NCBI GenBank assembly: GCA_016214785.1
Contig: JACRNV010000056.1
Location: 6,843 to 70,842, forward strand
Source of the DNA: Methanobacteriota archaeon
GTDB lineage: Archaea > Thermoplasmatota > Thermoplasmata > SG8-5 > JACRNV01
Direction of reading: 5' to 3'
DNA length: 64,000 bases
Shown piece after piece: positions 1 through 64,000 of this stretch. The notes beneath the pieces are model-generated. The model made no database searches and was not told where the DNA came from. It saw nothing but the letters and a program-made list of their open reading frames with translations. The position numbers and the translations under genes were made by a program. Positions within the stretch are counted from its first letter, which is position 1. Each line of letters begins with the position of its first letter.

Positions 1-486
1 TTGCTACATGATGATACAAGATAGACACCTGCCCAATCCCCTGTCAACTCGTTATTTTCGATCCGACAGTTTTGGACGCTTTCCAACCATATTCCGGAAT
101 CAATTGGTGTGCTGTAAGTGCCTGTGACTGTGAACCCGCTGATATTCACCCAATTTGCAGTTACATAAATCACGTGAGGAGAACCGCTGGGGTTAATGGT
201 GGTATTTTGCCATCCTTGACCATATATGGATAATGACTTGTTGACAATTACCTCTTCGTTATATAGCCCAGCACTGACTTCGATGGTTTGACCGTCAGTT
301 GTGTTTGAAGCATCGATGGCTGCTTGGATTGTTGTAAAATATTCATTTGTCTGTAAGTTATGGACAGAATTAGCCGTTTGTAGGTTAGTTCCGAATCTAG
401 CAGTACCATCTTCAGTCGTGGAAATGATCCCCATGGTACTGCATGCAATTATAGAGCACATGCATATTACGAACGCACGTTTCATA
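1..486 (-). CDS. Secreted right-handed parallel beta-helix repeat protein, N-terminal part (start ATG at 486, runs off the window start); low-GC gene
   Basis: Reverse-strand translation from 486 gives MKRAFVICMCSIIACSTMG... (signal peptide), then beta-helix-like repeats (GxYNEEVIVNKSLSIYG, NISGFTVTG, ENNELTGDW). It is absent from the ORF track because it has no stop inside the window. GC is ~40% against ~63% in the flanks. Confidence 0.55.
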
Positions 487-597
487 TGTCCCTCAATATA
501 ATAGATAGAGAACAGGTCGTATATCTCTTTTTGGTTCCGCGCCCACGTCGAGCATACATTAATATCTCACCTCGCTCATGCGCCGCGCGGTGAGCCA

Positions 598-738
598 AAT
601 GGTCCAGGGTTATTGTGTGAAGTGCAAGGCCAAGACGGAGATCGCGGACGCGAAGAAGATAACGATGAAGAACGGCAAGCCGGCGACGCAGGGCAAGTGC
701 CCGAAGTGCGGCACGAAGGTCTTCAAGATAGGCGCCTA
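598..738 (+). CDS. Small CxxC...CxxC zinc-ribbon protein (46 aa; DUF5679-like)
   Basis: ATG at 598; [46 protein letters not shown]. Two Cys pairs, Lys-rich. Too short for the ORF track. Confidence 0.45.
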
Positions 739-764
739 AAACCATTCTTTTCGCGAGGGCGGGC

Positions 765-1904
765 ATGGAATTCGAACTGACGAAGGAGCACCTGATGCTC
801 GGGGACACCGTGCGCGAGTTCGCAGAGAAAGAGGTCGCTCCCCTGGCCCAGAAGATCGATGATTCCGGGGAGTTCCCATGGCAGACGCTGAAGAAGATGT
901 GGAGGCTCGGGCTCATGGGCATGACGCTGCCCAAGGAGTACGGCGGCCCGGGGAGCGACACCATCGCCTACGTCATCGCGCTCGAAGAGATCTCGAGGGC
1001 GTGCGCGTCCACGGGCGTCATCATGGCCGTGCACAACTCGGTCTGCGCCTACCCCATCTGGAAGTACGGCAGCGAGGACCAGAAGCGCCAGTACCTCAGG
1101 CGCATGGCTGAGGGCGGGGCGCTGGGCGCGTTCGCGCTGACGGAGCCGGGCGCGGGCTCGGACGCCGCGGGCGTGAGAACGACTGCCATAAAAGAAGGCG
1201 ACGAGTACGTCCTCAACGGCTCGAAAATATTCATCACGTCCGGCTCGGAGGCGCACATTCTACTGGTCGTGGCGTCGACCAATCCCGCTGCGGGCGGCAA
1301 GGGGCTGAGCGCCTTCGTCGTGGAAAAAGGGACGCCCGGCTTCGAGTACGGCTCCATCGAGGACAAGATGGGCGTGCGCGCGTCCGCGACCACAGAATTG
1401 GTCTTCGATGAATGCTACCTGCCTGGGACTAGCCTCCTTGGCAACGAGGGGGACGGGCTGAAGATAGCGCTCTCGACGCTGGACAGCGGGCGAACGGGCA
1501 TAGGCGCGCAGGCTCTCGGCATCGCCAGGGGCGCGTTCGAGGAGGCGGTGAAGTATGCGAAGGAGCGCGAGCAGTTCGGCAGGCCCATCGCGAGCCTGCA
1601 GGCAGTACAATGGAAGATCGCTGACATGGCAGTCAAGATCGAGGCGGCCAGGAACCTCGTCCACCGCGCGGCATGGCTAAAGGACAGGGGCCAGCCGTTC
1701 GGCAAAGAGGCGGCGATGGCGAAGCTGTACGCTTCAACCATCGCGAGGGAAGTCACGAACGACGCGGTGCAGATCCACGGCGGTTACGGATACACCAAGG
1801 ACTATCCCGTCGAGCGCTACTACCGGGACGCGAAGGTCACAGAGATTTACGAAGGCACGAGCGAGATCCAGCGCCTGGTAATCGCCAACAGCCTGCTGAG
1901 GTGA
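765..1904 (+). CDS. Acyl-CoA dehydrogenase (short/butyryl-chain type)
   Basis: 379 aa with classic acyl-CoA dehydrogenase motifs (TEPGAGSD, GxKx[18 protein letters not shown]) and a full-length alignable architecture. Confidence 0.93.
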
Positions 1905-1906
1905 TG

Positions 1907-2350
1907 GGCATCGACGCCGCTGGCTTCAGGCACGACCTCCGCGACAGCGAGAGATTTTTGCAGGACCTGAGAAAGGTATCCCCCGAGCTGCAGGCATTCG
2001 ACGCCGACGCGGTCATTGGTAAGCTCCATCTCATCTCCGCATGGGAAAGGGCGCAGCGCGCTTTCAAGGAAGGGCGGGCCTCGTGCTCGCGCATCGAGCT
2101 CGAGACGCTCTGCTACGCGGCTGGAGAAAGGCAAATCTCGGTGGCGATAGGGCTAGTAGGGGTGAATGATTCGACGAAGCGAATCGCCTTGCTTGGCCCT
2201 GCCGAGGCGATTAAGAGAGCGGAAAAGGAATTGAGCCTCCAGCGCGACGATTCGGCGCTGGAGCCGAGCGCGGAGAAGCTGAAGAGGCTCGGAATCGAGA
2301 GCGAGGACATGGTCTTCGAGCTGATGTCGATGCGAGAGGTGGACGGGTGA
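1907..2350 (+). CDS. Conserved hypothetical protein (~147 aa)
   Basis: ATG at 1907 directly follows the acyl-CoA dehydrogenase stop (GTG ATG). High GC3 coding signature. Its stop overlaps the downstream gene start at 2347. No family confidently recognised. Confidence 0.5.
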   Translation, partial: GIDAAGFRHDLRDSERFLQDLRKVSPELQAFDADAVIGKLHLISAWERAQRAFKEGRASCSRIELETLCYAAGERQISVAIGLVGVNDSTKRIALLGPAEAIKRAEKELSLQRDDSALEPSAEKLKRLGIESEDMVFELMSMREVDG

Positions 2351-2757
2351 GCGCAGAGATAAAACTCCGGACCAAGGGCGAAGGGGACGTGCGTGACATC
2401 ACCGCGGATGCGGCAAAGGCAGTCTCCGATTCCAAGGTAAAGGATGGAATCGCCACTATCTTCGTCGTAGGTTCCACCGCGGCCATCACGACGCTCGAGT
2501 TCGAGCCAGGCCTCGTGGCGGACATGCGCGGCGCCGCCGAGCGCCTCTTCCCGAAGGGCATCGAGTACGAGCACCACAGGCGCTGGGACGACGGCAACGG
2601 CCGCTCGCACGTGCGCGCGGCGTTCGTCGGGCCGAGCGTCACGATTCCAATAGTCAAAGGCAGGCTCGCCCTCGGCACGTGGCAGCAAATCATCCTCCTG
2701 GAATACGACGTCAGGCCCAGGGAGAGGACGGTAGTAGTCCAGGTCGTTGGCCGCTAG
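2347..2757 (+). CDS. YjbQ/UPF0047-family protein (secondary thiamine-phosphate synthase enzyme family)
   Basis: 136 aa; the characteristic ...GIATIFVVGSTAAITTLEFEPGL...HVRAAFVGPSVTIPI...GTWQQIILLEYD pattern. Confidence 0.85.
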   Translation: MSAEIKLRTKGEGDVRDITADAAKAVSDSKVKDGIATIFVVGSTAAITTLEFEPGLVADMRGAAERLFPKGIEYEHHRRWDDGNGRSHVRAAFVGPSVTIPIVKGRLALGTWQQIILLEYDVRPRERTVVVQVVGR

Positions 2758-2804
2758 CCAGCCCCGGACAATTGATATATCTGGCCGGCGCTATCCGCAG
2801 GCGC

Positions 2805-4151
2805 ATGGGACTATTCGAGCCCGGCGACGGCAAGCTCAGGGGGCAGATCCTCCGCTTCACGTGGCCGGTCATACTCACGAACCTGCTTCAGACTCTCACG
2901 GTCACGGTGAACCTCGTGATGGTCGGCAGGCTCGGGCCCGAGGAGGTCGCGGGAGTGGGGCTCGCGAGCCAGATAGTGTTCTTCGCCTACTCGGTCATGA
3001 TTGCCGTGAGCGCGGGGACCATCGCGCTCATAGCGCGGTACACCGGCGCGAAGCAGTTCGACAAGTCCGGCGGCGTGCTGCGCCAGTCGCTCATCCTCGC
3101 AGTGCTGCTGTCGATACCCATCATGCTCATGGGATGGTTCATGTCCGAGCAGATGATGTGGGTCTTCGGCGCGGAACCGGCCGTCCAATCCGTGGGCGCC
3201 GTCTACGTGAAATACATCTTCATGTTCGCCCCGTTCAGCTTCATGGAGTTCATATTCTCGGCCGCCCTGCGCGGGGCCGGGGACATGAAGACGCCGCTGT
3301 ACGTGGCGGTCCTCAACAACGTCGTGAACGTCGTCGTGGGGCAGCTCCTCATCTTCGGGCACTTCGGCTTCCCGGAGATGGGGGTCATGGGCGCGTCCCT
3401 GGCCAACGTCGCCGCGTTCACGGCGGGCACGTGCTCGTTCTTCGTGCTGCTGGCTCGGAAGAAGTTCCCCTTCAAGATGCCAAGGGGCAAGGGGCTCTTC
3501 GACCGCGAGGCCACGCGCAGGGTGCTCAGGATAGGATGGCCGTCCGCGCTCGAGCAGTTCGTCATACAGGCAGGTTTCCTTGTCTTCACGGCGATCATCG
3601 TCTACTTCGGGACGACCGCCCTCGCGGCGCACAACATAGGCCAGAGGGTGCAGAGCCTCGCTTTCATGCCCGGGATGGGGCTCTCCGTGGCCGCCACGGC
3701 TTTAGTGGGCTATAATCTCGGGACGGGGGAGCCGAAGAAGGCGGAGGAGTGCGGGTGGGAATCGACGAAGCTGGCGATATTGATGATGTGCGCCGTCGCC
3801 GCGTTCATGTTCGTCTTCGCCGAGCAGATGGCGTGGATATTCATAGACGACCAGCCCACTGTGCAACTTGCCAGCATATGGATAAGGCTGCAGGCCATAA
3901 GCATGCCAGCGGTCGGCATACACTTCACGCTCTCCGGCGCGCTCAGGGGTGCGGGGGACACGAGATGGCCGCTCGTCGCCTCGGCGATAGGCATCTACGC
4001 CGTGCGCCTGCCGCTCTCCGTATTCATCGGCATCTACCTCGGCATAGGCATCATGGGCGCGTGGCTGGCGTTCATCATCGAGTACTACGTGCGCTCCGTC
4101 GTCATCCTCTGGCGCTTCCGGCGGGGGAGCTGGAAGACGATAAAAGTCTGA
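2805..4151 (+). CDS. MATE-family multidrug/oligosaccharide efflux transporter
   Basis: Twelve predicted TM helices. MATE signatures (WPVILTNLLQ, two GAGD-containing halves). Start trimmed to ATG 2805 to avoid overlap with the YjbQ-family gene. Confidence 0.88.
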   Translation: MGLFEPGDGKLRGQILRFTWPVILTNLLQTLTVTVNLVMVGRLGPEEVAGVGLASQIVFFAYSVMIAVSAGTIALIARYTGAKQFDKSGGVLRQSLILAVLLSIPIMLMGWFMSEQMMWVFGAEPAVQSVGAVYVKYIFMFAPFSFMEFIFSAALRGAGDMKTPLYVAVLNNVVNVVVGQLLIFGHFGFPEMGVMGASLANVAAFTAGTCSFFVLLARKKFPFKMPRGKGLFDREATRRVLRIGWPSALEQFVIQAGFLVFTAIIVYFGTTALAAHNIGQRVQSLAFMPGMGLSVAATALVGYNLGTGEPKKAEECGWESTKLAILMMCAVAAFMFVFAEQMAWIFIDDQPTVQLASIWIRLQAISMPAVGIHFTLSGALRGAGDTRWPLVASAIGIYAVRLPLSVFIGIYLGIGIMGAWLAFIIEYYVRSVVILWRFRRGSWKTIKV

Positions 4152-4253
4152 TAACGTATTTTAGAGAAGACAAGGGACGCGAGCGCGCGTTCTGGGAAAG
4201 AAACTTTTATTTACCCCCCAATGCCTTCTGTTGCCTGTTTAAGGAGGGGCCCG

Positions 4254-7200
4254 ATGCGGTCCGTTTGGGGAACGCTCGCAGTTTGTCTGGCGGCACTAGT
4301 CGTGCTCTCGACGCTCTCGCTCCAGCCCGGCGCCAGGGCCGAGGACTCGGGCGCGACGGCCGTTGAGCCTGTCGTCCCCCCTCAGTTCGCCAACCTCGAG
4401 GTGCGCGACATCGCGTGGAGCGCGAACAACACGCTGTGCGTCGTCGTCGGAATCGATTGGTCGGCGACGGGGAACTGCGCGTTCTACAACGACACCAACA
4501 CAGCGAACGGCTGGCAGCCGCTCCCCTTCATCGTCGGGGCGAATGATAGATTGCTGGGCGTAGATTACGACCCAATCTCCAACTACTTCGTCATGGTAGG
4601 GGTGAATACAGGGACTTTCAACCAGCTCGTCTACCTCTGGTACCCGGGGAGCACCTGGTTCACCATCGCCACGCCCGGAGGCGCTTATGGCGCCTTCATG
4701 GACGTGGCCTGCATCCCCGCGACGAGGTTCATGGCCATCACCGACCAGGGGTTCGCCTTCTACTACCACTACCTCTCGCCGACGTGGTATTACAACGAGA
4801 CGAAAGGCGCCCTGCCTACCGGGGCTGTTTCGCTGAATAACGTCATGTACGACCCTAACGACGGCATCGTCCTCATGTCCGGCGGCTCAACACTGACCAA
4901 CGGGTGCGCGTACGGCGCTTGGACCCAGGACCTCTTCGCGGAGCGCTTCTACGCCTTCAACGTCGGCCCCAACTCATCGTTCCCGATGTTCAGGGGCGGC
5001 GACTGGTGCCAGCAGTACGACTACGGCGTCCTGGCAGGGAATAGGAACATCACGAAGATTACCGTCGATACCGACCCCTACAACTGGTTCGAGGACGATA
5101 TATACAGCGCCACATCTCCGTCGGCCAGGCGGGAGAGCACGATAGCATACTGCGGTGGGTCTGGCAAGATCGTCCTATTCGGAGGCTGGAACGGCACGTA
5201 CATGAGCGACACATGGGAATACAACGTCTTCAAGAAGACATGGACGAAGATGAACCCGGCGTCGTACCCAGAGGGCAGATACGGCCACGCCATGGCATAC
5301 GACAAGAACAGGATGGAGGTCATCCTATACGGCGGGCAGACCTCCGGCGGTCTGCAGCAGGACACGTGGACGTACAACATCACCAGCGGGATTTGGTTAA
5401 ACAGGGCTTCCAGCTCCCCCCTTGGCATCCTGAGAGACCATGCGATGACGTTCTGCGATTCGCTCGGGAGGGTCGTCTGCTACGGAGGCTACAACGCTGG
5501 GGCGAAGAATGACATGGCCAGCTGGGGAGGCGCGGCCTGGGCGACGATGAGCGTCGGCTCCCCAGGACCCCTGACCTACGAGCATGCCATGGCCTACGAC
5601 CCGTATTACAACCTCATCGTCATGTTCGGCGGCGTGGGCTTCGAGGGCTCGACCTACGTCTACAATTTCACAACCGGCTGGGCGGCAATATCACCACCGA
5701 CTATACCGCCATCGCGCAGCGGTCATACCGCCGCATACTCGTCCTATCTGGCCGGAGTCGCGATATACGGCGGCCAGTATTCGGGATATCTAGACGATGT
5801 CTGGTACTACAATTGCTCCGCGAATCGATGGTACAGCTACGTCCCGTGCAACTTGCCCGCCCAGCTGGCGACCCACGCGATGACCGCCGGATACAATGGT
5901 ATGCTCTACGTTTTCGGCGGATACAACTCTTCCGGGGCCGACCATTACCAGACCTACGTCCTGGGCAGGCAGCTGGACGTCAACGGTACCGTCCTCAGCG
6001 ATAATGCTACCAAGACCTGGTACGCCGTCTGCTGGTATCCATACACGGCAACGGCGGACACCGAGGCCCTGATAGTCGGCAACGACGGCAACATCAGCAG
6101 GCTCGACCCCAACGTCACGTACATACAGCCGATGGAGAACCCGTACGCCCAGCTAGGAAGGCACCTCTACGCCGTAGGCTGCAAGGCGCCCACGAGCCCG
6201 GGATACGCCTTCGCGCTCGGCTCGCCCGGCGGCGGAGTGAAGATAAACCAGGTCTCTGCGGGCAGCCAGGTCACGGTCGGGGCGGACGTCCCGCACGTCG
6301 TGTGGCTCAACCTGAACAACAGCGCGGGTTCACCGATTAACAACGGTAAAATAAACGTGGACAGCGGCTCGTACAGCAGCTATGTCGTAATGGACGCCGA
6401 GATTTACAGCAAATGGGGGACTGCCAACTTCACGCAGATAGACCTCTACGGCTGGCACGATGGCGGAAGTACCGGCGTAGACCAGCCGGTCACCATGGGA
6501 AACGGGTTCGATGCTCCAGGCGCCGAGAACCTCCGGCTCCACTACCGGTACACCGTCGCGGGTGGCATCCTGGCGCAGGTGTACCCGAACCATCCCGGCG
6601 ACCTCGAGTCCGTCCTCTGGAACGGGAACAGCTTCTACAATCCCTTCAATTTCACGAGTGCGTGGGTCAGGTTCTCGTTCTGGCCAATGAAGCAATTCAG
6701 GCACGCCCCCGGGCCGCCGGTATGGACCGAGCCCGCAGGCAGCAGGTACAGCTATGCCGTGAACGGCCAGGAGAACGCGAGCGCCCTCAACGACCCGTAT
6801 TCCTGGGACTTCAAGCTCAAGGTCACACTCGCGGACGGCATGAACTCCTCCGCATACGAGGAACTGGGCGTCTACAAGTACACGTACATCGGCGCAGGCA
6901 ACCTGCCCGGGGACCAATCGGGCAGCGGGCCGCCGGGCGGCACGGTCTACCTCGCCCCGACGGGGAACGTCTCATTCGTTTCCAACTGCAACTATTCCCT
7001 GAAAGTGTACATGGACGGCCTGCTCAGGGGCGTGAACGACGCGAACCGCACGATGCCCGCCTCGGCGCTGGGGGTGATGGGCGGCGACCTGCAGAACTGG
7101 TCCGTCCCCGGCACGCAGGCGCACTTCAACGGCACCGGCTCGGCGAACGCCCTATACCTCTTCGCCTGGAGCGGGGGATACCTGTCCCCGAGGGCGGCCG

Positions 7201-7322
7201 ACGTGCTCACCCATACGGGCCAAGGCGCCGTAGGGACGGTGGGATGGCGCTGCATCGTACCAATGGGTACGGCCGAGGACAGATACTCGACGACCGTGAC
7301 ATTCGTCCTGGAGCATGATTGA
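4254..7322 (+). CDS. Secreted Kelch-repeat (galactose-oxidase-like beta-propeller) glycoprotein, paralog 1
   Basis: GGAGG Shine-Dalgarno 7 nt before ATG 4254. Signal peptide MRSVWGTLAVCLAALVVLS. Kelch motifs (GGxxxxxxxDTWxYN..W, YGHAMAYD). Dozens of N-x-S/T sequons. Confidence 0.8.
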   Translation: MRSVWGTLAVCLAALVVLSTLSLQPGARAEDSGATAVEPVVPPQFANLEVRDIAWSANNTLCVVVGIDWSATGNCAFYNDTNTANGWQPLPFIVGANDRLLGVDYDPISNYFVMVGVNTGTFNQLVYLWYPGSTWFTIATPGGAYGAFMDVACIPATRFMAITDQGFAFYYHYLSPTWYYNETKGALPTGAVSLNNVMYDPNDGIVLMSGGSTLTNGCAYGAWTQDLFAERFYAFNVGPNSSFPMFRGGDWCQQYDYGVLAGNRNITKITVDTDPYNWFEDDIYSATSPSARRESTIAYCGGSGKIVLFGGWNGTYMSDTWEYNVFKKTWTKMNPASYPEGRYGHAMAYDKNRMEVILYGGQTSGGLQQDTWTYNITSGIWLNRASSSPLGILRDHAMTFCDSLGRVVCYGGYNAGAKNDMASWGGAAWATMSVGSPGPLTYEHAMAYDPYYNLIVMFGGVGFEGSTYVYNFTTGWAAISPPTIPPSRSGHTAAYSSYLAGVAIYGGQYSGYLDDVWYYNCSANRWYSYVPCNLPAQLATHAMTAGYNGMLYVFGGYNSSGADHYQTYVLGRQLDVNGTVLSDNATKTWYAVCWYPYTATADTEALIVGNDGNISRLDPNVTYIQPMENPYAQLGRHLYAVGCKAPTSPGYAFALGSPGGGVKINQVSAGSQVTVGADVPHVVWLNLNNSAGSPINNGKINVDSGSYSSYVVMDAEIYSKWGTANFTQIDLYGWHDGGSTGVDQPVTMGNGFDAPGAENLRLHYRYTVAGGILAQVYPNHPGDLESVLWNGNSFYNPFNFTSAWVRFSFWPMKQFRHAPGPPVWTEPAGSRYSYAVNGQENASALNDPYSWDFKLKVTLADGMNSSAYEELGVYKYTYIGAGNLPGDQSGSGPPGGTVYLAPTGNVSFVSNCNYSLKVYMDGLLRGVNDANRTMPASALGVMGGDLQNWSVPGTQAHFNGTGSANALYLFAWSGGYLSPRAADVLTHTGQGAVGTVGWRCIVPMGTAEDRYSTTVTFVLEHD
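7011..7150. repeat. ~140 nt near-identical tract shared by the two Kelch paralogs (copy A)
   Basis: …atggacggcctgctcaggggcgtgaacgacgcgaaccgcacgatgcc…cacttcaacggcaccggctcggcgaa… matches 10101..10240 almost base-for-base, while the rest of the two genes has diverged. Confidence 0.8.
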
Positions 7323-7377
7323 GGTGACAAGATGACATCCATATCATTTCTCAGCAAGGTTGGACGGGGGTGCAACG

Positions 7378-10300
7378 ATGGCGTCTAGGAAAATGTGCGT
7401 GCTGGTGGCCCTGATGCTGCTGGCGTCGTCGATGGCTCTGCTATGCACGAGGGCCGAGGACACCGGCACGAAGGGCGTGCAGCTCCTGTCCGGCCAGCCG
7501 TCCGACCTGGACACCTTCGACATCGCCTGGAACTCCAATTTCAGCTATGCCGTCGCCGTTGGCGAGAACATCCTGGGCGCCGACAACATCGCGTACTCAT
7601 ACAGCGCAAAAAGCGGCGCCTGGACCCCGCACGTTGATTGGGGGAGCACCGGAATATTATATGGCGTCGATTACGACCCGTACTCCGGATACTTCTACGC
7701 CGCTGGAGAGGACGGCATCTCAGGCATCATCGTCTACATAGACGCCTATGGGACCTACTGGAACACAATCAGCGCGCCGGCCGGAGTCAGCGTATTGAAA
7801 GACATACTCTTCATAGACAGCAACAGGTTCCTCGTCATCTCCGACACGAGGGCATTCATCTACGGTTTTTCCGGGTCCTGGGGCTACACCGAAGTGGCTG
7901 GCGCCCTTCCGCTGTCCGTTGGAAACCTACGCTCTGTCTTCGCCGACGATTCAGCGGGCGTCTTCTGGATCGTCGGCTCCGATGGGCTCGGGGGCGCAGA
8001 GTCCCTCGTGCTGTTCATGGGGGACATCAACAACGGCATATACGCCGCCTACGACTACACCCCGCAGGGGTACGCCCCGATGAACAGCGGCGACCACAGC
8101 CCGTCCGCGGACTATTCCCTCGTAGTCGGGGACGGGCAGGTGACGAAGCTCGCCGAGAGGCAGTACAGCTGGAACTTCACCCAGCTCCATCCGCGCGGGG
8201 GTCCGCCCGGCGTGAGGACGTCCCCGGCCATGGTCTACTGCCAGAACGACTTCAAGCTCGTGACCTTCGGCGGGTACGAAGGCGCGGGCATCTATCCTGA
8301 CGAGACGTGGGAATACAACCTTTTCACGAACAGATGGACCTCGTACTCGCCGACGCCCAGGCCCCCCGGCAGGCGCTACCATTCGATGGCGTACAACCCA
8401 GTATTGAACGAGATAATCCTATTTGGCGGCTTCGGCGCCAGCGGAGCCTTGCAAGACACGTGGAAGTACTTCCCGGCCAACCACACATGGTGGCAGGTCG
8501 CATCGACCACGCCCTTCGGCGCACGCTACGGGCACCAGCTCGTTTTCAACGATTGGACGCTCCGCATCGTAACCTACGGAGGCTACAACGGCAGCCCGAC
8601 GAATACGATGGCCGAATGGAACGGCGCAGCATGGGCCGTCCTATCACCGGGCGGGACGCCGCCGCCGGTCTATAATCATGCCATGGCCTACGACAAGGCG
8701 AGCCAGCACATCGTCCTCTTCGGCGGCGTCGGTAACCCAGGGCAGGACTCCGCGACATACGCCTACGACCCTTCGACAAACACTTGGGCTCAACTCTTTC
8801 CGGCAGTGTCCGCGCCCAAAAGGTCCTTCGGTTCGATGTCATGGAACTACGGCATACAGGGCGTATGCATGTACGGGGGCTTCGACACGGCTTGCCTGGA
8901 CCAGATATGGTACTACCGGTACCTGGACAACACATGGTACCTATGGCAGAACACGGGCGTGGCCCTGAGCCAGTCAAGCATAGCGGTCGACTACTATAAC
9001 GGCATCTACATCTTCGGGGGGGTGAACGATGGCGGCCAGTACACCAGGGACCTCTTCAAGTACGGCAGGATCCTCGACATGAGCGGCACCGGCCTCATCT
9101 TCAATAGGACTGGGTATATCTGGAGGGACGTCGACTGGTACACGGGCGGCACCGGGTCGCCTGACGCAATCATCGTCGGGAACAACGGCAACCTCAGCCA
9201 CCACTCGGTGGGGATGGAAGGCATCTCTTTCATCGAGAACACCATCACCGCGAACCAGTTCTTCGCCGTCGCCTGCAGGCCGCCGCAGAGCCCCGGCTAC
9301 GCCATCGCCATGGGCAACGCCGGATCCGGCGTCCGCATCAACCAGGTGTTCACCAGCTCGACGGTATCGGTCGATTCGGAGCTGCCGCACATCGCCTACA
9401 TGTATATCAACGACAGCGCCAACCAGCCGATGAACAACGCCAAAATCAACGTCGACGTTGGGACATACACCACCTGGTACAAGGTCGAGGCCGAGCTCTA
9501 CTACCTGCAGGGGCAGGCGAACTTCACGACCATCGACCTCTGGGGCTGGCGCGACAACGGCTCCCTGTACGGGGACGTACCGGCCATCCTGGGATCGGGC
9601 TTCGACAACGCCGGTTACGAGAATGTCCGGTTCCACTACACATACACTGTGCTTGGAAATGTATGGAGCCAGGTCTACCCCAACCACGCGGGGGAGATGG
9701 AATCGCAGATGTGGTTCGGCAACTGCTTCTACAACGTACTCAACTCGACGAGCACACGCATCACCTTCTGCTTCTACCCGCTGAAGCAGTTCAGGACCGC
9801 CAGCGGGCCGACCATCTGGTCCGAGCCTGCGGGCACCCGGTACGCCAGCGGCGTCCTTAACGGCCAGGAGAACGTCAGCGCCCTCAACGACCCCTTCACG
9901 TGGAACCTTAAAATGACGGCGAACACCAACGACGGGACGAACAACAGCGCGTACGACGAGTTCGGCGTCTACAAGTATACGTACATAGGGGCGGCGGACG
10001 TGCCCGCGACCATCTCTGGCAGCGGGCCACCGGGCGGCACGGTCTACCTGGCGCCGGAGCAGAACGTCACCTTCATCTCGAACTGCAACTACACGTTCAA
10101 AGTGTATATGGACGGCCTGCTGAGGGGCGTGAACGACGCGAACCGCACGATGCCTGCCTCGGCGCTGGGCGTCATGGGCGGCGACCTGCAGAACTGGTCC
10201 GTCCCCGGCACGCAGGCGCACTTCAACGGCACCGGCTCGGCGAATGCGCTCTATCTCTTCGGGGCGAACGCCACGTACAGGCTCCCCGAATTCACGGGGC

Positions 10301-10419
10301 CATCCACCTCCACGGGAATCGGGTCCGTCGGCACGGTGCGGTGGCGGTGCATCATCCCGATGGCCACGCCCGAGGACAGGTACACGACGACCGTCACCTT
10401 CTTGCTCGAGCACGATTGA
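7378..10419 (+). CDS. Secreted Kelch-repeat glycoprotein, paralog 2 (tandem to the 4254..7322 gene)
   Basis: Signal peptide MASRKMCVLVALMLLASSMALL. Same domain order as paralog 1 and a near-identical C-terminus (…YMDGLLRGVNDANRTMPASALGVMGGDLQNWSVPGTQAHFNGTGSANALYLF…LEHD). Alternative start ATG 7360. Confidence 0.8.
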   Translation: MASRKMCVLVALMLLASSMALLCTRAEDTGTKGVQLLSGQPSDLDTFDIAWNSNFSYAVAVGENILGADNIAYSYSAKSGAWTPHVDWGSTGILYGVDYDPYSGYFYAAGEDGISGIIVYIDAYGTYWNTISAPAGVSVLKDILFIDSNRFLVISDTRAFIYGFSGSWGYTEVAGALPLSVGNLRSVFADDSAGVFWIVGSDGLGGAESLVLFMGDINNGIYAAYDYTPQGYAPMNSGDHSPSADYSLVVGDGQVTKLAERQYSWNFTQLHPRGGPPGVRTSPAMVYCQNDFKLVTFGGYEGAGIYPDETWEYNLFTNRWTSYSPTPRPPGRRYHSMAYNPVLNEIILFGGFGASGALQDTWKYFPANHTWWQVASTTPFGARYGHQLVFNDWTLRIVTYGGYNGSPTNTMAEWNGAAWAVLSPGGTPPPVYNHAMAYDKASQHIVLFGGVGNPGQDSATYAYDPSTNTWAQLFPAVSAPKRSFGSMSWNYGIQGVCMYGGFDTACLDQIWYYRYLDNTWYLWQNTGVALSQSSIAVDYYNGIYIFGGVNDGGQYTRDLFKYGRILDMSGTGLIFNRTGYIWRDVDWYTGGTGSPDAIIVGNNGNLSHHSVGMEGISFIENTITANQFFAVACRPPQSPGYAIAMGNAGSGVRINQVFTSSTVSVDSELPHIAYMYINDSANQPMNNAKINVDVGTYTTWYKVEAELYYLQGQANFTTIDLWGWRDNGSLYGDVPAILGSGFDNAGYENVRFHYTYTVLGNVWSQVYPNHAGEMESQMWFGNCFYNVLNSTSTRITFCFYPLKQFRTASGPTIWSEPAGTRYASGVLNGQENVSALNDPFTWNLKMTANTNDGTNNSAYDEFGVYKYTYIGAADVPATISGSGPPGGTVYLAPEQNVTFISNCNYTFKVYMDGLLRGVNDANRTMPASALGVMGGDLQNWSVPGTQAHFNGTGSANALYLFGANATYRLPEFTGPSTSTGIGSVGTVRWRCIIPMATPEDRYTTTVTFLLEHD
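10101..10240. repeat. Near-identical tract, copy B (in paralog 2)
   Basis: See copy A; a few synonymous or near-synonymous differences only. Confidence 0.8.
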
Positions 10420-10463
10420 CGTACTTCAGAGCCGGCAAACCTCCACCGGGAAGGCCTCCGACG

Positions 10464-11102
10464 GCTGCCTTAGTGGCGTCCATCGCAGTCGCATTGTTTT
10501 TATCGTCCGGCTTCGGCTCCGCTGCGGAGCAGAGCATCGGCTACGGGGCGCGCGACGCCGGCGCCGCCCTGCAACCGGGCGAATACGAGGCCTGGATCTT
10601 CCCGACTGGCCCCGGGGATCTCGTGAGCGTGACGCTCCATTCGACCGCGCTGGCGGACTTCTACCTGACCAATTACAGCGGTTACTTAGCGTACAAGCTG
10701 GGGCAGTTCGGAACTGCCAACGATTTCTACTTTATCGGAGGCGAGTGCTCGAAGGTCAACGCCACAGGGATCTCCTACCTGTACAACCCTGCCGTGGACG
10801 ACATGCTGGTCGTCATCGCCGACAACCAGAACCGGACCGTCGAGGGGGCCGCCCCCGCCGGACCGGTGCAGATAACGGGCAAGATTGACGTGCGGCAGAG
10901 GTTCTGGAGCCTGAACAACATCCTGATCATCGGCGCCGTGGTTGCCGCGGCGGTCGTGCTGATGGCCTGGGCGGCATCGAGGTGGGCGCGCGCGCCCCCC
11001 GAGCACCGGCCGAAGATGGTCAGGATCGTTCGCCGGGCACGCGTTCAGAAGCCGCCCGAAAGAAAAGGGTTATCACGGAAGAAGGGGATGAGGGGGCGGT
11101 GA
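10464..11102 (+). CDS. Hypothetical type-I membrane-anchored protein (signal peptide plus C-terminal TM and basic tail)
   Basis: In-frame TTG/GTG start at 10464/10467 after the Kelch-2 stop. LVASIAVALFLSSGFGSAAE signal-like segment. C-terminal ILIIGAVVAAAVVLMAWAA TM followed by an R/K-rich tail. Confidence 0.4.
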   Translation, partial: AALVASIAVALFLSSGFGSAAEQSIGYGARDAGAALQPGEYEAWIFPTGPGDLVSVTLHSTALADFYLTNYSGYLAYKLGQFGTANDFYFIGGECSKVNATGISYLYNPAVDDMLVVIADNQNRTVEGAAPAGPVQITGKIDVRQRFWSLNNILIIGAVVAAAVVLMAWAASRWARAPPEHRPKMVRIVRRARVQKPPERKGLSRKKGMRGR

Positions 11103-11106
11103 GCAC

Positions 11107-11703
11107 GTGTACACAGACGAGGAAGGCGAGGCCGCCGTTAGGCTCGCGCGCGGCACGATCGACGCCGTGGTCGTAGGGAAGATGCCGGCGATGCCCCATC
11201 TCGGGGGGAGGTTCGACGCCAAGTCCGGGGCGTTCGTGACCATCGAAACATATCCGGCGCTGAAGCTCCGCGGCTGCATCGGCTACCCGGAGCCCATCTT
11301 CGCGCTCAAGGAGGCGCTCGCCCGCGCCGCGGCAGGGGCCACGGAGGACCCGCGCTTCCCGAGGCTCGCCGAGACGGAGCTGGACAAGGTCGTCGTCGAC
11401 GTCAGCCTTCTGACGCCTCCTGAGCTGATAAGGATCGACAAGCTGCGCAACCTGCCGAGGGAGGTGAAGGTCGGCAGGGACGGCCTCATCGCCGAGCGCC
11501 ACGGCCTCAGGGGGCTCCTGCTCCCGCAGGTCGCCACCGACTACAACCTTTCTCCCGAGGAGTTCCTCTCTGAGACATGCATGAAGGCCGGGCTGGACGC
11601 CGACGCCTGGCTCGTGGAGGGCACGCGCATGTTCAGGTTCGGCGCCGAGGTCTTTTGTGAGAAAGAGCCCCGCGGCAAGGTGGAAAGGAAGGTGCTTGGG
11701 TAG
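11107..11703 (+). CDS. AMMECR1-domain protein
   Basis: GTG start; 198 aa with conserved AMMECR1 core (…LRGCIGYPEP…GLLLPQVA…). Confidence 0.88.
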   Translation: MYTDEEGEAAVRLARGTIDAVVVGKMPAMPHLGGRFDAKSGAFVTIETYPALKLRGCIGYPEPIFALKEALARAAAGATEDPRFPRLAETELDKVVVDVSLLTPPELIRIDKLRNLPREVKVGRDGLIAERHGLRGLLLPQVATDYNLSPEEFLSETCMKAGLDADAWLVEGTRMFRFGAEVFCEKEPRGKVERKVLG

Positions 11704-12929
11704 TGGCCTACGACCTCGTCGTCTACGGCAGGATACCGCAGGGCTACACGACCGTGAAGGGATGCGTGGCCGTGAAGGACGGGAAAATAATCAAGCTCGG
11801 GCGCTCGCTGACCGGCGACAGGGTCATGGACATGGGGGGCATGCTCGTGCTCCCGGCGGCGGTGGATATGCACGTCCATATGCGCGAGCCCGGCTTCGCG
11901 CACAAGGAGGACTTCGGCTCTGGCACGATGTCGGCCGCCTTTGGCGGGGTGACTTGCGTGGCCGACATGCCGAACACGAATCCCCTGACAAAGAGCAAGG
12001 AAGGGCTCGAAGAAAAGCTCGATGCCATGAAGAAGGCCAACGTCGACTGCGCCGCCTACGGGCTGCTCTCCCCCGATTCGGATTTGCGCGCGCTGGCGAA
12101 GGGCACGCTCGGCCTGAAGCTCTACATGTACGAACACCCGCCCGAGACTTGGCCCGAGCTGCTTGCGATGGCCGGCGAGAGGTTCCTCTCCGTGCATGCC
12201 GAGCACCCCGCTTATCTCGATAACATCAAGGTCACCACGCTCGAAGAGCATCTGAGGGCACGGCCGCACGAAGCCGAGGTCGAGGCCGTGCGGGCGCTCG
12301 CCGAGTCCGGCAGGGGCGTGCACGTAGCTCACGTCAGCACCGTCGATTCGTGGCTCCTCCTCGCCAACACCAAGTGCACGTGCGAGGCCACGCCCCACCA
12401 CCTTTACCTGACATGCAGGTCGCGCCTGGGGCCGCTGGGCAAGATGAACCCGCCGCTCAGGACGAGGCACGACCGCGACTCCCTCTGGGACGCGCTGCGC
12501 GTGGGGGAGATTGACGTCGTCGCCAGCGACCATGCCCCCCACACCCTGGAAGAGAAGAGGGAGTTCTCGACCGCGCCATCGGGCGTGCCGGGCGTCGAGA
12601 CTATCTTCCCCCTCATGCTCAAGGCCGTGCGCGACGGGGAGCTGGAAATGCGCCGCTGCCTGGAGGCGTGCTGCGAGCGCCCGGCGCAGCTGCTCGGGCT
12701 GAAGAAGGGGAAGCTCGCAGAGGGCTACGACGCCGACATCATCGCCATAGACCTGAAGGCCTCGCGCAAGGTCAGGGGGGACGAGCTGCACTCGAAGTGC
12801 GGCTGGACGCCGTTCGAGGGGTTCGAGCTGCCCTTCCCGAAGCTCGTCATGCTGCGCGGGACGCCGATAATCGCCGACGGCGAGCTGGCGGAGGAGCGCA
12901 AGGGCAAGATTATCCTGCCTATCGCCTGA
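11703..12929 (+). CDS. pyrC: Dihydroorotase / cyclic amidohydrolase
   Basis: 408 aa. Metal-binding HxH (DMHVHMREPG) and the conserved …VASDHAPH… Asp/His motif of the amidohydrolase superfamily, with dihydroorotase-type length and layout. Confidence 0.88.
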   Translation: MAYDLVVYGRIPQGYTTVKGCVAVKDGKIIKLGRSLTGDRVMDMGGMLVLPAAVDMHVHMREPGFAHKEDFGSGTMSAAFGGVTCVADMPNTNPLTKSKEGLEEKLDAMKKANVDCAAYGLLSPDSDLRALAKGTLGLKLYMYEHPPETWPELLAMAGERFLSVHAEHPAYLDNIKVTTLEEHLRARPHEAEVEAVRALAESGRGVHVAHVSTVDSWLLLANTKCTCEATPHHLYLTCRSRLGPLGKMNPPLRTRHDRDSLWDALRVGEIDVVASDHAPHTLEEKREFSTAPSGVPGVETIFPLMLKAVRDGELEMRRCLEACCERPAQLLGLKKGKLAEGYDADIIAIDLKASRKVRGDELHSKCGWTPFEGFELPFPKLVMLRGTPIIADGELAEERKGKIILPIA

Positions 12930-13197
12930 TGTCGAACCCGGCGAACTCGCCCGTCGGCCTCTCCCATCTCCCCTCGTGGCGCTCGACCCTGGCGTTCGGC
13001 TGCGAGGTGGCGCACCATTCTATGAGGGCTTTGACCGATTCCTCCTCCCCTTCGAAGACCGCCTCGACAGAGCCGTCCGGCACGTTGCGCACCCAGCCCG
13101 TGACGCCCGTCTCCTCTGCTTTCTTACACGTGTTGTCCCTGAAGAACACGCCCTGCACCCTGCCGAAGAAGAGGACGTGGGCGCGCGCTTGGGCCAT
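12919..13197 (-). CDS. acyP: Acylphosphatase
   Basis: Start MAQARAHVLFFGRVQGVFFR; acylphosphatase signatures (VQGVFFR, GWVRNxxDGSVE). 92 aa. Confidence 0.85.
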   Translation of the reverse strand: MAQARAHVLFFGRVQGVFFRDNTCKKAEETGVTGWVRNVPDGSVEAVFEGEEESVKALIEWCATSQPNARVERHEGRWERPTGEFAGFDIRR

Positions 13198-13264
13198 GAA
13201 TGAAGGTAATGCGAGCGCGCCCAAAAACGTTGCGGGTGTGACGGAATGCCTTTTCGCAAATCCC

Positions 13265-14187
13265 TTACAGAACCCAATCCTTCTCCCGCGGCTGCGGCGC
13301 GCTCGCCTCTGCGGCGTACTGGCCGCAGTTGCTCCCTATCCGGTTCTCATCGAGCGCGCCGATGCTCAGTATCGTCTCGAACCCGAGGCGCTCGAAGCTT
13401 GCAACTAGTGCGGAGGCCGTCTCGGGCCTCTCCGCGTCGAAGCCCGGCTCCAAACCGCTCCACTGCGCCCTCCGCGTCGGGTTCAGGGGCGTTATCTTGA
13501 CGAGGAAATCGTCGGCGCCGAAGGCCTTGGCCACCGCTGCGGCATCGATGGGCACTCCCTTGATGGCCATGAAGTTCAGCGTCACCTTCTTGTCCCCCTC
13601 GGAGCGGAAGGACCGCCCCTGCGCGGCTATCTCCTCGAGGGAGAGCGCGCCCGCCGGCATGAGGGCGCGCCTCGCGCTCTCATCGGTGGAATGTATGGAG
13701 AACTGCAGCTGGAACCGACCGCGGAAATGCCTGTCCTTGACAATTTTCAAATCGTCGAGGAACCGCGCCGAGCCCGACGGCGCGATGGTCGAGACGCTCA
13801 CCGTGAGGTTGCCGTGTCCTTCACTGCCCAGGCCGTCGAGGAAGCCTACGACCGAGGGGTTGAGCGCCGGTTCCCCCATCCTCGCCAATTGGAGCTTCCA
13901 TTTCTTTGTTTCTGGCTTTCCGCCATCGAACCTCGCGCGCGCGAGGTGCTCGACCTGCGCGCGCATCTCTTCTTCGGTAAGTGGTCGCCTGTAACCCCCG
14001 CCGGCGTCGCACATCGCGCACTCCATCGGGCAGCCGGCCAGCGTCGAGATGATGTTCACCCACTTCTCCGCGCGCGGCCTCGGCGGCTGGAGCGATTCGA
14101 CGAACTCGATCCTGCTGCCGTCCTTTAGCTCGGCGACGTAGACCTTAGCCAAGTCGTCGCGCCCGTGCTCGGCGATGACCCTCATGC
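13265..14187 (-). CDS. RlmN/Cfr-family radical SAM enzyme (N-terminally short form)
   Basis: Start MRVIAEHG (ATG 14185-14187), with a 4-nt ATGA overlap to the upstream gene. CxxxCxxC as CPMECAMC, then MGEPALNP, …FSIHSTDES…, …ITPLNP… and the C-terminal …SNCGQYA… Cys typical of RlmN/Cfr. The long N-terminal extension in the raw ORF is GC-frame noise. Confidence 0.78.
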
Positions 14188-15030
14188 CCCGCCCCCGATC
14201 TCCCTGTCGAGGGCGAGCGCAGCCTCGACGCCATCGCCGACGGCCATCGCGACCTGCCCGAGCCTCCCGCGCCGGGCGTCGCCGGCGGTTTTGAATCGCC
14301 GTGTCTTTGGCCCGATGCCATCCATCTCCGGGAGAGCGGGTTCGCGCCCGACGGCTACTAAAAGCGCATCGAACGTCCCCTTGCCGCCATGCCATTCGAT
14401 GCCTATTTTCGAGCCCGCCTTACGCGCCCCTTTCATCTCTGACCCGATGAAAGCTATTCTCTCTTCGTTTTTCGCCTCATCGAGCAGAGCCTTGATGGCG
14501 CAAAGTGGCGAGCGGTGCAGAACCGTTGCCGCGATACCCTTGTCCGATAAATTGAGCGCGTAGTCCAGCGCAGCCTCGCCGCCGCCGAGGACGCAGATCT
14601 TCGAGCCTTTCCTGAGCTCCTTCATCTTGGAAATCTCGTAGAAGATGAGGCGTGCATTCTCCAGCCCTTTCTCCCCCCCGAAGCCCGCCCTCTTCGGCGA
14701 TGTTCCCGTGCAAACTATAACTCCATCGAACCGCTCCCGCGAATCGGTTGTATGGATTTCGAATGTCCCTTTGATCAATTTCACGCTCTCGACGTTCTCT
14801 CTGAGAATCTCAATGTCCCATCGCCGTGCCTGCCTCACCATCAGGCTTGCCAATTCATCGCCCTTGATTCCCTTCCCGAACCCGGGATAGTTCTCGACGA
14901 GCCGGGCGTTCCGCAGCGCGCCGCCTGGTTTACCGTCCTCATAAATCGTGACGGCGTGCCCGCATCGCGCCAGCTGTACAGCGGCCGCGAGCCCGGCCGG
15001 GCCCGCTCCCACGACGGCCACGCTAGCCAT
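14182..15030 (-). CDS. FAD/NAD(P)-dependent pyridine-nucleotide-disulfide oxidoreductase (thioredoxin-reductase-like)
   Basis: N-terminal VAVVGAGPAGLAAA dinucleotide fold; second GxGxxA (VLGGGEAALDYA); C-terminal GD motif (…TAGDARRG…). Confidence 0.85.
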   Translation of the reverse strand: MASVAVVGAGPAGLAAAVQLARCGHAVTIYEDGKPGGALRNARLVENYPGFGKGIKGDELASLMVRQARRWDIEILRENVESVKLIKGTFEIHTTDSRERFDGVIVCTGTSPKRAGFGGEKGLENARLIFYEISKMKELRKGSKICVLGGGEAALDYALNLSDKGIAATVLHRSPLCAIKALLDEAKNEERIAFIGSEMKGARKAGSKIGIEWHGGKGTFDALLVAVGREPALPEMDGIGPKTRRFKTAGDARRGRLGQVAMAVGDGVEAALALDREIGGGA

Positions 15031-15700
15031 CGGCGGCGCTCACCATCCCGACCGTTTCATCTGCTGTGACGATGAACGCGAAGCCGTGCGCCAGAGTCGC
15101 CAGCGCCGACACCTGCAGGCGCTCGTTGATCGTCGCGGTCCCGTCGGCTATTACATGGACTCGAAAGCCGCGCTGGAACGCCTCGCGCGCGGTGGTCTCG
15201 CAACAGAGGTCGGTCATCACGCCGCAGACGAAGACCGAGTCGGCGCCCAGCTCCTTCAGCCTCGCGCCTATATCGGTGGACTCGAACGCCCCGTAGAGGT
15301 GCTTGTCGAGTATGACTGTGTCCTTGGGCAATCGCACGCGCGGGTCGATGGCCGTCAACTCACTCGTCGGGTCGAGGCGTACGCCCCACCACTCGACCGT
15401 GGGGTCGACGTCGTCGCGCGACGACTTGTACCTCGTGGCGAATATCGGCCGTCTTGCCTTTGAAAACGCATCTATCACGCGCTGCACGCGCCCGAGGACA
15501 TGCCTGGAAGCGGGCAGGTAGGCGGGCGCGCCTTTCTCGAGAAAGTAGCGCTGCATGTCGACAACGATAAGCGAGGGCGCGTACGGCCTCGGCGGCGCGT
15601 TAATTCCCAAAAGGCCTGACATCGACTGGCGCCACCGCTCGACGCTCTTATCCAAATCGTGGCCGTAGTCCTCATGCTCGCCCGCGCCTTTCCACTCCAT
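15023..15700 (-). CDS. Isochorismatase-family cysteine hydrolase
   Basis: …LIVVDMQRYF…; catalytic Cys context VFVCGVMTDLCCETTAREA; 225 aa. Overlaps the downstream oxidoreductase by 8 nt (operon). Confidence 0.85.
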   Translation of the reverse strand: MEWKGAGEHEDYGHDLDKSVERWRQSMSGLLGINAPPRPYAPSLIVVDMQRYFLEKGAPAYLPASRHVLGRVQRVIDAFSKARRPIFATRYKSSRDDVDPTVEWWGVRLDPTSELTAIDPRVRLPKDTVILDKHLYGAFESTDIGARLKELGADSVFVCGVMTDLCCETTAREAFQRGFRVHVIADGTATINERLQVSALATLAHGFAFIVTADETVGMVSAADG

Positions 15701-15734
15701 GCCTCACCTGGGGCGCTTCCTGGTTTACCGAGCT

Positions 15735-15832
15735 GGGGGCGCAAACAGTGCTCCTACTCTGTATCTGTATGGCGGATAAGAATATTGCGCTCCTACATTG
15801 ACGGAGATGTTTGCGGGCGCAAACAGTGCTCC
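15735..15832. promoter_or_regulatory. Divergent promoter region with an 18-nt direct repeat (GGGCGCAAACAGTGCTCC at 15735-15752 and 15815-15832) and a TATA-like box (tataaatag ~15912)
   Basis: Two exact copies 80 nt apart between the minus-strand isochorismatase operon and the plus-strand gene at 15948. TATA-like box ~30 nt upstream of ATG 15948. Confidence 0.4.
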
Positions 15833-15947
15833 AACGCGGAACACCGGGGACGAAAATTTTTACCCCTTCTTCGGAAAATAAGGGAGTCTGATTGGCGGCC
15901 CTCACTAGCTATAAATAGTCTATTGCAGATACCCGGACGGTGGAGAT

Positions 15948-16511
15948 ATGCAATATCGCAACATAGTGGGGTTGGCAGTGGTATTTTGCGTCCTTGCGGC
16001 GGGAATGGTGTCTGCGAATTCGTACACAGTGCCGGCAACGGGCTACGATTCCACGGACACCCTCGGAGCATTGGACCTCTGGAACGACTATCACGTGAGC
16101 GCGGCCTCGGGAAAGAAGATATCGTACTCGTTCGCCGTGCAGGGGAGCGGGACGATCAAGGTGCTGTTCGTGAAAGGGTCGACGTTCACCCTCAACAGCC
16201 AGTATCTTGTCGTGTATAGCCGAGACACGCCGACCACATCCTACTCCGGCACTTTCTCCGTAGGCTCGGACGATGGTACGCAATTCACTATCGTTGTCAC
16301 CAGCGACCTTACGCAGAACGTGACCTACACCGCGAAGATTACAGTCGCCGACACCCCAGTGACGGACTATCTTCTCGGTGCGGGCATTCTGGTCGGCATA
16401 ATCGTTGTCGTCGTGATTATCGGCGCATTCCTCCGCGGCAGAAAGAAGAAAGCGAGCCAGGCGCCGTCCCATGCTCCCCAGCAGCATATCCCCCCTCCGC
16501 CTGCACGCTAG
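15948..16511 (+). CDS. Small secreted/membrane-anchored Thr/Ser-rich protein (signal peptide, C-terminal TM, Pro-rich tail)
   Basis: MQYRNIVGLAVVFCVLAAGMVSANS signal. …LLGAGILVGIIVVVVIIGAFLRGRKKK TM plus basic anchor. 187 aa. Confidence 0.6.
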   Translation: MQYRNIVGLAVVFCVLAAGMVSANSYTVPATGYDSTDTLGALDLWNDYHVSAASGKKISYSFAVQGSGTIKVLFVKGSTFTLNSQYLVVYSRDTPTTSYSGTFSVGSDDGTQFTIVVTSDLTQNVTYTAKITVADTPVTDYLLGAGILVGIIVVVVIIGAFLRGRKKKASQAPSHAPQQHIPPPPAR

Positions 16512-16602
16512 GGAAACTCGGATAGCCAGCCCATCGAAACATAAACGATAGAAGCAGGGCAGCATACCTGCCGTACGCAAGTTACAACGCCGTGATTCCC
16601 GT

Positions 16603-17718
16603 CTAGAATAGCCCGAAGTATTTCGCCGCTACTATCCCGCCAATGACGATGGCTACGACCGCTATTGTAGTCCCTATCTTCAGCCAGCTGTACGGCGCCT
16701 CTCCCTGGACTTTCCCGGTTTGGCCGTTGACCATGAACCTGAAGACCTTCGCACCGTACTGGTAGGACGCCACGTACGCCGGCAGCAGCAGGTGCTTCCA
16801 CTTGATGTCGCTGAAGTCCGTGCTCACGTTCAGGTCGCGCTGCGTGTCCCCGTCCAGCAGCCGCGAGCACTCGCCCCGCTCGCTCTGCTGCATCTCGCCC
16901 CTTGCACTCTGCCAGCAGTCCCTGGGGTCGATGCTGTAGGCCTCGGCCTTGTACCCCGAGAGGTAGTCGTGCTTGTAAGGGACGAGCCCGCCCTTGAGGT
17001 TGTACGGGTAGATGCTCTGCAGGATCTCTCTCGGCAGGCCCTTCGAGGCGTTTATCAGGGCGTCGTCGTAGAAGGCGCTGTGCGTGCCCGAGCGGTACTC
17101 CCAGCGTATCTTGCGCACCTGGCGCGACCGGCGCACCTGCCTCCCGTTCTCGTACGCGGTGTAGTGCTCCGTCTCATAGTAATAGTGCCCAGCATAGCCG
17201 CTCCAGCGCGAGAATGCATTGGCGTCGAAGGTGAAATGGGGCGCGTACAGGCCGTCGATCTGCGCCAGCGCCGCCCGCCTCTTGAGGTCGCTCGGGCGGA
17301 ACCACAGGCCGCGCAGCCAGCCCTGGAAGAGCTGGATGGCCTTGTCCTTTCCGACCACGAAAGGCACGAGGCTCTCGGGCATGACCATCCCCGGCACCGG
17401 CGGCGCCTCGACCACCACCGGGGAGTCGCAGAACGCGCACTTCGTCGCCATCTCCCCCTTCGCCAGGGACGTGACGGCCCCGCACCTGTCGCACTTGAAG
17501 TGGCGGCTCTCTGCCCCGAAGCCCTGCGCTGCCGTGTATGGCACCGGCTCGAGCTCGGCTATGTCATGCTCGACGATGGGCTTGGCAACGGGGGCGATGG
17601 CCTGCTCGGTGCCACAGTGGGGGCACTTCAGATTTGTGGTACCGGGCTCGTAGTTGAGCGTCGAGCCGCAGCTGCCGCATTTGAATGCCAGCTCCCTGAC
17701 CTCGCCCTGCTCAGGCAT
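16603..17718 (-). CDS. Double zinc-ribbon protein with C-terminal transmembrane anchor (last gene of a 4-gene operon)
   Basis: N-terminal FKCGSCGS…KCPHCGT and FKCDRCGA…KCAFCDS ribbons. C-terminal LKIGTTIAVVAIVIGGIVAA TM. Start is 3 nt after the upstream stop. Confidence 0.7.
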   Translation of the reverse strand: MPEQGEVRELAFKCGSCGSTLNYEPGTTNLKCPHCGTEQAIAPVAKPIVEHDIAELEPVPYTAAQGFGAESRHFKCDRCGAVTSLAKGEMATKCAFCDSPVVVEAPPVPGMVMPESLVPFVVGKDKAIQLFQGWLRGLWFRPSDLKRRAALAQIDGLYAPHFTFDANAFSRWSGYAGHYYYETEHYTAYENGRQVRRSRQVRKIRWEYRSGTHSAFYDDALINASKGLPREILQSIYPYNLKGGLVPYKHDYLSGYKAEAYSIDPRDCWQSARGEMQQSERGECSRLLDGDTQRDLNVSTDFSDIKWKHLLLPAYVASYQYGAKVFRFMVNGQTGKVQGEAPYSWLKIGTTIAVVAIVIGGIVAAKYFGLF

Positions 17719-17721
17719 GGC

Positions 17722-18750
17722 TCACTGCACCGCTGTGCCGCACTGGCCGCAGAATTTGACGCCTGGCTGCAGTGCCGTGCCGCACTTGGCGCACGCCGCC
17801 GCGGCCTGCTTCGTCCCGCAGGAGCCGCAGAAGGCCTGGCCCATAGGTATCGGCGCCTGGCATTTGACGCACGGCCTCGTCGCCGCTGCCGCGGCTACCT
17901 GCGGCTGCGCCTGCCCCGGCTGCTGCATCGCCTGGCTCATCTGCCATCCCATGCCTATGCCCGCGCCCACGCCCACGCCCGCGGCGGCCGCGCCGCCGGA
18001 CGGGTTGTTGGCCGCGTCGCGCATCGCCTCCCCGGTCTGGTACTGCATGTACGTCGTCCCGGTGATGTTCATCGATGCGCGCTTGTCCACTGCCTTCTGC
18101 ACTTCCTCGGGCATGGTTATGTAAATGCCCGAGAGCTTCTGGACCTCAATTCCAAATGGGGCGAAATGCGGCTTGGACTTCTCGAGGACTATCTGCTCGA
18201 TCTCGTTCAGGTTCGCCGGCAGGTCGACGATGCTCATGCCCCTGTCCTTGAGCTCGCCCAGCGCGTCGAAAATCTGCAGGACTATCTGCTCCTTGATGCG
18301 CTCCTCGACCTGCGGGCCGGAGATGAGGCCCTCGGTGCCCACGAACTGGCTGATGAAGTTCGCCGGCTCCTTTATCCTCCACCTGGCCTCGCCGAAGAGC
18401 CTCAGGTTCACGATGCCGAAGTCCTTGTCCCTGAAGACGTACGGCTGCTTGCTCCCGTACTTGAAGTCGAAGGGCCTCTTCTGGAGATAGTACACCTCGG
18501 CCTGCTGTTCCACCCCACTTAGAGCCTTGAGCAGCCACCCGTAGATGGGCGCGTTCTGCGAGGTGAGCGCGTACCTGTCCGGCCGGTCGATGTAAGACAG
18601 CGCCTTGCCGTCCCTGTAGAATACGGCGAATTCGTCCTCGCGCACGACGATGTTGTCGTTCCAGCGGATGTTGCGCGGGACCTTCCACATGATGTTCCCG
18701 CGCTTGAACCCCTCGTCCCAGATTATCGTCGTCGAACCGAGCAGCGACAT
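17722..18750 (-). CDS. SPFH/band-7 (stomatin/prohibitin-like) domain protein with C-terminal double zinc ribbon (COG4260-like)
   Basis: 342 aa. SPFH core (…RDKDFGIVNLRLFGEARWRI…). Gly/Ala/Gln-rich linker. C-terminal …CVKCQAPIPMGQAFCGSCGT…CAKCGTALQPGVKFCGQCGT. Confidence 0.75.
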   Translation of the reverse strand: MSLLGSTTIIWDEGFKRGNIMWKVPRNIRWNDNIVVREDEFAVFYRDGKALSYIDRPDRYALTSQNAPIYGWLLKALSGVEQQAEVYYLQKRPFDFKYGSKQPYVFRDKDFGIVNLRLFGEARWRIKEPANFISQFVGTEGLISGPQVEERIKEQIVLQIFDALGELKDRGMSIVDLPANLNEIEQIVLEKSKPHFAPFGIEVQKLSGIYITMPEEVQKAVDKRASMNITGTTYMQYQTGEAMRDAANNPSGGAAAAGVGVGAGIGMGWQMSQAMQQPGQAQPQVAAAAATRPCVKCQAPIPMGQAFCGSCGTKQAAAACAKCGTALQPGVKFCGQCGTAVQ

Positions 18751-19271
18751 CAGGGCGCCTCCGTGTTGGTGATGTACGCCATCCTGCGCTTGAAGGCCGT
18801 CCTCAGAGCCTGCAGCGACGTCGAGAGGTTCCTAGCGAGGGGCATGGCCTGGTCCGTCGCCCCCGCGAGCTGCTCGACCTGCCCGCCGAGCGCGCCTATG
18901 CCGTCCAGGAGCTGCAAATCGTAGTTGTAGAGGATGTTGAGCTCCGACTCCTCGACCCTTATCGCAGGCGAGAAACCAGAGTACCCCTGCTCGGCGTGCC
19001 TTATCATACCCTCGAGCTCCTGCGCCTCGAAGATGGCGCGCCCGAGCGGCTCAAGGGCCTTGACCTGGTAGTTGTCCGTGAGCGCCTGCCGCACCTCCTC
19101 CATGCGGCTGCGCGCGAGCTTGAGCCTGTCCGCGACCTGGATGCGCAGGATGCTGTCCGCCTGGCGCAGGTCCTCGCGCTTCCTGTAGCCCGAGAAGCCC
19201 GGTATCAGAAGCTGTATCCGCTTCAGCAGTCCCCTGTCCTCCTCGACCCTCTGCCTTATGTCGACCATCTT
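18750..19271 (-). CDS. Hypothetical soluble coiled-coil protein (operon gene 2)
   Basis: Start MVDIRQRVEED (ATG 19269-19271), 173 aa. Its stop overlaps the SPFH gene start (ATGA). No family recognised. Confidence 0.5.
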   Translation of the reverse strand, partial: KMVDIRQRVEEDRGLLKRIQLLIPGFSGYRKREDLRQADSILRIQVADRLKLARSRMEEVRQALTDNYQVKALEPLGRAIFEAQELEGMIRHAEQGYSGFSPAIRVEESELNILYNYDLQLLDGIGALGGQVEQLAGATDQAMPLARNLSTSLQALRTAFKRRMAYITNTEAP

Positions 19272-19618
19272 TTCACCCCTCTGAAACGCGTGAACAGCAG
19301 CCAAATTCCAATGATGATTATGACAATCGGGATTATGAGCCCCCAGGTGACGGGGATGTAGCCCATCGCGGCGACGAGCATGATGGTGCCGACGAAGACG
19401 AGCACCGTCCCCCAAAAGAACCTCCGCGCGATGAGGAGCCATATGCCCAGCAGGAGCAGCAGAAGCGGCAGTATCACCGTTATTGGCACGACCAGAATTC
19501 CCACCTCGTTCAGGAGCCAGAGCGCGCCGACTATCAGCAGCGCTATCCCCCAGAAGACGCCGCCCCTGTGGGTCAGCACGTCGCTCGGGCCTTTGTACCC
19601 CGTTTCGTCATCAGCCAT
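19256..19618 (-). CDS. Small 4-TM membrane protein (operon gene 1)
   Basis: Start MADDETGYKGPS (ATG 19616-19618). Four hydrophobic helices (GIALLIVGALWLL, LPLLLLLLGIWLLIA, VLVFVGTIMLVAAMG, IIPIVIIIIGIWLLF). Overlaps the downstream gene by 16 nt. Confidence 0.55.
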   Translation of the reverse strand: MADDETGYKGPSDVLTHRGGVFWGIALLIVGALWLLNEVGILVVPITVILPLLLLLLGIWLLIARRFFWGTVLVFVGTIMLVAAMGYIPVTWGLIIPIVIIIIGIWLLFTRFRGVKRWST

Positions 19619-19802
19619 TGAAGATGGTAGCGCCATTCCGAATAAAAATCTATCGATGGGATTCCCTGGGTATTCCCCATTCACCGCACATTTATTATAG
19701 TAGGAGCGCTGATAGGCAGTTTGGACAAAAGGAACAACGAGACGGCCTGGCATTTGGCCATGATCCTCTTCGTTAGTTGCATGTCAAAAGAGAGATGATA
19801 GG

Positions 19803-20933
19803 ATGCGTTTCGAGGAAGCGAGACTCTCTCCCGAGGTCCTGAGAGCTGTGGGGGAGCTGAAGTACGAACAGATGACGGAGATACAGGAGCTCGTGATACC
19901 CCGCGCCATGAAGGGCGAGGACGTCATCGGGCACTCCGCGACCGGGTCCGGCAAGACCGCGGCCTTCGCCATTCCCATTCTCGAGAAGATAGACCGCAAG
20001 GGCGGGTTGCAGGCGCTGGTCATATCCCCTACGAGGGAGCTGGCGCTGCAGATAACGGAGATGACCGAGCAGCTCGGCAAGTACACCGGCGTCCGCGTGG
20101 CCACGCTCTACGGTGGCGTGTCCCTGAACCCGCAGTTCGACGCCGTGCGCATATCGCAGATTGCCGTCGGCACGCCCGGGCGGCTCCTGGACCACCTCCA
20201 GCGCAGGACGCTCGACCTCCGGAACCTCAAGATACTCGTCATCGACGAGGGCGACCGCCTCCTGGACATGGGCTTTTTACCTGACGTTGGCCGCATACTC
20301 AGGCAGTGCCCGAAGCAGCGCCAGACGCTGCTCTTCAGCGCGACCGTCCCCGAGGAGGTCAAGCGAATCATCAACAGCTTCATGGTCAACCCCGTTTATC
20401 TTTCCTCGGTGAAGAAGACCGAAGAGCCGAAGATACAGCAGTTCTACATGGAAGTAGACAGGCGCAAGAAGATATACGCCATCGAGCACATCCTCATGAA
20501 GGAGAGGCCCCCATCCGCAATCATATTCTGCAACACCCAGCACATGGTCCACAGGCTCGCCCAGCAGCTCCAGAGGATGCGCTTCCCGGCGGCGGGCATC
20601 CACGGCGGCCTGACGCAGGCCGAGCGCACGCGCGTGATGGACAGGTTCAAGTCCGGGGACGTGCGGGTGCTCGTGGCCACCGACGTGGCCGCAAGAGGGC
20701 TGGACATCAGCGGCATCAGCCACATCATCAACTACGACATCCCCAATTCCGCCGACGATTACACGCACAGGATAGGCCGGACGGCCCGCGCGGGCAAGAC
20801 CGGCAAGGCCTACTCCCTCATAGACCAGGAGGACAGGCAGAACATGTCTGTCATCATGCAGGAGAGGGAGGAGCTTATAAGGGTGGACGCGGGAAGGGCT
20901 GCGCCGCCAAGGATACAGGGCGACTACACATAG
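19803..20933 (+). CDS. DEAD-box ATP-dependent RNA helicase (motif II reads DEGD)
   Basis: Q-motif (…F.E..L…EIQ), motif I (ATGSGKT), Ia (PTRELA), II (VIDEGDRLL), III (SAT), VI (HRIGRTARAG). Confidence 0.93.
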   Translation: MRFEEARLSPEVLRAVGELKYEQMTEIQELVIPRAMKGEDVIGHSATGSGKTAAFAIPILEKIDRKGGLQALVISPTRELALQITEMTEQLGKYTGVRVATLYGGVSLNPQFDAVRISQIAVGTPGRLLDHLQRRTLDLRNLKILVIDEGDRLLDMGFLPDVGRILRQCPKQRQTLLFSATVPEEVKRIINSFMVNPVYLSSVKKTEEPKIQQFYMEVDRRKKIYAIEHILMKERPPSAIIFCNTQHMVHRLAQQLQRMRFPAAGIHGGLTQAERTRVMDRFKSGDVRVLVATDVAARGLDISGISHIINYDIPNSADDYTHRIGRTARAGKTGKAYSLIDQEDRQNMSVIMQEREELIRVDAGRAAPPRIQGDYT

Positions 20934-20954
20934 GGGCATTCTCCCGCCGGTACT

Positions 20955-21180
20955 TGCTGGGAATCGAATTCCCCTATCACCCCGGACGAAAATTGTTCTT
21001 CAGGGCATGCTTCGTCGATAATTTTGACAATCGATGCCCTTATGTAAATCCTTTTGGGGGTCAAGGGGGATTTCCGAAGAAATCCCCTTGGTCGAAAGGA
21101 TTCTCACCGTCGCCGCATGCTATCGAGTGCTCACTACCATACCGCATGCGGCTGGGTTCGAATCCTTGGCTGGGAATCAA
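20955..21180. repeat. Palindrome- and repeat-dense intergenic block carrying a ~50-nt copy of the tRNA-Ala intron hairpin (21047-21095)
   Basis: Flanked by the direct repeats cttgctgggaatcga (20955) and cttggctgggaatcaa (21167). Contains the GGGAATCGAATTCCC palindrome, the hairpin gggggtcaagggggatttccgaagaaatccccttg (~85% identical to 61741-61790), two copies of the self-complementary CCGCATGCGG (21112-21121, 21142-21151), and a T-arm-like GGGTTCGAATCC (21154-21165). Confidence 0.55.
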
Positions 21181-21199
21181 CTGTTAAAATAAATGGGTG

Positions 21200-21272
21200 C
21201 GCCGTCGACAGGATTCGAACCTGTGACCTGCTGATTAACAGTCAGCCGCTCCACCGACTGAGCTACGACGGC
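21200..21272 (-). tRNA. tRNA-Asn (anticodon GTT)
   Basis: Reverse complement folds as GCCGTCG-TA-GCTC-AGTCGGTG-GAGC-G-GCTGA-CTGTTAA-TCAGC-AGGTC-ACAGG-TTCGAAT-CCTGT-CGACGGC-G, a 73-nt cloverleaf. CCA is not encoded. Confidence 0.85.
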
Positions 21273-21367
21273 AGTTCATGGCGAGTGATAAGGGGTTTGT
21301 CAGCCGCGCCCGAGGTGGTCGAGCCACCGAGGCGCGGGCCCTCGTCGATGGCACAGGGGGCCTAGCG

Positions 21368-21388
21368 CACCGACTGAGCTACGACGGC
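21368..21388 (-). repeat. Exact 21-nt duplicate of the tRNA-Asn 5' end (acceptor stem through D-loop)
   Basis: caccgactgagctacgacggc occurs at 21252-21272 (within the tRNA) and again at 21368-21388, 95 nt upstream of the gene in tRNA orientation. The sequences diverge immediately after D-loop position 21. Confidence 0.7.
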
Positions 21389-21482
21389 ACAGTGTCAAAT
21401 GGCCTATAATCCAAAGGGGGATTTAAGTTTATGCCAGTCTGCAACTGTATAAGGGGTAGTTATCGACCTTCAATTAGATCGC

Positions 21483-21737
21483 TTACCGTGTCCACTTCAG
21501 CTCTTTCACCGGTATGGCCAGCGCCGTGCTGACTTCCGCCACAGAGCCGAACTGCGACACGAACTCGGCCGCCAGCGACTCCGACCTGGCGTCGAATACC
21601 ACGACCGCGTCCGGCTTGCCGAACAGGCCCAGGAACTCCTTTATCTCCACCCCGTCGGGTATCTTCGAGTGCTTGAGCATGCGCACGGTCTCGTCAAACT
21701 TCCCCGGCATCGCCCTTATCGTCGAAACAAAGAGCAT
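21483..21737 (-). CDS. Small alpha+beta protein, GYD-domain / stand-alone Lrp-AsnC ligand-binding (RAM)-like
   Basis: 84 aa; MLFVSTIRAMPGKFDE…GKPDAVVVFDARSESLAAEFVSQFGSVAEVSTALAIPV pattern. Upstream aaatatatg TATA-like box. Confidence 0.5.
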   Translation of the reverse strand: MLFVSTIRAMPGKFDETVRMLKHSKIPDGVEIKEFLGLFGKPDAVVVFDARSESLAAEFVSQFGSVAEVSTALAIPVKELKWTR

Positions 21738-21795
21738 CTAGTCCACCTATGACAAATATATGCAGGGGGGAGTATATTAACCTATTGAAGGGGCG

Positions 21796-24700
21796 CTACT
21801 CCAAACGTGCCCTGCGCCTGCGGCTGAAGGCTATGCCAACCGAGACCATGATGAAAAGCATCGGCGCCGCCACGCCGGAGAACTCGGGGGCGTAGTAGAC
21901 GTAGGGGCCAGCCTCAGCAGCAGCGCCATTTCCTGGCGGCACTGTTTCGCTTGGAGCTTGGGCGATCCACCAGTAAGTGCCGCTCGCTGGAAGCGGAGTG
22001 GATGGTGTCCAAGTACCATCTACTGTAGAGTCAGTTCCCCAGTAAGTCCATGTAGCGCCATTATCGTTTGAACGATAGATATAGACTTGTCCAGGATATC
22101 CTGTCCATTGGTACGTGATGTCAGGATAAGCATTAGTAGAGCCACCCGAATTATTTGTGCCGGTGGCAAGCGCGGTGTCGTCCGCAAGCAAGTAGATACA
22201 CTTTGAGTAACCATATGTGTAGAACTTTTGCGCAGGGTTCGCGGAGCCATTCCAACACCATTTCTGTCTCAATGCATAATACCCACTACCCGGAAATGTT
22301 GTATCGTTGTATTGCCACGTAGCGTTCGCATTCTTGGTCATATCGCCTAGATATGTCCCTAAATTCGTTGGGTCAATCGGATTGGCGCTGTACCATACGC
22401 CATAGCCATAGTCCATCCATGATTGCTCGATGCCATGGTAGGGAGCAGAGACATTGCCCACTCCGATAAGGGCCCATGTCTTGTTGCACCCCCAATTGAT
22501 TGGGGTGTGTATCATCTCGAGGACAACGCTACCCATGAAATCAGAGGCTGCGTTCGACATTGCCTGTTCTGTCATTGCGCTGTAGTTGTAGCCATCGCTC
22601 GAGTTCGTGTAGAATACCTCGGTGCACTGCACTACGTAGTCGCCCGGGTTCCAGACAGCCCAGCGATTACCAATGTCTGCCGAAACCCTTGAACGGTACG
22701 GCGGTGTGCCTGCCACGTCGCTCCTGTTCCTCCATGTCTGCGGGAAGTTGTCATTTGGAGGGACGCCTGGGACTGATGAGTACCCCATGAAACAAACGGT
22801 TTCGGTGAAGGGATTGCCTGTTGACCATGCACCTTTTGTAACATCCCATGTGTATGTTATTCCGTTCGCAACGTCGTCGGCCGTGTTTGGCAATGCGTCT
22901 GGTCCAACCAGGACGTATCTTGTTCCGATGCCATTAGTACCGTTCATCGAATCGTATATCTGATTCGAAATCGTGTGTGCAGGAGCATTTACCACCGGCG
23001 GGTTGTCCTGCCTCGTCCCCGTCGCCCTCGCCACCGCCCCTATCGCCGCCGCATCGTCCCTTATCCCCGCCCAGTCCGTGGTCTCGATGTAGAGCTGGAT
23101 GCCCGCGCCGCTGCTGCCTATCTGCGCGAACGGCACGCCGGCCTCGAGCTGGTTGCCCCCCTTCTCGGCCTGGATGTCTGCGATGAAGCTCATCCCTGGG
23201 TATGAGAGGAGCTGGCGGGACGTGACCTTTCCTCCGTAGCCCTTTATCTGGATGCAGCAGTCGGCGTTTATCCCGCCGATGGGAGCGCCCTGGTTGGCCG
23301 CGCTGTCTATGTAGATGCGCGTGACGTCCTCGCCAGTTAACCTTGGAGAGTAAACCGTAGTCACATTGGTTGTCACATTGGTCGTGCCGTTCGTGGTCGC
23401 GTTCGTCGTAGCGTTGGACGGCGGCGCTGGCACCGACCTCACTCTCATGACCGGCGAGAAGCCGCCCTCGAGCGCCCTGCCCGCGGAGTTGAAGCGCACG
23501 TACGCATAGAGGCTCCCCGAGTCCGTCGTCCCCGCGCGCTCGACGACGTCGACGTTCGGGTCGGCGGCGTCGGCCGGGTCCGAGGCCTTGGTGACGCCGT
23601 TCCAATCGGCGAAGGCGCCGTCTATGGATATGCCTGCCGGTGCAGCGCGCACGTACGCCGCCAGGGGCTCGCCTTCGATCGAGCTTGGCCCGCTGGCGCT
23701 CACCGACGCGACGCCGGCCTTCACCAGCGTGCCGTCGTTGAGGTTCGCTATCTGCCCTATGACCGTGAGGTTGTTTCCCGTCCCCGCGCGCAGCGTCATG
23801 CCGGTGCCGAGGCCCGACACCGTCGTCGATGGGACCCCCGCGCTGCTCATCTGGATGCTGTTGACCGTCACATCCCTGCCGACGGCCATCAGGCTCAGCG
23901 TCGCGAGGTTGTCCGAGCTCAGGACGCCGTTCGTCCCCAGCGGGCTTTGCGTCACCACGAGGGCGCCGTTCGCGCCGTCGGCTATCGGCGCGCACATCTC
24001 GCCTGTGTTGTTGTCGCCCGCGCTGGCGAACCTCGCCCTGTAGCTGCCCGGCGTCAGGGTCGTCCCGAGGAAGGAGCCGAACTCCATTCTCGTACCGGAC
24101 GCCTTGGCCTTGCTCGACGATACGTGCGAGAGGGCGCTCCAGTTCAGCTGGTCTGCGCCCGTGAAGCGGCCGGCCTCGACGCTGAGCGTCCCGCCCCTCC
24201 AGCCCCAGACCTCGATGGCGTAGTTGGCCCCGATGCCGCCGATGGAGTATCCTGTGTTCGCGTTCGAATCGGAATCTATGAAGACCAGGAACCTGTCGGC
24301 CTGGAGCCGGTCGAAGATGTCCCCGCGCGTGCTGACGTAGCCGTAGACGGTATCTCCCTCCGAGGCTATGGAGAAGTCCCTGATGTCCAGCGCCGCGTCC
24401 TGCGCCGTCCTGATGTCCTGGTAGACGAGCTTCGTCGCCCAGTCGTCGAACCCGCCGTCCACGTCGACGAACTTCGGCGCGGCCGGAGGCGGGACCATGA
24501 GGACGTAAATCCCTGGCAGTATGACGATGAATGCGACTATCAACAGGACCCACAGGACCTTCGGCGGCAGCGTCCTTCGCCTCTGCTGGAGCCTCCTGCC
24601 GGACGGCGATATTGCATCGCCGTTCGTCAGGCCGTTGGTCAGGCCGTTCGTGAGGCCGTTGACCCACCCGTTGGTGCGCCCGGCGCCGTTGGTGACGCCG

Positions 24701-25272
24701 TTCGTCCTCCCATTGGTCTGGCCCCTGCCGTTCGTGAGCCCGCTGGCCATGCCGTTCGTCCGGCCGCCGCGGCCGTTCGTCAGGCCGTTGGTGCGCCCTA
24801 GCCCGTTCGTCCTGCCGCGGTCGCGCTTCCCCGTCTCCTTCTTCTGCTCCTCGATTGGCGCGCCGCTCGTGAGTCCCTCGCTTTTCTCGTCCCCCTCCAC
24901 CTCCTCTATCAGGCTGTAGAGGTCCTCGATTGCCATGGCCGCCTTCTCCTCGGAGGACATGGCTTCGAGCTTCTCCGGGGGCATGTCCCGGGCCGGCGCG
25001 CGGGGCCTCATGCCCTTCGATTCGCCTTCTATGTCCGGGTAAACGCTCTTGATCTCGTCTATTAATGAATCGACGTCGGCCTCCGTAGGCTCCGACGTGT
25101 CAATGAAGGTGGTGAGCTGGTCAAGCTGTGCTTCCGCCTCCTCGGCCTCGGACCTGGGCCTCGGCGGCACTTCCGGCGTGGCCCGCTCGGCCCCTAGCCC
25201 GGGCTCGGGCGCCTCCCCCTGCAATAGGGCTTCCTCTACCTCCTGCCGCTTTCTCCTGCTACGCTTGCTCAT
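21796..25272 (-). CDS. Giant (1,159 aa) membrane-anchored surface glycoprotein with N-terminal acidic/'TNG'-repeat region, internal TM, large sequon-rich ectodomain and PEF-CTERM-like C-terminal anchor
   Basis: Start MSKRSRRKRQ at ATG 25270-25272, downstream of an AT-rich promoter. (L/R)TNG repeats. TM VLWVLLIVAFIVILPGIYVLMV. >40 N-x-S/T sequons. C-terminus …YYAPEFSGVAAPMLFIMVSVGIAFSRRRRARLE is a PEF/PGF-CTERM-like tripartite signal. The 577-aa ORF in another frame is GC noise. Confidence 0.75.
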   Translation of the reverse strand: MSKRSRRKRQEVEEALLQGEAPEPGLGAERATPEVPPRPRSEAEEAEAQLDQLTTFIDTSEPTEADVDSLIDEIKSVYPDIEGESKGMRPRAPARDMPPEKLEAMSSEEKAAMAIEDLYSLIEEVEGDEKSEGLTSGAPIEEQKKETGKRDRGRTNGLGRTNGLTNGRGGRTNGMASGLTNGRGQTNGRTNGVTNGAGRTNGWVNGLTNGLTNGLTNGDAISPSGRRLQQRRRTLPPKVLWVLLIVAFIVILPGIYVLMVPPPAAPKFVDVDGGFDDWATKLVYQDIRTAQDAALDIRDFSIASEGDTVYGYVSTRGDIFDRLQADRFLVFIDSDSNANTGYSIGGIGANYAIEVWGWRGGTLSVEAGRFTGADQLNWSALSHVSSSKAKASGTRMEFGSFLGTTLTPGSYRARFASAGDNNTGEMCAPIADGANGALVVTQSPLGTNGVLSSDNLATLSLMAVGRDVTVNSIQMSSAGVPSTTVSGLGTGMTLRAGTGNNLTVIGQIANLNDGTLVKAGVASVSASGPSSIEGEPLAAYVRAAPAGISIDGAFADWNGVTKASDPADAADPNVDVVERAGTTDSGSLYAYVRFNSAGRALEGGFSPVMRVRSVPAPPSNATTNATTNGTTNVTTNVTTVYSPRLTGEDVTRIYIDSAANQGAPIGGINADCCIQIKGYGGKVTSRQLLSYPGMSFIADIQAEKGGNQLEAGVPFAQIGSSGAGIQLYIETTDWAGIRDDAAAIGAVARATGTRQDNPPVVNAPAHTISNQIYDSMNGTNGIGTRYVLVGPDALPNTADDVANGITYTWDVTKGAWSTGNPFTETVCFMGYSSVPGVPPNDNFPQTWRNRSDVAGTPPYRSRVSADIGNRWAVWNPGDYVVQCTEVFYTNSSDGYNYSAMTEQAMSNAASDFMGSVVLEMIHTPINWGCNKTWALIGVGNVSAPYHGIEQSWMDYGYGVWYSANPIDPTNLGTYLGDMTKNANATWQYNDTTFPGSGYYALRQKWCWNGSANPAQKFYTYGYSKCIYLLADDTALATGTNNSGGSTNAYPDITYQWTGYPGQVYIYRSNDNGATWTYWGTDSTVDGTWTPSTPLPASGTYWWIAQAPSETVPPGNGAAAEAGPYVYYAPEFSGVAAPMLFIMVSVGIAFSRRRRARLE
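24594..24849. repeat. Tandem 12/15-nt repeats (ccgttcgt/ccgttggt + cagg/gagg…) encoding the (G/R/L)TNG peptide repeats
   Basis: …ccgttcgtcaggccgttggtcaggccgttcgtgaggccgttgacccacccgttggtgcgccc… gives ~18 units, read on the minus strand as NG(L/R)TNG. Confidence 0.7.
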
Positions 25273-25299
25273 TTTGCAAAGTCCTCTCTGATAGAAAGA

Positions 25300-25345
25300 G
25301 TAGTAGAACGCTCCCTTTATAATATTATTTCTGTACCATATATAT
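25300..25345 (-). promoter_or_regulatory. AT-rich promoter (TATA/BRE-like) for the giant surface protein gene
   Basis: ttataatattatttctgtaccatatatatattatc lies 30-70 nt upstream of ATG 25272 on the minus strand, in an otherwise 63% GC context. Confidence 0.4.
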
Positions 25346-25346
25346 A

Positions 25347-25748
25347 TTATCTGACTATGAGCACCGGCCTGTCGGAGTGCCTGGCCACGCGCTCGGCCAC
25401 GCTGCCGATGGTGAAGCGCCCTATCTTGCTCGTGCCCGTGGAGCCTATGACGACGTAGCTGCACTTCATCTCCGACGCGAACTTCAGGATTTCTTCCACT
25501 ACGTTCCCTTCCCTGAGCACGCCCATGGCCGTCACGCCGCGCTGCTTCATGAGGTTGATGGCGTCGTTCACGACCTCCTGGGCCTTGGCCTTCGTCACGT
25601 CCGGCGGCAGGCCGGCTATCTCCCCGGGCAGGGCCGCCGGTATCACGTAGAGGACCATGATGTCCTCGTTCTCCGCGCAGACGGCGATGGCGCGCTGCAG
25701 AGCCTTTTTAGCGTCCTCGGAGCCGTCGTAAGCGACTAGAACTGTCAT
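25347..25748 (-). CDS. Universal stress protein (UspA family)
   Basis: Start MTVLVAYDGSEDAKKAL. C-terminal ATP-binding motif …VVIGSTGTSKIGRFTIGSVAERV. 133 aa. Confidence 0.85.
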   Translation of the reverse strand: MTVLVAYDGSEDAKKALQRAIAVCAENEDIMVLYVIPAALPGEIAGLPPDVTKAKAQEVVNDAINLMKQRGVTAMGVLREGNVVEEILKFASEMKCSYVVIGSTGTSKIGRFTIGSVAERVARHSDRPVLIVR

Positions 25749-26284
25749 TGCCCCTCTCCCTTCCTCTCTTCCTTCTCCCTCCTCTCCATGCGTTCCAGGC
25801 TCCTCTGCATCTTTCGCGCGAGGTAGACGAAATAGATGACGAACGGCACGAAGATGAAGACGGAGAACATCACGTCCAGGTGCGTGAGCTGGAGCAATGG
25901 CGTCTCCTTCACCAGAATCATCTTCGGCGCGGTCGCGTTCGTCCCTCCGTCCGCGTCCGAGCAAGCGAAGGAGTAGGTGTTCATCCCGCCCTTCAGGCGC
26001 GTGGAGTAGAAGTAGGCCTTGCCGTCCGAGAAGTTGGAGTCCGCGGCGTCGAACTCCTGCATGTCGTGGGAGTTGCCGTTTATCATGACCCTGACGCTCT
26101 GCGCCGACGCGTTCCCCTGGTAGGTGACCATGAAGACGTAGACGGCGCTGTCGTCCGAGGAGGTCGATGAGACGCCGCCGTTCAGCAGGCGCGGGTCGTC
26201 GGCGCGCGCGGCCGGCGGCATCAAGAGTGCGACCGCGACCAATGCCAGGGTGAATAGCGCCAACATCCTTGCGAGTTTCATCAA
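25745..26284 (-). CDS. Secreted/membrane protein (signal peptide, C-terminal TM, charged tail), co-transcribed with the UspA-family gene
   Basis: MMKLARMLALFTLALVAVALLMPPAARA signal; …VMFSVFIFVPFVIYFVYLARK TM. Its stop overlaps the UspA-family start (ATGA). Confidence 0.6.
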   Translation of the reverse strand: MMKLARMLALFTLALVAVALLMPPAARADDPRLLNGGVSSTSSDDSAVYVFMVTYQGNASAQSVRVMINGNSHDMQEFDAADSNFSDGKAYFYSTRLKGGMNTYSFACSDADGGTNATAPKMILVKETPLLQLTHLDVMFSVFIFVPFVIYFVYLARKMQRSLERMERREKEERKGEGQ

Positions 26285-26394
26285 CGAGCCAATGCCGGGA
26301 GGGAATAAAAGGGTTTGGGGCGGGGTGGATTCATTGGCTGTCTAATCTGGCACTTCCGCAGGTTTATATACCCGAATTAGACTATCCAAATACG

Positions 26395-26691
26395 ATGAAG
26401 GCAAGGGGATTCCAAGCAATTAAATCCACGATAGCGAGGCGCAAGCCGATGCTGGCCAAGAGGTATAAGGTGCGGCGGATCGGCGTTTTCGGCTCATGGG
26501 CGAACAGTAGGGCGAGGCAAAACAGCGACGTCGACGTTCTCGTCGAGCTGTCGGAGCCCATCGGCCTGGAACTGATGGCACTGAAGGAGTACCTCGAAAA
26601 GGCGTTGGGGCGCGAGGTCGACCTTGTCACCGTGAAGGCGCTCAAGCCCGCAATGCGCAAGGGGATTCTGGCGGAGGTCGTTTACGTTTGA
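26395..26691 (+). CDS. Minimal nucleotidyltransferase (MNT) antitoxin of an MNT/HepT pair
   Basis: GS-X9-DxD: …IGVFGSWANSRARQNSDVDVLVEL. TATA-like tttatata ~30 nt upstream. Its stop overlaps the HepT-like start. Confidence 0.85.
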   Translation: MKARGFQAIKSTIARRKPMLAKRYKVRRIGVFGSWANSRARQNSDVDVLVELSEPIGLELMALKEYLEKALGREVDLVTVKALKPAMRKGILAEVVYV

Positions 26692-27035
26692 TAAGGCGCA
26701 CGTCCCAGTACCTGGCGGATATGCTCGACGCCATCGACAAATGCGCATCCTATACTGACGGGCTCGCGTTCGCGCGCTTTTGCAAGGAAGACATGGCTGT
26801 GGACGCGGTGCTCAGGAACCTGGAAATCCTGGGCGAGGCGGCGCGGAACGTGCCCGCTTCCGCCAGGAGGAGGCATCCCGGCGTTCCGTGGTCCCTTCTC
26901 GTAGGCCTGAGGGACGTCGTAATCCACCAATACCACGGCGTCGACCTGGAGAATATCTGGAAGATAGTCAGGGAGGACCTCCCCGCCATACGAAGGCCGC
27001 TGCGTAAGGCTCTCGAAGAGGCCAAGGGGAATTAG
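26688..27035 (+). CDS. HepT-like (DUF86) RNase toxin
   Basis: R-x4-HxY motif (RDVVIHQY); 115 aa; TTG/ATG start overlapping the MNT-type stop. Confidence 0.85.
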   Translation: MIRRTSQYLADMLDAIDKCASYTDGLAFARFCKEDMAVDAVLRNLEILGEAARNVPASARRRHPGVPWSLLVGLRDVVIHQYHGVDLENIWKIVREDLPAIRRPLRKALEEAKGN

Positions 27036-27160
27036 GGGGCTGCATCATTTGGGCAAGGACGACACGGTCACGATCATCGACTACGGCATGGGCAACATCG
27101 GCTCCGGGAACATATAGTTAAAGAAATGCGGTTCCATCGAGAACATGGTCGAGCGCATGG

Positions 27161-27252
27161 GCGGCGCGCCGGGGGCTTCCGCAAGGCCATAGCGGGCGGC
27201 GGGCGCGTCCTTCGTCTTCCACGGGCCGCGCAGGGCGGTGCTGATAACCTAT
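27161..27252. repeat. ~90-nt structured intergenic repeat, copy 1
   Basis: ggcgcgccgggggcttccgcaaggccatagcgggcggcgggcgcgtccttcgtcttccacggg…ctgataacctat. An outer imperfect inverted repeat GCGCGCCCG…CGGGCGCG encloses an inner CCGC…GCGG stem. Confidence 0.7.
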
Positions 27253-27456
27253 CCTGCTAAGACAGAGCTGGAGGGCGCAATTCACGAATTGCGCTAGCGG
27301 AACATGCGGTTCCGCCGGGCGCTGGAGAAGTGAATGTTGCGTTGCATCTCCCAAAATTCATTATATCGTATCGTAAAGCATTCTAGTGGGGCATTGACAT
27401 ACCCCTTTTGTCATGCAAAACGCTTAAGTAGTCCAAAAACATACCTATAACGGACT

Positions 27457-28698
27457 ATGAAAGATATTTATGGTTCGTTGTTCGCCGAATGGAAGGGGAG
27501 GCGCAGGGAGGGCCTGCTGCCCAGGGACAACCCGCTGTCCAAGTACGTGGGGTTCAAACCGAGGAAGATAATCGCCGCCACTGGGCTCAGGCGCGTGGGA
27601 AAGACGTGCATGCTCTACCAGCTCGCCGGGCCGGAGCGGGAGAAGATACTTTACATCAACTTCGACGACGAGCGGGTCCCGGCCCGGACCGAGTTCCTCA
27701 CGGGCTTGGTGCCAGCCATCAAGGACATGCTGGACGTGAGGCCGGGGACGCTCTACCTCGATGAGGTCCACCGCCTGCCGGACTGGAGCCGCTGGCTCAG
27801 GCGAGCATACGACGAGGGCGAGTTCGATATCTTCGTGACGGGCTCGGGGGCGCAGCTGTCCAGCGAGGAGATACCCTACGAGCTGAGGGGCCGGTGCCTG
27901 GAAGTGCGAGTCCGCCCGCTGGCTTACGCCGAGTTCCTCGGTTTCAAGGGCGTCGGCGCGACGACCGCGCTCCTTGAGGAGTACCTGCTGTATGGCGGGA
28001 TGCCCGAGGTCGTCCTGGCCAGCGGGGACGTGAAGCTCGACTTGCTGCGGCAGTACTACGCCACGGTGATAAGGCGGGACATCATCGAGCGGTTCAGGAT
28101 CAGGAACCCCGAGGCGCTGAAGGCCATGCTGAAGCTGCTGGCGAACTCGACGCAGTTCTCGTTCACCAAGCTCTACAACACTATACGTAGCATGCAGATG
28201 AGGGTCGGCAAGGCGGCGGTCATCAGGTACATGTCCCATATCGAGTCATCGTACCTGCTGCGCTCCGTCCCGATCCTGTCGCCGAAGGTCAAGGACCAGA
28301 TGCGCCACCCGAGGAAGGTCTACTTCGAGGACACGGGGTTTGTTTCCGCGCTGTCTACACGCTTTTCCAAGAACTACGGAAGGCTTTGCGAGAACGCGGT
28401 GGCGAACCGGCTCTCGGCGCGGGGCTATACGCTCCACTACTGGAAGTCCACGGATGGGCGCGAGGTCGACTTCGCCGTACGAACCGACGGCGGCGTGGAG
28501 GCCCTGGTCCAGGCGTGCTGGGAGCCCTGGGAGGACTCGACCCTGAAACGGGAGATGTCGGCGCTCGTCACCGCGTCATCGGAGCTGTCTTGCGATGAGC
28601 TGATGGTGGTCACCCGGGACCGCGCCGGGGTCGAGGAGCACCGGGGGAAGAGGATAAGGCTCTTGCGTCTCGGCGACTGGCTGCTCGGCGAGGCCTGA
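27457..28698 (+). CDS. AAA+ ATPase of the COG1373 / DUF4143 family
   Basis: Walker A (TGLRRVGKT), Walker B (LYLDEVH), C-terminal DUF4143-like region. AT-rich promoter upstream. Confidence 0.85.
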   Translation: MKDIYGSLFAEWKGRRREGLLPRDNPLSKYVGFKPRKIIAATGLRRVGKTCMLYQLAGPEREKILYINFDDERVPARTEFLTGLVPAIKDMLDVRPGTLYLDEVHRLPDWSRWLRRAYDEGEFDIFVTGSGAQLSSEEIPYELRGRCLEVRVRPLAYAEFLGFKGVGATTALLEEYLLYGGMPEVVLASGDVKLDLLRQYYATVIRRDIIERFRIRNPEALKAMLKLLANSTQFSFTKLYNTIRSMQMRVGKAAVIRYMSHIESSYLLRSVPILSPKVKDQMRHPRKVYFEDTGFVSALSTRFSKNYGRLCENAVANRLSARGYTLHYWKSTDGREVDFAVRTDGGVEALVQACWEPWEDSTLKREMSALVTASSELSCDELMVVTRDRAGVEEHRGKRIRLLRLGDWLLGEA

Positions 28699-28718
28699 GG
28701 CGGTCGTGACTGCGATCG

Positions 28719-28800
28719 CGGGGCGCGCCCGGGGGGGCTTCCGCAAGGCCATAGCGGGCGGCGGGCGCGTCCTTCCCGTTCAACGGGGCGGCGCCGATGA
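28719..28800. repeat. ~90-nt structured intergenic repeat, copy 2
   Basis: ggggcgcgcccgggggggcttccgcaaggccatagcgggcggcgggcgcgtccttcccgttcaacggggcggcgcc…; 5' 55 nt are ~95% identical to copies 1 and 3. Confidence 0.7.
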
Positions 28801-28812
28801 CGTATCTTGTGA

Positions 28813-29037
28813 ATGACCGGGGCGCAACCGTTTTATGCCCATGGATGGATAGGCCATGCGATGGCAGGAGACGACCTGTTCGGCAAGACCGTGACGAAGC
28901 GCTACCTCTCCGCATACGAAGACGTGGTGCGGGAGATAGAGAGATCGACAGGGAAGAGACCGGAGCCCTGCAAGGACCTGGAAGAGAGTGTGCTGGTCTC
29001 TTTGTTCAGGGGCCTGCGGGCCAAGAGAGAGAGATGA
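28813..29037 (+). CDS. Small hypothetical protein (start uncertain; possibly internal ATG 28861)
   Basis: 74-aa ORF ending in TGA that overlaps the next ATG (ATGA at 29034-29037). Weak support. Confidence 0.3.
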   Translation: MTGAQPFYAHGWIGHAMAGDDLFGKTVTKRYLSAYEDVVREIERSTGKRPEPCKDLEESVLVSLFRGLRAKRER

Positions 29038-29408
29038 ACGGTTTCGACTTCATCGCGGAGATGCTATCTTCCCTGATAGTCGACCAAGCGCTCCCAAACG
29101 CCAACCACAGGACTGCGCTGTACTTCATCGGCACGATGCTGAAGCAGCGCGGCCTTGATATCGATGCCGTGCGCCACGCCCATGCGATCCGCGAATATTT
29201 CAGGGACTCGAAGCACACGCTGGAAAAGGCAAGGAAGGACTACAAGTCCCAGCATCTCGAATTGACCAGAAGATTCTTGGCTGAAGTTCTAGGCAGCGCT
29301 CAATCTGGAAGGCTCGGGAGGATCTTGGCGTACTCCCTCATGAACTCCTTCGCGGCCTCCTCGAAGGACATCTCTTTCTTGACAGGCCCTGCCATGGAAG
29401 ATGAATAG
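29034..29408 (+). CDS. Hypothetical protein (124 aa)
   Basis: ATG 29034 overlaps the upstream stop. Codon third-position GC bias is consistent with coding. No recognisable family. Confidence 0.4.
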   Translation: MNGFDFIAEMLSSLIVDQALPNANHRTALYFIGTMLKQRGLDIDAVRHAHAIREYFRDSKHTLEKARKDYKSQHLELTRRFLAEVLGSAQSGRLGRILAYSLMNSFAASSKDISFLTGPAMEDE

Positions 29409-29440
29409 GCTATGGCGAGTATAAATAGTTGGCGCCGCTG

Positions 29441-29527
29441 GGGAGCGCGCCCGGGGGGCTCCCGCAAGGCCACAGCGGGCGGCGGGCGCGTCCTTCGTCT
29501 TCCACGGGGCGGCACTGATAACTTATA
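29441..29527. repeat. ~90-nt structured intergenic repeat, copy 3 (preceded by tataaatag TATA-like box)
   Basis: ggggagcgcgcccggggggctcccgcaaggccacagcgggcggcgggcgcgtccttcgtcttccacggggcggcactgataacttat. Confidence 0.7.
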
Positions 29528-29595
29528 CGCCGAAAGGAGAGCTGAAGAGGGCGCTCGGCAGGTAGCTCCTGAAATGGGTCAATCCGAGGGCGCGT

Positions 29596-31383
29596 TCACC
29601 TCAGCATCCTCACCATGTCCTTGTACTTGGTTACTTCCGCGCCCTTGTCCAGCTTTTTAACGACCCTGGCGCCCTTCCACGAGAAGATCCCGTCCTCGGA
29701 CAGGACGACCTCCTCGAACCTGACCTCTATGACGTCCCCCTTCTCGGCGACGATGTCCGTGTATGCCGTCGCGCCGATCTTCTCCCCGTTTGCATCCTCG
29801 CACGTGTAGAGGCGCGCCCTCTCGCCGTTCGGGCGCTCTATCTCCTTCACCTTGGTTACGCGCACGCGCACCCTGTTCCTGCGCCGGAAGACGGCGAGGA
29901 CGATGACGAAGAGGACGACGATGCCGGCCACGAAGGGGAGGATTGTCATCGGGTCGAATGTCAATGTAATGGGGCCCGCGCCCCCTCCCTGCGCGGACGG
30001 CGGCGGGGCGGGGTTCACAATGGCCTGCAGCGAGGCGTAGTTGTTGTCCTCGTTCGGCTCAGCCAGCGCATTCGAGCTGTCCGCAACCACCGAGAGGGTG
30101 TATCCCCCCTGGTCGGGCCTCCATACGAAGTCGACGTTCGTGTGGTTCCCTGCGCCAAGGGACGGTATGGAATTGTTCCTGTATGCCTCTCCGTTGATGC
30201 TCAGCGAGACGAAGAAGCCGCCTGCCGGGCCGCGCCCGACGTTATGGACCGTTGCCCTGACGGTTATCGTGACGTTGGCGGTCAGGTTGGCCGGGTTCGG
30301 GGCGAGGACGTAAATCTCGCTCGGCCTGACCTCCAGGTCGGGGGCCATGTTCGAGAAGACTGTGAAGGACTTCGCCGCCGATGCGTTTGAGTACTGGCCG
30401 TTGGTCGATGTGGCCCAGTACGTGACTATGTCCCCCTGCCCGTAGCTTGCGTTGTCGAGGAAGTGCGAGAAGCGGCCGTTGGCCTGGTCGTACGCCATCG
30501 CGAACGACTGCGCCGCCCCGCCCGAGACGCTGTAGTGTATGTCGCACTGCGCGCCCGCCGCCGTCTGGACTGTGGCGTAGAGCATCGCGTCGTCGTCGGC
30601 GTATACTACCGTTGGCTCGTGCCAGACGTCCACGATGTCCGCGGGCGTCGGGAGGCGGAACGATGAATGTTTCAGGTCCACGGGGGCGCCCGCCGCGTCC
30701 GTGAGGTTGAAGGCGACTGTGTAAGTCGTTCCCAGCTGGAGGGTGCCCGACCACGGGACCGCGAGCGGGAGGGACTGGCCCGCGGCCAGGGAGGTGGCGT
30801 TCGCCGCCCGCGTCTCTATCCAGGCGCCGCCCTGCGTGAGGTTGAAGGTCAGGTTGCCGTCGAAGGTGGCGTTCGCGAAGTTGGAGACTGTGGCTCTGGC
30901 GCCCGAGCCGTCGGCCGAGTACTGGCTGAGGTAGACGAGCGCGGGGACGCTGACGGCCGCGCCCAGGGCGGCGCTCACGGCGCCGGGCGCGCTCGCGCCG
31001 CCGCCCCCGCCCCCGGACGGGGGCTGGCCGGAGGCCGATATCTGGCCCGTGTACGAGCCCGGCGCCTTCGCGGGGAACGAGACGTTGAACTCCATCGTGC
31101 GCCTTTCTCCAGGCTGGAGCCTGAAGCTGGTGGCTCCCTTCCACGAGAGCCACTGGGCGATGTCGCCCGAGGCCACGACGCTGATGTCCAGGAAGCTCTG
31201 GGACGTGTTCGACAGGCCGACGACCACGCTGCCGTCGAAGACCTGCGCCGCCCACGGCTGGGCCTGGAACTTGGTGTCGCCGGCGAGGGAGACCGAATAG
31301 GAGGCGCCGGCCCCCGGCACGAGAAGTACGACGCTGGAGGCGACCAGGAGAAGGGCGAGTGCGAGCGCGGAGGCCTTCGTCAT
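29596..31383 (-). CDS. Surface glycoprotein with CARDB-like domain, single C-terminal TM and ~90-aa cytoplasmic tail domain
   Basis: Signal peptide MTKASALALALLLVASSVVLLVPGAGA. Gly-rich linker. CARDB-like …VTITVRATVHNVGRGPAGGFFVSLSINGEA…. TM ILPFVAGIVVLFVIVLAVF, then RRRNRVRVRV and a folded-looking tail. Confidence 0.7.
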   Translation of the reverse strand: MTKASALALALLLVASSVVLLVPGAGASYSVSLAGDTKFQAQPWAAQVFDGSVVVGLSNTSQSFLDISVVASGDIAQWLSWKGATSFRLQPGERRTMEFNVSFPAKAPGSYTGQISASGQPPSGGGGGGASAPGAVSAALGAAVSVPALVYLSQYSADGSGARATVSNFANATFDGNLTFNLTQGGAWIETRAANATSLAAGQSLPLAVPWSGTLQLGTTYTVAFNLTDAAGAPVDLKHSSFRLPTPADIVDVWHEPTVVYADDDAMLYATVQTAAGAQCDIHYSVSGGAAQSFAMAYDQANGRFSHFLDNASYGQGDIVTYWATSTNGQYSNASAAKSFTVFSNMAPDLEVRPSEIYVLAPNPANLTANVTITVRATVHNVGRGPAGGFFVSLSINGEAYRNNSIPSLGAGNHTNVDFVWRPDQGGYTLSVVADSSNALAEPNEDNNYASLQAIVNPAPPPSAQGGGAGPITLTFDPMTILPFVAGIVVLFVIVLAVFRRRNRVRVRVTKVKEIERPNGERARLYTCEDANGEKIGATAYTDIVAEKGDVIEVRFEEVVLSEDGIFSWKGARVVKKLDKGAEVTKYKDMVRMLR

Positions 31384-31444
31384 ATAATCAACTGCAAGAG
31401 GGATGTGAATAAAATGGTTTTGGAAAAGGTTTTGAATTGCGCGT

Positions 31445-32413
31445 CTAGACGTTCTTGGCTTGTATCCAGATGGTCACGCCGGTATAAACGACGTTCTTAG
31501 CGAGGCCCGCGGGTAGAACAAGGTTCATGTAGTGTGTTTGATTTAGCATATATCCGGTAGTGCTTGAATACCAAGTCGCGTTATTTCCAGGGCTCGCACT
31601 GGCATTTAACAACTGTGTAGCTGTGCTTTGACCGGCATTTTTTACCCAAATAGTTGGATCAACTGTTGGCACTCCCCACGCTTCGCCAGAACCGCCTAAG
31701 AAAAAGCCAGTATAACTTGCATTGAGTTGATAAGCATCGTTTGAGGTAACAACCGTATAGAATGTAGATGACACATTAGATTCTGGCGCGCCGGTCCATG
31801 CAAAGTTTGTTGTCCCTGTAGAAATCGTTGCGTACGTAATTTCTACAAAGGATGCCATGCCTAAATAGCTTATTGACGTGGTTCCGATTCCACCAGATAA
31901 ATCCTCTGAGGTCCCATTTATTATCCAAATTAGCACACCATTTGAATCGATTGCAGTCTTATTTAAAATAATATTAAATGACAAGACCTTCGTTGTGGTG
32001 CTAACATCAACTTCTGTAACACCATTTAAATAAACACCTGATGTCGGTGCGAACTGGCTTGGAATATCATTTACAGAATCATATCCAAATTTATACGAAC
32101 CACTTGGGTTGTTGGTCGCATAGCCAGATGCAGGGAATCTCAATGTAAAATTAGATTGAAAAACATCATCCGTCCCATCAGCATCATTAACACTGATATT
32201 GACGTAGAAATTTGTATTCGGAATAATAGTACTGATCAGAGTCCAACCACTATTCAACACTGTAATGTTCGCCGTCGGTGTCGCGTTTTGAACTGTCACC
32301 GATGCTGTCCCCTCGGCTCGTACCGACCCCATCGCTGCAAAGGCAAGTAACCCCACAAGGAGTATTACCCCTATTTTTCCTTTCATATAGAACCTCAGCT
32401 TATTAGAAAGCAA
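31445..32413 (-). CDS. Secreted Thr/Ser/Asn-rich protein (signal peptide), first gene of the low-GC island
   Basis: MKGKIGVILLVGLLAFAAMGSVRA signal; many N-x-S/T sequons; GC ~42%. Confidence 0.6.
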   Translation of the reverse strand: MLSNKLRFYMKGKIGVILLVGLLAFAAMGSVRAEGTASVTVQNATPTANITVLNSGWTLISTIIPNTNFYVNISVNDADGTDDVFQSNFTLRFPASGYATNNPSGSYKFGYDSVNDIPSQFAPTSGVYLNGVTEVDVSTTTKVLSFNIILNKTAIDSNGVLIWIINGTSEDLSGGIGTTSISYLGMASFVEITYATISTGTTNFAWTGAPESNVSSTFYTVVTSNDAYQLNASYTGFFLGGSGEAWGVPTVDPTIWVKNAGQSTATQLLNASASPGNNATWYSSTTGYMLNQTHYMNLVLPAGLAKNVVYTGVTIWIQAKNV

Positions 32414-32449
32414 TATCTTCTATAATAATTTATGTGATTTGAGATATTG

Positions 32450-33064
32450 TCAACTATTCGGGACTTTTTGGGCAACATATCTGATCAGGTTCAACAGTTT
32501 TCTTCTCCCTAACCGTATGTCAATCTCGGCCTTTTCCGCAGGGGTCCTCCCGTCCAATCTCATATGGGGGTTCACGAAGTTATGAATGATGGGTCGGAGG
32601 TCGAGAAATGCCTCTGCTCCTTCATCGCTGCCAAAACCCCGCATAGTTTTTGTCCGGTCATTGATGTCACCATTGTAACGCTCGATAGGATTGTTGTTGT
32701 GTTCCAGGCCGTATTTTTTGCATGCGATAGGCACACCGAATTGCAACTTCGCAACTCGAAAGAACAGTTTGTTGAATGCAGCCTTATATAGCCCGAATTT
32801 ATCACTTACGAACGTGACGCGTTTTCTTTTCTTTACTGGCTTACATTTTTCTTTGCGATAGATTTCGAGTATTTGATCGTAGCATGTTCTCTTTATCTGC
32901 ATCAGGAATTCCACGCAGTTCTCGAAGGTACGTGCTTGGACGTACAGATGCGCCAAAATGTACTTTGTTTTGGAATCTATCGCATTCAGGTCATATCTGC
33001 CTTCTTTCCCCACCTTCACGTATTTTTCGCCATAGTGGATTTGTCCCTTGATGATGGGGTTCAC
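32450..33064 (-). CDS. IS6-family transposase, DDE catalytic fragment (OrfB), +1 frame relative to OrfA
   Basis: GTG start 14 nt after the OrfA stop; alignable to IS26 transposase residues ~70-230, including the C-terminal …RGFGSDEGAEAFLDLRPIIHNF…. The frame break sits at the T6A4 homopolymer (33081-33090). Confidence 0.7.
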   Translation of the reverse strand: MNPIIKGQIHYGEKYVKVGKEGRYDLNAIDSKTKYILAHLYVQARTFENCVEFLMQIKRTCYDQILEIYRKEKCKPVKKRKRVTFVSDKFGLYKAAFNKLFFRVAKLQFGVPIACKKYGLEHNNNPIERYNGDINDRTKTMRGFGSDEGAEAFLDLRPIIHNFVNPHMRLDGRTPAEKAEIDIRLGRRKLLNLIRYVAQKVPNS

Positions 33065-33077
33065 ATTGGCCGAGAGC

Positions 33078-33377
33078 CTATTTTAAAAAATCGGAGTACT
33101 TCCGAACCCATTTTGCAATCGCCCACCGAGAAACCCGAACTCCATCGTGTTGCCACAGGTGATTCTTCACCTTTGATAAAGAGAGGCCATCGTTGTGCAT
33201 GTGTATGGCCCGCACAATGATGGCTGGCTTATTTCTCATGCGCTCAAACCCGTCAGATTTGATAAAGCGTCTCTGGCACCTTTTGCACATGCATCTTTGT
33301 TTCGAGCCAGACGTGTTCTTTCTCCTTCCTCGCTTTATCACCTCTTTCGATCCGCAGTATGGGCATGCCAAACGCAT
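33078..33377 (-). CDS. IS6-family transposase, N-terminal zinc-finger/HTH fragment (OrfA)
   Basis: CPYCGS…C…CKRC zinc finger plus HTH resembling the IS26 transposase N-terminus. Ends in TTTTTTAAAATAG. Confidence 0.7.
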   Translation of the reverse strand: MRLACPYCGSKEVIKRGRRKNTSGSKQRCMCKRCQRRFIKSDGFERMRNKPAIIVRAIHMHNDGLSLSKVKNHLWQHDGVRVSRWAIAKWVRKYSDFLK

Positions 33378-33484
33378 TTTATCGCCACGGGTGCATTATC
33401 GCAAGAGGTATTTATAAGTCCCGTTAAGTGGACAATATTCACATACACCAAAATATTTATCTTAATATGCTGTCTGGTTTTTAG

Positions 33485-35002
33485 ATGCCTGGCATAAAAC
33501 GAAAGCTTGTTCGTAATACAATCGCAAATGCAATAATGAAATTTTGGGGTTATATTATTGGATTTTTGATGTTCCCTTTCATAGTCGGATATGTGGGTGT
33601 AGAGGATTACGGATTATACCTTCTAGTGGGTGCTTTCGTAGGCTATTTTGGGTTGCTTGACTTTGGCGTCAGCGGAGCACTAGTGAAATATGTCGCAGAA
33701 TATAACGCGAAAAATGAAAAAGAAACCATTAATAAAGTAATCAATTCAACTTTTGTTTTTTATACAATAATTGGTGTAGTAATTTGTGCCTTCGTATTAT
33801 TACTTGGAACTTATTATGTAGATTTTTTTAAGATCGAGAGTGGAGACCTCTGGAAAGCAAGACTGATTGCTTATCTAATGGCAATAGGAGCATTGACTAG
33901 TTGGCCAATGAGAAGCTTTAGTACTTCTTTAGATGGCTTGCAACGATATGATCTGAGCGCCATTATCAATTTTATAACGGTAAACATTAACGCCATTGTT
34001 ACTGTAACGCTACTTCTACGTGGTTTCGGAATCGTAGAAATTATTTTTTCAGGGATTGTAATTGGGGCTCTCAGCCAAATAATAATAGTTCTAATAATGA
34101 AAAAGCTATTACCTTACGTTGAGTTGAAAAAGTCGTATATTGAATTTAGTACCCTAAAAAAGGTTTTTACATTTAGTAGTGTTTTATTTATCTCACAGCT
34201 CATCGGAATTCTAATGTTTGGGTTTGATCGTCTTTTATTAGGCATATTCGTATCTGTAGCTGCGATTACTTATTACGCTGTAGCTAGGAAGTTATTTGAT
34301 ATCGTCGCTACTGTAACGTATATTCCTCAGAGCGCGTTACTTCCTGCGGCTACAGAGCTTGAAGCTTTGAATAAAAAAGAGTCGTCAACAAAATTGTTGA
34401 TTAAAACCAGTAAATATTATAGTGCTGTCTGTCTTTCTACGACTGTATTGATTTTTTTTCTAGCCGAGCCAATTATTCTTTTTTGGATGGGAAGTGAATT
34501 TATTGGCATGGCCATTATGACTCAGGTCTTTATATCCTATGGTTTTTTTACCTCGTTTGGAGGTGTTGCAAATAGCTTTCTGTTAGTTAAAGAAAAGTAC
34601 AAGGTGATTCTTTTAATCCTTTTAATTATTTCCATCGCAAACCTTATTCTAAGCATTATCTTAGTTCAATACATAGGAATTATGGGTGTTGTCCTTGGAA
34701 CAACAATTCCAAATATCGTTACAGCACCTATTTTGATACCATATATGCTTAAGCAGCTTGATATAGATATTAAAAGATACCTAAAGAGTATTGTCCCGCA
34801 AACGTACATCCCTGCATTAATCATGTCTGTTTCCATTTATCTCATAATGAATTTTATTACTATTTCATCGATAGTGATTTTAGGTTCAGTTGCGATAATT
34901 AGCTTACTAATCTATTACCTAATATTTTACTTTATAGGACTTGACAAAGAAGAAAAAAATGATTTATTTCGGTTAATAACCTTTAAAAAGAATGTTGTTT
35001 AA
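33485..35002 (+). CDS. Wzx-like polysaccharide/oligosaccharide flippase (MOP superfamily, Polysacc_synt)
   Basis: 505 aa, ~14 TM helices, typical N-terminal …NTIANAIMKFWGYIIGFLMFPFIVGYVG…YGLY… motif region. GC ~33%. Confidence 0.85.
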   Translation: MPGIKRKLVRNTIANAIMKFWGYIIGFLMFPFIVGYVGVEDYGLYLLVGAFVGYFGLLDFGVSGALVKYVAEYNAKNEKETINKVINSTFVFYTIIGVVICAFVLLLGTYYVDFFKIESGDLWKARLIAYLMAIGALTSWPMRSFSTSLDGLQRYDLSAIINFITVNINAIVTVTLLLRGFGIVEIIFSGIVIGALSQIIIVLIMKKLLPYVELKKSYIEFSTLKKVFTFSSVLFISQLIGILMFGFDRLLLGIFVSVAAITYYAVARKLFDIVATVTYIPQSALLPAATELEALNKKESSTKLLIKTSKYYSAVCLSTTVLIFFLAEPIILFWMGSEFIGMAIMTQVFISYGFFTSFGGVANSFLLVKEKYKVILLILLIISIANLILSIILVQYIGIMGVVLGTTIPNIVTAPILIPYMLKQLDIDIKRYLKSIVPQTYIPALIMSVSIYLIMNFITISSIVILGSVAIISLLIYYLIFYFIGLDKEEKNDLFRLITFKKNVV

Positions 35003-35014
35003 TATTTTTTTAGG

Positions 35015-36226
35015 TTAAGAGTATTTTCGTATTAACTCATTATATTTTACGGTGAAATCCTCCATATTTTTATACCAATTACCTATTTCAAGTGCGCGTT
35101 CACGACATCTCATTCCAAACAACAGTCTTTCATCTTTTTTATTAAGAAGGAATGTAATTTTTTCTGCAAGATCATTAGGATCAGAAGGCCGAAAGGTATA
35201 ACCATTATACTTATTTTCGACTGCAAGTAATAAGGCACCTGGTCTATTCGCGGCCACTATGGAAACACCGCAACTCATTGCCTCAAGCAATGATACGCCG
35301 ATCCCTCCACCGCCTACTTGAATCGGCATAGGATCCACATAGATATCTGAGCTAGCGAAATATTTTGGTATATCTTGATGCGCAAGGTGTCCAATAAAAA
35401 TAACTCGATTTTTCATACCTAGCGATTCGCTCAATCTGATTAAATTATCCTTTTCAGGGCCATCTCCTATAATTAATAATGTAATATAATCATGTTTTGA
35501 AATTATTTTAGCAAAAGCCTTGAGTAATGTCTCAGTGTCATAGGCCTTCTTTAATGCATTCGCTGAAGTTATTATTATTCGATTAGGATTTTTACAAATC
35601 TCCATTCGTAATTCTTCGGAACATTGGGAAGGGTTAAAAAAATCCGTTTCAACACCCCAAATCTGTATGAATATTTTACTTGTTGGACAACCAAGTTCGA
35701 TAAGTCGGTCGCGTCCGGGGATGTCTCCAGTATGTACTAAATCTGCTTTTTTAAACATCTCAATATATTCTTTGTGTTGTTTTGAACCGATAATAGTTGA
35801 GGCTATATCCCCGCCCCATGCACTCAATATTAGTGGATGACGATTCACTTTACATGCCCAATATCCGAATTTACGTAAATAATGACCATGTACAATATCT
35901 GGTTTTATCCTATGTACTAAATATGTAATTTTAACAAATGTGAATAATATATCAAGAGCCGTTATAATTTTCCGAAATAACTTTTTTCTACATTTTTCCC
36001 AATAAAAATTTAATGTGTGTATATCGTGAAGAATGATATTATTGGGATACACGTATGCACCTGGAAAAACACTTTTAGTAATAACTGGGGATTTGAAACC
36101 TGTTGTAAAAAAAAATAGATGAATTATATGTCCCTTACTAGCAAAATAGTCGCACCACCGTTGAGTGTGAATACTATAGATATCACTAAAGATGCATAAT
36201 GTGAGCCGCACGGGCTTTTTATCCAT
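35015..36226 (-). CDS. GT4-family glycosyltransferase
   Basis: C-terminal E..S.G..EAMSCGVSIVA…NGYTF motif set. Start trimmed to MDKKPVRLTLC. Confidence 0.8.
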   Translation of the reverse strand: MDKKPVRLTLCIFSDIYSIHTQRWCDYFASKGHIIHLFFFTTGFKSPVITKSVFPGAYVYPNNIILHDIHTLNFYWEKCRKKLFRKIITALDILFTFVKITYLVHRIKPDIVHGHYLRKFGYWACKVNRHPLILSAWGGDIASTIIGSKQHKEYIEMFKKADLVHTGDIPGRDRLIELGCPTSKIFIQIWGVETDFFNPSQCSEELRMEICKNPNRIIITSANALKKAYDTETLLKAFAKIISKHDYITLLIIGDGPEKDNLIRLSESLGMKNRVIFIGHLAHQDIPKYFASSDIYVDPMPIQVGGGGIGVSLLEAMSCGVSIVAANRPGALLLAVENKYNGYTFRPSDPNDLAEKITFLLNKKDERLLFGMRCRERALEIGNWYKNMEDFTVKYNELIRKYS

Positions 36227-36354
36227 CTCTGATTTTGAATCGTTGTTTTTTATGATCATATAGCAACTAGAAAACGTTATAAAGTGGGGATTAATAGACT
36301 TTGCCATAGGTTTAATATATGGACATCCTCTCATTTCAATCATCGGACAAGAAA

Positions 36355-37398
36355 ATGACTGGTGGTCATAGACCATACAATATAGATAAAGCGCTGGAAT
36401 CGCTTGGCGATAAAGTTACGAGGGTTGTGAATTGGCGCGATTGGGGAATAGACCGTAAGTTGGTGAAGAGACTTACACCAACTCAAATTAATAATAGGTT
36501 AAAACTAAAAAAGTTTCTTGATTTACAAATAAAAAATAAAATCATCCTTTTCCATGGAATCCAAAATGAAAAACTATTGGGCAAGTTTTCCAACTACAGA
36601 TTTCCAATAGTTCTTGATTATAGAGATGACCCCATTCTTCAAGCAGAAATGAATGGCATTCCGATTAATGTAGATAAGGCTAAAAAATTAATTGAATACA
36701 ATTTCAAATCATCTGACATAATCCTCTTTCCTTCAAAGACTCTTATGGATTATTACAGCGAATATAAAGAAAAAGCAATCGTCGTTATGAACGCTTCTGA
36801 CCCTAGTCATTTTAAGTATTCGAAAAATCCACTGAATGATAAAGCAATTTGTCTCTATCCACCAATGCCATGCTTTTTTTATCCGGACGTGCTGGATGCT
36901 AGTACCCTAGTTAGAAACCATATAAAGAATTTCGAAATATCTATCATGAACCTCCAAGCAAAGTATCGAAAATTTTATGGTGATTTTGATAAGACAATAC
37001 ACGTAAAGTATGAGCATCCTTGGATATCGTCCTTCAACTCGATGCCATATAGCGAAATAGGTAAGTTCATTAGTCAATTCACCATTGGTATTATCGCATA
37101 TAAGAAATTCACCTACGCGAACCTGGGTACACCTTTAAAACTCTTTGATTTAATGGCATGTGGACGACCAATCGTCGCCATGCGATGCAAAGAAATTGAA
37201 AAAATCGTTAGCGATGCAAACTGCGGGTTACTTTGTGATTTTACTAAAGAAGATTTAGCAGAAAAAATGATAAATTTACTAGAAAATTCTGATCTGATAA
37301 TAAAAATGGGAGAAAACGGAAGGAGAGCCGTCGAAAAGAAGCATAGCTGGATTCATCGCGCAAAAGTAATTCAAGATGAGATATTGAAATTAACTTGA
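36355..37398 (+). CDS. Glycosyltransferase (GT1/GT4-like C-terminal domain)
   Basis: …KLFDLMACGRPIVA…CGLLCD… C-terminal domain; low GC. Start uncertain (36319/36355). Confidence 0.6.
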   Translation: MTGGHRPYNIDKALESLGDKVTRVVNWRDWGIDRKLVKRLTPTQINNRLKLKKFLDLQIKNKIILFHGIQNEKLLGKFSNYRFPIVLDYRDDPILQAEMNGIPINVDKAKKLIEYNFKSSDIILFPSKTLMDYYSEYKEKAIVVMNASDPSHFKYSKNPLNDKAICLYPPMPCFFYPDVLDASTLVRNHIKNFEISIMNLQAKYRKFYGDFDKTIHVKYEHPWISSFNSMPYSEIGKFISQFTIGIIAYKKFTYANLGTPLKLFDLMACGRPIVAMRCKEIEKIVSDANCGLLCDFTKEDLAEKMINLLENSDLIIKMGENGRRAVEKKHSWIHRAKVIQDEILKLT

Positions 37399-38466
37399 TA
37401 AAATCAATTCATTATATATATCAGAAACTTTTTTCAATACCACTGTACTGTTATACTCGGCATCTATCACTGCACGGGCAGTCTTACTCATTTCAATAAG
37501 CTGATCCTTTGAGACATGTATCTCATCTAGTACTTTTAAGAGATCTTGAATATCGTCTTGTATCAAGAAACCAGTTTTTCTGTCTATCACGGGGTATCTA
37601 TCACCTTTTTCAATCATCATCACAGGACGGCCACATGACATTGCCTCAAGTGTGGCTCGAGATATACCTTCAATCGAAACAGGATTAAAGAGTATATCAA
37701 ACGATTTATACATCTCTGGCATTTTATTATTTGGAACATTTTGTATAAATTTGACTTGATTGATCTTATTATGAGCCCTAAATTTATTTATTGCAATTTG
37801 ATTCCCTGCACCCACAACCGTTAATTCAACATATTGTGGAAGGTTTTCAATAAATTGAGATAGAAGAGGCAATCCCCTAGATAATTCAAGCCTGCCAACA
37901 AACCCAATTTTTAATCTATCGTTCGTTATAAGCTGGGAAAATGAAAAAAGGTCAGTATCCACAGCATTGGGAACAAACCAAACTTTGTTACCCGCATTTT
38001 GATTTAATTTAAGAATGTAATTGTAGATGTTTTTATCAACACAAATAATGTTATCGAACTGGGAGATTACATTGTTTTCATACCATTTGATTATCATATC
38101 AATTTTAGGCATATTATGTAGAGTGCTTAATCCATGTACGGTAGCAATCTTTGGTTTTTTAATGTTAGTAAAATTTATTAATTTAGTAAAAAATGGCCTT
38201 TTTAACCACCTATCAAATCGTAATAAATTTTGTTCTAGAAGGTGGAAATGAACGTGGAGAAGGTCGTAATCGATATTCTCTAATTTACTTATTTTCCTTT
38301 TGTATCTGATTAAATCGCCAATTAACCTAAATGGAAAACTTACTTTACTAATTGTATGATTTTGATAGGGTATAGATGAGCGATCGTTTGGACCAATCCG
38401 ATAAATTGTATTATGCGGCGATATTATTGTATGTTGTTTAGGTGTATTAGGAAGCGCGTTTGTCAC
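37390..38466 (-). CDS. GT4-family glycosyltransferase
   Basis: …ISRATLEAMSCGRPVMM…; N-terminal GT-B Rossmann half. Confidence 0.85.
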   Translation of the reverse strand: MTNALPNTPKQHTIISPHNTIYRIGPNDRSSIPYQNHTISKVSFPFRLIGDLIRYKRKISKLENIDYDLLHVHFHLLEQNLLRFDRWLKRPFFTKLINFTNIKKPKIATVHGLSTLHNMPKIDMIIKWYENNVISQFDNIICVDKNIYNYILKLNQNAGNKVWFVPNAVDTDLFSFSQLITNDRLKIGFVGRLELSRGLPLLSQFIENLPQYVELTVVGAGNQIAINKFRAHNKINQVKFIQNVPNNKMPEMYKSFDILFNPVSIEGISRATLEAMSCGRPVMMIEKGDRYPVIDRKTGFLIQDDIQDLLKVLDEIHVSKDQLIEMSKTARAVIDAEYNSTVVLKKVSDIYNELILSS

Positions 38467-38578
38467 CAGAGAAAAATTATATTGACCGGAGAGACCGGCT
38501 ATTATATTCTCAATGTGCGTTTCAACGCCACCGATTAGTGGTTTAAATTTATCATAGTATAAACAAACCCGTTTAATT

Positions 38579-39687
38579 TTACTCCCCCCCTTCGTTCATA
38601 GTTATTTCATTAATTAAATTTAAGTACTTATCCGCAACACGTTTCCAAGTATAGTTATTTTCAATCGTAAGGATGCCATTTCGAGAAATAGAATCGAATA
38701 GCTGTTTATTTTCTTTAATCTTTCGAATTGCATTTACTATTTGTTCGACCTCCAAATCCACGATTATTCCATTATAACCATCGGTAATAACATCTTTCAT
38801 GCCTCCAATACTACTCACAATAACAGGTTTCCCAATCGACATTGCTTCGAGAGCTCCAAGACCTAATGATTCACCGATTGTAATCTGAGCATAGATATCA
38901 CAAGAGTGTAAAGCGACCCATGAATTGGGTATTGTGCCTGTAAAAACCACATAATCTGTCAATCCTACTTTTTTTACATAGGATCTTAACTCCTCAAGAT
39001 GTGGCCCATCTCGAGTTAAAACCAATCTAATCCCGGGATATATTGCTTTTAATTTAGATATCGCTGTGATGAGTAATTTAGCGCCTTCGGCTTTGTTCTT
39101 TAGAAATGTCAACCCTAATCCCAATACAATGGGATTTGCATTTGATAAGTTAAATTCTTTTTTAAATTGAATTATTTCCTGTTCAGTTACTTCTTCCTTA
39201 TCTGCGCCAGAAACTATTACGGCGGTCTTTACCTTAAATTTAATTTTCCCTACATTTTTAATATTATTAAGATGATACTGAGATACGAAACAAATCACAT
39301 CGCATCGATTTAATAAAAAGTTGTATGCCATTCGTTTATACCATGGAATTGAGGAGGTAAATGACGTGTGAAATAGGTATAAAATGGGGACATGATTAAA
39401 ATATTTAAATAAAATCGCCGGCAACAGGGTAAACCACCCTCCTTGAACGTGCATTACATTTGGTTGTTCTTTGCGTAAGATATTATAGGCTTTAAATGCA
39501 AAAGCAATTTTATTGTTATTCAAACCATAATTTTGTTCGTCCTTACCAATTCTGTAAATCACTTTAACATCATTCTGTTGGTGTCTTGAAAAATAATGTG
39601 CAATTTTTATAACAGTCTTATCAACTCCGCCGCCGCAGCCTTTCCAGTAATTTGTAAGAAAGACTACTTTAGTTTTTTTCATGGTCA
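38579..39687 (-). CDS. GT4-family glycosyltransferase
   Basis: Start MTMKKTKVVFL (ATG 39685-39687); …GLGALEAMSIGKPVIVSSIGGMKDVITDGYNG…. Confidence 0.85.
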
Positions 39688-40001
39688 TTGAAAACCCAAT
39701 GTCTATTATATATATATCTTTTTTGTATTTGTTTAGCTGGCAGCCATACGTCGCAGACAACCCTACATCCCCGCTGGGTCTTTCAAACCTTTCCGATGAA
39801 GGATGCACAAACGCATCTGCTCTCGAAACCCCCTGTTCTAGGTCGGTCAGACGTGAGCTAAACAAATACTCTTTTTTATGGTTTGGGGGAAAAAGATGAC
39901 ATGTAATAATTCATGTAAAACCTTAAATGCTATTTCAATATAAGGATTTACGATGCACAACATTCAACAGCCATCAAATAGACAGGTGATGATAGTATTT
40001 C

Positions 40002-40811
40002 ATGGAGGAAAAAATGAGCCTTAAAAAAATTTTTGGATTATTACCCGAAAGAAGTATAAAGCATAAAATTAGATGTATTTACTACAATAATTTTAAGGAT
40101 ATCGATTTTCAACTATCGTATAAAAAGGGACATTATACTGTTACATTCAAAGATGGAATTGTAATTAAATTTTATAATAATCCCTGTGGAATTCTTACAG
40201 AAATTGTTAAAGAATATTTTCTTAAATATAAGTTGAAAAAAGGAGATATTGTGATTGATGCGGGGGCGTGGTTCGGCCCATTTGCCATATACGCGGCTTC
40301 ACAGATAGGCCCCACTGGCAAAGTTATTGTTTTTGAGCCGGATCCTTTAAATTACATCGATTTGAAAAATAACATTTTGTTAAATAATCTAAATAACATT
40401 GTAGCTATCAACAAAGGGCTTTGGAATACTAAATCGACCCTTCGATTTTTTTCAATAGGAAAATATTCTGGAGGATCACATATATTATTCGACGATTCTT
40501 TAAAAGAAAATAAAGGATACGTCGAAATTTCAGTTGTAAGTCTTGATGAAGAGTTGAAATTACAGGGAATTAGTCAAGTAGATTTTATAAAAATGGACAT
40601 TGAAGGGGCTGAAATAGAAGCTATTGAAGGGAGTAAAAATATACTGCAAAATAGAAATACTAATCTAGCAATCGCTACTTATCATATTCGAAATGGAGAG
40701 ATGACATGTAAAAAAGTAGAGCATTTGTTAAAATCATATGGATATTATGTGGAATCATTGAACCCGCACCATCTGACAACATATGCGACGCCCATTGATA
40801 GTCGAAATTAA
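40002..40811 (+). CDS. FkbM-family SAM-dependent methyltransferase
   Basis: VIDAGAWFGPFAIYAA (SAM-binding Gly-rich motif), FEPDPLNY, …FIKMDIEGAEIEAI…. Confidence 0.85.
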   Translation: MEEKMSLKKIFGLLPERSIKHKIRCIYYNNFKDIDFQLSYKKGHYTVTFKDGIVIKFYNNPCGILTEIVKEYFLKYKLKKGDIVIDAGAWFGPFAIYAASQIGPTGKVIVFEPDPLNYIDLKNNILLNNLNNIVAINKGLWNTKSTLRFFSIGKYSGGSHILFDDSLKENKGYVEISVVSLDEELKLQGISQVDFIKMDIEGAEIEAIEGSKNILQNRNTNLAIATYHIRNGEMTCKKVEHLLKSYGYYVESLNPHHLTTYATPIDSRN

Positions 40812-40834
40812 TTAGAGAATAAAAATGTAATATT

Positions 40835-42586
40835 TTATATGGCCCATATTGAACAATAACTTCTAATGTATATCAGTGATGCGGAATTACCAGATATAGT
40901 CTTACGTAGATGCCACTGTGGAGGGGGTAATTCAACACCTGAAAATCCGTTATTTTTTAAGGTTACAACTAGCTCGTAATGATTATTAATAATGAGAAGA
41001 GGATATTGAACTGTAAAATCAATTTGACCTATGCCCCTACCCTGTACTGCGCCCATGTACGTTGTAGCCATGGGGCCGTGAATGCTGTTGGTTGTCGATT
41101 CCCAGTAAATGCCTTCAATATTATCAGGCATTTCCCTATCGATATTATATTGTATTGAATAAAATGATAGGGCAATAGAGGCCACAACTAAAATGATTAC
41201 TATCTTTTTTATTTGATGCTTTTCTCGAAGTAAATTTATTGTTCCCCAGCCCACTAATATAGAAATAAATGGAGCTAGGTAAATATACGTTCTCTGTAGT
41301 TTTACGTCAACATAATATTCGCCTACTATTAGAAAGATCAGAAACATTGAAAGGCTCAATACTGCAGATAGCATTAGATAATTCCTGCGTACTTTCGAAA
41401 TCACAAGATATACGGATGGAACAATTATTACTAAAGGTAGAAGATTGATATGCCAAGCATACATTATCTGCTTTAATAAAGTAATAAAGGAAGTTTCTTT
41501 TGCTTCAGAACTAATGACTTCCCAGAGAGTCACGAAGCCTGACGGAGAAGTCGGTATGTCAACTCCAATTGTAAAAATTGTGACTAATAATAGAACGCCT
41601 AGTATCATCGGAATTCCTAACATTAGCAGGACCCACTGATGACTTTTTATTTTTTTACTCGGTAATGGTCCCAATTCTTTACTCTGAAAAATTGGTTTCT
41701 TCCGAACAAGATATAATATTGTAAGAAGCATAAAAATCGCTATTATCAGCCCGAGTATTTGTTCTTTAGTCATTTCTATACCAAATATCATTACGTCGAA
41801 ACGCTTTGAAATTATTCCCCCAAGGCGCATTATTGTTTCGACAGGTGCATTGTACCAGAAAAAGAATGACATAAGACCTCCAATTAGAGTGGAGAAAATT
41901 AGTGGTGTTTGGAAAGTATGAAAAAAATTTTGCTTGTTTTTAACAAAGGGTAACATAATAACAGAAATAATTACTACAATAGTAAGCCATATAACAGCAG
42001 TCGGTCTATGTGTTATAAAAATAGAAAAAACGAAAATTGTGCAAAAGATAAACTTAATTAGATCATCATTTACCACAGCCAATGTAAGGAAAATTAATAG
42101 TATAAGTATATTCCCATATGAGGAAGGTAATATATTCATCGGCCCATGCATATTTGTTCCAGAAATAAAAAGTGATCCACAAAAGCTGGCAATAAAACCG
42201 ATATAGCTATTATTTGTAATTTTTTTTGCCAGTAAATAAATTAAAATGCAAAAAAATACCCAGAATATAATTGATAAATATGATACATCCATAAAATTGA
42301 TTCCAGTTAATTCCCTTGCATTATTTAGGATTAATGTGAAGCCCGGTGGATAAAACTCATATGTTCCATTCAGCCGAAAGATATTGCTCCATGATGTGTC
42401 AAAATTCAATCTCTGCTCAAAATCAATTTGACGCATTTGAATGACCTGGCTCCAAAAATCTGGATTCGTTATGCCATTATAAGAATGATTTATATAATAC
42501 ACAGAATATTCTAGGGTACATACGAAAAATATTATTGTAAGTAGAAATAATAATTCGATTTTTCGCTTCATTTCGGCCTCCCACAT
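40835..42586 (-). CDS. Polytopic integral membrane protein (≥12 TM) with ~100-aa C-terminal soluble domain; possible polysaccharide polymerase or GT-C-like enzyme
   Basis: 583 aa, very hydrophobic, in the glycosylation island between glycosyltransferase genes. No family confidently recognised. Confidence 0.55.
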   Translation of the reverse strand: MWEAEMKRKIELLFLLTIIFFVCTLEYSVYYINHSYNGITNPDFWSQVIQMRQIDFEQRLNFDTSWSNIFRLNGTYEFYPPGFTLILNNARELTGINFMDVSYLSIIFWVFFCILIYLLAKKITNNSYIGFIASFCGSLFISGTNMHGPMNILPSSYGNILILLIFLTLAVVNDDLIKFIFCTIFVFSIFITHRPTAVIWLTIVVIISVIMLPFVKNKQNFFHTFQTPLIFSTLIGGLMSFFFWYNAPVETIMRLGGIISKRFDVMIFGIEMTKEQILGLIIAIFMLLTILYLVRKKPIFQSKELGPLPSKKIKSHQWVLLMLGIPMILGVLLLVTIFTIGVDIPTSPSGFVTLWEVISSEAKETSFITLLKQIMYAWHINLLPLVIIVPSVYLVISKVRRNYLMLSAVLSLSMFLIFLIVGEYYVDVKLQRTYIYLAPFISILVGWGTINLLREKHQIKKIVIILVVASIALSFYSIQYNIDREMPDNIEGIYWESTTNSIHGPMATTYMGAVQGRGIGQIDFTVQYPLLIINNHYELVVTLKNNGFSGVELPPPQWHLRKTISGNSASLIYIRSYCSIWAI

Positions 42587-43839
42587 ATTTTTTTCTTTGA
42601 TTCAATAGTAGAGTAATATAGTGCGAAAATTTTTTCAGCAATATTTTCCCACGAATATTGATGAGCATCTCTAGCTATTCGATCCCTATCCCATTCTCTT
42701 TCGATTGCTCTAATAACAATCTCGGATATATCTTCAGGCTTTTCTACAACAATTCCAGATTCTTTCGTCAATATTTCCTTAACTCCTCCGACATTGGTCG
42801 TGATTACTGGCAAACCGCATGATAGTGCCTCAAACATTACAGTAGGATTACCCTCCGCAGTGCTGGTTAAAATGAATAAATCCGCGGAATTATACCAATA
42901 GTTCAATTCTTCAATCGTTTTTTCTGTACTAACAATTGATACACATTTTGATAGCTGATAATCACCAACTAATTTTTTCAAGAATTTCTCTTCTGGACCT
43001 GTGCCAATAATAGTCAAAATGGAATTCGGATATTTCTCGTAGATTTTTCTATAGCTCTTAATTAAAGAATCATAAGCCTTTCTTTTTGTTAGAGACCCGA
43101 TTGATAAAAGTAAAAATTTATCCGTCGGAATATTTAGATATTTACGTGCTAATGTTTTATTCATAATATAGAAATGCTTTGATGGAAAACCATTGGGAAT
43201 AATATTAATTTTACTAGAAACTAAATCAGTTTCATATAGATTTTTATCTACTGAAGTAACTCGAATAATATTGGTAAATTTTTGGAGTAAATTCTGTATT
43301 TTGCTATCTTTCATTAAATCTGCGAATATGTTTTGATTTTCATGATTTGTCAGAACGATTGGAATATCGAAAAATTTTGTAAGTTCATATGCGACTATTC
43401 CCGAAGAAATGACGAAATGAGCATGAATTATATCTGGTCGATTATTTCTAAAAAGATTTTTTACTATCCATTTCGCAATTCGTTTAGAAGCCATTTGTTT
43501 AGAATAAAAAGAATGAAAATAAATAGGTTTAGGAAAATAAATTTCGATATTCTGATATACATAATTCTGTGCAATTATATCTCGTTGATGAGCGGGTGTG
43601 AGAAAACGCTTAAATATTGGTATATTTGGAACATATGGAGTCATAGCGATCACAGTGACTTTATTGAATTTTACACTTAATGCATCGACCTGTCCCTTGA
43701 CGAAGGCTCCACTAATAGGATCTCCAACATGGGGATACCTATTGCAAATGATTAATAACCAATTTAAATGAGTGGGGCTTTTTATGTTGTTCATCATTAG
43801 ACCTCTTGAATCAACATTATTCGAATATGATATAGCCAT
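42568..43839 (-). CDS. GT4-family glycosyltransferase
   Basis: …STAEGNPTVMFEALSCGLPVITTNVGGVKEIL…. Confidence 0.85.
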   Translation of the reverse strand: MAISYSNNVDSRGLMMNNIKSPTHLNWLLIICNRYPHVGDPISGAFVKGQVDALSVKFNKVTVIAMTPYVPNIPIFKRFLTPAHQRDIIAQNYVYQNIEIYFPKPIYFHSFYSKQMASKRIAKWIVKNLFRNNRPDIIHAHFVISSGIVAYELTKFFDIPIVLTNHENQNIFADLMKDSKIQNLLQKFTNIIRVTSVDKNLYETDLVSSKINIIPNGFPSKHFYIMNKTLARKYLNIPTDKFLLLSIGSLTKRKAYDSLIKSYRKIYEKYPNSILTIIGTGPEEKFLKKLVGDYQLSKCVSIVSTEKTIEELNYWYNSADLFILTSTAEGNPTVMFEALSCGLPVITTNVGGVKEILTKESGIVVEKPEDISEIVIRAIEREWDRDRIARDAHQYSWENIAEKIFALYYSTIESKKKICGRPK

Positions 43840-43852
43840 GTTTTTTTCGCAA

Positions 43853-44911
43853 TCATACAGACACCGATGATTTTTTTATATTTGAATTTTCTATAAGCTG
43901 TACCACGTATTCCGTTACATCTATTTTATCATTTAACATTTTTGCTTGCTTTTGTTTCCATACGCTCTTTAGATTGTGAACATTAAGCAATGAAGAAATC
44001 TCCTCGATTATCTTTTGAATATTTTTATCATTTCTGAGATGATAGTAGAGGAGACCATATTTTACTTGTTCAGAAATTGTCCCGGGCTTTAAATTATTAA
44101 CATATATAGCAGGAGTTCCTAATATCGCTGCCTCGGATGCCATTGTTGCTCCTTCACCAATGTATATCGTTGCGTAATAAAGTAAATCATGCATTTTTTC
44201 GGGAGGTATCTTCATCATATAATGCTTGTATTTACATTCAATTGGGGCTTCCGATGTAATAATTATCTTAACTTTTTTTTCAATTTCGGATATTAAGTTG
44301 TTGAAAGTAACCTCTTTCTCTTTATTATTACCGATATCGTGTGCTGCGTCCCATGATACAAATCTAATTATTACAAACTTCTCTCCTGGAGTGATGCCCG
44401 CTTCCTTTAATGTATCTGGGTTCGGTTTAAAATATTTAGGATGAAGGTAAGCTAATTCTTTGAAACCATTATATCTTACTTGCTTCTTTCCCAGGTTCTT
44501 CGTGTAGCAAACAGGCGTACATATCACTGTAATGAACGTATCCATCAGGAAATGCTCGAACTTCGAGTGCTCCGTATCATCGAAAACTATGGATGGCTTG
44601 CCGATTATCTTTCCTACATGCGCGACGTACACGTTCCCTACGCCACCCACGAGTACGTCTGGTTTGAACTTCTTTGCTATTCTTAATATCTTCCAATCCT
44701 TCTTTATCAATTCGACGGCCTTTTGGATTAGCGTGGATGGCGACTTTCCGATTACTTCGTATTCGAAACCGTAAGCTTTTAACAATTGTATTGCTACGTC
44801 CTTATCAGAGGTCGTTATCTTGCATACATGCCCACGCTTTTGTAACTCCCAGATAGTGTTCTTGAAGAAGTGCACCTGCGCCGGATGCCCGATGTTGAAA
44901 AGTATCCTCAT
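43853..44911 (-). CDS. DUF354-family protein (predicted glycosyltransferase/epimerase-like)
   Basis: Start MRILFNIGHPAQVHFFKNTIWELQKRGH, the hallmark N-terminus of DUF354. Overlaps the deacetylase-like stop (ATGA). Confidence 0.7.
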   Translation of the reverse strand: MRILFNIGHPAQVHFFKNTIWELQKRGHVCKITTSDKDVAIQLLKAYGFEYEVIGKSPSTLIQKAVELIKKDWKILRIAKKFKPDVLVGGVGNVYVAHVGKIIGKPSIVFDDTEHSKFEHFLMDTFITVICTPVCYTKNLGKKQVRYNGFKELAYLHPKYFKPNPDTLKEAGITPGEKFVIIRFVSWDAAHDIGNNKEKEVTFNNLISEIEKKVKIIITSEAPIECKYKHYMMKIPPEKMHDLLYYATIYIGEGATMASEAAILGTPAIYVNNLKPGTISEQVKYGLLYYHLRNDKNIQKIIEEISSLLNVHNLKSVWKQKQAKMLNDKIDVTEYVVQLIENSNIKKSSVSV

Positions 44912-45690
44912 TGCCTCGACCTCAAAAACATCTTCCCCACGTTCCTCACGTTCTGCCCCACCAACTCTGAGAGCCACTCCACCTTTCCTCTAGCCCATCT
45001 CTGGGGATGGGTATTGACCATCACGCGCTTGTACCGCTGTGAGTTCATCACCTCGACAAGGTGCTCCGTGCCCTTTATCCTTTCGCCGAGGGGCCGGCCC
45101 AGCCTGTCCCTCACGCTGGCCTCGCCGCTGCTCCACTTCCTTCCGGTGTCCGTTATGTACGCCACGTCCTCGAACTTCCCGGAGATGTGCGGGTCGCCGA
45201 GGAGGCCGTGCTTGTTCAGGTCCACCCCTCTCAGGAGGTCGGCGTTGTCCACCCTCGAGAGCGGGGAGCCGTGCATGGCCACGGTCCGGACGGGCGCGAG
45301 CTCCCTCAGGATGGCGAGCTTGGACCCGAAGTCCTCCAGCGCCTTGTCCTTGTCCCCTATCTCTGAGAGGTTCTCGTAGTGGTACCCGACCTCGTGGCCG
45401 AAGAGCTTGCACTCGAGCACCTCCTTCTCCGGGAAGCCCGGTACTCCAGGGAAATCGGGCGTGGCCTCGGGCATCCAGCGGAAGTAGTACGTGGCCCGCA
45501 CGCCCCGCGCCTTCTCCATCCTGGCCATCCGGGACGCGCGGGACGGAAAGCGATCAACATCGTGCCGGAGGACGCAGAACGGCTCGGAAGCTTTGCCGGA
45601 GAGGAAATCCTCGACTGTGGCGACGCCGTACCCCGCGAGGGCGTCAAGCAGCCTGGAGTAGGCGTCGAGGGTGAAGTCCATCGGCCTCAA
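44908..45690 (-). CDS. Polysaccharide deacetylase-like (CE4-related) protein; first high-GC gene after the island
   Basis: …VLRHDVDRFPS…RATYYFRW…HEVGYHYE… (Asp/His metal-site pattern of CE4-like deacetylases). GC ~64%. Confidence 0.65.
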   Translation of the reverse strand: MRPMDFTLDAYSRLLDALAGYGVATVEDFLSGKASEPFCVLRHDVDRFPSRASRMARMEKARGVRATYYFRWMPEATPDFPGVPGFPEKEVLECKLFGHEVGYHYENLSEIGDKDKALEDFGSKLAILRELAPVRTVAMHGSPLSRVDNADLLRGVDLNKHGLLGDPHISGKFEDVAYITDTGRKWSSGEASVRDRLGRPLGERIKGTEHLVEVMNSQRYKRVMVNTHPQRWARGKVEWLSELVGQNVRNVGKMFLRSRQ

Positions 45691-45759
45691 TACATCCCAA
45701 CTGGTAGAATTAGGTTTCGACCGAGCAGTTTATATACCGATAAGGAGTTGATACAACCG

Positions 45760-46047
45760 ATGAAGCGCGAGTCTATATTCAAGGAGGTCGCTGCGTTCCT
45801 CGCAGAACGGGGCGCGAAGCGCATCGGCGTCTTTGGCTCATACGCCAGGGGCGAGCAGCGTAGCGGCAGCGACCTCGACCTCGTCGTCGAGTTCCGCGAC
45901 CCGAAGAGCCTCCTCGACCTCGTGGGCATGGAACAGGACCTCTCAGAGGCATTGGGAATCAAGGTCGATCTCCTGACCGAGAAGTCCATCAGCCCGCATC
46001 TGATAGAGAGGGTGCGCGAGGAAACGGTGGAGATATACGCATCATGA
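45760..46047 (+). CDS. MNT nucleotidyltransferase antitoxin (second MNT/HepT pair)
   Basis: …IGVFGSYARGEQRSGSDLDLVVEF… GS-X9-DxD; 95 aa. Confidence 0.85.
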   Translation: MKRESIFKEVAAFLAERGAKRIGVFGSYARGEQRSGSDLDLVVEFRDPKSLLDLVGMEQDLSEALGIKVDLLTEKSISPHLIERVREETVEIYAS

Positions 46048-46367
46048 AGGACGACTCAGTATACCTGTTGCACATCGCCGACGCTATCCGGAGGATAGAG
46101 GAATTCACATCTGGCCTTGACGGGAAGGGATTCATGGCGAGCAGGCTCGTCCAATCTGCCGTGATAAGGGAGTTCGAGGTCATAGGCGAAGCGTCCAAGC
46201 AAGTCTCGGAGAAATTCAAGAAAAGCGCCCCTGGAATACCATGGAAGCGCATATCGGGGATGAGGGACAAGCTGATACACGGCTATTTCGGAGTGGACCT
46301 CGACGCGGTGTGGGAGACCATCTCAAAGGACCTGCCCGAACTGAAGAGAAGGCTCGGAGAGTTGTAG
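46044..46367 (+). CDS. HepT-like (DUF86) RNase toxin
   Basis: R-x4-HxY (RDKLIHGY); start overlaps the MNT-type stop (ATGA). Confidence 0.85.
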   Translation: MKDDSVYLLHIADAIRRIEEFTSGLDGKGFMASRLVQSAVIREFEVIGEASKQVSEKFKKSAPGIPWKRISGMRDKLIHGYFGVDLDAVWETISKDLPELKRRLGEL

Positions 46368-46390
46368 GCAGTAAGTAAGGGGCACACGCG

Positions 46391-46503
46391 CCGGAGGACT
46401 CAGAACGGCTCGGAGGCCTTGCCGGAGAGGAAATCCTCCACGGCGGCGACGCTGTACCCCGCGAGGGCGTCCTGGAGCAGGCGCCGAGGGTGAAGCCCAT
46501 CGT
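46391..46503 (-). pseudogene. Degenerate fragment (N-terminal ~38 codons including ATG) of a polysaccharide deacetylase paralog
   Basis: ~88% identical to 45565-45689 (5' end of the deacetylase-like gene at 44908..45690), then homology stops. Confidence 0.6.
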
Positions 46504-46528
46504 CAAATGTACATCAGTACCTGTAGAT

Positions 46529-47794
46529 TTACTTTTCCGCCTCCAGCAGCCACTTCCAGAGCGGCACGGACCGTACGCCCGCCTCCCCCGCTTCCTCGTC
46601 CCGCGTTATCACCAGGCCATCGCCTATCCCGAGATCGCCCATGCAGCGCGACAGGCCGCGGAACTCCCTCTTGCGGGCGTCCGGGTCCGCGAGGTCGAAG
46701 CACACCTGCACCGCCAGCGTCTTCCTGCCGCGGCCCAGGACGAAGTCCACCTCGTAGCCGGCCCTGTCCTTCCAGTAATGGAAGGTCGCGCCGCGCCGAG
46801 CGAGCTCGGCTGCGACAACTGTCTCGTAAAGATGCCCCTCCCCGACATTGCCGATCACGCTCGCCAGGCCCGCGTCATAGCAGTAGACCTTGCGGGGGTA
46901 CTGGAGCCGGTCCCTGATGCGGGTCGAAAATATCGTGACGTCGAACAGCAGGAACGCGTCCCTGAGGTGGCCGAAGTACCGAATCAGCGTCGGGACCGAG
47001 ATCGGCGCCCCGATGCTCTTGAAATATCTGGACATCTTGCCGAAGGATAGGAGGTTCCCGGAGTTCGAGACGAGGTAGTCCGAGAGCTCCGAGAGCGTGG
47101 CCGCCCCCCGCACTTTCGCCAGGACGTCCCGGGCGACCGAGTCCGCGTAGAGATGGGCCAGCATCTCCTCCTTCAGTTCGGACAGCACGACCTCCGGGTA
47201 GCCGCCGTGCCTGAGGTATTGCTCCAGCGCGCCCTTCACGAGCGCCCTGGCCCGCTCGGTCTTTGGGGACTTTTCGATTCCCACGAACCCGAGGTACTCG
47301 CGGAACGACAGCGGCAGGACGACCGTCGTCAGATGCCGCCCGGCCAGCAGCTTGGCGACGTCGGGCCTCATGAGCCGGGCGGTGGACCCGGACACGGTGG
47401 TCTTGACCCGCCCCTTGAACTCGTCCTGGATGCTCCGAACATAGCGTTCCCAATCCGGAACTCTCTGCACCTCATCCAGGAACAGGTAAACCCTGCCGTG
47501 CCTCTCCAGCAGGCGTTCTGCATGGATGACCTCGACGAGGTCGTTGAACATTGAGCCTTGGACCGGCGCGAGCTTCCTGTTCTCGAAGTTCAGATAGATG
47601 GTCGCTTCCTTCGGGACATGTTCCAGCAACTGGCTTATCGCATGAAACATCAGGTAAGTCTTCCCCGCTCTCCTCGGGCCCACGATGTCATTAATCAGGT
47701 CGCTATCAAGCTGCGTCTCGACCTCCCGCGCCCTGACTTCGGGAAGCTGGCTTTCCCAGTATTCCCTGACCGCGCTGTCGATCTTTGAATTCAT
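46529..47794 (-). CDS. AAA+ ATPase of the COG1373 / DUF4143 family (paralog 2)
   Basis: Walker A (GPRRAGKT), Walker B (LFLDEVQ). Collinear with 27457..28698. Confidence 0.85.
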   Translation of the reverse strand: MNSKIDSAVREYWESQLPEVRAREVETQLDSDLINDIVGPRRAGKTYLMFHAISQLLEHVPKEATIYLNFENRKLAPVQGSMFNDLVEVIHAERLLERHGRVYLFLDEVQRVPDWERYVRSIQDEFKGRVKTTVSGSTARLMRPDVAKLLAGRHLTTVVLPLSFREYLGFVGIEKSPKTERARALVKGALEQYLRHGGYPEVVLSELKEEMLAHLYADSVARDVLAKVRGAATLSELSDYLVSNSGNLLSFGKMSRYFKSIGAPISVPTLIRYFGHLRDAFLLFDVTIFSTRIRDRLQYPRKVYCYDAGLASVIGNVGEGHLYETVVAAELARRGATFHYWKDRAGYEVDFVLGRGRKTLAVQVCFDLADPDARKREFRGLSRCMGDLGIGDGLVITRDEEAGEAGVRSVPLWKWLLEAEK

Positions 47795-47894
47795 ATTACA
47801 GGGATATCGTTAAACGTATTTAATGATTTGCGTGCATATCGTTATATTTACATTACGATGTGATGCTATCGATTGCTGGCAAATGCGCCCCATG

Positions 47895-47932
47895 TCGGGC
47901 GTGGCCTCGGGCATCCAGCGGAAGTAGTACGT
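47895..47932 (-). pseudogene. 38-nt exact internal fragment of the deacetylase-like gene
   Basis: tcgggcgtggcctcgggcatccagcggaagtagtacgt is identical to 45455-45492. Confidence 0.55.
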
Positions 47933-48047
47933 AACCTTTATCCTCGTGTTGCGATCGAGCCGGGCCTTGGCCGATTCGTTGGATATCCTCCACCCCGAAA
48001 CATTTATTTAGGTTGGCCCCGTTCCAAAGGCACCGACTCGCTCGGCG

Positions 48048-49625
48048 GTGCAACAGATGCCGGATTTTCTCAAGGAGATGACGGACGACGCGCTCAAGGC
48101 CATGGCCGCGAGGGCCGGGGCGAGGCCCGAGGACGTTCCCTCCCGCGAAGCCGCGCTCGCGGTCATAGCGGAGTCGGTCAAAAAGAGGCTCGAATCGCTC
48201 AGCGCGGCCGAACTGAGGGAGAAGCTCGCGGAGTGCGACGTCCAGGCCCCGAAGGGCAAGAAGAGGAAGGACCTGATAGACGCTCTCGTCTCGGACGAGG
48301 CGGGCTTCTGCATGGCCGTGGGCGAGTACTTCCCCGCAGACGATCTCGTGGGCATCGAGGCCGACCTCAAGGACATTGGCAAGGACATCCAGAGGACCGT
48401 CGTGGATGTCAGGGCGGCGGGCCTGCTGTTCGATGAGGAGCTCGCCGCGATAAGGAGCGCCCTGGCCCAGCGCGCGGGCCAGCCGGCGAGCCTCAGGGCC
48501 GCCGACGAGGCAGCGAACATGGCCATGACGCAGCTCAACCAGGGGGACATGGACGGCGGGATGGCGTCGCTGTCGCAGGCCATGGCGCTCGCGGACCGCT
48601 CCGTCGCCGACTTCCAGGGCGCGATGCTCGCCCGGGCGCTGCTGGCGGCCATGGACACCGTGGCCTTCTGCAAGATGGCGGAATCGAACTCGGGGGAGAC
48701 CGAGAAGGAGCTCCACGACGCGCTGCGCGCCCACAGGGGCGGGCTCCCGGCGGCGAGGGACAGGGCCGTTGCGCTTTTAGATAAATGCGTTAAGATTTAC
48801 AGGGAGGAGCTCGTGGCCCTCCAATCGGTTTTGCAGACGAAGCAGATATTTGTCCAGAACATGAAGGCCCAGGGGGTCGACGTGTTCAACGCCGAGCGGT
48901 TCCTGAGGCGCGCCTCGGACGCCCTTGGCCAGAAGTCGTGCAGGGACGCCACGGAATACCTGGCGAGGGCCGAGCGCTCGGCCGTGGAGAGCAGGCAGGG
49001 GTGGCTCGAGCAGGTGCGCGGCCGGCTCCCGCAGGTCGAGGCCACGGTGCAGGAGGCGAAGGGCCTCGGCGCCGACGTCGGCGAGGCCGAGCGCCTGATA
49101 GAGCAGGCCAAGGTCGCGCTGGAGAGCAGCGACTATTCGCTCTGCGCCGAGCTCGTCAAGCGCGGCGAGCAGAGGGCCATCGAGGCCCAGCGCATGCAGG
49201 TCCAGAAGGCCGAGGAGCTGCGCAGGAGGCAGCTGCAGGCCGCGCAGGAGAGCCTCGTCACCTCGACCCAGTCGGTGACGGAGGCGAGGGCCTTCAACAT
49301 AGAGGGCTGGCAGGCATTGGACATGAAGGTAAGGGAGGCGCAGGAGGCGCTGATGCGCAGCGACGCCTTCGGCGCCACCACGGCCGCGAAGGAGGCCGGC
49401 GACCTCGCCCGCCAGATGCAGCAGGCCATAGAAGAGGGCAGGAAGGGCGCGGACGCATTGCAAGTCCAGTACACGGGCCCGTGCCCGAGGTGCAACCAGA
49501 TGGCCGTGAAGGCGCTGCAGACGGGCTTCGGCCGGTGCGCGTCGTGCGGGTTCGTCTACCCGTTCCAGTTCCAGCAGCAGCCGCAGAGGCAGGAGAAGCG
49601 CGGCTTCGGCATATTCAAGAGGTGA
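48048..49625 (+). CDS. Coiled-coil protein with C-terminal zinc ribbon (525 aa)
   Basis: Long Ala/Glu/Arg/Gln-rich heptad regions; C-terminal …CPRCNQMAV…CASCGF…; TATA-like acatttattta upstream. Confidence 0.7.
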   Translation: MQQMPDFLKEMTDDALKAMAARAGARPEDVPSREAALAVIAESVKKRLESLSAAELREKLAECDVQAPKGKKRKDLIDALVSDEAGFCMAVGEYFPADDLVGIEADLKDIGKDIQRTVVDVRAAGLLFDEELAAIRSALAQRAGQPASLRAADEAANMAMTQLNQGDMDGGMASLSQAMALADRSVADFQGAMLARALLAAMDTVAFCKMAESNSGETEKELHDALRAHRGGLPAARDRAVALLDKCVKIYREELVALQSVLQTKQIFVQNMKAQGVDVFNAERFLRRASDALGQKSCRDATEYLARAERSAVESRQGWLEQVRGRLPQVEATVQEAKGLGADVGEAERLIEQAKVALESSDYSLCAELVKRGEQRAIEAQRMQVQKAEELRRRQLQAAQESLVTSTQSVTEARAFNIEGWQALDMKVREAQEALMRSDAFGATTAAKEAGDLARQMQQAIEEGRKGADALQVQYTGPCPRCNQMAVKALQTGFGRCASCGFVYPFQFQQQPQRQEKRGFGIFKR

Positions 49626-49628
49626 GGG

Positions 49629-50549
49629 ATGAGACAGCGTCCTGTCAGGGACATCGATATCAAGGGCGGCATGACCGTCGCGGCCCTCGTCGGCCAGTTC
49701 GCGGAGGCGGGAGGCTTCACGGCGACGAAGTTCGCCGACGCAGTGGACATCACGAAGAAAATGCTCAAGGACAAGGATTGCGTTAAATTCCTCTCGTTCC
49801 CCGCGTGCATCAACGCCACGGGAACGCGCGGCGTCATAGCCAAGATGCTCAGGGAGCGCATGGCCGACGTCGTAATAACGACCTGCGGCACGGTAGACCA
49901 CGACCTCGCGCGCTCCTGGAAGGACTACTACCACGGCTCGTTCGAGATGGACGACGCCGGCCTCAGGGACAGGGGCGTCAACAGGCTCGGGAACGTCCTC
50001 GTGCCGAACGACAGCTACGGCACTATAATCGAGCAGAAGGTCCAGCCCTTCCTGCAGCAGATGTGGGACTCTGGCAAGAAGCGCATCGGGACGAAGGAGC
50101 TGCTCTGGAAGGTCGGCGAGATGTGCAAGGAGGACTCCATCCTCTACTGGGCGCAGAGGAACAAGATTCCCGTCTACGTGCCCGGCATAACCGACGGCTC
50201 GTTCGGCGCGCAGCTGTGGCTCTTCTCGCAGGAGCACAGGGAGCTGTGCATCGACCTCATGCAGGACGAGCGCGAGCTTGCGGACATAGTATTCCCGGCG
50301 CGGAAGACGGGCGCGCTCATCATCGGCGGCGGCATCTCCAAGCACCACACCATCTGGTGGAACCAGTTCAAGGAGGGGCTGGACTACGCCGTATACATAT
50401 CGACCGCCGCCGAGCACGACGGCTCTCTTTCAGGCGCCAGGACAAGGGAGGCGGTCTCGTGGGGGAAGATAGGCCGGAGGGCCAGGCACGTCACCGTGGA
50501 CGGCGACGCCACGATACTCCTTCCGCTGCTCGTGGCAGCCCTGAAGTGA
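49629..50549 (+). CDS. dys: Deoxyhypusine synthase
   Basis: …GGGISKHHTIWWNQF…DYAVYISTAAEHDGSLSGARTREAVSWGKI… (NAD/spermidine-site motifs of deoxyhypusine synthase). Confidence 0.92.
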   Translation: MRQRPVRDIDIKGGMTVAALVGQFAEAGGFTATKFADAVDITKKMLKDKDCVKFLSFPACINATGTRGVIAKMLRERMADVVITTCGTVDHDLARSWKDYYHGSFEMDDAGLRDRGVNRLGNVLVPNDSYGTIIEQKVQPFLQQMWDSGKKRIGTKELLWKVGEMCKEDSILYWAQRNKIPVYVPGITDGSFGAQLWLFSQEHRELCIDLMQDERELADIVFPARKTGALIIGGGISKHHTIWWNQFKEGLDYAVYISTAAEHDGSLSGARTREAVSWGKIGRRARHVTVDGDATILLPLLVAALK

Positions 50550-50609
50550 GCAATTTCACAATCTTCCGCCGCAACGTATTTAACCCCTCCCGCCAATCAA
50601 TCCGGCAAG

Positions 50610-51137
50610 GTGGGCATAGTGGGCGATCGTTCTTGCACCTGCGCCAGATGCGGCAAGGAAGTCGAGGGGGAAGGCCTGTGCGGCGAGTGCGCCGCACAGC
50701 CTGAGGCCAGCCCGCAGAAGAAGATATCCGACCTCATCGAGTGCGCGAAGAAGGAGATTGAGCGCGGGAAGAGGAAGGGCGTGGCCCTTGGGAACGCCGA
50801 GGAGCTTCTTGAGGGCGTGATGCTGATGCTCGAGGCCGAGAACGCCGACGACGCCCTCAGGCTCCTGAACGAGTGCCTGGAGTTCGCCTCGGAGCGCATC
50901 ATGCAGCACGAGATGCTCGTGGCGGGCATCAAGCGCGCGGAGATGAGGATAAAGGAGGCGGAGGAGCGCGGGCTGGACACGACGGAGGCCGCCACGCTCC
51001 TTAAGATGGCGCAGGGCGCGCTCGACAGCGCCGAGTACAGGGAGGGCATAGACTACGCGCGGAAGGGCGCGGAGGCGGCCCAGAAGGGGAGGAAGAAGGA
51101 CGTTCGGGTAGAGGTCGCGGCCTGGCAGAGGGAGTGA
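50610..51137 (+). CDS. Small zinc-ribbon + coiled-coil protein (175 aa, GTG start)
   Basis: N-terminal CTCARCGKEVEGEGLCGEC ribbon, then a charged helical region. Confidence 0.55.
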   Translation: MGIVGDRSCTCARCGKEVEGEGLCGECAAQPEASPQKKISDLIECAKKEIERGKRKGVALGNAEELLEGVMLMLEAENADDALRLLNECLEFASERIMQHEMLVAGIKRAEMRIKEAEERGLDTTEAATLLKMAQGALDSAEYREGIDYARKGAEAAQKGRKKDVRVEVAAWQRE

Positions 51138-51200
51138 GCGCCCGGGGCCAGCGTCGATACGGCATGATTAGATTTTTATGCTATGGCGTTTATGTAGCGG

Positions 51201-54200
51201 ATGGTGCCATTGTTGGAATGCCTCTCATGCGGCAAGGCCACTCCCCCGCGCGTTTTGCTGTGCCCCGATTGCTGCGACTCCAGGGCCGCCAGCGACGCCC
51301 TCTGGTTCGCCGACCCCGACCTCCCGGGCGCCGGGGGGATTTCAAGGGCGTCGGGATGCAACACGCTCGTCCTCAGGGACGGCGCCGCCGCGCCGGAGAT
51401 TCTCGTAGCCGATAGCTCGGGGCGCTTCGAGGCGCCGAGGGACCTGAACTCAAGAGATCTCGAATCGGGGAAGTGGCAGAGCACGGCCCGGGCGGCCGTG
51501 TCCCTGGCCGCGATACCGGCAGTCATCCCGGACAAGGGCGCGGTCCATGTGGAGGCCGGCGACCACGCATGGCTGGAGCGCAGCCTGGGCTCGGCCATCA
51601 GGGATGGCCCGGGCGACGCCGAGAGGATAGACCCGCTCCTCGCGTGCAGGCTGGCCGCGCTCACGTGGCATTCCAGGGTCTCGCAGACCATAGTCCCCGC
51701 CCTGGGCGATGACTGGGTGGCGAGGTTCGACTCGGCCGCCGCGCGGCGCACGCTCGCGTGGCTCGACCTCGCGCTGAAGGCCAAGCCGTCGTGCCGCGAG
51801 GCCCTCAGGAGCAAGGGCGCTGTCCTGGGGATGCTCGGCAGGGAGGCCGCGGCCGCGGCGGTGTTCGAGCTGCTGTCGAAGGTCGAGGAGGACAGCGCCG
51901 ACGTCTGGCAGAAGCGCGGCAGGGCGCTGGCCAGCACCGGCGGCCAGGTCGACGCCCTGAGGTGCTTCGAGCGCGCCCTGGCGATGAGCAGGGACGACCC
52001 ATCGCTGTGGGGCGACAAGGGCGACTCGCTGGCCGCGCTCGGCAGGCACCGCGAGGCCGTGCGCTGCTACGACCGCGCGCTGGAGCTCTCGCCCGGCGAC
52101 CGCGCGCTCTCCGAAAAGAAGGCCGACGCCCTCACCCGCCTGGGGGACATAGAGCAGGCCGTCTCAATCTACGACAGCGTCAAGAGGCCATCGGTGCCGA
52201 GGAAGGCGCCGGATGCCCAGCCACAGAGGCCGGCCTGGCCCGCAGCGCCTAAGGAAGGCCCGCCGCGGGAGAAGATGGGCCGCGCCGAAATGCCCGCTCC
52301 GGCTCCAGAGCCCGCGAGGCCCGCAACGGAGGCGCGCCCCGGGCCATCATTCCCCGTCCCACAAGAAGTGCCGAAGCCCGCCGCGCCATTGATGGCCGAG
52401 GCGCCCGCGCCAGCTCCCATCGAGCAGCCAAAGCCGGCTGCGCCGGAGAGGAGGGCTCCGCCGCCATCGTTCTTCAGCCAGATGAAGGAAGCGGCTGGCA
52501 AGATAGAGCCCGAGAGAGAAGAGAGGGACGTCACCCCCGTTCCAATTTACCAGGCGCCGTTCATGGACCAACCGGCCCCGCCGCCGAGGAAGGAGCCGGC
52601 CGCGATACCGGAGGAAGAGGCGCTCCCCGGGTCGGACATGGCAGAGCCCCCGAGAAAGGACTCGCCCCTCGCGAAGGAGCAAGCCCTGGAGCGCAGGCTC
52701 GAGGCCGAGAAGGCCCTCCCGCCGGACAGGGAGAAAGCCCTGCCACCGATGAAGGAGGATCTCGACCGCCTCGACCGGGAGATAGACGAGCTCCTGCCCG
52801 AGGAGGCCGAGCCCAGGGAGAAGCCGCTGCCCGGGAAGCCGCTGGACGAGACCTTCCCCGAGGAGGCCGAGCCCGCGGCATCGAAGATAGAGAGGGAGCT
52901 GGACGGCTTCCTGCCGCAAGGGCCCGGCAAGCGAGCGGCCAAACGACCAACAAGGGACGCCGAGGCCGAGAGGATAGAGGACGACATCGACAACGTCATG
53001 CTCCCCTCGCAGGAGGTGGAGGATCTCTTCGACAAGGCCGAGGGCCTGCTCGACGAAGGCGAGTACGAGGCCGCGCTCTTCGCCTACGAGGCCGTGCTGC
53101 ACAAGGAGCCGAGGAACAACGACGCAATCGCGGGCAGGGCCGACTCCTTGGCCGGCATGGGCCGGACCGGCGAGGCCTTGAAGCTTCTCAACGAGGCGCT
53201 GTCCGGCGGCCCGGACAACATCGTACTCCTGGAAGCGAGGGGCGATGTCGAGATGCGCGCGGGCAATTACCGGGAAGCGCTCGATGACTACAACGCCTGC
53301 ATATCCACTGACCGCACGGACGAGATAATATGGGTGAAGAGGGGCGAGGCGGCGCTGAGGCTCAAGTCCTTCGACGACGCCCTCGCGTCGTTCAATCGGG
53401 CCGTGGAACTCGACCCCCAGGACCACATAGCGTGGATAGGCGTCGGCGACGCGCTCGTCGCGCTCGGCAAGGCGGACGAGGGGTACAAGTGCTACGACAA
53501 GGCCGTGGAGCTCGACGCGAACAGCGCCATCGCCTGGTACAAGAAGGGGCTCGTCCTCGACGATAAGGGGAGGTGGGGCGGCGCGCTCCAGTTCTACGAC
53601 AAGGCCATCGCCATCGACCCGCAGCTCGCCCCCGCGAGGCTCAAGGTCGCCAACATCTACATCTCCAACAACAGGTACGACCTCGCCATCAAGGCCTGCG
53701 ACGCGGCCCTGGCCGCCGACCCGCTGAGCGCGGAGTTCATGGTGCTGAAGGCCCGGGCGCTGAAGCTCATGGGCCGCTGGGGCGCGGCGATACAGGCGCT
53801 GGACGACATGGAGAGCGCCATCAAAGGCAACCCGCAGGCCCAGGTCCTTCGCGGCGAGCTGCTGATGGAGAAGGGGGAGCCCGATGCGGCGATGGAGTGC
53901 TTCGACCGCGCCCTGGCCAAGGACCAGGACAACGTGGACGCGCTCGTGCACAAGGGGCGGCTCCTCTACCAGAACGGCGGCTTCAACGAGTCCATCAAGC
54001 ATTTCAAGCGGGCGTCGCAGGCCGACCCCACTTCGGTCGAGGCGTGGCGCGGCCTCGCCGACTCGTTTAAAGACGTCAATGACGAGCAGAAGGCCCTCGA
54101 CGCCTACGACAAGGCGCTGGGGCTCGCGCCCACCGACGCCAAGCTGTGGCTGGCCAAGGGCATAGCATTGCAGGAGTTCGAGAAGTTCAGGGAAGCGATG

Positions 54201-54302
54201 AAGGCGTACGACAAGGCCCTGGGCCTCGACCCGAGGCTCGAGGAGGCGCGGCGCTGGAGGGAGCGGTGCGCCAAGCGCATAGATGAAGGGGGCGGGGCCT
54301 GA
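51201..54302 (+). CDS. 1,033-aa protein: N-terminal zinc ribbon, Pro/Glu-rich disordered linker, C-terminal array of ≥12 TPR repeats
   Basis: CLSCGK…CPDCC ribbon; ~300-aa PxxP/E-rich linker; TPR consensus (W-LG-Y, A-F-A-P) repeated from ~aa 590 to the end. Its stop overlaps the next ATG (TGATG at 54300-54304). Confidence 0.8.
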   Translation: MVPLLECLSCGKATPPRVLLCPDCCDSRAASDALWFADPDLPGAGGISRASGCNTLVLRDGAAAPEILVADSSGRFEAPRDLNSRDLESGKWQSTARAAVSLAAIPAVIPDKGAVHVEAGDHAWLERSLGSAIRDGPGDAERIDPLLACRLAALTWHSRVSQTIVPALGDDWVARFDSAAARRTLAWLDLALKAKPSCREALRSKGAVLGMLGREAAAAAVFELLSKVEEDSADVWQKRGRALASTGGQVDALRCFERALAMSRDDPSLWGDKGDSLAALGRHREAVRCYDRALELSPGDRALSEKKADALTRLGDIEQAVSIYDSVKRPSVPRKAPDAQPQRPAWPAAPKEGPPREKMGRAEMPAPAPEPARPATEARPGPSFPVPQEVPKPAAPLMAEAPAPAPIEQPKPAAPERRAPPPSFFSQMKEAAGKIEPEREERDVTPVPIYQAPFMDQPAPPPRKEPAAIPEEEALPGSDMAEPPRKDSPLAKEQALERRLEAEKALPPDREKALPPMKEDLDRLDREIDELLPEEAEPREKPLPGKPLDETFPEEAEPAASKIERELDGFLPQGPGKRAAKRPTRDAEAERIEDDIDNVMLPSQEVEDLFDKAEGLLDEGEYEAALFAYEAVLHKEPRNNDAIAGRADSLAGMGRTGEALKLLNEALSGGPDNIVLLEARGDVEMRAGNYREALDDYNACISTDRTDEIIWVKRGEAALRLKSFDDALASFNRAVELDPQDHIAWIGVGDALVALGKADEGYKCYDKAVELDANSAIAWYKKGLVLDDKGRWGGALQFYDKAIAIDPQLAPARLKVANIYISNNRYDLAIKACDAALAADPLSAEFMVLKARALKLMGRWGAAIQALDDMESAIKGNPQAQVLRGELLMEKGEPDAAMECFDRALAKDQDNVDALVHKGRLLYQNGGFNESIKHFKRASQADPTSVEAWRGLADSFKDVNDEQKALDAYDKALGLAPTDAKLWLAKGIALQEFEKFREAMKAYDKALGLDPRLEEARRWRERCAKRIDEGGGA

Positions 54303-57300
54303 TGTCCAGCGCCGAGCGGCTCCTTGGCAGCCTGCGCGACCTGTCCGACCCGGAGTTCCGGGAGGTCCTCACGAAGCTGCTGAAGGGAATGGGGCTGAGC
54401 GCCAGGAACGTCCGCACCGTCGGCCCGGGGCTGGAGATAGAGGCCGTCCTGGACAGCAACTACGATGCGTACTTCGTCCTCGCGAGCCGCGCGCAGTCGC
54501 AGGCCAGGCCCGAGGAGCTGCAGAAGGGCGTCGAGCGCATGCGCTCCATGGGCATCAGGAAGGGCATTTTCTTTTTACCGGGCGGGGCGACGAAGGAAGC
54601 CCAGGAGTACGCCTCGCAGTTCGACGTCTCGGTCGCCGGCATGGACGACATGTCGGCCCTGCTGGACAAGTTCGATCTCTCCGGGGACGTCGAGCGCAAG
54701 GCGTCGAAGCGCTTCCTGGAGCGCGAGGGGGACAGGTACCTCCCGAGCATCGACAAGCTCGAGACCTCGATGAAGTGGGGGAACGACTTCTACGCCTCCG
54801 GCAACTACCGGAAAGCCATAGACTACTTCGAGCAGGCTGCGGCGCTGAAGCCCAGCTACGACCTGGCCTGGCTGATGCTCGGCAACTGCCACCACGCGCT
54901 CGGAGATTACGACAAGGCAGCCGAGGCTTTCGAGGGCGCGCTCGAGCGCAACCCCGAGAGCGAGGAGGCGTGGTTCGACCTCGGAAACACCCTGTACTTC
55001 CTGGGCAGGCACGACGACGAGCTCGCCTGCTACGACAAGGCCATCGCGCTCAACAAGTCCTACGACAGGCCGTGGAACAACAAGGGCGCGACGCTGCTCG
55101 AGCTGGGGAAGTTCGAGGAGGCCGTCCTGTGCTTCGACAAGGGCCTGAAGGTTGACCCGAAGAACGAGAAGGCGCTGAACAACCGCGGCGTGGCGCTGAA
55201 GAAGCTCGGCAGGATGCGCGACGCGATCGAATCGTTCGACCGGGCGCTCGCCATCGCCCCCGACTATCCGGACGCCATGCTGAACAAGGGCCTGGCCCTG
55301 CAGGAGATGGGCGAATACCTCGCGGCGGTCAAAGCGTACGACGAGGTCCTGGCTAGGGCGAAGTCCGCCGAGCTCTACTGCCAGAAGGCGACGGCGCTCA
55401 TGGCCGCCGAGAGGCATCTGGCGGCCATCGAGTCCGTCGATGCCGCGCTCATCCTCAGGCCCGGCTGGGACGTCGCATTGGATTTGAAGAAGAAGGCCAA
55501 GAGGGCGCTCGACAGGCAGTCGAAGCTCCGGAAGGGCGGGGAGCCCGAAGAACCCCCGAAGCCGACTGAAATTGTCAAGCCGGTGCCAATCACAATGCCG
55601 AAGCCCGTGGAAGCCCCCGAGCCTGAGGTCGCCGCGCCCAAGGTCGAAGAGCCGAAGCTTCCACCGCCGCTCGTCCCTCGAACCGAGATAGGCGGGCCGG
55701 CGGTCGTCGGGTCTCCGCAACCTGTGGAAGCGGTAGAGCCCGCCGGAGCGCCCGTTGCGAAGGCCGAGGGCTCCCCGATTGCGCCGAAGCCAGAGGCGCC
55801 ATGCGCGTCCTGCGGCAAGATGGCCCCGGCCGGCTCGAAGTTCTGCCCCCACTGCGGCGAGCCCATGGCCAGGGAGGGGTTCGTGTGCTCGGACTGCGGC
55901 GCGGAGGTGCTGGAGAGCTACAGGCACTGCCCGTCGTGCGGGGCGGCGCTCGATGAGGGCGAGGAAGAGGGGCTGACCGGGGGCGAGAGGGCCTTCGAGA
56001 AGGTCGAGGATGCGATAGCAAAGGAGCGGTTCGAAAGGACCGTCGACCACCTCTTCGCCGAGGGGGAGCTGAGAAGGCGCCTCGGGGACACCGAGGGCGC
56101 GCTCGACATGCTGCAGAAGGCCTCGGTGCAGATGGTCATACCGTTCGTGCAATCCGATGACCCGAAGGTCTACACCCACGTGGGGATGTGCAACATGGCC
56201 CTGGGCAGGCACGAGGACGCGCTCGAGGCATTCGAGCAGGCCCTGAACCGTGAGCCGGACAACATGCTGGCCATGCACGGCAGGATAGAGGCATTGACGT
56301 TGATGGAGCGGCACGCGTCGGCCAGCGACGCGCTCGACGAGCTGCTCGAATCGGGCGAGAGCGCGAGGCTCTGGCTCATGAAGGCCGACCTGATGGCGCG
56401 ATGGGGCAGGCACGCCCAGGAGGTCGAGGCGCTCGATCGCGCGGCCGAGCTCTCGGGAGAGATAGAGGACCTCTGGGACGTGGAGGGCATCGCCCTCGCG
56501 CTGGACGGCAAGGACGAGGACGCCCTCCTGTGCTTCGACCGCTCCGTGCAGGTCAACCCGGACTACTGGGAGGGGTGGAACAACAGGGGCGTGCTCCTAG
56601 TCGAGGCCGGGGACGTGCCGCTGGCGACGAAGTACGTAGACCGCGCCATCGACGTCGAGCCCGCGGCCTTCGAGGCCTGGGCGAACAGAGCGCACATCAT
56701 CGCTTCCGAGGGCCGCTTGGACGAGGCCGTGGAGTGCATGGAGGAGGCGCTGCTCCTGCGGAAGGCGTCGTGGGCGTGGGCGCAGAAGGGCATTTACCTT
56801 TTGAAGGGCGACCTGGTGGAAAAGGCCCTGGATGCGGCCGAGAGCGGCCTGAAGCTCGATGACAGGGACGCGGGCTGCTGGAACGTCTGCGGCCTCGCAT
56901 TGCTGAGGAAGGGGAGGCTCGCGGACGCCCTGGAGGCGTTCGAGAAGGCCGCGGCCATCGCGCCCGGATTCGAGGACGCGAAGCGCAACCTCGCGCTCGT
57001 CCGGGACAGGATTGAGGGGGACGGGCTGAAGTGCCCCAAATGCGGCGAGAGCGCGTCGCCGGGGGACAAGAGGTGCAGGAAGTGCGGCGGGCGGCTTGCG
57101 CGCGACGCCAGGGAGAACGCCCTGGCGAAGGAGATGGAGAGGGCCATCGCCGAGGACGTCGAGCCCGAGCAGAAGAAGGCGCAGAAGCCCAAGCGCAAGG
57201 AGAAGAGGGCGCCGTCGCGCGAGGAGTTCGTGTCCCTGCTGATGACCGTGCCCGGGATAGGCTACGCCAAGGCCAACGACCTGTGGGAGGCGGGCTTCAG

Positions 57301-57400
57301 GAGCGGGGACGACGTCGCGCGCGCGGACATGGCCATGCTGACGAGGGTGAGGGGCATCACGCCGCACCTGGCCAGGAAGATGAAGAAGGGGCTGGGGTAG
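54302..57400 (+). CDS. 1,032-aa multidomain protein: N-terminal Mrr-cat-like restriction-endonuclease-fold domain, TPR block, double zinc ribbon, second TPR block, zinc ribbon, C-terminal helix-hairpin-helix
   Basis: N-terminus …LTKLLKGMGL…VGPGLEIEAV…YFVLASRAQ…KGIFFLPGGATKEAQEYA…VAGMDDMSALL follows the Mrr_cat layout (the catalytic Lys position reads Arg). CASCGK…CPHCGE / CSDCGA…CPSCGA ribbons. CPKCGE…CRKCGG. …LLMTVPGIGYAKANDLWEAGF…LTRVRGITPHLARKM helix-hairpin-helix. Confidence 0.8.
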   Translation: MSSAERLLGSLRDLSDPEFREVLTKLLKGMGLSARNVRTVGPGLEIEAVLDSNYDAYFVLASRAQSQARPEELQKGVERMRSMGIRKGIFFLPGGATKEAQEYASQFDVSVAGMDDMSALLDKFDLSGDVERKASKRFLEREGDRYLPSIDKLETSMKWGNDFYASGNYRKAIDYFEQAAALKPSYDLAWLMLGNCHHALGDYDKAAEAFEGALERNPESEEAWFDLGNTLYFLGRHDDELACYDKAIALNKSYDRPWNNKGATLLELGKFEEAVLCFDKGLKVDPKNEKALNNRGVALKKLGRMRDAIESFDRALAIAPDYPDAMLNKGLALQEMGEYLAAVKAYDEVLARAKSAELYCQKATALMAAERHLAAIESVDAALILRPGWDVALDLKKKAKRALDRQSKLRKGGEPEEPPKPTEIVKPVPITMPKPVEAPEPEVAAPKVEEPKLPPPLVPRTEIGGPAVVGSPQPVEAVEPAGAPVAKAEGSPIAPKPEAPCASCGKMAPAGSKFCPHCGEPMAREGFVCSDCGAEVLESYRHCPSCGAALDEGEEEGLTGGERAFEKVEDAIAKERFERTVDHLFAEGELRRRLGDTEGALDMLQKASVQMVIPFVQSDDPKVYTHVGMCNMALGRHEDALEAFEQALNREPDNMLAMHGRIEALTLMERHASASDALDELLESGESARLWLMKADLMARWGRHAQEVEALDRAAELSGEIEDLWDVEGIALALDGKDEDALLCFDRSVQVNPDYWEGWNNRGVLLVEAGDVPLATKYVDRAIDVEPAAFEAWANRAHIIASEGRLDEAVECMEEALLLRKASWAWAQKGIYLLKGDLVEKALDAAESGLKLDDRDAGCWNVCGLALLRKGRLADALEAFEKAAAIAPGFEDAKRNLALVRDRIEGDGLKCPKCGESASPGDKRCRKCGGRLARDARENALAKEMERAIAEDVEPEQKKAQKPKRKEKRAPSREEFVSLLMTVPGIGYAKANDLWEAGFRSGDDVARADMAMLTRVRGITPHLARKMKKGLG

Positions 57401-57442
57401 CCATTACCGCACCCTTAAATCCTGCCGGTTGATTGTGGTCCG

Positions 57443-59146
57443 ATGCTCGAGCTTGGAGAGAGGCACTGGCTGGCCAAGGCCGCCACATGGGATTTTGGCG
57501 AGGCGAAAATAGAGCTGCCGAACGTCGCTTATTTTACGTCGCCCGGCGTCAAGCCGCCGGAGTATGCGGTGCTGACCTGCGGGCCCGGCGGCGCTCTGTC
57601 GCACTCCGGCTCGACGCTCTCTCCGGACGGACTGTACGAAGGCATGCTGCCGCCCTTCTCCCCCATGCCGCTCCTGCGCGAGGACGGCGCGGCGATAGAT
57701 GCGAAGGGGAGCGTTTGCCTCTTGCAAGGCAAGGGCTGGCCCGACGGCCCGCTGCCCGACGCGGAGCTTTATGTCCTAGTGAATGCCGCCGAGCTCTGGA
57801 AGCGCCCGCGCGAGCTTGCGCGGAGGCTCGCGCGCTTCAGCGACCTCGCGCCCTGCGAATCGGCGCTGTACGCTCCGGGCTGCGCGACGCCGGCGAACCT
57901 CGCGCTCCTTCTGTACTGCGGCGTGGGGCTCGTCGACGACACGCTCGCGCACGTCGCCGCCGCCTCGGGCATCTCGATGGGGCACGAGGGGAGCCTCCCG
58001 TCCGAGGAGAGCATGGACGACCTGCTCGCGCACAACCGGCGCGAGCTGCATTCGGAGTTGAAAAAGGCATTGCGCTACATGAAGATGGGCCGCCTGCGCG
58101 AGTACGCCGAGTACAAGGCCGGCGCCGGCCCGCTGTCGTGCGCGCTCCTGAGGCACGTGGACCTGCGCCACTACGGGAGCGTGGAGGCGCACGTCCCGCT
58201 CGAAGGGCCTAAGTTCAGGGCGAACACCAGGGCGTCGCTCACGAGGCCCGACGTCGTGCGCTGGCACGAGCGCATCATGGAGCGCTACAGGCCGCCCGAG
58301 GCGGCGAAAATACTACTCCTAATCCCGTGCTCGGCGAGGAAGCCCTACTCGCTCTCGCGCACCCACGCGCTCTTCCGCTCGGCAATCCAGAGGAGCGGCG
58401 CTGGTGGCGTCGTGCACGAGGTCATCGTAACGTCGCCGCTCGGGGCCGTGCCCAGGGAGCTGGAGTCGTTCTACCCCGCGCGCCACTACGACATCCCCGT
58501 AACCGGGGACTGGGACAGGGAGGAGCGGCACCGCGCTCTTGCTCTCGTCGAACACATCGTCAAAGTCGGCAGCTATTCTAAAATCGTCATGCACCTCGAC
58601 GTCGAGGCAGAGTTTTTCAGAGCGCTCGATGCCGACGCCTCGACGGGAGGAGAGGATGCCACGAGCGCGAAGTCCCTCGACGCGCTGGCAGCCGCCCTGA
58701 AGGAGGCTGCAAAAGGCCTTGAAAGGATTTCATCAAGGCAGAGAGAGGTCGCGGACCTTGCCGGCCTCGCGCGCTTCCAGTTCGGCGAGGCCGGCGATTC
58801 GCTCATGCGTGACTGCACAACGAGGATGGGCAGGGGGCATGTCCAGATTCTGAAGGGCGGCGAGCAGGTCGCGTCCTACCGCGAGGAGAGGGGGATGCTC
58901 TCCCTCGCGCCCGCCGGCGGGAAGATATTGGCGGAGTCGGGCGGGTACTGCGTTAAGATAGACGACTTCGAGCCAAAGGGGACTGTGTTCGTCGGCGGCG
59001 TCCTGGACGCGGACAAAGACATCAGGGCCGGCGACGACGTGGCCATCATGCATGGTACAGAAGTAAGGGCCGTCGGCGTCGCGCGGATGAGCGGGCCGGA
59101 GATGCTGCGCTGCAAGAGGGGCGAGGCCGTCAAGACGCGCAGGTAG
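57443..59146 (+). CDS. Archaeosine-synthase (ArcS)-like tRNA-modification protein with DUF5591-like middle region and C-terminal PUA domain
   Basis: …ILLLIPCSARKPYS…VIVTSPLGAVPREL… and PUA-like …GGYCVKIDDFEPKGTVFVGGVLDADKDIRAGDDVAIMH…. No obvious tRNA-guanine-transglycosylase zinc site was seen. Confidence 0.6.
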   Translation: MLELGERHWLAKAATWDFGEAKIELPNVAYFTSPGVKPPEYAVLTCGPGGALSHSGSTLSPDGLYEGMLPPFSPMPLLREDGAAIDAKGSVCLLQGKGWPDGPLPDAELYVLVNAAELWKRPRELARRLARFSDLAPCESALYAPGCATPANLALLLYCGVGLVDDTLAHVAAASGISMGHEGSLPSEESMDDLLAHNRRELHSELKKALRYMKMGRLREYAEYKAGAGPLSCALLRHVDLRHYGSVEAHVPLEGPKFRANTRASLTRPDVVRWHERIMERYRPPEAAKILLLIPCSARKPYSLSRTHALFRSAIQRSGAGGVVHEVIVTSPLGAVPRELESFYPARHYDIPVTGDWDREERHRALALVEHIVKVGSYSKIVMHLDVEAEFFRALDADASTGGEDATSAKSLDALAAALKEAAKGLERISSRQREVADLAGLARFQFGEAGDSLMRDCTTRMGRGHVQILKGGEQVASYREERGMLSLAPAGGKILAESGGYCVKIDDFEPKGTVFVGGVLDADKDIRAGDDVAIMHGTEVRAVGVARMSGPEMLRCKRGEAVKTRR

Positions 59147-59181
59147 ATGACGAAGGCGCTGAGAATACGCCGAAAGGATTT

Positions 59182-59227
59182 GAGCTACGCCTTACTTCAG
59201 TTCCTTCTCGAATAACTCCTTCGCGAA
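59182..59227 (-). repeat. Partial tandem duplicate of the last ~12 codons of the Rpo11 gene (…FAKELFEKELK*) located 40 nt downstream of the real stop
   Basis: gagctacgccttacttcagttccttctcgaataactccttcgcgaa matches gagctacttcaactccttctcaaaaagctcgcgcgcc (gene 3' end, 59263-59299). Confidence 0.5.
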
Positions 59228-59265
59228 CGACTTGAATGTTATTCCGTCGGAGTTCGCTTGGTGAG

Positions 59266-59541
59266 CTACTTCAACTCCTTCTCAAAAAGCTCGCGCGCCT
59301 CTTTGAACTGGTTGGACAGCGCCTTCAGGGAGCGCTTGAGCGCCGCCTGGGGCTTGCCGCTCTTGACCTCGATGTATATCCACGGCTTGTCCAGGTCCGG
59401 GTGGCCCAGGGAATACTTGGCCTCGGTCACGACATCGTCGAGCAGTAGCTGCGCGATGAGCGGCCTGAACAGTGTCTCGTCCAGGTCGGTGATTTGGACC
59501 CTGATGGAGTCCTTTTCCTTCTCCAGGAGCGTGAACTTCAA
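59266..59541 (-). CDS. rpoL: DNA-directed RNA polymerase subunit L (Rpo11)
   Basis: 91 aa; …LLEKEKDSIRVQITDLDETLFRPLIAQLL…YSLGHPDLDKPWIYIEV…PQAALKRSL… matches the Rpo11/RpoL dimerisation-domain pattern. Confidence 0.72.
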   Translation of the reverse strand: MKFTLLEKEKDSIRVQITDLDETLFRPLIAQLLLDDVVTEAKYSLGHPDLDKPWIYIEVKSGKPQAALKRSLKALSNQFKEARELFEKELK

Positions 59542-59593
59542 GGTATCGTCCTCGCCGGGTGGAAAGCGTCTCTGTTCATATATCTTGTCCCCT

Positions 59594-61312
59594 CTATGCC
59601 TGGGCCCCCCCGCCCATGGCGCTCTTGAAAGTCTCGATGTCTGCCTTGGCGTCCTTGAGCTTGGGCACCACTTCGGAGAACGCCCCCTTCCTCAGGTCTC
59701 CCTTTGCCTCCTTGAGCAGCTTGGACGCGCGTGCTACGTTCGCGCCTGAGAGCCTGAGCTCCTCGGCGGTGTTCTCGAGCGCCGAGAGCTCCTTGAGCAG
59801 CCTGACCTTCAGCGCGTCTGTCAGGGCCTTCTGGCCTTGCAGGATGTAGGTGACGGCCTTCTTGACCTCCTTCCTCGTGCCGTGCGCCACTGCCTCGGAG
59901 ATGAGCCTCTTGCCTTCCGTGACGTCGAGCTCGAGCTCCTTCGCAAGCCCGAGCATGGGCTTCAGCTCCGAAGCGACCGATGACAGGATTCTGTAAAGCT
60001 CTTTCTCGGAGATGTTGTCGAGGTCCTCTATCCTCACGGCCCCGGACGCCGCCTCCTCCTGCGGCTCGCCCTGCGCCGGCGTTTCCGCGGGCTCGGGCGC
60101 GGCCTCGGCCGGCTGCGCCCGTTCGGGCGTTGGCTGGGAGACCTCTTCCGAAATCGCGGTCTGAGCTGGCGCTTCCTCGGGCTGAGCGGGCGCTATACCC
60201 GGCTGCGCCGTTTCGGCGGGCGCGCCCTCGGCGGGGATCGTGAAATCCTTTCCGCAAACGGTGCACGATTTGCCGTCGGCCGTGAGGGGGCCGTTGCATA
60301 CCGTGCAGGCCCTCTCCTCGCCCAGCAGCTCCCTCTCGAAGGCCTTGACCTCCTCGGCCGACGCGCTCGGCACTATGTCCGGCGCCTCGCCGGTGCCGGT
60401 CTTCGGGAGCAGGTCCGTGACTCCCGCGGCGGATATGACGTGCTTGTAGCATTCGCCCGCGCTCTTGCTGTCCCCCATCCGCGTGAAGAGCCCGGCCATG
60501 GCGATCCATGCCGCGTCGTACTTGGGGTCGATCTCGGTGGCCATCTCGTAGGACTTGATTGCCTCGTCATTGCGTCCCATCTTCGCCAGCATGGAGCCGC
60601 GGGCGTACCAGAGGTCGGTGTTCTTGGTGTCCAGCTCAATCATGCGCTCGTAATGGGCCAGCGCCTTCTCCTCGCTCCCCTCCACTTTCGCGTTCTGGAA
60701 CTCCTTGCCGCACTCGAAGCACGAAGTCTCGAAGATGCTGAGGATCGTGCCGCAAATCGGGCAGGCCTGCTCGGCCTCTATGTCGTCGGCGCTGAGCCGC
60801 GTCTTGCGCAGCCCGTCGATGTCGGAAATCTGGAGCGCGCGCTTGATCGACGCCGCCGACCTCTTGCCGATGCCAGGAACGTTCATGAGCTGCTTCACGG
60901 ACGCGGCCTTGAGCTTGCCCAGGTCGGTGAACCCCGCCTCGTAAAGGGCTTTGGCCTTCAGGTTCCCCACGCCGGGCAGCTTGACGAGCTCCTTTATCTC
61001 CTCTGCCACGAGCTCGTCTATCTTCTGCATCGCGGCCTCCTCGTGGTCGGTCTCGTCGGCCCCTTCCTCCGGAGGGGTGGCCCGGGGCTCGGCCCGCTCG
61101 ATGGCCTCTGCCTGCTCCCCATCCTCCTGGAATTCGGCCCCGCAGCCCGGACACACCTTCGCGTTTGCCTCGACGAGCTTGCCGCACATCGGGCAGCCGA
61201 AGGTCTGGTCCTCGTCGCTTAGGACGGTCTTGCAGATGGGACAGAGCATCGCATCGCTGGGAATGTTGCTGCCGCAAACGGGACAACGCATGCTATTTCC
61301 TAAATACGGCAT
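59594..61312 (-). CDS. ~570-aa protein with multiple zinc ribbons, tandem helix-hairpin-helix motifs, TPR repeats, an Ala/Pro/Glu-rich linker and a C-terminal coiled coil
   Basis: Start MPYLGNSMRCPVCGS (alternative MRCP at 61291). CPVCGS…CPICKT, CPMCGK…CPGCGA, CPICGT…CFECGK, CTVCNG…CTVCGK. …LVKLPGVGNLKAKALYEAGF…LMNVPGIGKRSAASIKRAL helix-hairpin-helix. TPR (…WYARGSMLAKMGRNDEAIKSYEMATEIDPKYDAAW…). ORFs in other frames here are GC noise. Confidence 0.75.
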   Translation of the reverse strand: MPYLGNSMRCPVCGSNIPSDAMLCPICKTVLSDEDQTFGCPMCGKLVEANAKVCPGCGAEFQEDGEQAEAIERAEPRATPPEEGADETDHEEAAMQKIDELVAEEIKELVKLPGVGNLKAKALYEAGFTDLGKLKAASVKQLMNVPGIGKRSAASIKRALQISDIDGLRKTRLSADDIEAEQACPICGTILSIFETSCFECGKEFQNAKVEGSEEKALAHYERMIELDTKNTDLWYARGSMLAKMGRNDEAIKSYEMATEIDPKYDAAWIAMAGLFTRMGDSKSAGECYKHVISAAGVTDLLPKTGTGEAPDIVPSASAEEVKAFERELLGEERACTVCNGPLTADGKSCTVCGKDFTIPAEGAPAETAQPGIAPAQPEEAPAQTAISEEVSQPTPERAQPAEAAPEPAETPAQGEPQEEAASGAVRIEDLDNISEKELYRILSSVASELKPMLGLAKELELDVTEGKRLISEAVAHGTRKEVKKAVTYILQGQKALTDALKVRLLKELSALENTAEELRLSGANVARASKLLKEAKGDLRKGAFSEVVPKLKDAKADIETFKSAMGGGAQA

Positions 61313-61443
61313 ATAAGGTAACCAGCATATATTTTTTCTGTCTGGCCTGCGCCATGCAACAATTTGACAGGGTAACGACGGGGGACTGTGAAAATTGGTG
61401 GTGCGAAACCAATTATCTATGCTATCCACAGGGTATGATCTTC

Positions 61444-61494
61444 TATCGCGACGAGAAGACACCGGCAGAGTGATTCCTCGTCGCGGGCACGGAC
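61444..61494. repeat. Conserved-stem hairpin unit 1 (ATCGCGACGAGA-17 nt-TTCCTCGTCGCGGGCACGGACT)
   Basis: 9-bp GC-rich stem CGCGACGAG/CTCGTCGCG with 22-nt loop. The second unit has identical stem and tail but an unrelated loop. Confidence 0.65.
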
Positions 61495-61532
61495 TTGGTG
61501 CGCAAGTCCTACCTTTGCATCTATTTCACTTA

Positions 61533-61583
61533 TATCGCGACGAGAGGATGCTTATAAAATGTTTCCTCGTCGCGGGCACGGAC
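61533..61583. repeat. Conserved-stem hairpin unit 2
   Basis: atcgcgacgagaggatgcttataaaatgtttcctcgtcgcgggcacggact; stems and 3' tail identical to unit 1, loop divergent. Confidence 0.65.
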
Positions 61584-61652
61584 TAATCCTGTGCACTCTT
61601 TCAGATTAGTCCTACCATTTTACTTTGACCTAATTGCACAGAGAAAGTAAAA

Positions 61653-61815
61653 TGGACCCATCGGGATTTGAACCCGAGGCCTCCTGCTGTTTTGGCTCCC
61701 CAACCCCAGTCCGGCGGAATTGGCGAGTGCCAAATCCTTTCCGTGGGGGTCAAGGGGGATTCCCGAGGGAATCCCCTTGCAAAGCAGGCGATCTTCCGGG
61801 CTGATCTATGGGCCC
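61653..61815 (-). tRNA. tRNA-Ala (anticodon TGC) with an 89-nt intron at the canonical 37/38 position (intron ≈ 61689..61777)
   Basis: Exons fold as GGGCCCA-TA-GATC-AGCCCGGAA-GATC-G-CCTGC-TTTGCA^A-GCAGG-AGGCC-TCGGG-TTCAAAT-CCCGA-TGGGTCC-A. The G3:U70 pair is the tRNA-Ala identity element. The intron contains the hairpin GGGGATTCCCTCGGGAATCCCC. A T-rich stretch (TTTTACTTTCT) follows the 3' end. Confidence 0.8.
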
Positions 61816-61886
61816 AGCTTGCGTGGCTATTGAGCGGCGGGATATAATTGTTTCCCTGCAGCGCAGGGCCGAGGATAATCTTTTCT

Positions 61887-64000
61887 ATGTGTGATGTTTT
61901 CGCGCTAAACGGGGGCATCTTGGAGGCTTTCGAATTCAGGGAGCCGCGGTTCGTTGGCAGGACCGCCGAGCTCGATACCCTGACCAGGCATCTAGGCGAA
62001 GCGCTCAGCGGCCGTGGAAGGACGCTCATCGTGACCGGGGAGCCGGGAATGGGCAAGTCCAGGCTCGTCAGGGAGTTCCTTAGGAAACACGGGGAGGAGG
62101 GCGGCTGCCTCGTCATCAACGGGGCGGCTCTTGCCGATTCTGCGCATCCGTTTCAGCTGTTCTCAAGCGCGCTCCGTGAAACGACAGCCGCCCCGCTTTT
62201 CCAAGAGACCGAGTTTGTCTCTTTTTCCACAGTCCTCGCCCTCGATGGCCAAGGGCGTGTCCTGGCATGCGTGACTTCAAAGACAGGCTCCGATTTCGAA
62301 GCTGGAAGGCTTGCGAAGATGATCTCGGGCGTCCAGGACTTCGTCTGCGACTCGTTCTTTAAGCAAACCCCTGAAAAAAAGGGCGGGCTAGACCGGCTCG
62401 AGTACGGCGATGCCAAGGTGCTGATGGAGCGCGGCGACGGCTTTGTCATCTGCGCCCTGTTCAAAGGGGGTGAGAATCCGGAGATGCGAGAGCATCTCAG
62501 GAGGACCGTTCGGGAGATGGAGGCGCTCGGAGGGGGGGAAGGCGGCAGAACAGTATATTCGCTTCAATCGGCATTGACCCATCTCGTCGACCTCAGAATG
62601 AAGGTTCGCCGGGACCTGGAGCGCGTGAACCTCGATGCCGAGAGGAACAGAATCTCAGGGGAAATATTGAAAGCCCTCTCTAGGATCGCCGATGATAAGC
62701 CCCTCATCCTGGCGCTCGAGGACGTCCATTGGGCCGACGAGTCCTCGGCATTCGTCTTCAACTACCTCTGCAGGAACGCCCGCCGCGAGAAGATGTTAGT
62801 GGTGGCGACATCGCGGCCCAGGGAGAATTCCCCCATCCAGGGAGTCGTCCGCGGCCTGCTCGATGACGGAATGCTCACCGAGATAGAGGTCAGGGAGCTT
62901 GGAGTCGGCCTCGCCGCCGACATCGTGAATGACATCTTCCAGGAAAACTCGATACCCCGGTCGTTCATTGAAGAACTGTCGAAACGCTGCGAGGGCAACC
63001 CACTATTCCTGATCGAGACCCTGAGGCAGATGGCCGCGGACGGGGCGATCGCCTCGGGGGGGGAGGGCCACCATCTTGCAAAGGAGGGGTTCGCGATACC
63101 TGGCACCGCCGGGGAGATGGTCAAACGGAGGCTCGAATCGCTCGATCCCGATGCCATGGCCGTCGCCGAGTACGCTTCCTGCATCGGGAGGGTGTTTGAG
63201 GTCAATGCAGCGCTTTCGATACAGAGCATCCGTGATGGCCCATTGGCTCTCAAGCGGCTGCGCGATTCCGGCCTTCTCGTCAAAAGAGGGGGAAAGATGG
63301 AATTCGCCCACGAGCTCTTCCGAGAGGCGATATACGGCGGAATCGGGGAGAGATGGAGGCTCGCGTACCACAGAGCCCTGGGCGAGTACTACGAAAGAGC
63401 GCACGCGGACGACCTTGACGCCGTGCTCTACGATCTGGCCAGTCATTTCTCGAGGAGCGCCTGCCACGAGAAGGCATACGATTACTGCACCAGGGCGGCG
63501 GAGAAGGCGGAGGGCGCTTACGCCCCTGAGCAGGCGATTGCGTTTTTCGAGGCGTCGCTCCGGTCCTTGGGCACGCTCCGAGAGAAGCCCAAGGGGGCGG
63601 ACCCGGGGCGCATCCGCCTCAGGATTGGGCAGGACCTTCAGCTCATCGGCCAGCTGGACAAGGCCGAAGCCTCGTACAGGGCGGTCATCGAGGCATCCTC
63701 TGCGGATGGGGACAAGGGGCTCCTCGCGGACGCCTACTCGGGGCTCGGGAACGTCCTGTGCCACAAGCCAGAATACGAGACGGCGCTCGACTTCTCGCAG
63801 AAGGCGATTGCCATTTATAAAAAGCGCGATGATAACATCGGTGTTTTCAAGGCCATGGGGAGCATCGGCTACGTGCACTACTACCGCGGCGAATACGACA
63901 AGGCGATGGAATGCTTCGATGCCCAGCTCGCCCTGGCCGAGAAGGACGGGGACAAGCTCCGCGTCGGCAGAGCCCTGAGCGACATGGGGGGCATCTACTG
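61887..64000 (+). CDS. STAND-type P-loop NTPase with a Roadblock/LC7-like domain inserted between Walker A and Walker B, followed by C-terminal TPR repeats (Avs-like architecture); 3'-truncated by the window end
   Basis: ATG 61887. …FVGRTAELDTL…TLIVTGEPGMGKSRLV (Walker A). ~150-aa insertion …VLALDGQGRVLACVTSKTG…DAKVLMERGDGFVICALF… (Roadblock-like). LILALEDVHWADESS (Walker B). Then helical/TPR region. No stop before 64000, so it is absent from the ORF track. Alternative-frame ORFs 63003..63878 and 63076..63978 are noise. Confidence 0.75.
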   Translation, partial: MCDVFALNGGILEAFEFREPRFVGRTAELDTLTRHLGEALSGRGRTLIVTGEPGMGKSRLVREFLRKHGEEGGCLVINGAALADSAHPFQLFSSALRETTAAPLFQETEFVSFSTVLALDGQGRVLACVTSKTGSDFEAGRLAKMISGVQDFVCDSFFKQTPEKKGGLDRLEYGDAKVLMERGDGFVICALFKGGENPEMREHLRRTVREMEALGGGEGGRTVYSLQSALTHLVDLRMKVRRDLERVNLDAERNRISGEILKALSRIADDKPLILALEDVHWADESSAFVFNYLCRNARREKMLVVATSRPRENSPIQGVVRGLLDDGMLTEIEVRELGVGLAADIVNDIFQENSIPRSFIEELSKRCEGNPLFLIETLRQMAADGAIASGGEGHHLAKEGFAIPGTAGEMVKRRLESLDPDAMAVAEYASCIGRVFEVNAALSIQSIRDGPLALKRLRDSGLLVKRGGKMEFAHELFREAIYGGIGERWRLAYHRALGEYYERAHADDLDAVLYDLASHFSRSACHEKAYDYCTRAAEKAEGAYAPEQAIAFFEASLRSLGTLREKPKGADPGRIRLRIGQDLQLIGQLDKAEASYRAVIEASSADGDKGLLADAYSGLGNVLCHKPEYETALDFSQKAIAIYKKRDDNIGVFKAMGSIGYVHYYRGEYDKAMECFDAQLALAEKDGDKLRVGRALSDMGGIY

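Follow-up and report, generated by a model that had tools for sequence, protein, structure and literature searches.

Genes and neighborhood of the locus

We analyzed two adjacent genes in a 64-kb window, meaning the whole stretch of DNA under study, which comes from a MAG contig (metagenome assembly). Gene A (4254..7322, +) is an open reading frame whose translation is a predicted secreted Kelch-propeller protein of 1022 aa, and its paralog, gene B (7378..10419, +), is an open reading frame of 1013 aa when read from ATG 7378; the two lie 55 nt apart on the same strand. Alternative starts are ATG 4221 for gene A (1033 aa) and TTG 7360 for gene B (1019 aa). For gene A we favor ATG 4254 over ATG 4221, as suggested by a putative archaeal TATA-like box, TTTTATTTA (4205-4213, +), and by a Shine-Dalgarno-like GGAGGGG (about 4243-4249, +) ahead of ATG 4254, both read by eye. 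Translated from ATG 7378, gene B gives exactly the sequence of NCBI protein HZB92_08050, from a "Euryarchaeota archaeon" MAG. A and B share 46% identity in protein and 58% in DNA, and the best explanation for the pair is that they are old tandem paralogs of an uncultured Thermoplasmatota archaeon.

Upstream of gene A lies a conserved neighbor, a MatE/MOP-superfamily transporter gene (2679..4151, +; Pfam MatE, E = 5e-72); the same position is occupied by a MatE/MurJ-like gene in the related locus L007 and by an MFS transporter in L001. Downstream of gene B, a small partner gene (10416..11102, +) encodes a signal peptide, a ~150-aa ectodomain, one TM helix (KD 2.69) and a basic tail. Its candidate TTG start would overlap the TGA stop of gene B, and tblastn matched it to the equivalent gene in L001. 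An HMM built from four orthologs detected the partner exactly once in each of the window, L001, L006 and L007, every time immediately following the last Kelch gene. The AMMECR1 and amidohydrolase genes that come next (11107..12929, +; Pfam) serve as conserved downstream synteny markers and occur in the same order in L001, L006 and L007. Across the loci compared, one, two or three Kelch genes were always followed by one small TM protein and then by AMMECR1. Genes A and B and the small membrane-protein gene are probably co-transcribed. The window also holds a glycosyltransferase cluster ~22 kb downstream, and at another related locus (L008), other genes of the family adjoin a glycosyltransferase cluster.

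Protein architecture, export and glycosylation

In both proteins a signal peptide is followed by a propeller-like N-terminal region, then by a six-bladed Kelch propeller, and last by a C-terminal module of 450 aa. We found Kelch domains at about aa 280-580 in each (PF24681 E = 6e-37 in A and 2e-33 in B), with PF24681 scores of 127.6 and 116.1 bits against a cut-off of 50 and with PF13415, PF13418 and PF01344 also above threshold. The six-bladed Kelch beta-propeller of A spans 5088..5960 (+; aa about 290-580; PF24681 E = 6e-37, PF24981 E = 4e-24), and its translation carries six xxGG blade motifs (LFGGW, LYGGQ, CYGGY, MFGGV, IYGGQ and VFGGY). An earlier account of this DNA, made from the sequence alone (the sequence-only reading), had described tandem Kelch-propeller genes of shared architecture and moderate similarity; the co-oriented reading frames, the overall identities, the Pfam matches in both proteins and the blade motifs all bear this out.

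The N-terminus of each protein has positive charge and a ~20-residue hydrophobic core (KD 2.07 and 2.37), followed by ARA↓ED or TRA↓ED, and an N-terminal Sec signal peptide is accordingly predicted for both, that of A ending ARA↓ED. The proteins contain 24 (A) and 18 (B) N-X-S/T sequons, compared with 9.6 ± 2.8 and 10.0 ± 2.8 in shuffled sequences; the two had been called extremely rich in sequons, and the enrichment is real, though "extremely" is generous for B. Comparison of the position lists showed eight sequons at aligned positions of A and B within the final ~230 aa, and the NWS/T and NGT sequons are also kept in an ortholog, P0002. The reported lack of an obvious C-terminal anchor was confirmed by a 19-aa hydropathy scan, in which the Kyte-Doolittle maximum beyond residue 60 was 1.16 in A and 1.31 in B. 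Of the known archaeal anchoring signals, neither a C-terminal TM helix nor a PGF-CTERM-type sorting signal was found in A or B, and the C-terminal residues (...TVTFVLEHD) are modelled with confidence as a beta-sandwich strand. The A and B proteins lack an anchor and are probably Sec-exported and N-glycosylated, and we infer that they are cell-surface glycoproteins.

The C-terminal module of A (5964..7319, +; 452 aa, limits approximate) was modelled at pLDDT 93, with about two propeller-like blades ahead of two beta-sandwich domains. No described family in Pfam or NCBIfam matched the N-terminal 250 aa or the C-terminal 450 aa, and the module defines an uncharacterized family. Its members carry the module (~350-450 aa) at the extreme C-terminus with the consensus motifs AYDEFG.Y.YT, LPG..SGSG.PG and V.GG, which A and B fit. 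A profile of A and B recovered 121 representatives at E <= 1e-3, 38 of them at E <= 1e-30; where a match extends to the profile end, it stops within a few residues of the protein C-terminus, and many relatives of the module are without any Kelch domain. The family has so far been found in Thermoplasmatota-type MAGs only, and families of the module form arrays with as many as four genes.

A near-identical stretch near the 3' ends

The best-scoring segment between the two genes pairs A 7002-7147 with B 10099-10244 (146 nt, 5 mismatches), and within it lies the longest uninterrupted match, 71 nt that join A 7077-7147 to B 10174-10244. Permuting the codon columns 5000 times never produced a segment or an exact run that equaled these. 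In 30-codon windows, nucleotide identity was 0.89-0.97 at A 6990-7125, compared with ~0.4-0.7 over most of the rest of the gene and <=0.8 just upstream of the spike. By codon alignment (offset 3097), the full tract pairs A 7002-7163 with B 10099..10260 (+); its 54 consecutive residues are identical in A and B, and all 9 differences in the 54 codons are synonymous (A 7010, 7025, 7058, 7073, 7076, 7148, 7151, 7154 and 7157). The sequence-only reading had pointed to such a segment and had quoted its peptide correctly, as judged from the translations; alignment in windows shows the local spike that it described rather than uniform divergence. Its pairing of 7011-7150 with 10101-10240 needs correction, since at the true offset A 7011-7150 corresponds to B 10108-10247.

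We also determined the best 150-nt window in related pairs. Identity was 0.95 for A/B and 0.57-0.76 in the comparison pairs (20 other pairs among seven Kelch-type genes and 7 pairs in two other arrays), and no comparable spike was present in any other paralog pair compared in related loci.

Discordant history of the 5' part

We performed a three-way comparison of A, B and C, where C is P0002 (locus L001 of another MAG, single-copy), the only full-length ortholog. The stretch has two parts, and the history of the first is discordant with that of the rest of the gene: the A-B identity profile tracks A-C and B-C everywhere but A 7002-7064. There, A and B are 100% identical in amino acids, and each is 30-45% identical to P0002. 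This part 1 of the tract (KVYMDGLLRGVNDANRTMPAS... in A; 7002..7064, +) encodes the peptide KVYMDGLLRGVNDANRTMPASAL, identical between A and B only. Outside the tract, A, B and the ortholog are equidistant, and the pair-specific columns are star-like (AB 130, AC 141, BC 127); inside it, the counts are AB 17, AC 0 and BC 0. Given an AB share of variable columns of 0.198 outside the tract, 17 of 17 inside has a P of ~1e-12. The ortholog and four outgroups have in common the form D-x-N-L-I-G-Q..G-Q-x-I, and A and B share a derived state, GLLRGVNDANRTMPASAL, together with a one-codon insertion. Polarised changes common to A and B number 9 over 13 codons in the patch, whereas the ~930 aligned codons beyond the tract have 28.

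At the codon level, the A-B differences in part 1 are three synonymous and 0 non-synonymous, and codons are identical at 16 of the 19 identical residues where 9-10 would be expected (P = 0.005), a comparison of 19 codons in a segment with only ~15 synonymous sites. Among 58 members of the wider family, part 1 is as variable as the module in general (entropy 2.42 bits, module mean 2.36). Family-wide protein constraint does not account for part 1, and the grouping of paralog over ortholog holds for this part only. The A-B identity, the derived state and the indel, set between equidistant flanks, fit ectopic gene conversion, that is, non-reciprocal homologous recombination between the tandem copies, and we regard conversion as the best and a likely explanation of this sequence pattern.

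A history without conversion seems unlikely, but it deserves to be set out. A and B would be sisters, duplicated just after the split from the ortholog lineage; the patch would have changed on their stem and then been frozen by lineage-specific purifying selection, for example to fit the same partner. With one ortholog and four distant outgroups, any topology of A, B and C is tentative, and the polarised characters outside the tract lean weakly toward A and B as sisters (28 versus 19 and 14, P ~0.08), as do those in the C-module upstream of the tract (16 versus 7 and 6); if the two are sisters, a "burst, then freeze" course becomes possible. Such a freeze would also agree with the tract having undergone no amino-acid change since it became shared, 9 synonymous and 0 non-synonymous differences being stricter than the family-wide variability of the patch predicts. 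However, the unpolarised counts outside the tract are star-like, and bootstrapped distances favor A-B in only 281 of 2000 replicates. Under the sister history, over 9 replacements and an indel would also have to fall within 13 codons along a short stem, after which an averagely variable segment would have ceased to change altogether, and the codon identity of part 1 exceeds expectation.

Constraint on the 3' part

Part 2 of the tract (ALGVMGGDLQNWSVPGTQAHFNGTGSANALYLF in A; 7065..7163, +) is a subfamily-conserved motif that includes the sequons NWS and NGT and holds the 71-nt run at 7077-7147. The motif, GVMGGDLQNW..PGTQAHFNGTGSANALYLF, is nearly unchanged, codons included, in the single-copy ortholog of the other MAG: 30 of its 32 positions are identical in P0002, and identity over part 2 is 80-90% in amino acids and 82-87% in nucleotides. 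Codons are identical at 22 of 27 residues between A and the ortholog, where 12-13 would be expected, and at 25 of 31 between A and B. Because part 2 is equally conserved in the ortholog, it indicates constraint and is uninformative on conversion; synonymous conservation as strong with the ortholog as between the paralogs cannot support conversion. It shows that codon-level conservation at this motif can arise by other means, a point that also favors the sister history discussed above. Judging from these alignments, part 2 is best explained as kept by purifying selection in A, B and the ortholog. The structure model places it in the last beta-sandwich, as two strands joined by a 22-residue loop. 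The loop directly after the tract is 30-45% identical, and the tract is average in variability among the 58 family members, so that strong constraint on the C-terminal module as a whole, which the sequence-only reading had entertained, does not hold.

We considered whether a nucleotide-level element inside the coding sequence, such as an RNA structure, an antisense transcript or a regulatory site, keeps the stretch identical. Synonymous sites of part 2 are indeed conserved across genomes (the 22 of 27 codons shared by A and the ortholog have P = 1e-4, and dS is 0.33 versus ~2 elsewhere), and the motif lies ~170-320 nt upstream of the start of the next gene in A, B and the ortholog. Yet compared with shuffled controls, the stretch shows poorer folding (z = +1.9 and +1.2), the region has no Rfam family match, and most of the shared codons are preferred ones. 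None of the 9 differences, synonymous throughout in the + frame, replaces an amino acid, which points to selection on the protein, and an element would leave the difference of part 1 in the ortholog unexplained. We therefore consider such an element very improbable. Codon-level conservation of the motif between genomes might, as a further twist, reflect exchange of the segment between lineages.

Age and course of the proposed conversion

The ~150-base stretch is thus best explained as two parts, a 5' part converted between the genes and a 3' part that is a strongly conserved motif. Across the whole tract, codons are identical at 39 of 48 identical residues (23 expected); dS is ~0.27 and dN 0, compared with an A-B dS of ~1.1 (1.12) and dN of 0.57 elsewhere. 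With 9 synonymous differences and this dS, the conversion event would not be recent, and the restriction of later changes to synonymous sites suggests that the segment is under strong purifying selection. The earlier proposal of "recent gene conversion or strong constraint" named two processes that both appear to act, conversion on part 1 and constraint on part 2; "recent" is at odds with the dS. In the course that we propose, the nucleotide-conserved motif of part 2 may have supplied the homology at which recombination started, the tract would then have extended into the neighboring variable segment, part 1, and it would since have gained synonymous changes only (9, with 0 non-synonymous).

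The same differences bear on whether the assembler collapsed or switched between paralogs or strains at a shared repeat. The window does come from a MAG contig, and protein A, from either start, is absent from the public protein collection in which B is present. A collapse would give exact identity, however, and 9 in-frame, synonymous differences separate the copies; a switch would swap all downstream sequence, but the flanks on both sides remain copy-specific. Both reading frames are also intact, and we give an assembly artefact hardly any weight.

It is similarly improbable that a third source, either another paralog or lateral transfer from a relative, gave the patch to both genes in place of direct conversion between A and B. 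Arrays of module families reach four genes and our view of the genome is a 64-kb window; in addition, 28 of the 32 motif codons in the ortholog end in G/C (~0.88), versus 0.71 for its whole gene. Against this, we found no third copy of A/B within the window and no closer relative in 5.8 billion protein clusters, species-representative genomes and JGI metagenomes. A third source would still amount to gene conversion, with another donor.

Comparison with known systems

The central ~290 aa of A and B resemble Kelch-repeat proteins, meeting the Pfam thresholds (PF24681, PF24981, PF13415, PF13418, PF01344) with six blades; unlike in those proteins, the Kelch domain makes up ~28% of the length, and the N- and C-terminal regions fall outside described families. 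Propeller(s) followed by tandem beta-sandwich domains also recall the layouts of integrin-alpha and of adhesins (FimH, Sdr-type), and the top Foldseek matches were FimH (E = 1e-5), integrin alpha-V (E = 1e-4) and SdrD (E = 2e-4). With TM-scores of 0.14-0.31 and sequence identity of 6-12%, this likeness is a generic fold resemblance, and no ligand-binding motif was identified.

In the SlaA/SlaB system of Sulfolobales, a small partner that is itself anchored in the membrane tethers a large glycoprotein lacking an anchor. As a functional analogy only, A and B encode large, secreted, sequon-rich and anchor-less proteins next to a gene for a small single-pass membrane protein, and this gene pairing is conserved. 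They have no sequence or fold similarity to SlaA, SlaB or any S-layer family: no S-layer model in Pfam or NCBIfam matches them, and S-layer matches in Foldseek were weak (E about 1e-2; HPI and SbsB E = 6e-3 to 9e-3, TM 0.09-0.22). One speculative reading, which we think doubtful, is an undescribed two-part cell-envelope system of uncultured Thermoplasmatota, made up of the C-terminal module and the small single-pass protein whose gene comes after the last copy. In it, glycosylated propeller proteins would dock via their last beta-sandwich on that protein as one shared membrane anchor, and the docking surface would consist of the homogenised patch together with the ultra-conserved glycosylated loop. 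Were this so, conversion and selection would keep all paralogs compatible with the single anchor. 

For the likely conversion itself, the closest parallel is mtrA-1/mtrA-2 of Methanococcales and Methanomicrobiales, a case of segmental, long-lasting conversion between old tandem paralogs in archaea (Wang et al. 2015, PMC4632066). Both cases involve ancient duplicates within an operon (a probable one for A and B), homogenisation limited to part of the gene as the rest diverges, and detection through a conflict between paralog and ortholog that is confined to one segment. A survey of concerted evolution in prokaryotes reports that genes evolving in concert frequently code for parts of one complex (Wang & Chen 2018, PMC6053082). 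The A/B tract differs in being very short, about 60-150 nt versus a whole domain, and it is known from one genome, with no counterpart in this family's other tandem arrays; A and B also appear to encode surface proteins, unlike the core metabolic enzymes of the mtrA pair. The tract is of modest interest, as a probable new example of a known and ordinary process in an uncharacterized protein family.

Two tandem Kelch-propeller genes share a near-identical segment

Genes A (4254-7322, forward strand, 1022 aa) and B (7378-10419, forward strand, 1013 aa from ATG 7378) are two long open reading frames in the same orientation, with 46% protein identity and 58% DNA identity between them. Gene A has an alternative in-frame ATG at 4221, but this lies only ~8 nt past the TATA-like TTTTATTTA, and GGAGGGG precedes ATG 4254; we therefore prefer the latter start as read from the sequence. 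Gene B encodes exactly the sequence of NCBI protein HZB92_08050, which comes from a "Euryarchaeota archaeon" metagenome-assembled genome (MAG). Protein A, with either start codon, had no exact match in the public protein collection in which its neighbour B of the same MAG is present. The reading frame of gene A (4221-7322) is intact in the window; the source record may give it another annotation or list it as a pseudogene. Elsewhere in the window, a 163-nt tRNA match on the reverse strand (61653-61815) implies an intron, which fits an archaeal origin, as tRNA introns are typical of archaea; a tRNA-Asn(GTT) lies at 21199-21272 on the reverse strand.

We compared the two genes in 30-codon windows and found that nucleotide identity was ~0.4-0.7 across most of their length, rose to 0.89-0.97 at A 6990-7125 and dropped to 0.53-0.59 beyond. 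The best segment, near the 3' ends, pairs A 7002-7147 with B 10099-10244 at 5 mismatches in 146 nt, and it contains the longest exact run, 71 nt (A 7077-7147, B 10174-10244); none of 5000 codon-column permutations matched either value. The sequence-only reading had paired 7011-7150 with 10101-10240. The segment it described exists, though its B coordinates were 7 nt off, the true A-to-B offset being 3097. Across the whole tract, 54 successive residues are identical and all nine nucleotide differences are synonymous.

To place this spike in its family, we compared best 150-nt windows for 21 pairs drawn from seven Kelch-type family genes in four genomes, together with 7 pairs from two other tandem arrays. 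The A/B pair scored 0.95, and every other pair scored 0.76 or less. Segmental homogenisation does not appear to be a habit of the family, as none was found in three related loci: L006 with its array of three genes, L008 with four and L009 with a pair. The strongest other signal was a 32-nt exact run between two Kelch-type genes of L006 (L6a and L6c), located in the conserved WYDQGNMTTDFP motif.

A single-copy orthologue divides the tract into two parts

Among 5.8 billion protein clusters, the sole other full-length relative was P0002 (hereafter C), from a Thermoplasmatota MAG, a single-copy gene on contig L001 with the same gene neighbourhood as A and B. A scan of species-representative genomes returned only the known contig and unrelated bacterial Kelch proteins, and searching JGI metagenomes with the motif gave no relative. 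The two host organisms are not close, since their AMMECR1 proteins are only 64% identical. The three proteins are equidistant from one another (46, 46 and 44% identity), and the columns shared by only one pair are evenly split outside the tract (AB 130, AC 141, BC 127). Along the gene, the A-B identity profile tracks those of A-C and B-C, with A 7002-7064 as the sole exception. This exception is the 5' third of the tract (part 1); the remainder, A 7065-7163, is part 2.

Part 2, on the forward strand, holds the 71-nt exact run and encodes the motif ALGVMGGDLQNWSVPGTQAHFNGTGSANALYLF, which is conserved in all three proteins. In C, 30 of its 32 residues are identical and nucleotide identity is 82-87%. 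Codons are also retained (A-C 22/27, P = 1e-4; A-B 25/31; B-C 18/27), and dS is 0.29 for A-B, 0.33 for A-C and 0.66 for B-C, compared to 1.1-2.2 elsewhere. Because part 2 is as conserved in C as it is between A and B, it gives no evidence for conversion. It reflects unusually strong constraint that is specific to the A/B/C subfamily and extends down to the codon level. The shared codons are mostly preferred ones. We also considered RNA structure as a cause of the conservation and rejected it, as shuffled controls fold better than the stretch itself (z = +1.9 and +1.2). The GVMGGDLQNW..ANALYLF motif (window 7065-7162 and L001) is in this way conserved at synonymous sites across two distant genomes, and its variability in the wider family is average.

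Part 1 has a different history. Here A and B are 100% identical and C is 30-45% identical to them. All 17 variable columns of the tract are common to A and B only; given an AB share of 0.198 among variable columns outside the tract, the probability of this is ~1e-12. The form found in C, D-x-N-L-I-G-Q..G-Q-x-I..., is also present in four distant relatives (three tandem genes of L006 and one gene of the related locus L007), and A and B instead have GLLRGVNDANRTMPASAL plus a one-codon insertion. Polarised in this way, 9 changes common to A and B fall within 13 codons, compared to 28 outside the tract, where ~930 codons align. At identical residues of part 1, 16 of 19 codons are identical, against 9-10 expected (P = 0.005). 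The segment shows average variability over 58 wider family members, so the pattern is not explained by constraint on the family as a whole. A local discordance of history of this kind is what ectopic gene conversion classically leaves.

A history in which A and B are true sisters, and the segment changed in a burst and then froze with no conversion, is an unlikely alternative. The relatives available are few and leave the branching order of A, B and C tentative; outside the tract, polarised characters lean weakly toward A+B (28, against 19 and 14 for the other pairings), mainly in the ~450-aa C-terminal module (16, against 7 and 6). This lean could itself come from older, eroded conversion, from rate differences or from true sisterhood. 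The signal also shifts along 4254-7001, 7378-10098 and the L001 gene: B-C sharing is above A-B in the N-terminal and Kelch parts (46/45 vs 29/33), and A-B and A-C sharing are above B-C in the C-terminal module upstream of the tract (54/59 vs 30), which could indicate older eroded conversion or unequal rates.

Gene conversion is thus the probable explanation of the 5' third of the tract. The earlier suggestion of recent gene conversion or strong constraint is partly supported, with conversion in the 5' third and constraint in the rest, but not in its dating: the tract has a dS of 0.27 and a dN of 0, compared to 1.12 (near saturation) and 0.57 in the rest of the gene, so the event was not recent and the segment has been under strict selection since. 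In the mechanism we propose, recombination would have begun at the nucleotide-conserved part 2 motif, which offered the necessary homology, and the converted tract would then have extended 5' into the variable segment.

A and B belong to an undescribed family of predicted secreted proteins

Both proteins begin with a signal peptide (hydrophobic core KD 2.1-2.4, then ARA or TRA directly before ED) and carry a six-bladed Kelch propeller in their central ~290 aa, as seen from a Pfam match and from blade motifs in the translation. The N-terminal ~250 aa and C-terminal ~450 aa had no Pfam or NCBIfam match. We found no further hydrophobic segment in A or B, the KD maximum outside the signal peptide being 1.16-1.31, in agreement with the proposal that neither has a C-terminal anchor. 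Their noted richness in N-glycosylation sequons was also borne out, with 24 in A and 18 in B compared to ~10 expected; eight sequons in the last ~230 aa align when the position lists of A and B are compared. From these features and the gene neighbourhood, we consider it probable that A and B are cell-surface glycoproteins.

A full-length AlphaFold2 model built on 4 sequences (pLDDT 41) was discarded as unusable; the model of the C-terminal module is confident. In this predicted structure, the tract occupies model residues 347-400 in the last of two beta-sandwich domains, with part 1 forming two short strands and a loop and part 2 forming a strand, a 22-residue loop with two sequons and another strand.

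An exhaustive HMM profile search with the C-terminal module identified 121 representative clusters among 1.84 billion; a word-index query restricted to the last 400 aa gave 0 matches, which probably reflects the limits of that method. Matches that reach the profile end stop a few residues from the protein C-terminus. Family members come in sizes of ~720 aa (no Pfam domain), ~1000 aa (one Kelch propeller) and ~1380 aa (two), and all that carry an organism name are from Thermoplasmata, Thermoplasmatota or "Methanobacteriota" MAGs. Their labels are mostly "hypothetical protein", with one "kelch repeat-containing protein" and no functional names. In phmmer searches, the N-terminal region of A matched only other Kelch-type members, so N-terminal homology can be claimed for that branch and not for the family at large. 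Nothing on this family appears in an article on the cell surfaces of Thermoplasmatales (PMC12448462). The family is undescribed; its building blocks, propellers and Ig-like sandwiches, are common.

The genes adjoin a conserved small membrane protein

Four genomes have a common gene order: a MatE/MurJ-like (or MFS) transporter, one to three Kelch-type genes, a small protein, AMMECR1 and an amidohydrolase. The small protein (window 10416-11102, forward strand) has a signal peptide, a ~150-aa ectodomain with the conserved motifs DFYLTN.SGYLAY and VVI.DN.NRT, one transmembrane helix and a basic tail ending ..SRK(K/R).M..R, and belongs to no Pfam or NCBIfam family. It occurs in exactly one copy, directly after the last Kelch gene, in all four genomes. 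Its probable TTG start overlaps the gene B stop, and its L001 counterpart overlaps by ATGA. We tentatively raise the possibility that it is a putative anchor holding A and B at the surface; a two-part envelope system in which the homogenised patch is the docking surface is a considerably more speculative and improbable extension.

Family members form arrays in other loci too. L006 (42-9339), a related metagenomic contig, has three tandem Kelch-type genes of 1020, 1038 and 1041 aa in which stop and start codons overlap, and their mutual identity is just 34-38%. L008 (8001-18208) has four tandem genes with the C-terminal module (735, 734, 719 and 1185 aa, Kelch repeats in the last), which showed no identity spikes among them and adjoin three GT4 glycosyltransferases, a radical-SAM protein, an epimerase and a MatE-like gene.

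The window also contains a 12-kb region (32400-45000) of 31-41% GC in a ~61% GC genome, at a distance of ~22 kb from genes A and B. Its genes specify a Wzx/MurJ-like flippase, five GT4 glycosyltransferases, an FkbM methyltransferase, a DUF354 protein and a 583-aa product without a Pfam match. The region resembles a glycan-biosynthesis island that is variable or was acquired horizontally.

Comparison with known systems

The locus is a small, clean case that allows constraint to be separated from conversion within one 150-nt stretch, and it illustrates that near-identity at synonymous sites is insufficient for calling conversion. It also points to large secreted proteins that have no Pfam or NCBIfam model, with a Kelch-bearing branch accompanied by a strictly conserved small membrane protein. 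Should they be components of the envelope, the patch would be a candidate surface for interaction.

As a process, gene conversion between tandem paralogues is familiar rather than new. The archaeal mtrA-1 and mtrA-2 genes are old tandem paralogues partly homogenised by gene conversion (PMC4632066), and a prokaryote-wide survey describes paralogue homogenisation as rare and often affecting proteins of one complex (PMC6053082). The A/B tract is a new example of this known process. It resembles mtrA-1/mtrA-2 and the surveyed cases as a partial homogenisation of old tandem paralogues, but differs from them in being a short tract, in a single genome, within a surface-protein family whose other arrays lack it.

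Follow-up and report, generated by a model that had tools for sequence, protein, structure and literature searches.

A minus-strand gene in the 64,000-nucleotide stretch of Methanobacteriota archaeon DNA analysed here (the window) encodes a protein that combines a repeat block, an internal transmembrane (TM) helix and a C-terminal tail resembling a sorting signal, and it raises the question of which parts of this protein face the outside of the cell, how it is held in the membrane and whether its repeats act as a switch. The open reading frame assigned to this region by the sequence-only reading is real and runs without interruption (Table 1). Its ATG, at 25272, lies downstream of an AT-rich spacer, which may hold a putative archaeal TATA-type promoter, with a gene for a Usp-family protein further upstream; the start position is shared with a syntenic orthologue (L081), and upstream synteny is also conserved between both. 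The Logan assembly of SRR12113407, the sole other assembly with the query allele, contains the same protein and DNA (100% identical).

Table 1. Positions in the window of the gene, its parts and the spacer upstream of it.
Feature	Window positions	Strand	Residues	Details and basis
Complete gene, uninterrupted ORF	21796..25272	-	1158 aa + stop	ORF list and translation
AT-rich intergenic spacer, 5' of the ATG	25273..25349	-		Direct reading of the sequence
Acidic N-terminal region	24823..25272	-	1-150	Net charge -17
G-[L/R]-T-N-G repeat block	24616..24822	-	151-219	13 units; unit count on translation and DNA
Basic juxtamembrane segment	24550..24615	-	220-241	…GRRLQQRRRTLPPK…; translation
Transmembrane helix 1 (predicted signal anchor)	24493..24549	-	242-260	Hydropathy 3.02 over 19 aa
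D1, modelled CBM9/DOMON-like beta-sandwich	23977..24471	-	~268-432	
D2, modelled Ig-like beta-sandwich	23650..23964	-	~437-541	
D3, modelled second CBM9/DOMON-like sandwich	23023..23634	-	~547-750	AF2 model; BLASTP against D1
N-x-T-T sequon repeat	23356..23415	-	620-639	NATTNATTNGTTNVTTNVTT; TRF period-12 arrays at 23360-23415
C-terminal 'head'	21889..23022	-	751-1128 (~380 aa)	Orphan sequence
PEF-CTERM-like tripartite tail	21799..21888	-		PEF (1129-1131), helix (1131-1149), SRRRRARLE

We found 262 relatives, those with a named source being assigned to Thermoplasmatota, Thermoplasmata or Methanomassiliicoccales, which align with the query over residues ~130-760, i.e., over the repeats, the TM helix and three beta-domains (D1-D3). 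In an exhaustive profile search, 835 representatives passed E<=1e-30; relaxing the limit to E<=1e-10 raised the number to 1385. All of the 80 genomic loci recovered belong to Thermoplasmatota MAGs, often with several paralogues per genome, and the family is so far known from Thermoplasmatota alone. Most relatives are named 'hypothetical protein' by NCBI and their precomputed Pfam matches, where located, fall outside the aligned part. The repeats, the TM helix and the three beta-domains together make up the conserved module of a large, undescribed family of predicted Thermoplasmatota surface glycoproteins. The arrangement that had been considered an unusual design is the basic architecture of this family, which has hundreds of members. 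Paralogues carry additional domains on either side of this module, namely KaiC, DUF7504, MEDS, TPR and zinc-ribbon domains N-terminal of the repeats and ice-binding-like, LTD, beta-helix, FG-GAP and CBM9 domains at the C-terminal side; in the simplest members and in most close relatives the repeats are the sole cytoplasmic part. The query is an ordinary member of the family with an orphan head domain.

The protein contains two hydrophobic helices, at residues 242-260 and 1131-1149. The first, already proposed as an internal TM segment from the letters alone, is a single helix by hydropathy and is also present in the AF2 model (model residues 108-130, corresponding to residues 237-259), where the averages of the 10-residue blocks spanning model residues 111-130 reach a pLDDT of 92-93. 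A cleavable N-terminal signal peptide was not found in the query. Since the helix is preceded by ~240 acidic, repeat-bearing or basic residues, none of them forming a hydrophobic segment, and in paralogues by up to ~700 residues of cytoplasmic-type domains, we read it as a signal anchor. The juxtamembrane segment is K/R-rich throughout the family (on average 3.6 K/R versus 0.6 D/E over ~15 residues), the median gap from the end of the NG cluster to the TM helix being 14 residues; for such a charge bias the positive-inside rule predicts a cytoplasmic N-terminus. The repeats would then lie inside the cell and not be exposed at the surface: the block precedes the TM helix, on its K/R-rich side, where paralogues have KaiC, TPR and zinc-ribbon domains. 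The N-terminal region, as acidic as had been claimed, would be cytoplasmic as well. It bears two D[LV]xSLI[DE]E[IV] motifs and is 70% identical between the query and the L081 orthologue, and it is missing in most relatives, whose proteins begin straight at the repeats; of this region, the AF2 model covers residues 130-150, at pLDDT <40.

The ectodomain of ~870 residues carries 18 N-x-S/T sequons, versus 9.7 +/- 2.8 in shuffled sequences, an enrichment limited to the region after the TM helix that bears out the sequon density noticed earlier. Its membrane-proximal part, the stalk, is modelled by AF2 at pLDDT >95 across residues 240-750 as a CBM9/DOMON-like, an Ig-like and a second CBM9/DOMON-like domain, in that order. 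D1 has the conserved motifs DGxFxDW, F-I-D-x-D…TGY and G-A-x-Y, and D3 is a duplicate of it (BLASTP E = 8e-8). The modelled domains superpose at fold level on CBM9/DOMON-type beta-sandwiches (PDB 1i82; ethylbenzene dehydrogenase gamma, 2ivf_C; NxrC, 7b04_C), with identities of just 6-13%. The likeness to CBM9 holds at fold level only (13% identity): the query falls below Pfam CBM9_1 and, in fact, a Pfam search returned zero matches even at E<=1, CBM9 (PF06452) included. In the query, two copies of the domain flank an Ig-like one. A separate CBM9_1 domain is present in one relative (P0012), nearer its C-terminus. The strand region with the I-D-G-x-F-x-D-W motif also matches positions 1-49 of the Firmicu-CTERM profile (TIGR04145; residues 548-598, E = 9e-8), whose members are likewise surface proteins with a C-terminal sorting signal; nevertheless, this is a bacterial family with another C-terminal signal, and the match covers about a quarter of the profile (49 of 191 positions) at 32.2 bits, against a cut-off of 50. 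The PDB sequence search gave one low-complexity match (pyridoxal kinase) and two weaker ones at E > 0.1, and the S-layer families of Pfam and NCBIfam gave no match to the query. Within D3, the NATT/NGTT/NVTT run holds five of the 18 sequons in a low-confidence loop (pLDDT ~56) that varies among relatives.

The head that follows is rich in W/Y/T/N/G and has 10 sequons. Database searches found no relatives of it at E<=1e-3, its last ~110 residues being shared with a single family member (P0001), and its AF2 model is unusable (mean pLDDT 36). An Asp-box-like motif, SxDxGxTW, was spotted by eye near residue 1067.

We hypothesize that the protein is probably a double-anchored, N-glycosylated coat protein with stalk and head outside the cell and the repeats forming a cytoplasmic tether that does not switch expression. 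The N-terminus, composed of the acidic segment, the Gly/Asn/Thr/Arg-rich repeat tract and the polybasic stretch, would stay in the cytoplasm, with one signal-anchor helix crossing the membrane and the modelled stalk, conserved in the family, bearing the lineage-specific head outside. If the protein behaves like PGF/PEF-CTERM proteins, its C-terminal tail would be cut off by an archaeosortase and a lipid anchor put in its place (lipid anchoring: PMC6098224; pairing of ArtC with PEF-CTERM: PMC5244752), so that the mature protein would be membrane-held at both ends. Either glycans or adjacent proteins of the coat would be bound by the stalk, with specificity coming from the head, in keeping with a likely role as component of the cell's glycoprotein coat.

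The C-terminus has the tripartite layout of such substrates, with PEF followed by a hydrophobic helix and, as the very last residues, a basic tail. About three quarters of the relatives examined (91 of 120) end in PE[FY], a helix and R/K, with the family consensus IPEFxxxxxP…RxRRR, and in the alignment with the tails of 42 relatives P and E never change, with F kept in at least 90%. Against a profile of those 42 tails, built without the query sequence, the query tail reaches 23.8 bits, and none of 2000 shuffles exceeds 9.5. Among NCBIfam models, the isolated 45-residue tail is fitted best by TIGR03024 (PEF-CTERM; 18.6 bits, E = 0.0016, positions 2-24 of 25), which also ranks first for 26 of 43 tails, and one relative (P0023) is named a PEF-CTERM protein by NCBI. 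The PEF-CTERM-like signal put forward by the sequence-only reading stands as a conserved tail with TIGR03024 as its best model, but not as a formal member of that model, since the query remains under the curated cut-off of 23 bits both as isolated tail and as whole protein (9.4 bits).

Archaeosortase C is the enzyme predicted to act on PEF-CTERM proteins (TIGR03024; Haft et al., 2012, cited by PMC5244752 and PMC9723798), and the passages on PEF-CTERM/ArtC in these two papers concern Methanosarcinales and ANME archaea only. PEF-CTERM proteins share with the family the P-E-F motif, the ~18-residue hydrophobic helix, the Arg-rich tail, glycoprotein-like ectodomains and many paralogues per genome. 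The query differs from them in its bit score, in the Pro that the family conserves five residues past PEF, in its long cytoplasmic N-terminus with a signal anchor in place of a cleaved signal peptide, and in its lineage, Thermoplasmatota, where the cognate sortase is only putative. The only experimentally studied model of such tails is the PGF-CTERM/ArtA system of the S-layer glycoprotein from Haloferax volcanii, whose tail is cleaved and replaced by a lipid (PMC6098224). That protein is N-glycosylated, as predicted for the query, and also ends in a motif, a helix and a basic tail (PMC6098224), although its motif is PGF rather than PEF, it is not homologous to the query in sequence (no match in Pfam or NCBIfam), and it is a known lattice former with a cleaved signal peptide and no cytoplasmic tail.

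The query lacks the cleaved N-terminal signal peptide of classical archaeosortase substrates. It could be argued that the C-terminal helix is a permanent second TM anchor, with PEF…P serving insertion or packing and with neither sortase cleavage nor lipidation. The sub-threshold score and the family's own conserved Pro agree with this proposal, as does the search for the enzyme: neither the window's polytopic ORFs nor the ten polytopic ORFs scanned, out of 17 flagged, in the 80 related loci gave an archaeosortase or exosortase hit. That a fraction of the Haloferax S-layer glycoprotein is TM-anchored has been discussed (PMC6098224). We nevertheless find a permanent anchor doubtful, if worth serious attention, because the invariant P-E, the nearly constant F, the helix and the basic tail reproduce the exact exosortase/archaeosortase layout (PMC6098224), with the PEF-CTERM model ahead of all other NCBIfam models and the NCBI pipeline itself calling one member a PEF-CTERM protein.

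The repeat block is present, at 24616-24822 instead of 24594-24849 and with fewer units than the ~18 first counted: 12 end in TNG and one in VNG. NG dipeptides occur 13 times within the 69 residues of the block and 10 times in the remaining 1089, a density far from chance. The DNA units are not of 12/15 nt, as had been proposed, but of 12, 18, 21 or 24 nt, every one a multiple of 3. They are imperfect, TRF detecting only short period-12 and period-24 arrays (2-3.5 copies, 78-90% match). Each unit differs from its neighbours; perfect period-12 runs extend over 11 nt at most, and the longest exact direct repeat, of 21 nt, has non-adjacent copies. When the codon core is compared between units, silent differences occur in 33-43% of comparisons and replacements in ~5%, which points to old units under selection and not to recent slippage. 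Across the family, G is found at position -3 in 1625 units and T at position -1 in 1364, and in 1.1 Mb of related DNA the repeats are confined to genes of the same family. Copy number, in turn, changes fast and in frame. As the sequence-only reading had anticipated, it varies among close relatives: the L081 orthologue has 29 units, pairs at least 93% identical past the TM helix differ by 3-8 (28 v 20, 21 v 15 and 16 v 12, for example), and the family ranges from 4 to 29. Part of the differences among metagenome proteins are possible assembly artefacts.

In the coat-protein reading that we prefer, the tract would serve in the cytoplasm as a flexible tether or docking tract with positive charge, with the peptide motif under selection and the length drifting through in-frame gain and loss of units. 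AF2 gives the tract a pLDDT <40; the disordered-tether view rests on this low confidence, with which an oligomer- or partner-dependent structure is still compatible. We considered whether the tract is instead a structured or regulated cytoplasmic module, such as a turn-rich spiral/solenoid assembling beneath the membrane or a docking/phosphorylation tract, coupling the coat to KaiC-like/TPR machinery. Strong conservation of the tetrapeptide in proteins otherwise 25-30% identical and depletion of replacement changes would suit such a module, as would the fusion of KaiC-like, DUF7504, MEDS, TPR and zinc-ribbon domains directly upstream in many paralogues and the TPR and zinc-ribbon genes also present in the window. 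Nevertheless, we hold it to be unlikely, given that AF2 shows no structure, that a copy number changing between near-identical proteins fits a spacer more easily and that the simplest members hold only the repeats in the cytoplasm. A wider version, in which the tract is an unrecognised cytoplasmic juxtamembrane module and the family is the main coat block of S-layer-less Thermoplasmatota, stapled at both ends and coupled through the tract to KaiC-like/TPR machinery, seems to us decidedly unlikely. Asn-Gly is the most deamidation-prone dipeptide in proteins, and in this version the many Asn-Gly sites might also time the age or turnover of coat proteins.

It is still less likely that the protein is a transmembrane receptor whose CBM9/DOMON-like domains detect a glycan or small ligand outside the cell and pass the signal to the cytoplasm. 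These are ligand-binding folds and some paralogues have cytoplasmic ATPase or MEDS sensory-type domains, but Pfam and NCBIfam revealed no recognisable cytoplasmic output domain in the query, most close relatives have repeats alone in the cytoplasm, and a second C-terminal anchor with a large variable head better suits a coat or adhesin protein. Highly improbable is the reading of the block as 'genetically unstable', a slippage-prone contingency locus for phase or antigenic-length variation of an exposed region: it resembles the simple-sequence contingency loci of bacterial surface proteins in having short tandem units in a surface-protein gene, with period-12 and period-24 arrays and a copy number that differs between relatives, but its units are multiples of three, so that ON/OFF frameshift phase variation is impossible, they are degenerate and silently diverged with the peptide kept, the only other assembly with the allele is identical, and antigenic variation makes no sense for a block on the predicted cytoplasmic side. 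ON/OFF switching by the repeats is largely refuted by in-frame, imperfect units, and we reject a surface on/off switch in favour of a tail that is conserved, varies in length and is predicted to be intracellular.

To our knowledge, little is known on how Thermoplasmatota, including gut and sediment Methanomassiliicoccales and uncultured lineages, build their cell surface. Cryo-ET of two Thermoplasmatales species showed an unordered exterior protein layer and no S-layer (PMC12448462). The result for the query gene itself is more modest than that for the family, which is an obvious candidate for this layer because of its hundreds of members, several paralogues per genome, confidently modelled stalk, swappable heads and sortase-type tail. 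A conserved cytoplasmic repeat tract, joined in paralogues by KaiC-like ATPases, in fusion with an archaeosortase-type surface protein would widen the known range of archaeosortase substrates and would offer a tangible way into inside-outside coupling in archaea without a regular S-layer.

The studied gene (21796–25272, minus strand) is an unbroken reading frame encoding 1158 residues, and its ATG at 25272 is preceded by a 77-nt AT-rich spacer. The same start is used in L081, the syntenic metagenomic orthologue, while a longer GTG-started form (to 25464) would overlap the upstream Usp-family gene. An independent public assembly (Logan, SRR12113407) contains the gene in identical form (100% over 4035 nt). 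The reading frame and the positions of its features bear out the anatomy described by a sequence-only reading of this DNA, namely an acidic start, repeats, a transmembrane helix (TM helix), a sequon-rich ectodomain and a PEF-type end. The protein has no Pfam match, and an Rfam scan near the gene gave a tRNA-Asn as the sole match.

Features of the studied protein (aa) and other genes and stretches of the window (nt; strand in brackets)
Feature	Position	Remarks
Acidic N-terminus	aa 1–150	net charge −17
Repeat block	aa 151–219 (nt 24616–24822)	
TM helix 1	aa 242–260	
Sequons beyond TM helix 1		18, versus 9.7 +/- 2.8 in shuffles
D1, beta-sandwich	aa ~268–432	AlphaFold model; after TM helix 1
D2, Ig-like	aa ~437–541	AlphaFold model
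D3, beta-sandwich	aa ~547–750	AlphaFold model
Head	aa 751–1128	
TM helix 2	aa 1131–1149	PEF before, SRRRRARLE after
Tandem Kelch/beta-propeller proteins	4221–7322 and 7360–10419 (+)	~1020–1030 aa; signal-peptide-like N-termini
Run of membrane-associated genes	16603–19753 (−)	
Zinc-ribbon/DUF7130 protein	in 16603–19753 (−)	
SPFH/Band-7 protein	in 16603–19753 (−)	C-terminal double zinc ribbon
230-aa protein	in 16603–19753 (−)	weak LIMLP_15305 match
LiaF-TM-like membrane protein	in 16603–19753 (−)	
Nucleotidyltransferase (MNT-like)/DUF86 (HEPN-like) gene pair	26269–27035	identified by eye
HisH-like stretch	~27057–27110	46 nt
AAA_14 + DUF4143 ATPase genes	27457–28698 (+) and 46529–47794 (−)	
Low-GC island	32000–45000	31–41% GC, versus ~60% elsewhere
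Polysacc_synt/MurJ-type flippase	33485–35002	in low-GC island
GT4 glycosyltransferases	in 32000–45000	at least four; in low-GC island
FkbM methyltransferase	40002–40811	in low-GC island
583-aa protein	40835–42586	in low-GC island; ~10 or more hydrophobic segments; no family match
Adjacent TPR-rich proteins	51201–54302 and 54302–57400 (+)	~1033 aa; second also with zinc ribbons and helix-hairpin-helix

What had been taken for an unusual one-off design is a module common to a large family. Among 5.8 billion proteins searched, 262 relatives were found, of which those with a named source are from Thermoplasmatota, Thermoplasmata or Methanomassiliicoccales MAGs. The relatives align over query residues ~130–760, a span that takes in the repeats, the TM helix and some 500 residues past it. 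An exhaustive search with a profile, covering 1.84 billion representatives, found 835 proteins at E ≤ 1e-30; looser thresholds of 1e-10 and 1e-3 raised the number to 1385 and 3225, respectively. All 80 loci obtained from GTDB species genomes, in a scan seeded with a 10-sequence alignment, are from Thermoplasmatota. Some genomes, among them the closed Thermoplasmatota chromosomes CP070739, CP070732 and CP070751, have three to five family copies, sometimes in tandem. Most relatives are named 'hypothetical protein' by NCBI, and their precomputed Pfam matches, where located, fall outside the conserved module. Clustering of 2430 neighbouring ORFs from the 80 loci showed only local housekeeping synteny (PUA-like, TPR, RtcB, HD and OTCase, identified by eye without a Pfam scan) and no partner gene common to the whole family. 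At eight loci of close relatives (L002–L005 and four further), a SHOCT-like membrane protein is encoded directly downstream of the family gene (e.g. 4783–5793 in L003); it has ~340 aa and two TM helices, is acidic at its N-terminus and contains repeated SHOCT-like motifs (…KIEHLTKVYAQGK…). No counterpart was seen among the window ORFs adjacent to the studied gene.

An NG-rich cluster was observed just before the TM helix in all 121 proteins compared (120 relatives and the query), with a median of 14 NG units per protein (range 4–29) and a median of 14 residues between the final unit and the helix, a segment with a mean of 3.6 K/R versus 0.6 D/E. The family unit is G-[L/R]-T-N-G, with a spacing of 4 or 6 residues, and the tract (G 29%, N 17%, T 15%, L 12% and R 10%) has a pLDDT <40 in AlphaFold. 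Such clusters are confined to family genes throughout the window and 1.1 Mb of related DNA. A pentapeptide-repeat or RTX-type solenoid was rejected for this tract, given the period of 4 or 6, the misfit of the hydrophobic position and the lack of an AF2 fold. The PDB sequence search matched the repeats to a pyridoxal kinase (low complexity) and besides this gave only two weaker matches (E > 0.1), and the literature search on GLTNG-type repeat motifs found nothing relevant.

We counted 13 units with Asn-Gly ends in the query (12 TNG and 1 VNG), encoded by DNA units of 12, 18, 21 or 24 nt, where ~18 copies of 12/15 nt had first been read. The repeats had also been called unstable, a label that could not be confirmed, since no neighbouring units are identical (perfect period-12 runs do not exceed 11 nt) and TRF detected only arrays of 2–3.5 copies with 78–90% match. 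When the T-N-G codons were compared unit by unit, silent differences made up 33% of comparisons in the query and 43% in the orthologue, and replacements only ~5%, a codon pattern indicating that the units are old and that purifying selection acts on the repeat peptide. Within the family, the copy number does change, and quickly: L081 has 29 units versus 13 in the query, with 85% identity just past the repeats and syntenic upstream genes (81% nucleotide identity), and relatives at least 93% identical beyond the TM helix are 3–8 units apart, although some of the differences between relatives may be assembly artefacts. The comparison of repeat number suggested by the sequence-only reading thus supports length variation but never a shift of frame; since all copy-number changes are in frame, the proposed phase variation is rejected. 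The studied gene is not a contingency locus.

Residues 240–750 were modelled by AlphaFold at pLDDT >95 (85-sequence alignment), and in this model they form a stalk of three beta-domains, D1–D3. D1 and D3 are duplicates of each other (BLASTP E = 8e-8), both containing the motifs D-G-x-F-x-D-W and D-x-D…T-G-Y / G-A-x-Y, which are invariant in the family. The start of D3 matches the first quarter of the NCBIfam Firmicu-CTERM domain, under the cut-off, and the fold alone is common to these domains and CBM9/DOMON. The NATT/NGTT/NVTT run was ruled out as an interdomain linker, since it falls inside D3 of the model, as a low-confidence loop. A word-indexed search with residues 761–1158 (head and tail) returned no homologue at E ≤ 1e-3, and phmmer against 235 family proteins gave, for the C-terminal region, a relative (P0001) as the sole match, over the last ~110 aa only; beyond this match, no relatives could be detected for the ~380 residues before the tail. 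The AF2 model of the head (two-sequence alignment, mean pLDDT 36) is unusable.

Larger N-terminal regions, in those paralogues that have them, consist of domains of cytoplasmic type (KaiC-like ATPase, DUF7504, MEDS, TPR and zinc ribbons), and C-terminal of the module come domains of extracellular type (Ice-binding-like, lamin-tail, beta-helix, FG-GAP and CBM9). This domain order, together with the positive-inside rule, suggests that the repeats are located in the cytoplasm, where they would constitute the minimal cytoplasmic part, since many close relatives start straight at the repeats (e.g. 'MGRGLTNG…'). In family paralogues, domains of the types seen in the TPR/zinc-ribbon pair of the window are fused to the N-terminal side of the repeat tract.

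PE[FY] is present inside the last 60 residues of 91 of the 120 relatives, some of the others looking truncated. The consensus of 43 such tails, taken from a curated alignment, is IPEFxxxxxP-(11 hydrophobic)-RxRRR, with invariant P and E. On a profile of 42 relatives' tails, query excluded, the query tail scores 23.8 bits, the best of 2000 shuffles 9.5 and the best of 234 other window ORF tails 12.5. The PEF-CTERM-like signal proposed earlier stands insofar as the tail is family-wide and PEF-CTERM (TIGR03024) is the best NCBIfam match of the isolated query tail, but the score (18.6 bits, E = 0.0016) is below the cut-off of 23 bits. The same model is the top match for 26 of the 43 family tails, and one family member bears the NCBI name PEF-CTERM protein. 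The studied protein would work like an archaeosortase-type surface glycoprotein, from which it differs in scoring below the curated PEF-CTERM cut-off and in having no cleaved signal peptide. Archaeosortase C is the published partner of PEF-CTERM (PMC5244752, PMC9723798) and, in the related ArtA/PGF system, the tail is cut off and the protein receives a lipid (PMC6098224). No archaeosortase gene was found among the polytopic ORFs of the 64-kb window or among ten polytopic ORFs scanned, of 17 flagged, in related-locus flanks, and nothing relevant came out of the literature search on archaeosortases of Thermoplasmatota or Methanomassiliicoccales. In L007, the family gene is followed after about 9 kb by a rhomboid protease gene (20636–21544, Pfam scan), and in L009, after about 6 kb, by a polytopic ORF of similar size (17674–18573); a published study links rhomboids to surface-protein processing in haloarchaea (PMC11985538).

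Elsewhere in the window, the two Kelch proteins have a C-terminus conserved between both (…GTVGWRCIVPM…TVTFVLEHD), without a PEF tail. The MNT-like/DUF86 pair fills ~740 nt, versus ~110 nt at L081 (1186–1370), and the 46-nt stretch beside it, with 98% identity to L081, reads as a HisH-like amidotransferase N-terminus (…IIDYGMGNIGS…) and then stops, so that it is probably a gene remnant. The oppositely oriented ATPase genes flank the stretch with the low-GC island, which is packed with genes for glycan synthesis. The island has the look of a surface-glycan cluster gained by horizontal transfer, and the glycoprotein gene is about 7 kb away.

We propose that the signal-anchor helix inserts the protein with its N-terminus inside, and that the stalk and head would be exported and N-glycosylated, the PEF tail being probably processed to a lipid anchor, so that the protein would be membrane-held at both ends. 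On the cytoplasmic side, the G-[L/R]-T-N-G tract may be a tether or docking tract, flexible and basic, that can lengthen or shorten freely. A constant stalk with variable heads, together with several copies in one genome, is in keeping with a role of the family as coat or adhesin, which would suit its hosts, since their relatives have an unordered exterior protein layer in place of an S-layer (PMC12448462). The studied gene opens the way to a so far uncharacterised family of surface proteins that spans the lineage and has an unusual conserved repeat, predicted to be cytoplasmic.

Follow-up and report, generated by a model that had tools for sequence, protein, structure and literature searches.

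The three repeat copies that lie around an ATPase gene and a DUF8172 gene in this archaeal DNA (R1, R2 and R3) are most likely scars that recombination has left at a hot spot for gene insertion. Profile and translated searches identify them as decayed copies of the last ~130–140 nt of an aglZ/hisF2-like gene, which is paired with hisH for the acetamidino modification of sugars. The repeat is neither a structured RNA, nor a MITE, nor an integron attC site. We consider it likely that these non-functional 3′ copies were left behind by modules that inserted via the duplicated gene end, in a Campbell-type or att-like process, more probably by host homologous recombination than by a dedicated integrase.

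In the window, by which we mean the whole 64-kb stretch of DNA analysed, R1–R3 are direct copies on the plus strand, and a repeat-family search returned a single three-copy family at the locus. The 32-mer CCGCAAGGCCATAGCGGGCGGCGGGCGCGTCC was located at positions 27179, 28741 and 29462, with 0, 0 and 1 mismatches (0 in 100 shuffles), and this search, together with the three-copy family, bears out the copy positions given in a preliminary description of this DNA; the homologous units are, however, longer than the ~90 nt stated there. Its contrast between a well-kept core and variable 3′ tails also holds. Identity among the copies is 89–100% over the core (the first ~55 nt), whereas the tails are far more diverged, at 58–73% identity to one another, as distant as each is from aglZ of the related contig L015. 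In the comparison that includes this L015 gene, the cores are 89–94% identical to one another but only 57–63% identical to L015 aglZ. Two variants of the core and two of the tail are combined differently in each copy: R1 has core a with tail x, R2 core a with tail y, and R3 core b with tail x. A run of G residues comprises 5, 6 and 7 G in the copies, and all R starts fall within ~10 nt of one aglZ position. The 64-kb window holds no R copy beyond R1–R3, all three of which lie within 2.4 kb. An exact 21-mer search of genome, metagenome and viral collections gave four matches, all of them due to chance (21–25 nt on alignment), and plasmid BLAST with R1 gave no match.

The origin of the repeat was identified through comparison with L015, which carries the same genes at the same locus, in the order Usp, DUF8172, hisH, aglZ. 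An nhmmer profile of R1–R3 matched the intact aglZ 3′ end of L015 (5866–5960) with E=4.2e-10, and the protein encoded by this L015 gene is a member of NCBIfam AglZ_HisF2_fam (NF038364; 356 bits, with a cut-off of 310). The conceptual peptide of R1 matched the same family model directly (E=7.3e-7, positions 216–247 of 248), and tblastn with the C-terminus of L015 HisF detected R3 (amino acids 224–252, E=3.4e-4) as well as R1, the latter inside a composite match (E=3.8e-8). The R2 and R3 conceptual peptides alone gave no match to the AglZ profile; these two copies are assigned to aglZ through their homology, at the DNA level, with R1 and with the L015 gene. In-frame stop codons, read from the sequence, close R1 and R3. 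The GC-rich ‘hairpin’ of the repeat is a series of GC-rich codons for the conserved AglZ segment ...GG..F.KAI.GG..AAGA.FVFHG....

R is tied to the AglZ/HisF2 family (NF038364) by homology over the final ~50 codons and by the hisH remnants beside it, one of which, a hisH fragment, is directly upstream of R1. Unlike an aglZ/hisF2 gene, R is a 3′ fragment only, is present in three copies and carries frame-breaking indels. The reading frame is wrecked by indels in the G-run, by a stop codon at 27190–27192 in R1 and by a 9-nt deletion in R2 and R3, which lack the GPRRA codons that R1 has kept. No intact ORF is left, since only these ~50 last codons are present in the R copies, and neither a functional aglZ nor a functional hisH was found in the window. 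The G-run indels change the frame between copies, which also excludes R as a gene for a small peptide.

Table 1 Features of the aglZ-derived repeat locus, with positions in the window.
Feature	Position	Strand	Remarks
Module 1, MntA-like nucleotidyltransferase and HepT RNase toxin	26269..27035	+	Type VII TA pair
MntA-like ORF	26269..26691	+	Pfam NTP_transf_2, 1.5e-12; true start probably further downstream
HepT	26688..27035	+	Pfam HepT-like, 8.8e-25
hisH 5′ pseudogene fragment	27047..27166	+	Codons ~1–27, TVTIIDYGMGNIGS...GSIENMVERMGG
R1	~27157..27297	+	aglZ from about codon 200 to stop TAG (27295–27297)
Probable second hisH scrap	27298..27335	+	…GNMRFRRALEK*; from sequence reading only
Module 2, ATPase unit	27397..28702	+	Promoter (TTTTGTCATGCAAAA and TATA CTTAAGTA) and gene 27457–28698
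R2	~28702..28832	+	Partial aglZ 3′ copy, 9-nt deletion, decayed tail
Module 3, DUF8172 (PF26511) gene	28861..29408	+	Doc-like ‘killer protein’
R3	~29430..29565	+	Partial aglZ 3′ copy, 9-nt deletion, stop TAG (29563–29565)
CARDB-domain surface protein	29596..31383	-	Convergent neighbour; Pfam CARDB, 1.4e-22

The locus as a whole has the order MntA–HepT, 5′ part of hisH (to codon 27) fused to the 3′ part of aglZ (R1), hisH scrap, ATPase, R2, DUF8172, R3 (Table 1). For the toxin–antitoxin pair, matches to NCBIfam MntA_antitoxin and HepT_toxin fell below their cut-offs, and PADLOC assigned PDC-S09. The hisH 5′ fragment is broken by a ~30-nt insert with a stop codon; tblastn with L015 HisH matched the window at 27064–27210 (E=2e-7), and 27064–27098 is 88.6% identical to a hisH scrap in the related contig L005. 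The junction of R1 with hisH codon 27 falls in a microhomology, TGGGCGG. At the right end of R1, GAGCTGGAGGGCGC was considered as the hisH segment ‘ELEGA’ and rejected, as it is the aglZ C-terminus and its identity to L015 hisH is coincidental. The short segment that follows R1 may, tentatively, be a second hisH scrap, and it resembles a GNMRHY…LEKVGG scrap before the orthologous ATPase in L005.

The ATPase is of the class that had been ascribed to it (Pfam AAA_14, 1.7e-29, and DUF4143, 1.2e-21; PADLOC PDC-S01, 6.7e-92), and its DNA unit is a discrete block, found with the same boundaries in other contexts in L005–L012. Look-ups of the exact protein returned no identical record for the ATPase or for deoxyhypusine synthase. 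R2 starts 4 nt past the ATPase stop codon and abuts the DUF8172 promoter (GGGCGCAACC adjoining GTTTTATG); L015 has this junction of tail and promoter as well, an aglZ scrap there leading into the promoter upstream of DUF8172 in the same way. The TAG of R3 is 30 nt from the stop codon of CARDB, the two genes being convergent, as would suit the original 3′ end of the operon. The CARDB protein is identical to NCBI HZB92_08170, and its gene forms the right border of the plus-strand island. A Logan contig from the same organism (L013) breaks off inside R3, and the read set SRR12113407 contains this organism.

The pattern of gene end, module and gene end was seen, formed by other sequences, in at least five further places. 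In L008, it is the 3′ end of a CARDB orthologue that is present three times, its copies separating an ATPase module and an AbiE one, and the proximal target gene remains intact. DUF8172 has ~100-nt repeats on both sides in L016, 47-nt repeats in L019 and a 26-nt perfect repeat of the hisH promoter in L015, a distant relative (~70% amino acid identity in DUF8172) in which hisH–aglZ is intact, without a downstream duplicate, and DUF8172 lies upstream. Elsewhere in the window, 45561–45718 and 46387–46537 bracket an MNT-containing module, and a 38-nt perfect repeat (45455 and 47895) encloses the MNT module along with a paralogue of the ATPase (46529–47794, minus strand); the rearrangement scars noted previously around this paralogue are thus duplication scars on its flanks. 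The duplicated flanks measure 26 to ~150 nt and are unrelated to one another, deriving among others from a CARDB 3′ end, a hisH promoter and the 5′ end of the gene at 44908–45690. Two further resemblances were discarded. The CCCGGGGG(G)CT motif shared with L005 was considered as a conserved junction element, but the likeness is coincidental, the motif mapping to a different part of aglZ (the …YPGGWNGR… tail). In L009, R1 matched a truncated DUF354 gene by chance, over 15 nt and GAGCTGGAGGG at inconsistent spacing.

The preliminary description had presented the repeat as a stem-loop, perhaps transcribed, and had likened it to MITE or REP elements and to the recombination sites of gene cassettes. 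A functional structured element kept by selection, whether a small RNA, a 3′-UTR or terminator hairpin or a protein-binding DNA hairpin, would accord with the complementary arms GCGCGCCCG and CGGGCGCG, with one T-to-C change that turns a G-U pair into a G-C pair and with the 55-nt core, conserved among the copies far better than the tails; a near-identical core beside diverged tails could indeed reflect selection on the core for some function. Folding, however, was no better than that of dinucleotide shuffles on either strand (z +0.5 to +1.8). The RNAalifold covariation term was 0.13 kcal/mol; of 31 predicted pairs, a single one had both sides changed, with one copy breaking it, in a test that has little power on three near-identical copies. 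Rfam at gathering score reported two tRNAs only in the whole window, and relaxing the threshold to E<=10 across 27000–29700 added only a chance match to RAGATH-16 (E=4.2). No promoter is common to the copies, and the TATA-like box before R3, which had been thought to drive a small RNA, belongs to the DUF8172 module and points away from R3. The AglZ codons account for the sequence, and a G-run of three different lengths also speaks against such an element, which we therefore regard as very improbable. A MITE or REP-like nature can be set aside as well, with no TIRs seen, three local copies only and no others in the data searched. Within the reach of these data, the repeat is confined to its locus and lacks covariation, the outcome that the preliminary description had itself named as speaking against its proposal. 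A tRNA-derived att site was also rejected, since ARAGORN and Rfam found neither a tRNA nor a piece of one, whether at R or at related loci.

There is next to no likelihood that the R copies are attC sites of the integron type and form a CALIN, an attC cluster without an integrase. The likeness is one of layout: short cassettes in one orientation, each followed by a ~100-nt repeat that forms an imperfect palindrome, a cargo of TA and defence genes of which TA genes are typical of cassettes, and repeats that resemble each other within one genome, all of which is shared with integron arrays and CALINs (Ghaly et al. 2022, PMC9668308). Integrons do exist in archaea, and archaeal attCs have been reported to fit the canonical model (PMC9668308). 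A pair of R″ (RYYYAAC) and R′ (GTTRRRY) boxes 50–150 nt apart is nevertheless absent from both strands of 26200–29700, and a Pfam scan of 56 of the larger ORFs in the window found no tyrosine or serine recombinase domain and no IntI. Unlike integrons, the locus has no attI, its repeat is a decayed coding fragment, and recombination here, if any, would rely on homology or use att sites as duplex DNA instead of a folded single strand. What remains of the cassette-like arrangement is that the copies sit at the junctions of separately inserted modules, the ATPase and DUF8172; the lack of R″/R′ boxes rules against attC sites of the integron type.

From the anatomy of the locus, we infer an ancestral plus-strand hisH–aglZ operon, located between a Usp gene and the convergent CARDB gene, that would have been wrecked by insertions. 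A module would enter or leave by a single crossover between a circular DNA, consisting of the module and one gene-end copy, and the resident gene end, and a Campbell-type crossover of this kind would place a gene-end copy on either side of the module. R–module–R units, once present, could leave the locus and integrate anew by way of R. Exchange among the copies would keep the 55-nt core near-identical, and the tails would be old and diverged. Host homologous recombination would be favoured over a dedicated integrase, although the homology available for recombination (26–50 nt, imperfect) is inefficient for this process and counts against the mechanism. A different origin, which appears rather unlikely to us, is that R represents the att sites of a dedicated site-specific integrase, of the tyrosine or serine type, whose gene would lie in another part of the genome, with the ATPase and DUF8172 units as integrase-less satellites or stripped remnants placed in tandem in the aglZ 3′ end. 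Integrated mobile elements of archaea (iMGEs) have att-type repeats at 3′-distal protein genes, tandem arrays included (Krupovic et al. 2019, PMC6563490), and direct repeats from a 3′-distal protein gene in a tandem array are the classical archaeal pattern (PMC6563490). The repeats here likewise copy the 3′ end of the target gene and flank several units in tandem, R1 and R2 the ATPase, R2 and R3 DUF8172. Their common start on aglZ could equally be the fixed att boundary of an integrase encoded outside the window, the combinations of core and tail variants fit a reciprocal crossover between core and tail, and the intact proximal target gene in L008 is also in keeping with att sites. Unlike archaeal iMGEs, however, the units are single genes of 0.7–1.5 kb that abut the repeats, holding only an ATPase or a DUF8172 gene and no integrase, and no recombinase domain was detected in the scanned ORFs of the 64-kb window or on related contigs. 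The repeats are ~130 nt long and imperfect, the target operon is destroyed, and the same module families are flanked elsewhere by unrelated duplicates, a spread that argues against one fixed att sequence.

It is quite improbable that the repeats had no part in the arrival of the modules, the aglZ 3′ region having been duplicated locally by slippage or unequal crossing-over, followed by unrelated insertions and decay. Such a history would suit the restriction of the repeat to a 2.4-kb locus in the window, the absence of the exact 21-mer from public collections and the many pseudogene scraps in the region. It does not account for an R copy at every module junction or for the recurrence of the pattern with other sequences in other places, and the unequal divergence of core and tail misfits a single duplication followed by neutral decay. 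As a bolder extension of insertion via gene ends, which we hold to be doubtful, the PDC-S01 ATPase, DUF8172, MNT-HEPN and AbiE units might be true mobile cassettes that need no transposase or integron and move via the portable end of a neighbouring gene, with ‘sites’ of 26–150 nt and the 55-nt core as the active exchange segment.

A comparable layout is that of the tycheposon islands of Prochlorococcus, which reportedly contain cargo modules separated by partial tRNA repeats, and are said to become larger through successive insertions at a single gene end, with partial gene copies between the modules, some of which lack a recombinase. Tycheposons reportedly target a tRNA gene, with recombinases identified, whereas the present locus has a protein gene as its target and no known recombinase. 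Recognition of the ‘structured repeat’ as a triplicated pseudogene end disposes of what might have passed for a new family of RNAs or repeats, and shows a surface-glycan locus (hisH–aglZ, beside CARDB surface-protein genes and a glycosyltransferase island) turned into a small defence/TA island. The signature of gene end, module and gene end is present in several related metagenomic contigs. If this were a regular insertion route, it would give archaea a simple means of shuffling single defence genes, and partial gene-end duplicates would be a practical marker for such insertions in MAGs.

The ‘pair of small ORFs’ described between R2 and R3 is one frameshifted DUF8172 gene, broken into 28861–29037 and 29034–29408 at an (AG)5 run (~29022–29036), as homologues of 176–178 amino acids (63–73% identical) span both ORFs. 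Its TATA box lies at ~28829–28837, and the transcript is predicted to be leaderless. The protein carries the JGI name ‘prophage maintenance system killer protein’ and the precomputed family PF26511; the Pfam scan itself gave no match, and the match to TIGR01550 DOC_P1 was weak (E=0.008, below cut-off). Additionally, a 31-amino-acid antisense ORF (MAGPVKKEMSFEEAAKEFMREYAKILPSLPD) runs from 29395 down to 29300 on the minus strand and overlaps the 3′ end of DUF8172. This ORF was initially taken as spurious because the plus-strand ORF has homologues, and was reinstated because of its conserved ATG and a conserved TATA-like box (29421–29428) ~24 nt upstream of it. From its conservation it may be an overlapping gene: the end ...KILPSLPD* is kept in the window, L015, L016 and L019, and the fraction of identical codons is 0.80 in the overlap with DUF8172, compared with 0.46 elsewhere.

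The repeat is real and non-random, and the three direct copies on the plus strand seen in the preliminary description (R1, R2 and R3) were borne out by a shared 32-nt core that is absent from 100/100 dinucleotide-preserving shuffles; a repeat search with MAFFT alignment likewise gave a single family of three copies. Their positions stood, but the true units are longer than first described, both by nhmmer profile alignment and by local alignment to an outside homologue. Overall pairwise identity among R1–R3 is 78–88%, and, as had been noticed from the start, the first ~55 nt are conserved (89–100% identical) whereas the tails are far more diverged. Among the copies the cores are 89–94% identical, yet they share only about 60% identity with the aglZ gene of L015, a 7.5 kb JGI contig that we reached via a DUF8172 homologue; the tails are as distant from one another as from L015. 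A single duplication with neutral decay does not fit this unequal divergence, which means either that recent exchange or conversion was confined to the core or that the tails differ in origin. No fourth copy was detected by nhmmer within the 64 kb window, and the best additional match (62081–62131, E=0.005) was rejected, as it falls within the coding region of an unrelated ATPase. The same organism is present in SRR12113407, where one contig breaks inside R3.

The repeat is a triplicated pseudogene end, placed at the module junctions of a small defence and TA island, and we are highly confident that it derives from aglZ. The gene order in L015 is Usp(-) / DUF8172 / hisH / hisF-like / AbiEii(-), and the hisF-like protein belongs to the AglZ/HisF2 family of acetamidino modification proteins (NF038364, 356 bits against a cut-off of 310). 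The R profile matches the 3' end of this hisF-like gene (5866–5960, E=4.2e-10) and also a scrap that immediately precedes the DUF8172 gene of L015 (E=7.5e-4). The C-terminus of L015 AglZ, AAGAFFVFHGPHRAVLITYPAEGEMGRAMES*, pairs with in-frame R1, AAGASFVFHGPRRAVLITYPAKTELEGAIHELR*, and with R3, AAGASFVFHG---AALITYTPKGELKRALGR*, and the conceptual R1 peptide matches the final 32 positions of the AglZ profile in NCBIfam (E=7.3e-7). The R2 and R3 peptides alone gave no match to that profile, and these copies are assigned to aglZ by DNA homology. The stop codons of R3 and of the convergent CARDB gene are 30 nt apart, so that R3 ends where the natural end of the operon should be. The apparent 9-nt insertion in R1 is the ancestral state (GPRRA versus GPHRA), and the 9-nt deletion is common to R2, R3 and the L015 scrap. 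The 5' part taken for a hairpin corresponds to the AglZ stretch ...GG..FRKAIAGG..., encoded in a shifted frame; G-runs of 5, 6 and 7 together with a stop codon show that the copies are dead.

Directly upstream of R1 lies a 5' fragment of hisH (TVTIIDYGMGNIGS...IENMVERMGG; tblastn E=2e-7), joined to aglZ at a shared TGGGCGG, which makes R1 a hisH'::'aglZ deletion fusion. The flanking genes on both sides (21796–26284 and 29596–32413) are on the minus strand, with 3.3 kb of plus-strand sequence between them. This interval formerly held hisH-aglZ, as it still does in L015, and now contains MntA-HepT, hisH', R1, a hisH scrap, the ATPase, R2, DUF8172 and R3. The closest relative of the ATPase, on the metagenomic contig L005 (84% nucleotide identity), is again preceded by hisH scraps; after it come first TGAGGCGCAATCGTTTTATCC, which is the junction of the R2 end with the DUF8172 promoter, and then a scrap resembling the aglZ tail. 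We infer that the order hisH'-ATPase-'aglZ-DUF8172-'aglZ is older than the split of the two organisms.

The supposed pair of small ORFs between R2 and R3 proved to be a single PF26511/DUF8172 gene: homologues of the second ORF are 176–178 aa long (JGI name 'prophage maintenance system killer protein'), and the first ORF aligns with the 55 residues at their N-terminus. A frameshift at the dinucleotide run (AG)5 divides the gene in two; this could mean that the gene is a genuine pseudogene, that it undergoes phase variation by slippage, or that the MAG consensus is wrong here. Its Doc-family signal is weak (TIGR01550, E=0.008). The ATPase and its promoter form a discrete DNA block: eight metagenomic contigs carry it in unrelated surroundings, delimited in the same way. 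Immediately 5' of the ATPase TATA box is an inverted motif, TTTTGT-N3-TGCAAAAC, which is conserved in several contigs and may be an operator for autoregulation. Also, DUF8172 coding scraps adjoin AAA_14/DUF4143 ATPase stop codons on two other contigs, indicating that the two module types repeatedly become adjacent.

At other loci the repeated sequence differs by place, and what stays constant is that a single-gene defence or TA unit has a copy of the neighbouring gene's end at both its sides. The related contig L008 shows the same locus and architecture as the R region, but the duplicated gene is different: the 3' end of a CARDB orthologue (36% identical to window 29596–31383, E=6e-79) is present as one intact copy and two fragments. 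The repeats that flank DUF8172 on L016, L019 and L015 are mutually unrelated in sequence. Within the window, the 45455–47932 region bears the same gene-end duplication signature as the R locus; its 92- and 67-nt repeats are the 5' end of gene 44908–45690(-), and, together with a 38-nt duplication, they correspond to the rearrangement scars previously suspected around the ATPase paralogue.

Coordinates of the repeat copies, the modules they separate and comparable features (window coordinates unless a contig is named)
Feature	Coordinates	Length, identity or method	Context
R1 (+)	27156-27284; ~27157-27297	nhmmer; local alignment	core at 27179, 0 mismatches; stop TAG 27295-27297
R2 (+)	28717-28831; ~28702-28832	nhmmer; local alignment	core at 28741, 0 mismatches
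R3 (+)	29439-29558; ~29430-29565	nhmmer; local alignment	core at 29462, 1 mismatch; stop TAG 29563-29565
MntA-like nucleotidyltransferase + HepT toxin			upstream of R1
AAA_14/DUF4143 ATPase	27397-28702 (with promoter)		between R1 and R2; matches PADLOC candidate PDC-S01
DUF8172 frameshift	near 29022-29036		
Inverted motif	27405-27436; L005 ~1715-1745; L009 ~756-790		upstream of ATPase
DUF8172 scraps	L016 973-1044; L012 1376-1423		at ATPase stop codons
CARDB-orthologue 3' end	L008 3553-3668, 4992-5037, 6670-6791		separate ATPase unit and AbiEi/AbiEii pair
Direct repeats	L016 3248-3346 / 4053-4150	~100 nt, 79-90%	flank DUF8172
Direct repeats	L019 1741-1787 / 2651-2697	47 nt, 91%	flank DUF8172
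hisH promoter repeat	L015 3779-3804 / 4549-4574	26 nt, perfect	flanks DUF8172
Repeats	45561-45718 / 46387-46537	92 nt, 88%; 67 nt, 75%	flank MNT-containing module
Direct repeat	45455-45492 / 47895-47932	38 nt, perfect	brackets MNT-containing module and ATPase paralogue (46529-47794, -)
Antisense ORF	29300-29428 (-); L015 ~4417-4532; L016 ~3917-4040; L019 ~2474-2600		overlaps DUF8172 3' end
Kelch-repeat paralogue pair	4221-7322, 7360-10419		
TPR-repeat + zinc ribbon paralogue pair	51201-54302, 54302-57400		

The repeat is neither a structured RNA nor a MITE nor an attC site. Each copy, on both strands, folds no better than shuffles (z +0.5 to +1.8), and the covariation check suggested at the time gave an RNAalifold covariation term of 0.13 kcal/mol for R1–R3, with a two-sided change in 1 of 31 pairs and one copy broken at that pair; three near-identical sequences carry little covariation power, so this is an absence of support and not a disproof. 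Rfam returned nothing for the repeat at gathering thresholds and one chance match only at E<=10. No integron R''/R' box pair was found on either strand; archaeal integrons have been reported with canonical attC sites (PMC9668308). The core 21-mer had three bacterial matches in 185,579 species genomes, one in a metagenome and none in a viral collection, and all matches stop by about 25 nt.

The R copies probably arose through insertion of modules by recombination at a gene end. A circle with a module and one gene-end copy would recombine with the resident gene end, and such integration would leave one gene-end copy on each side of the module; the observed pattern appears to be that left by integration through a shared segment. 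If one dedicated integrase had acted at a defined att site, this would agree with the starts of R1, R2 and R3, which fall within about 10 nt of one aglZ position, and with their variant arrangement, R1=(a|x), R2=(a|y), R3=(b|x), which is expected from a reciprocal core/tail crossover. However, the repeats vary in length from 26 to ~150 nt, are unrelated in sequence between places and are imperfectly identical as copies, and scans of 56 of the window's larger ORFs, and of the genes called on the related contigs, revealed no recombinase domain. For these reasons, we favour host homologous or non-specific recombination over an integrase as the more probable route of the gene-end insertion. Integrated elements of archaea are known to use the 3'-distal region of protein genes as a target and to occur in tandem arrays (PMC6563490), so the kind of structure is known; the unusual point in these tiny units is that they contain no integrase.

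Additionally, the TATA-like box before R3, once read as the promoter of a small RNA, faces the other way. The box lies 10–35 nt 3' of the DUF8172 stop and is conserved in the window, L015, L016 and L019; in all four lineages it is placed about 24 nt upstream of an opposite-strand ATG, which opens a 28–31-aa ORF ending ...EFM(R/K)EYAKILPSLPD* (window sequence: MAGPVKKEMSFEEAAKEFMREYAKILPSLPD). In L016 this ATG is outside the DUF8172 ORF, and the antisense ORF is nonetheless retained. Where it is overlapped, DUF8172 shows unusual conservation at synonymous sites, the share of identical codons among identical amino-acid pairs being 0.80 over the last 32 codons versus 0.46 elsewhere. Judged by the conserved TATA-ATG spacing, the ORF and the codon conservation, the box is more probably the promoter of a leaderless antisense transcript than of an R3 RNA. 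The ORF may be a candidate overlapping antitoxin gene, supplying the missing antitoxin of the Doc-like gene, or may mark an antisense RNA.

Elsewhere in the window, a low-GC island at ~32000–45000 (30–42% GC versus ~62% elsewhere) encodes a flippase, six GT1/GT4 glycosyltransferases, an FkbM methyltransferase and a DUF354 gene, and is probably a horizontally acquired glycan cluster; at its left edge lies an IS6/IS240-type DDE transposase (32450–33064), with 33078–33377 upstream. An Rfam tRNA call at 61653–61815 (-), missed by ARAGORN, spans 163 nt; this length implies a long, ~90-nt intron and marks the genome as archaeal. Adjacent paralogues of ~1,000 aa form two pairs, at 4221–10419 and 51201–57400.
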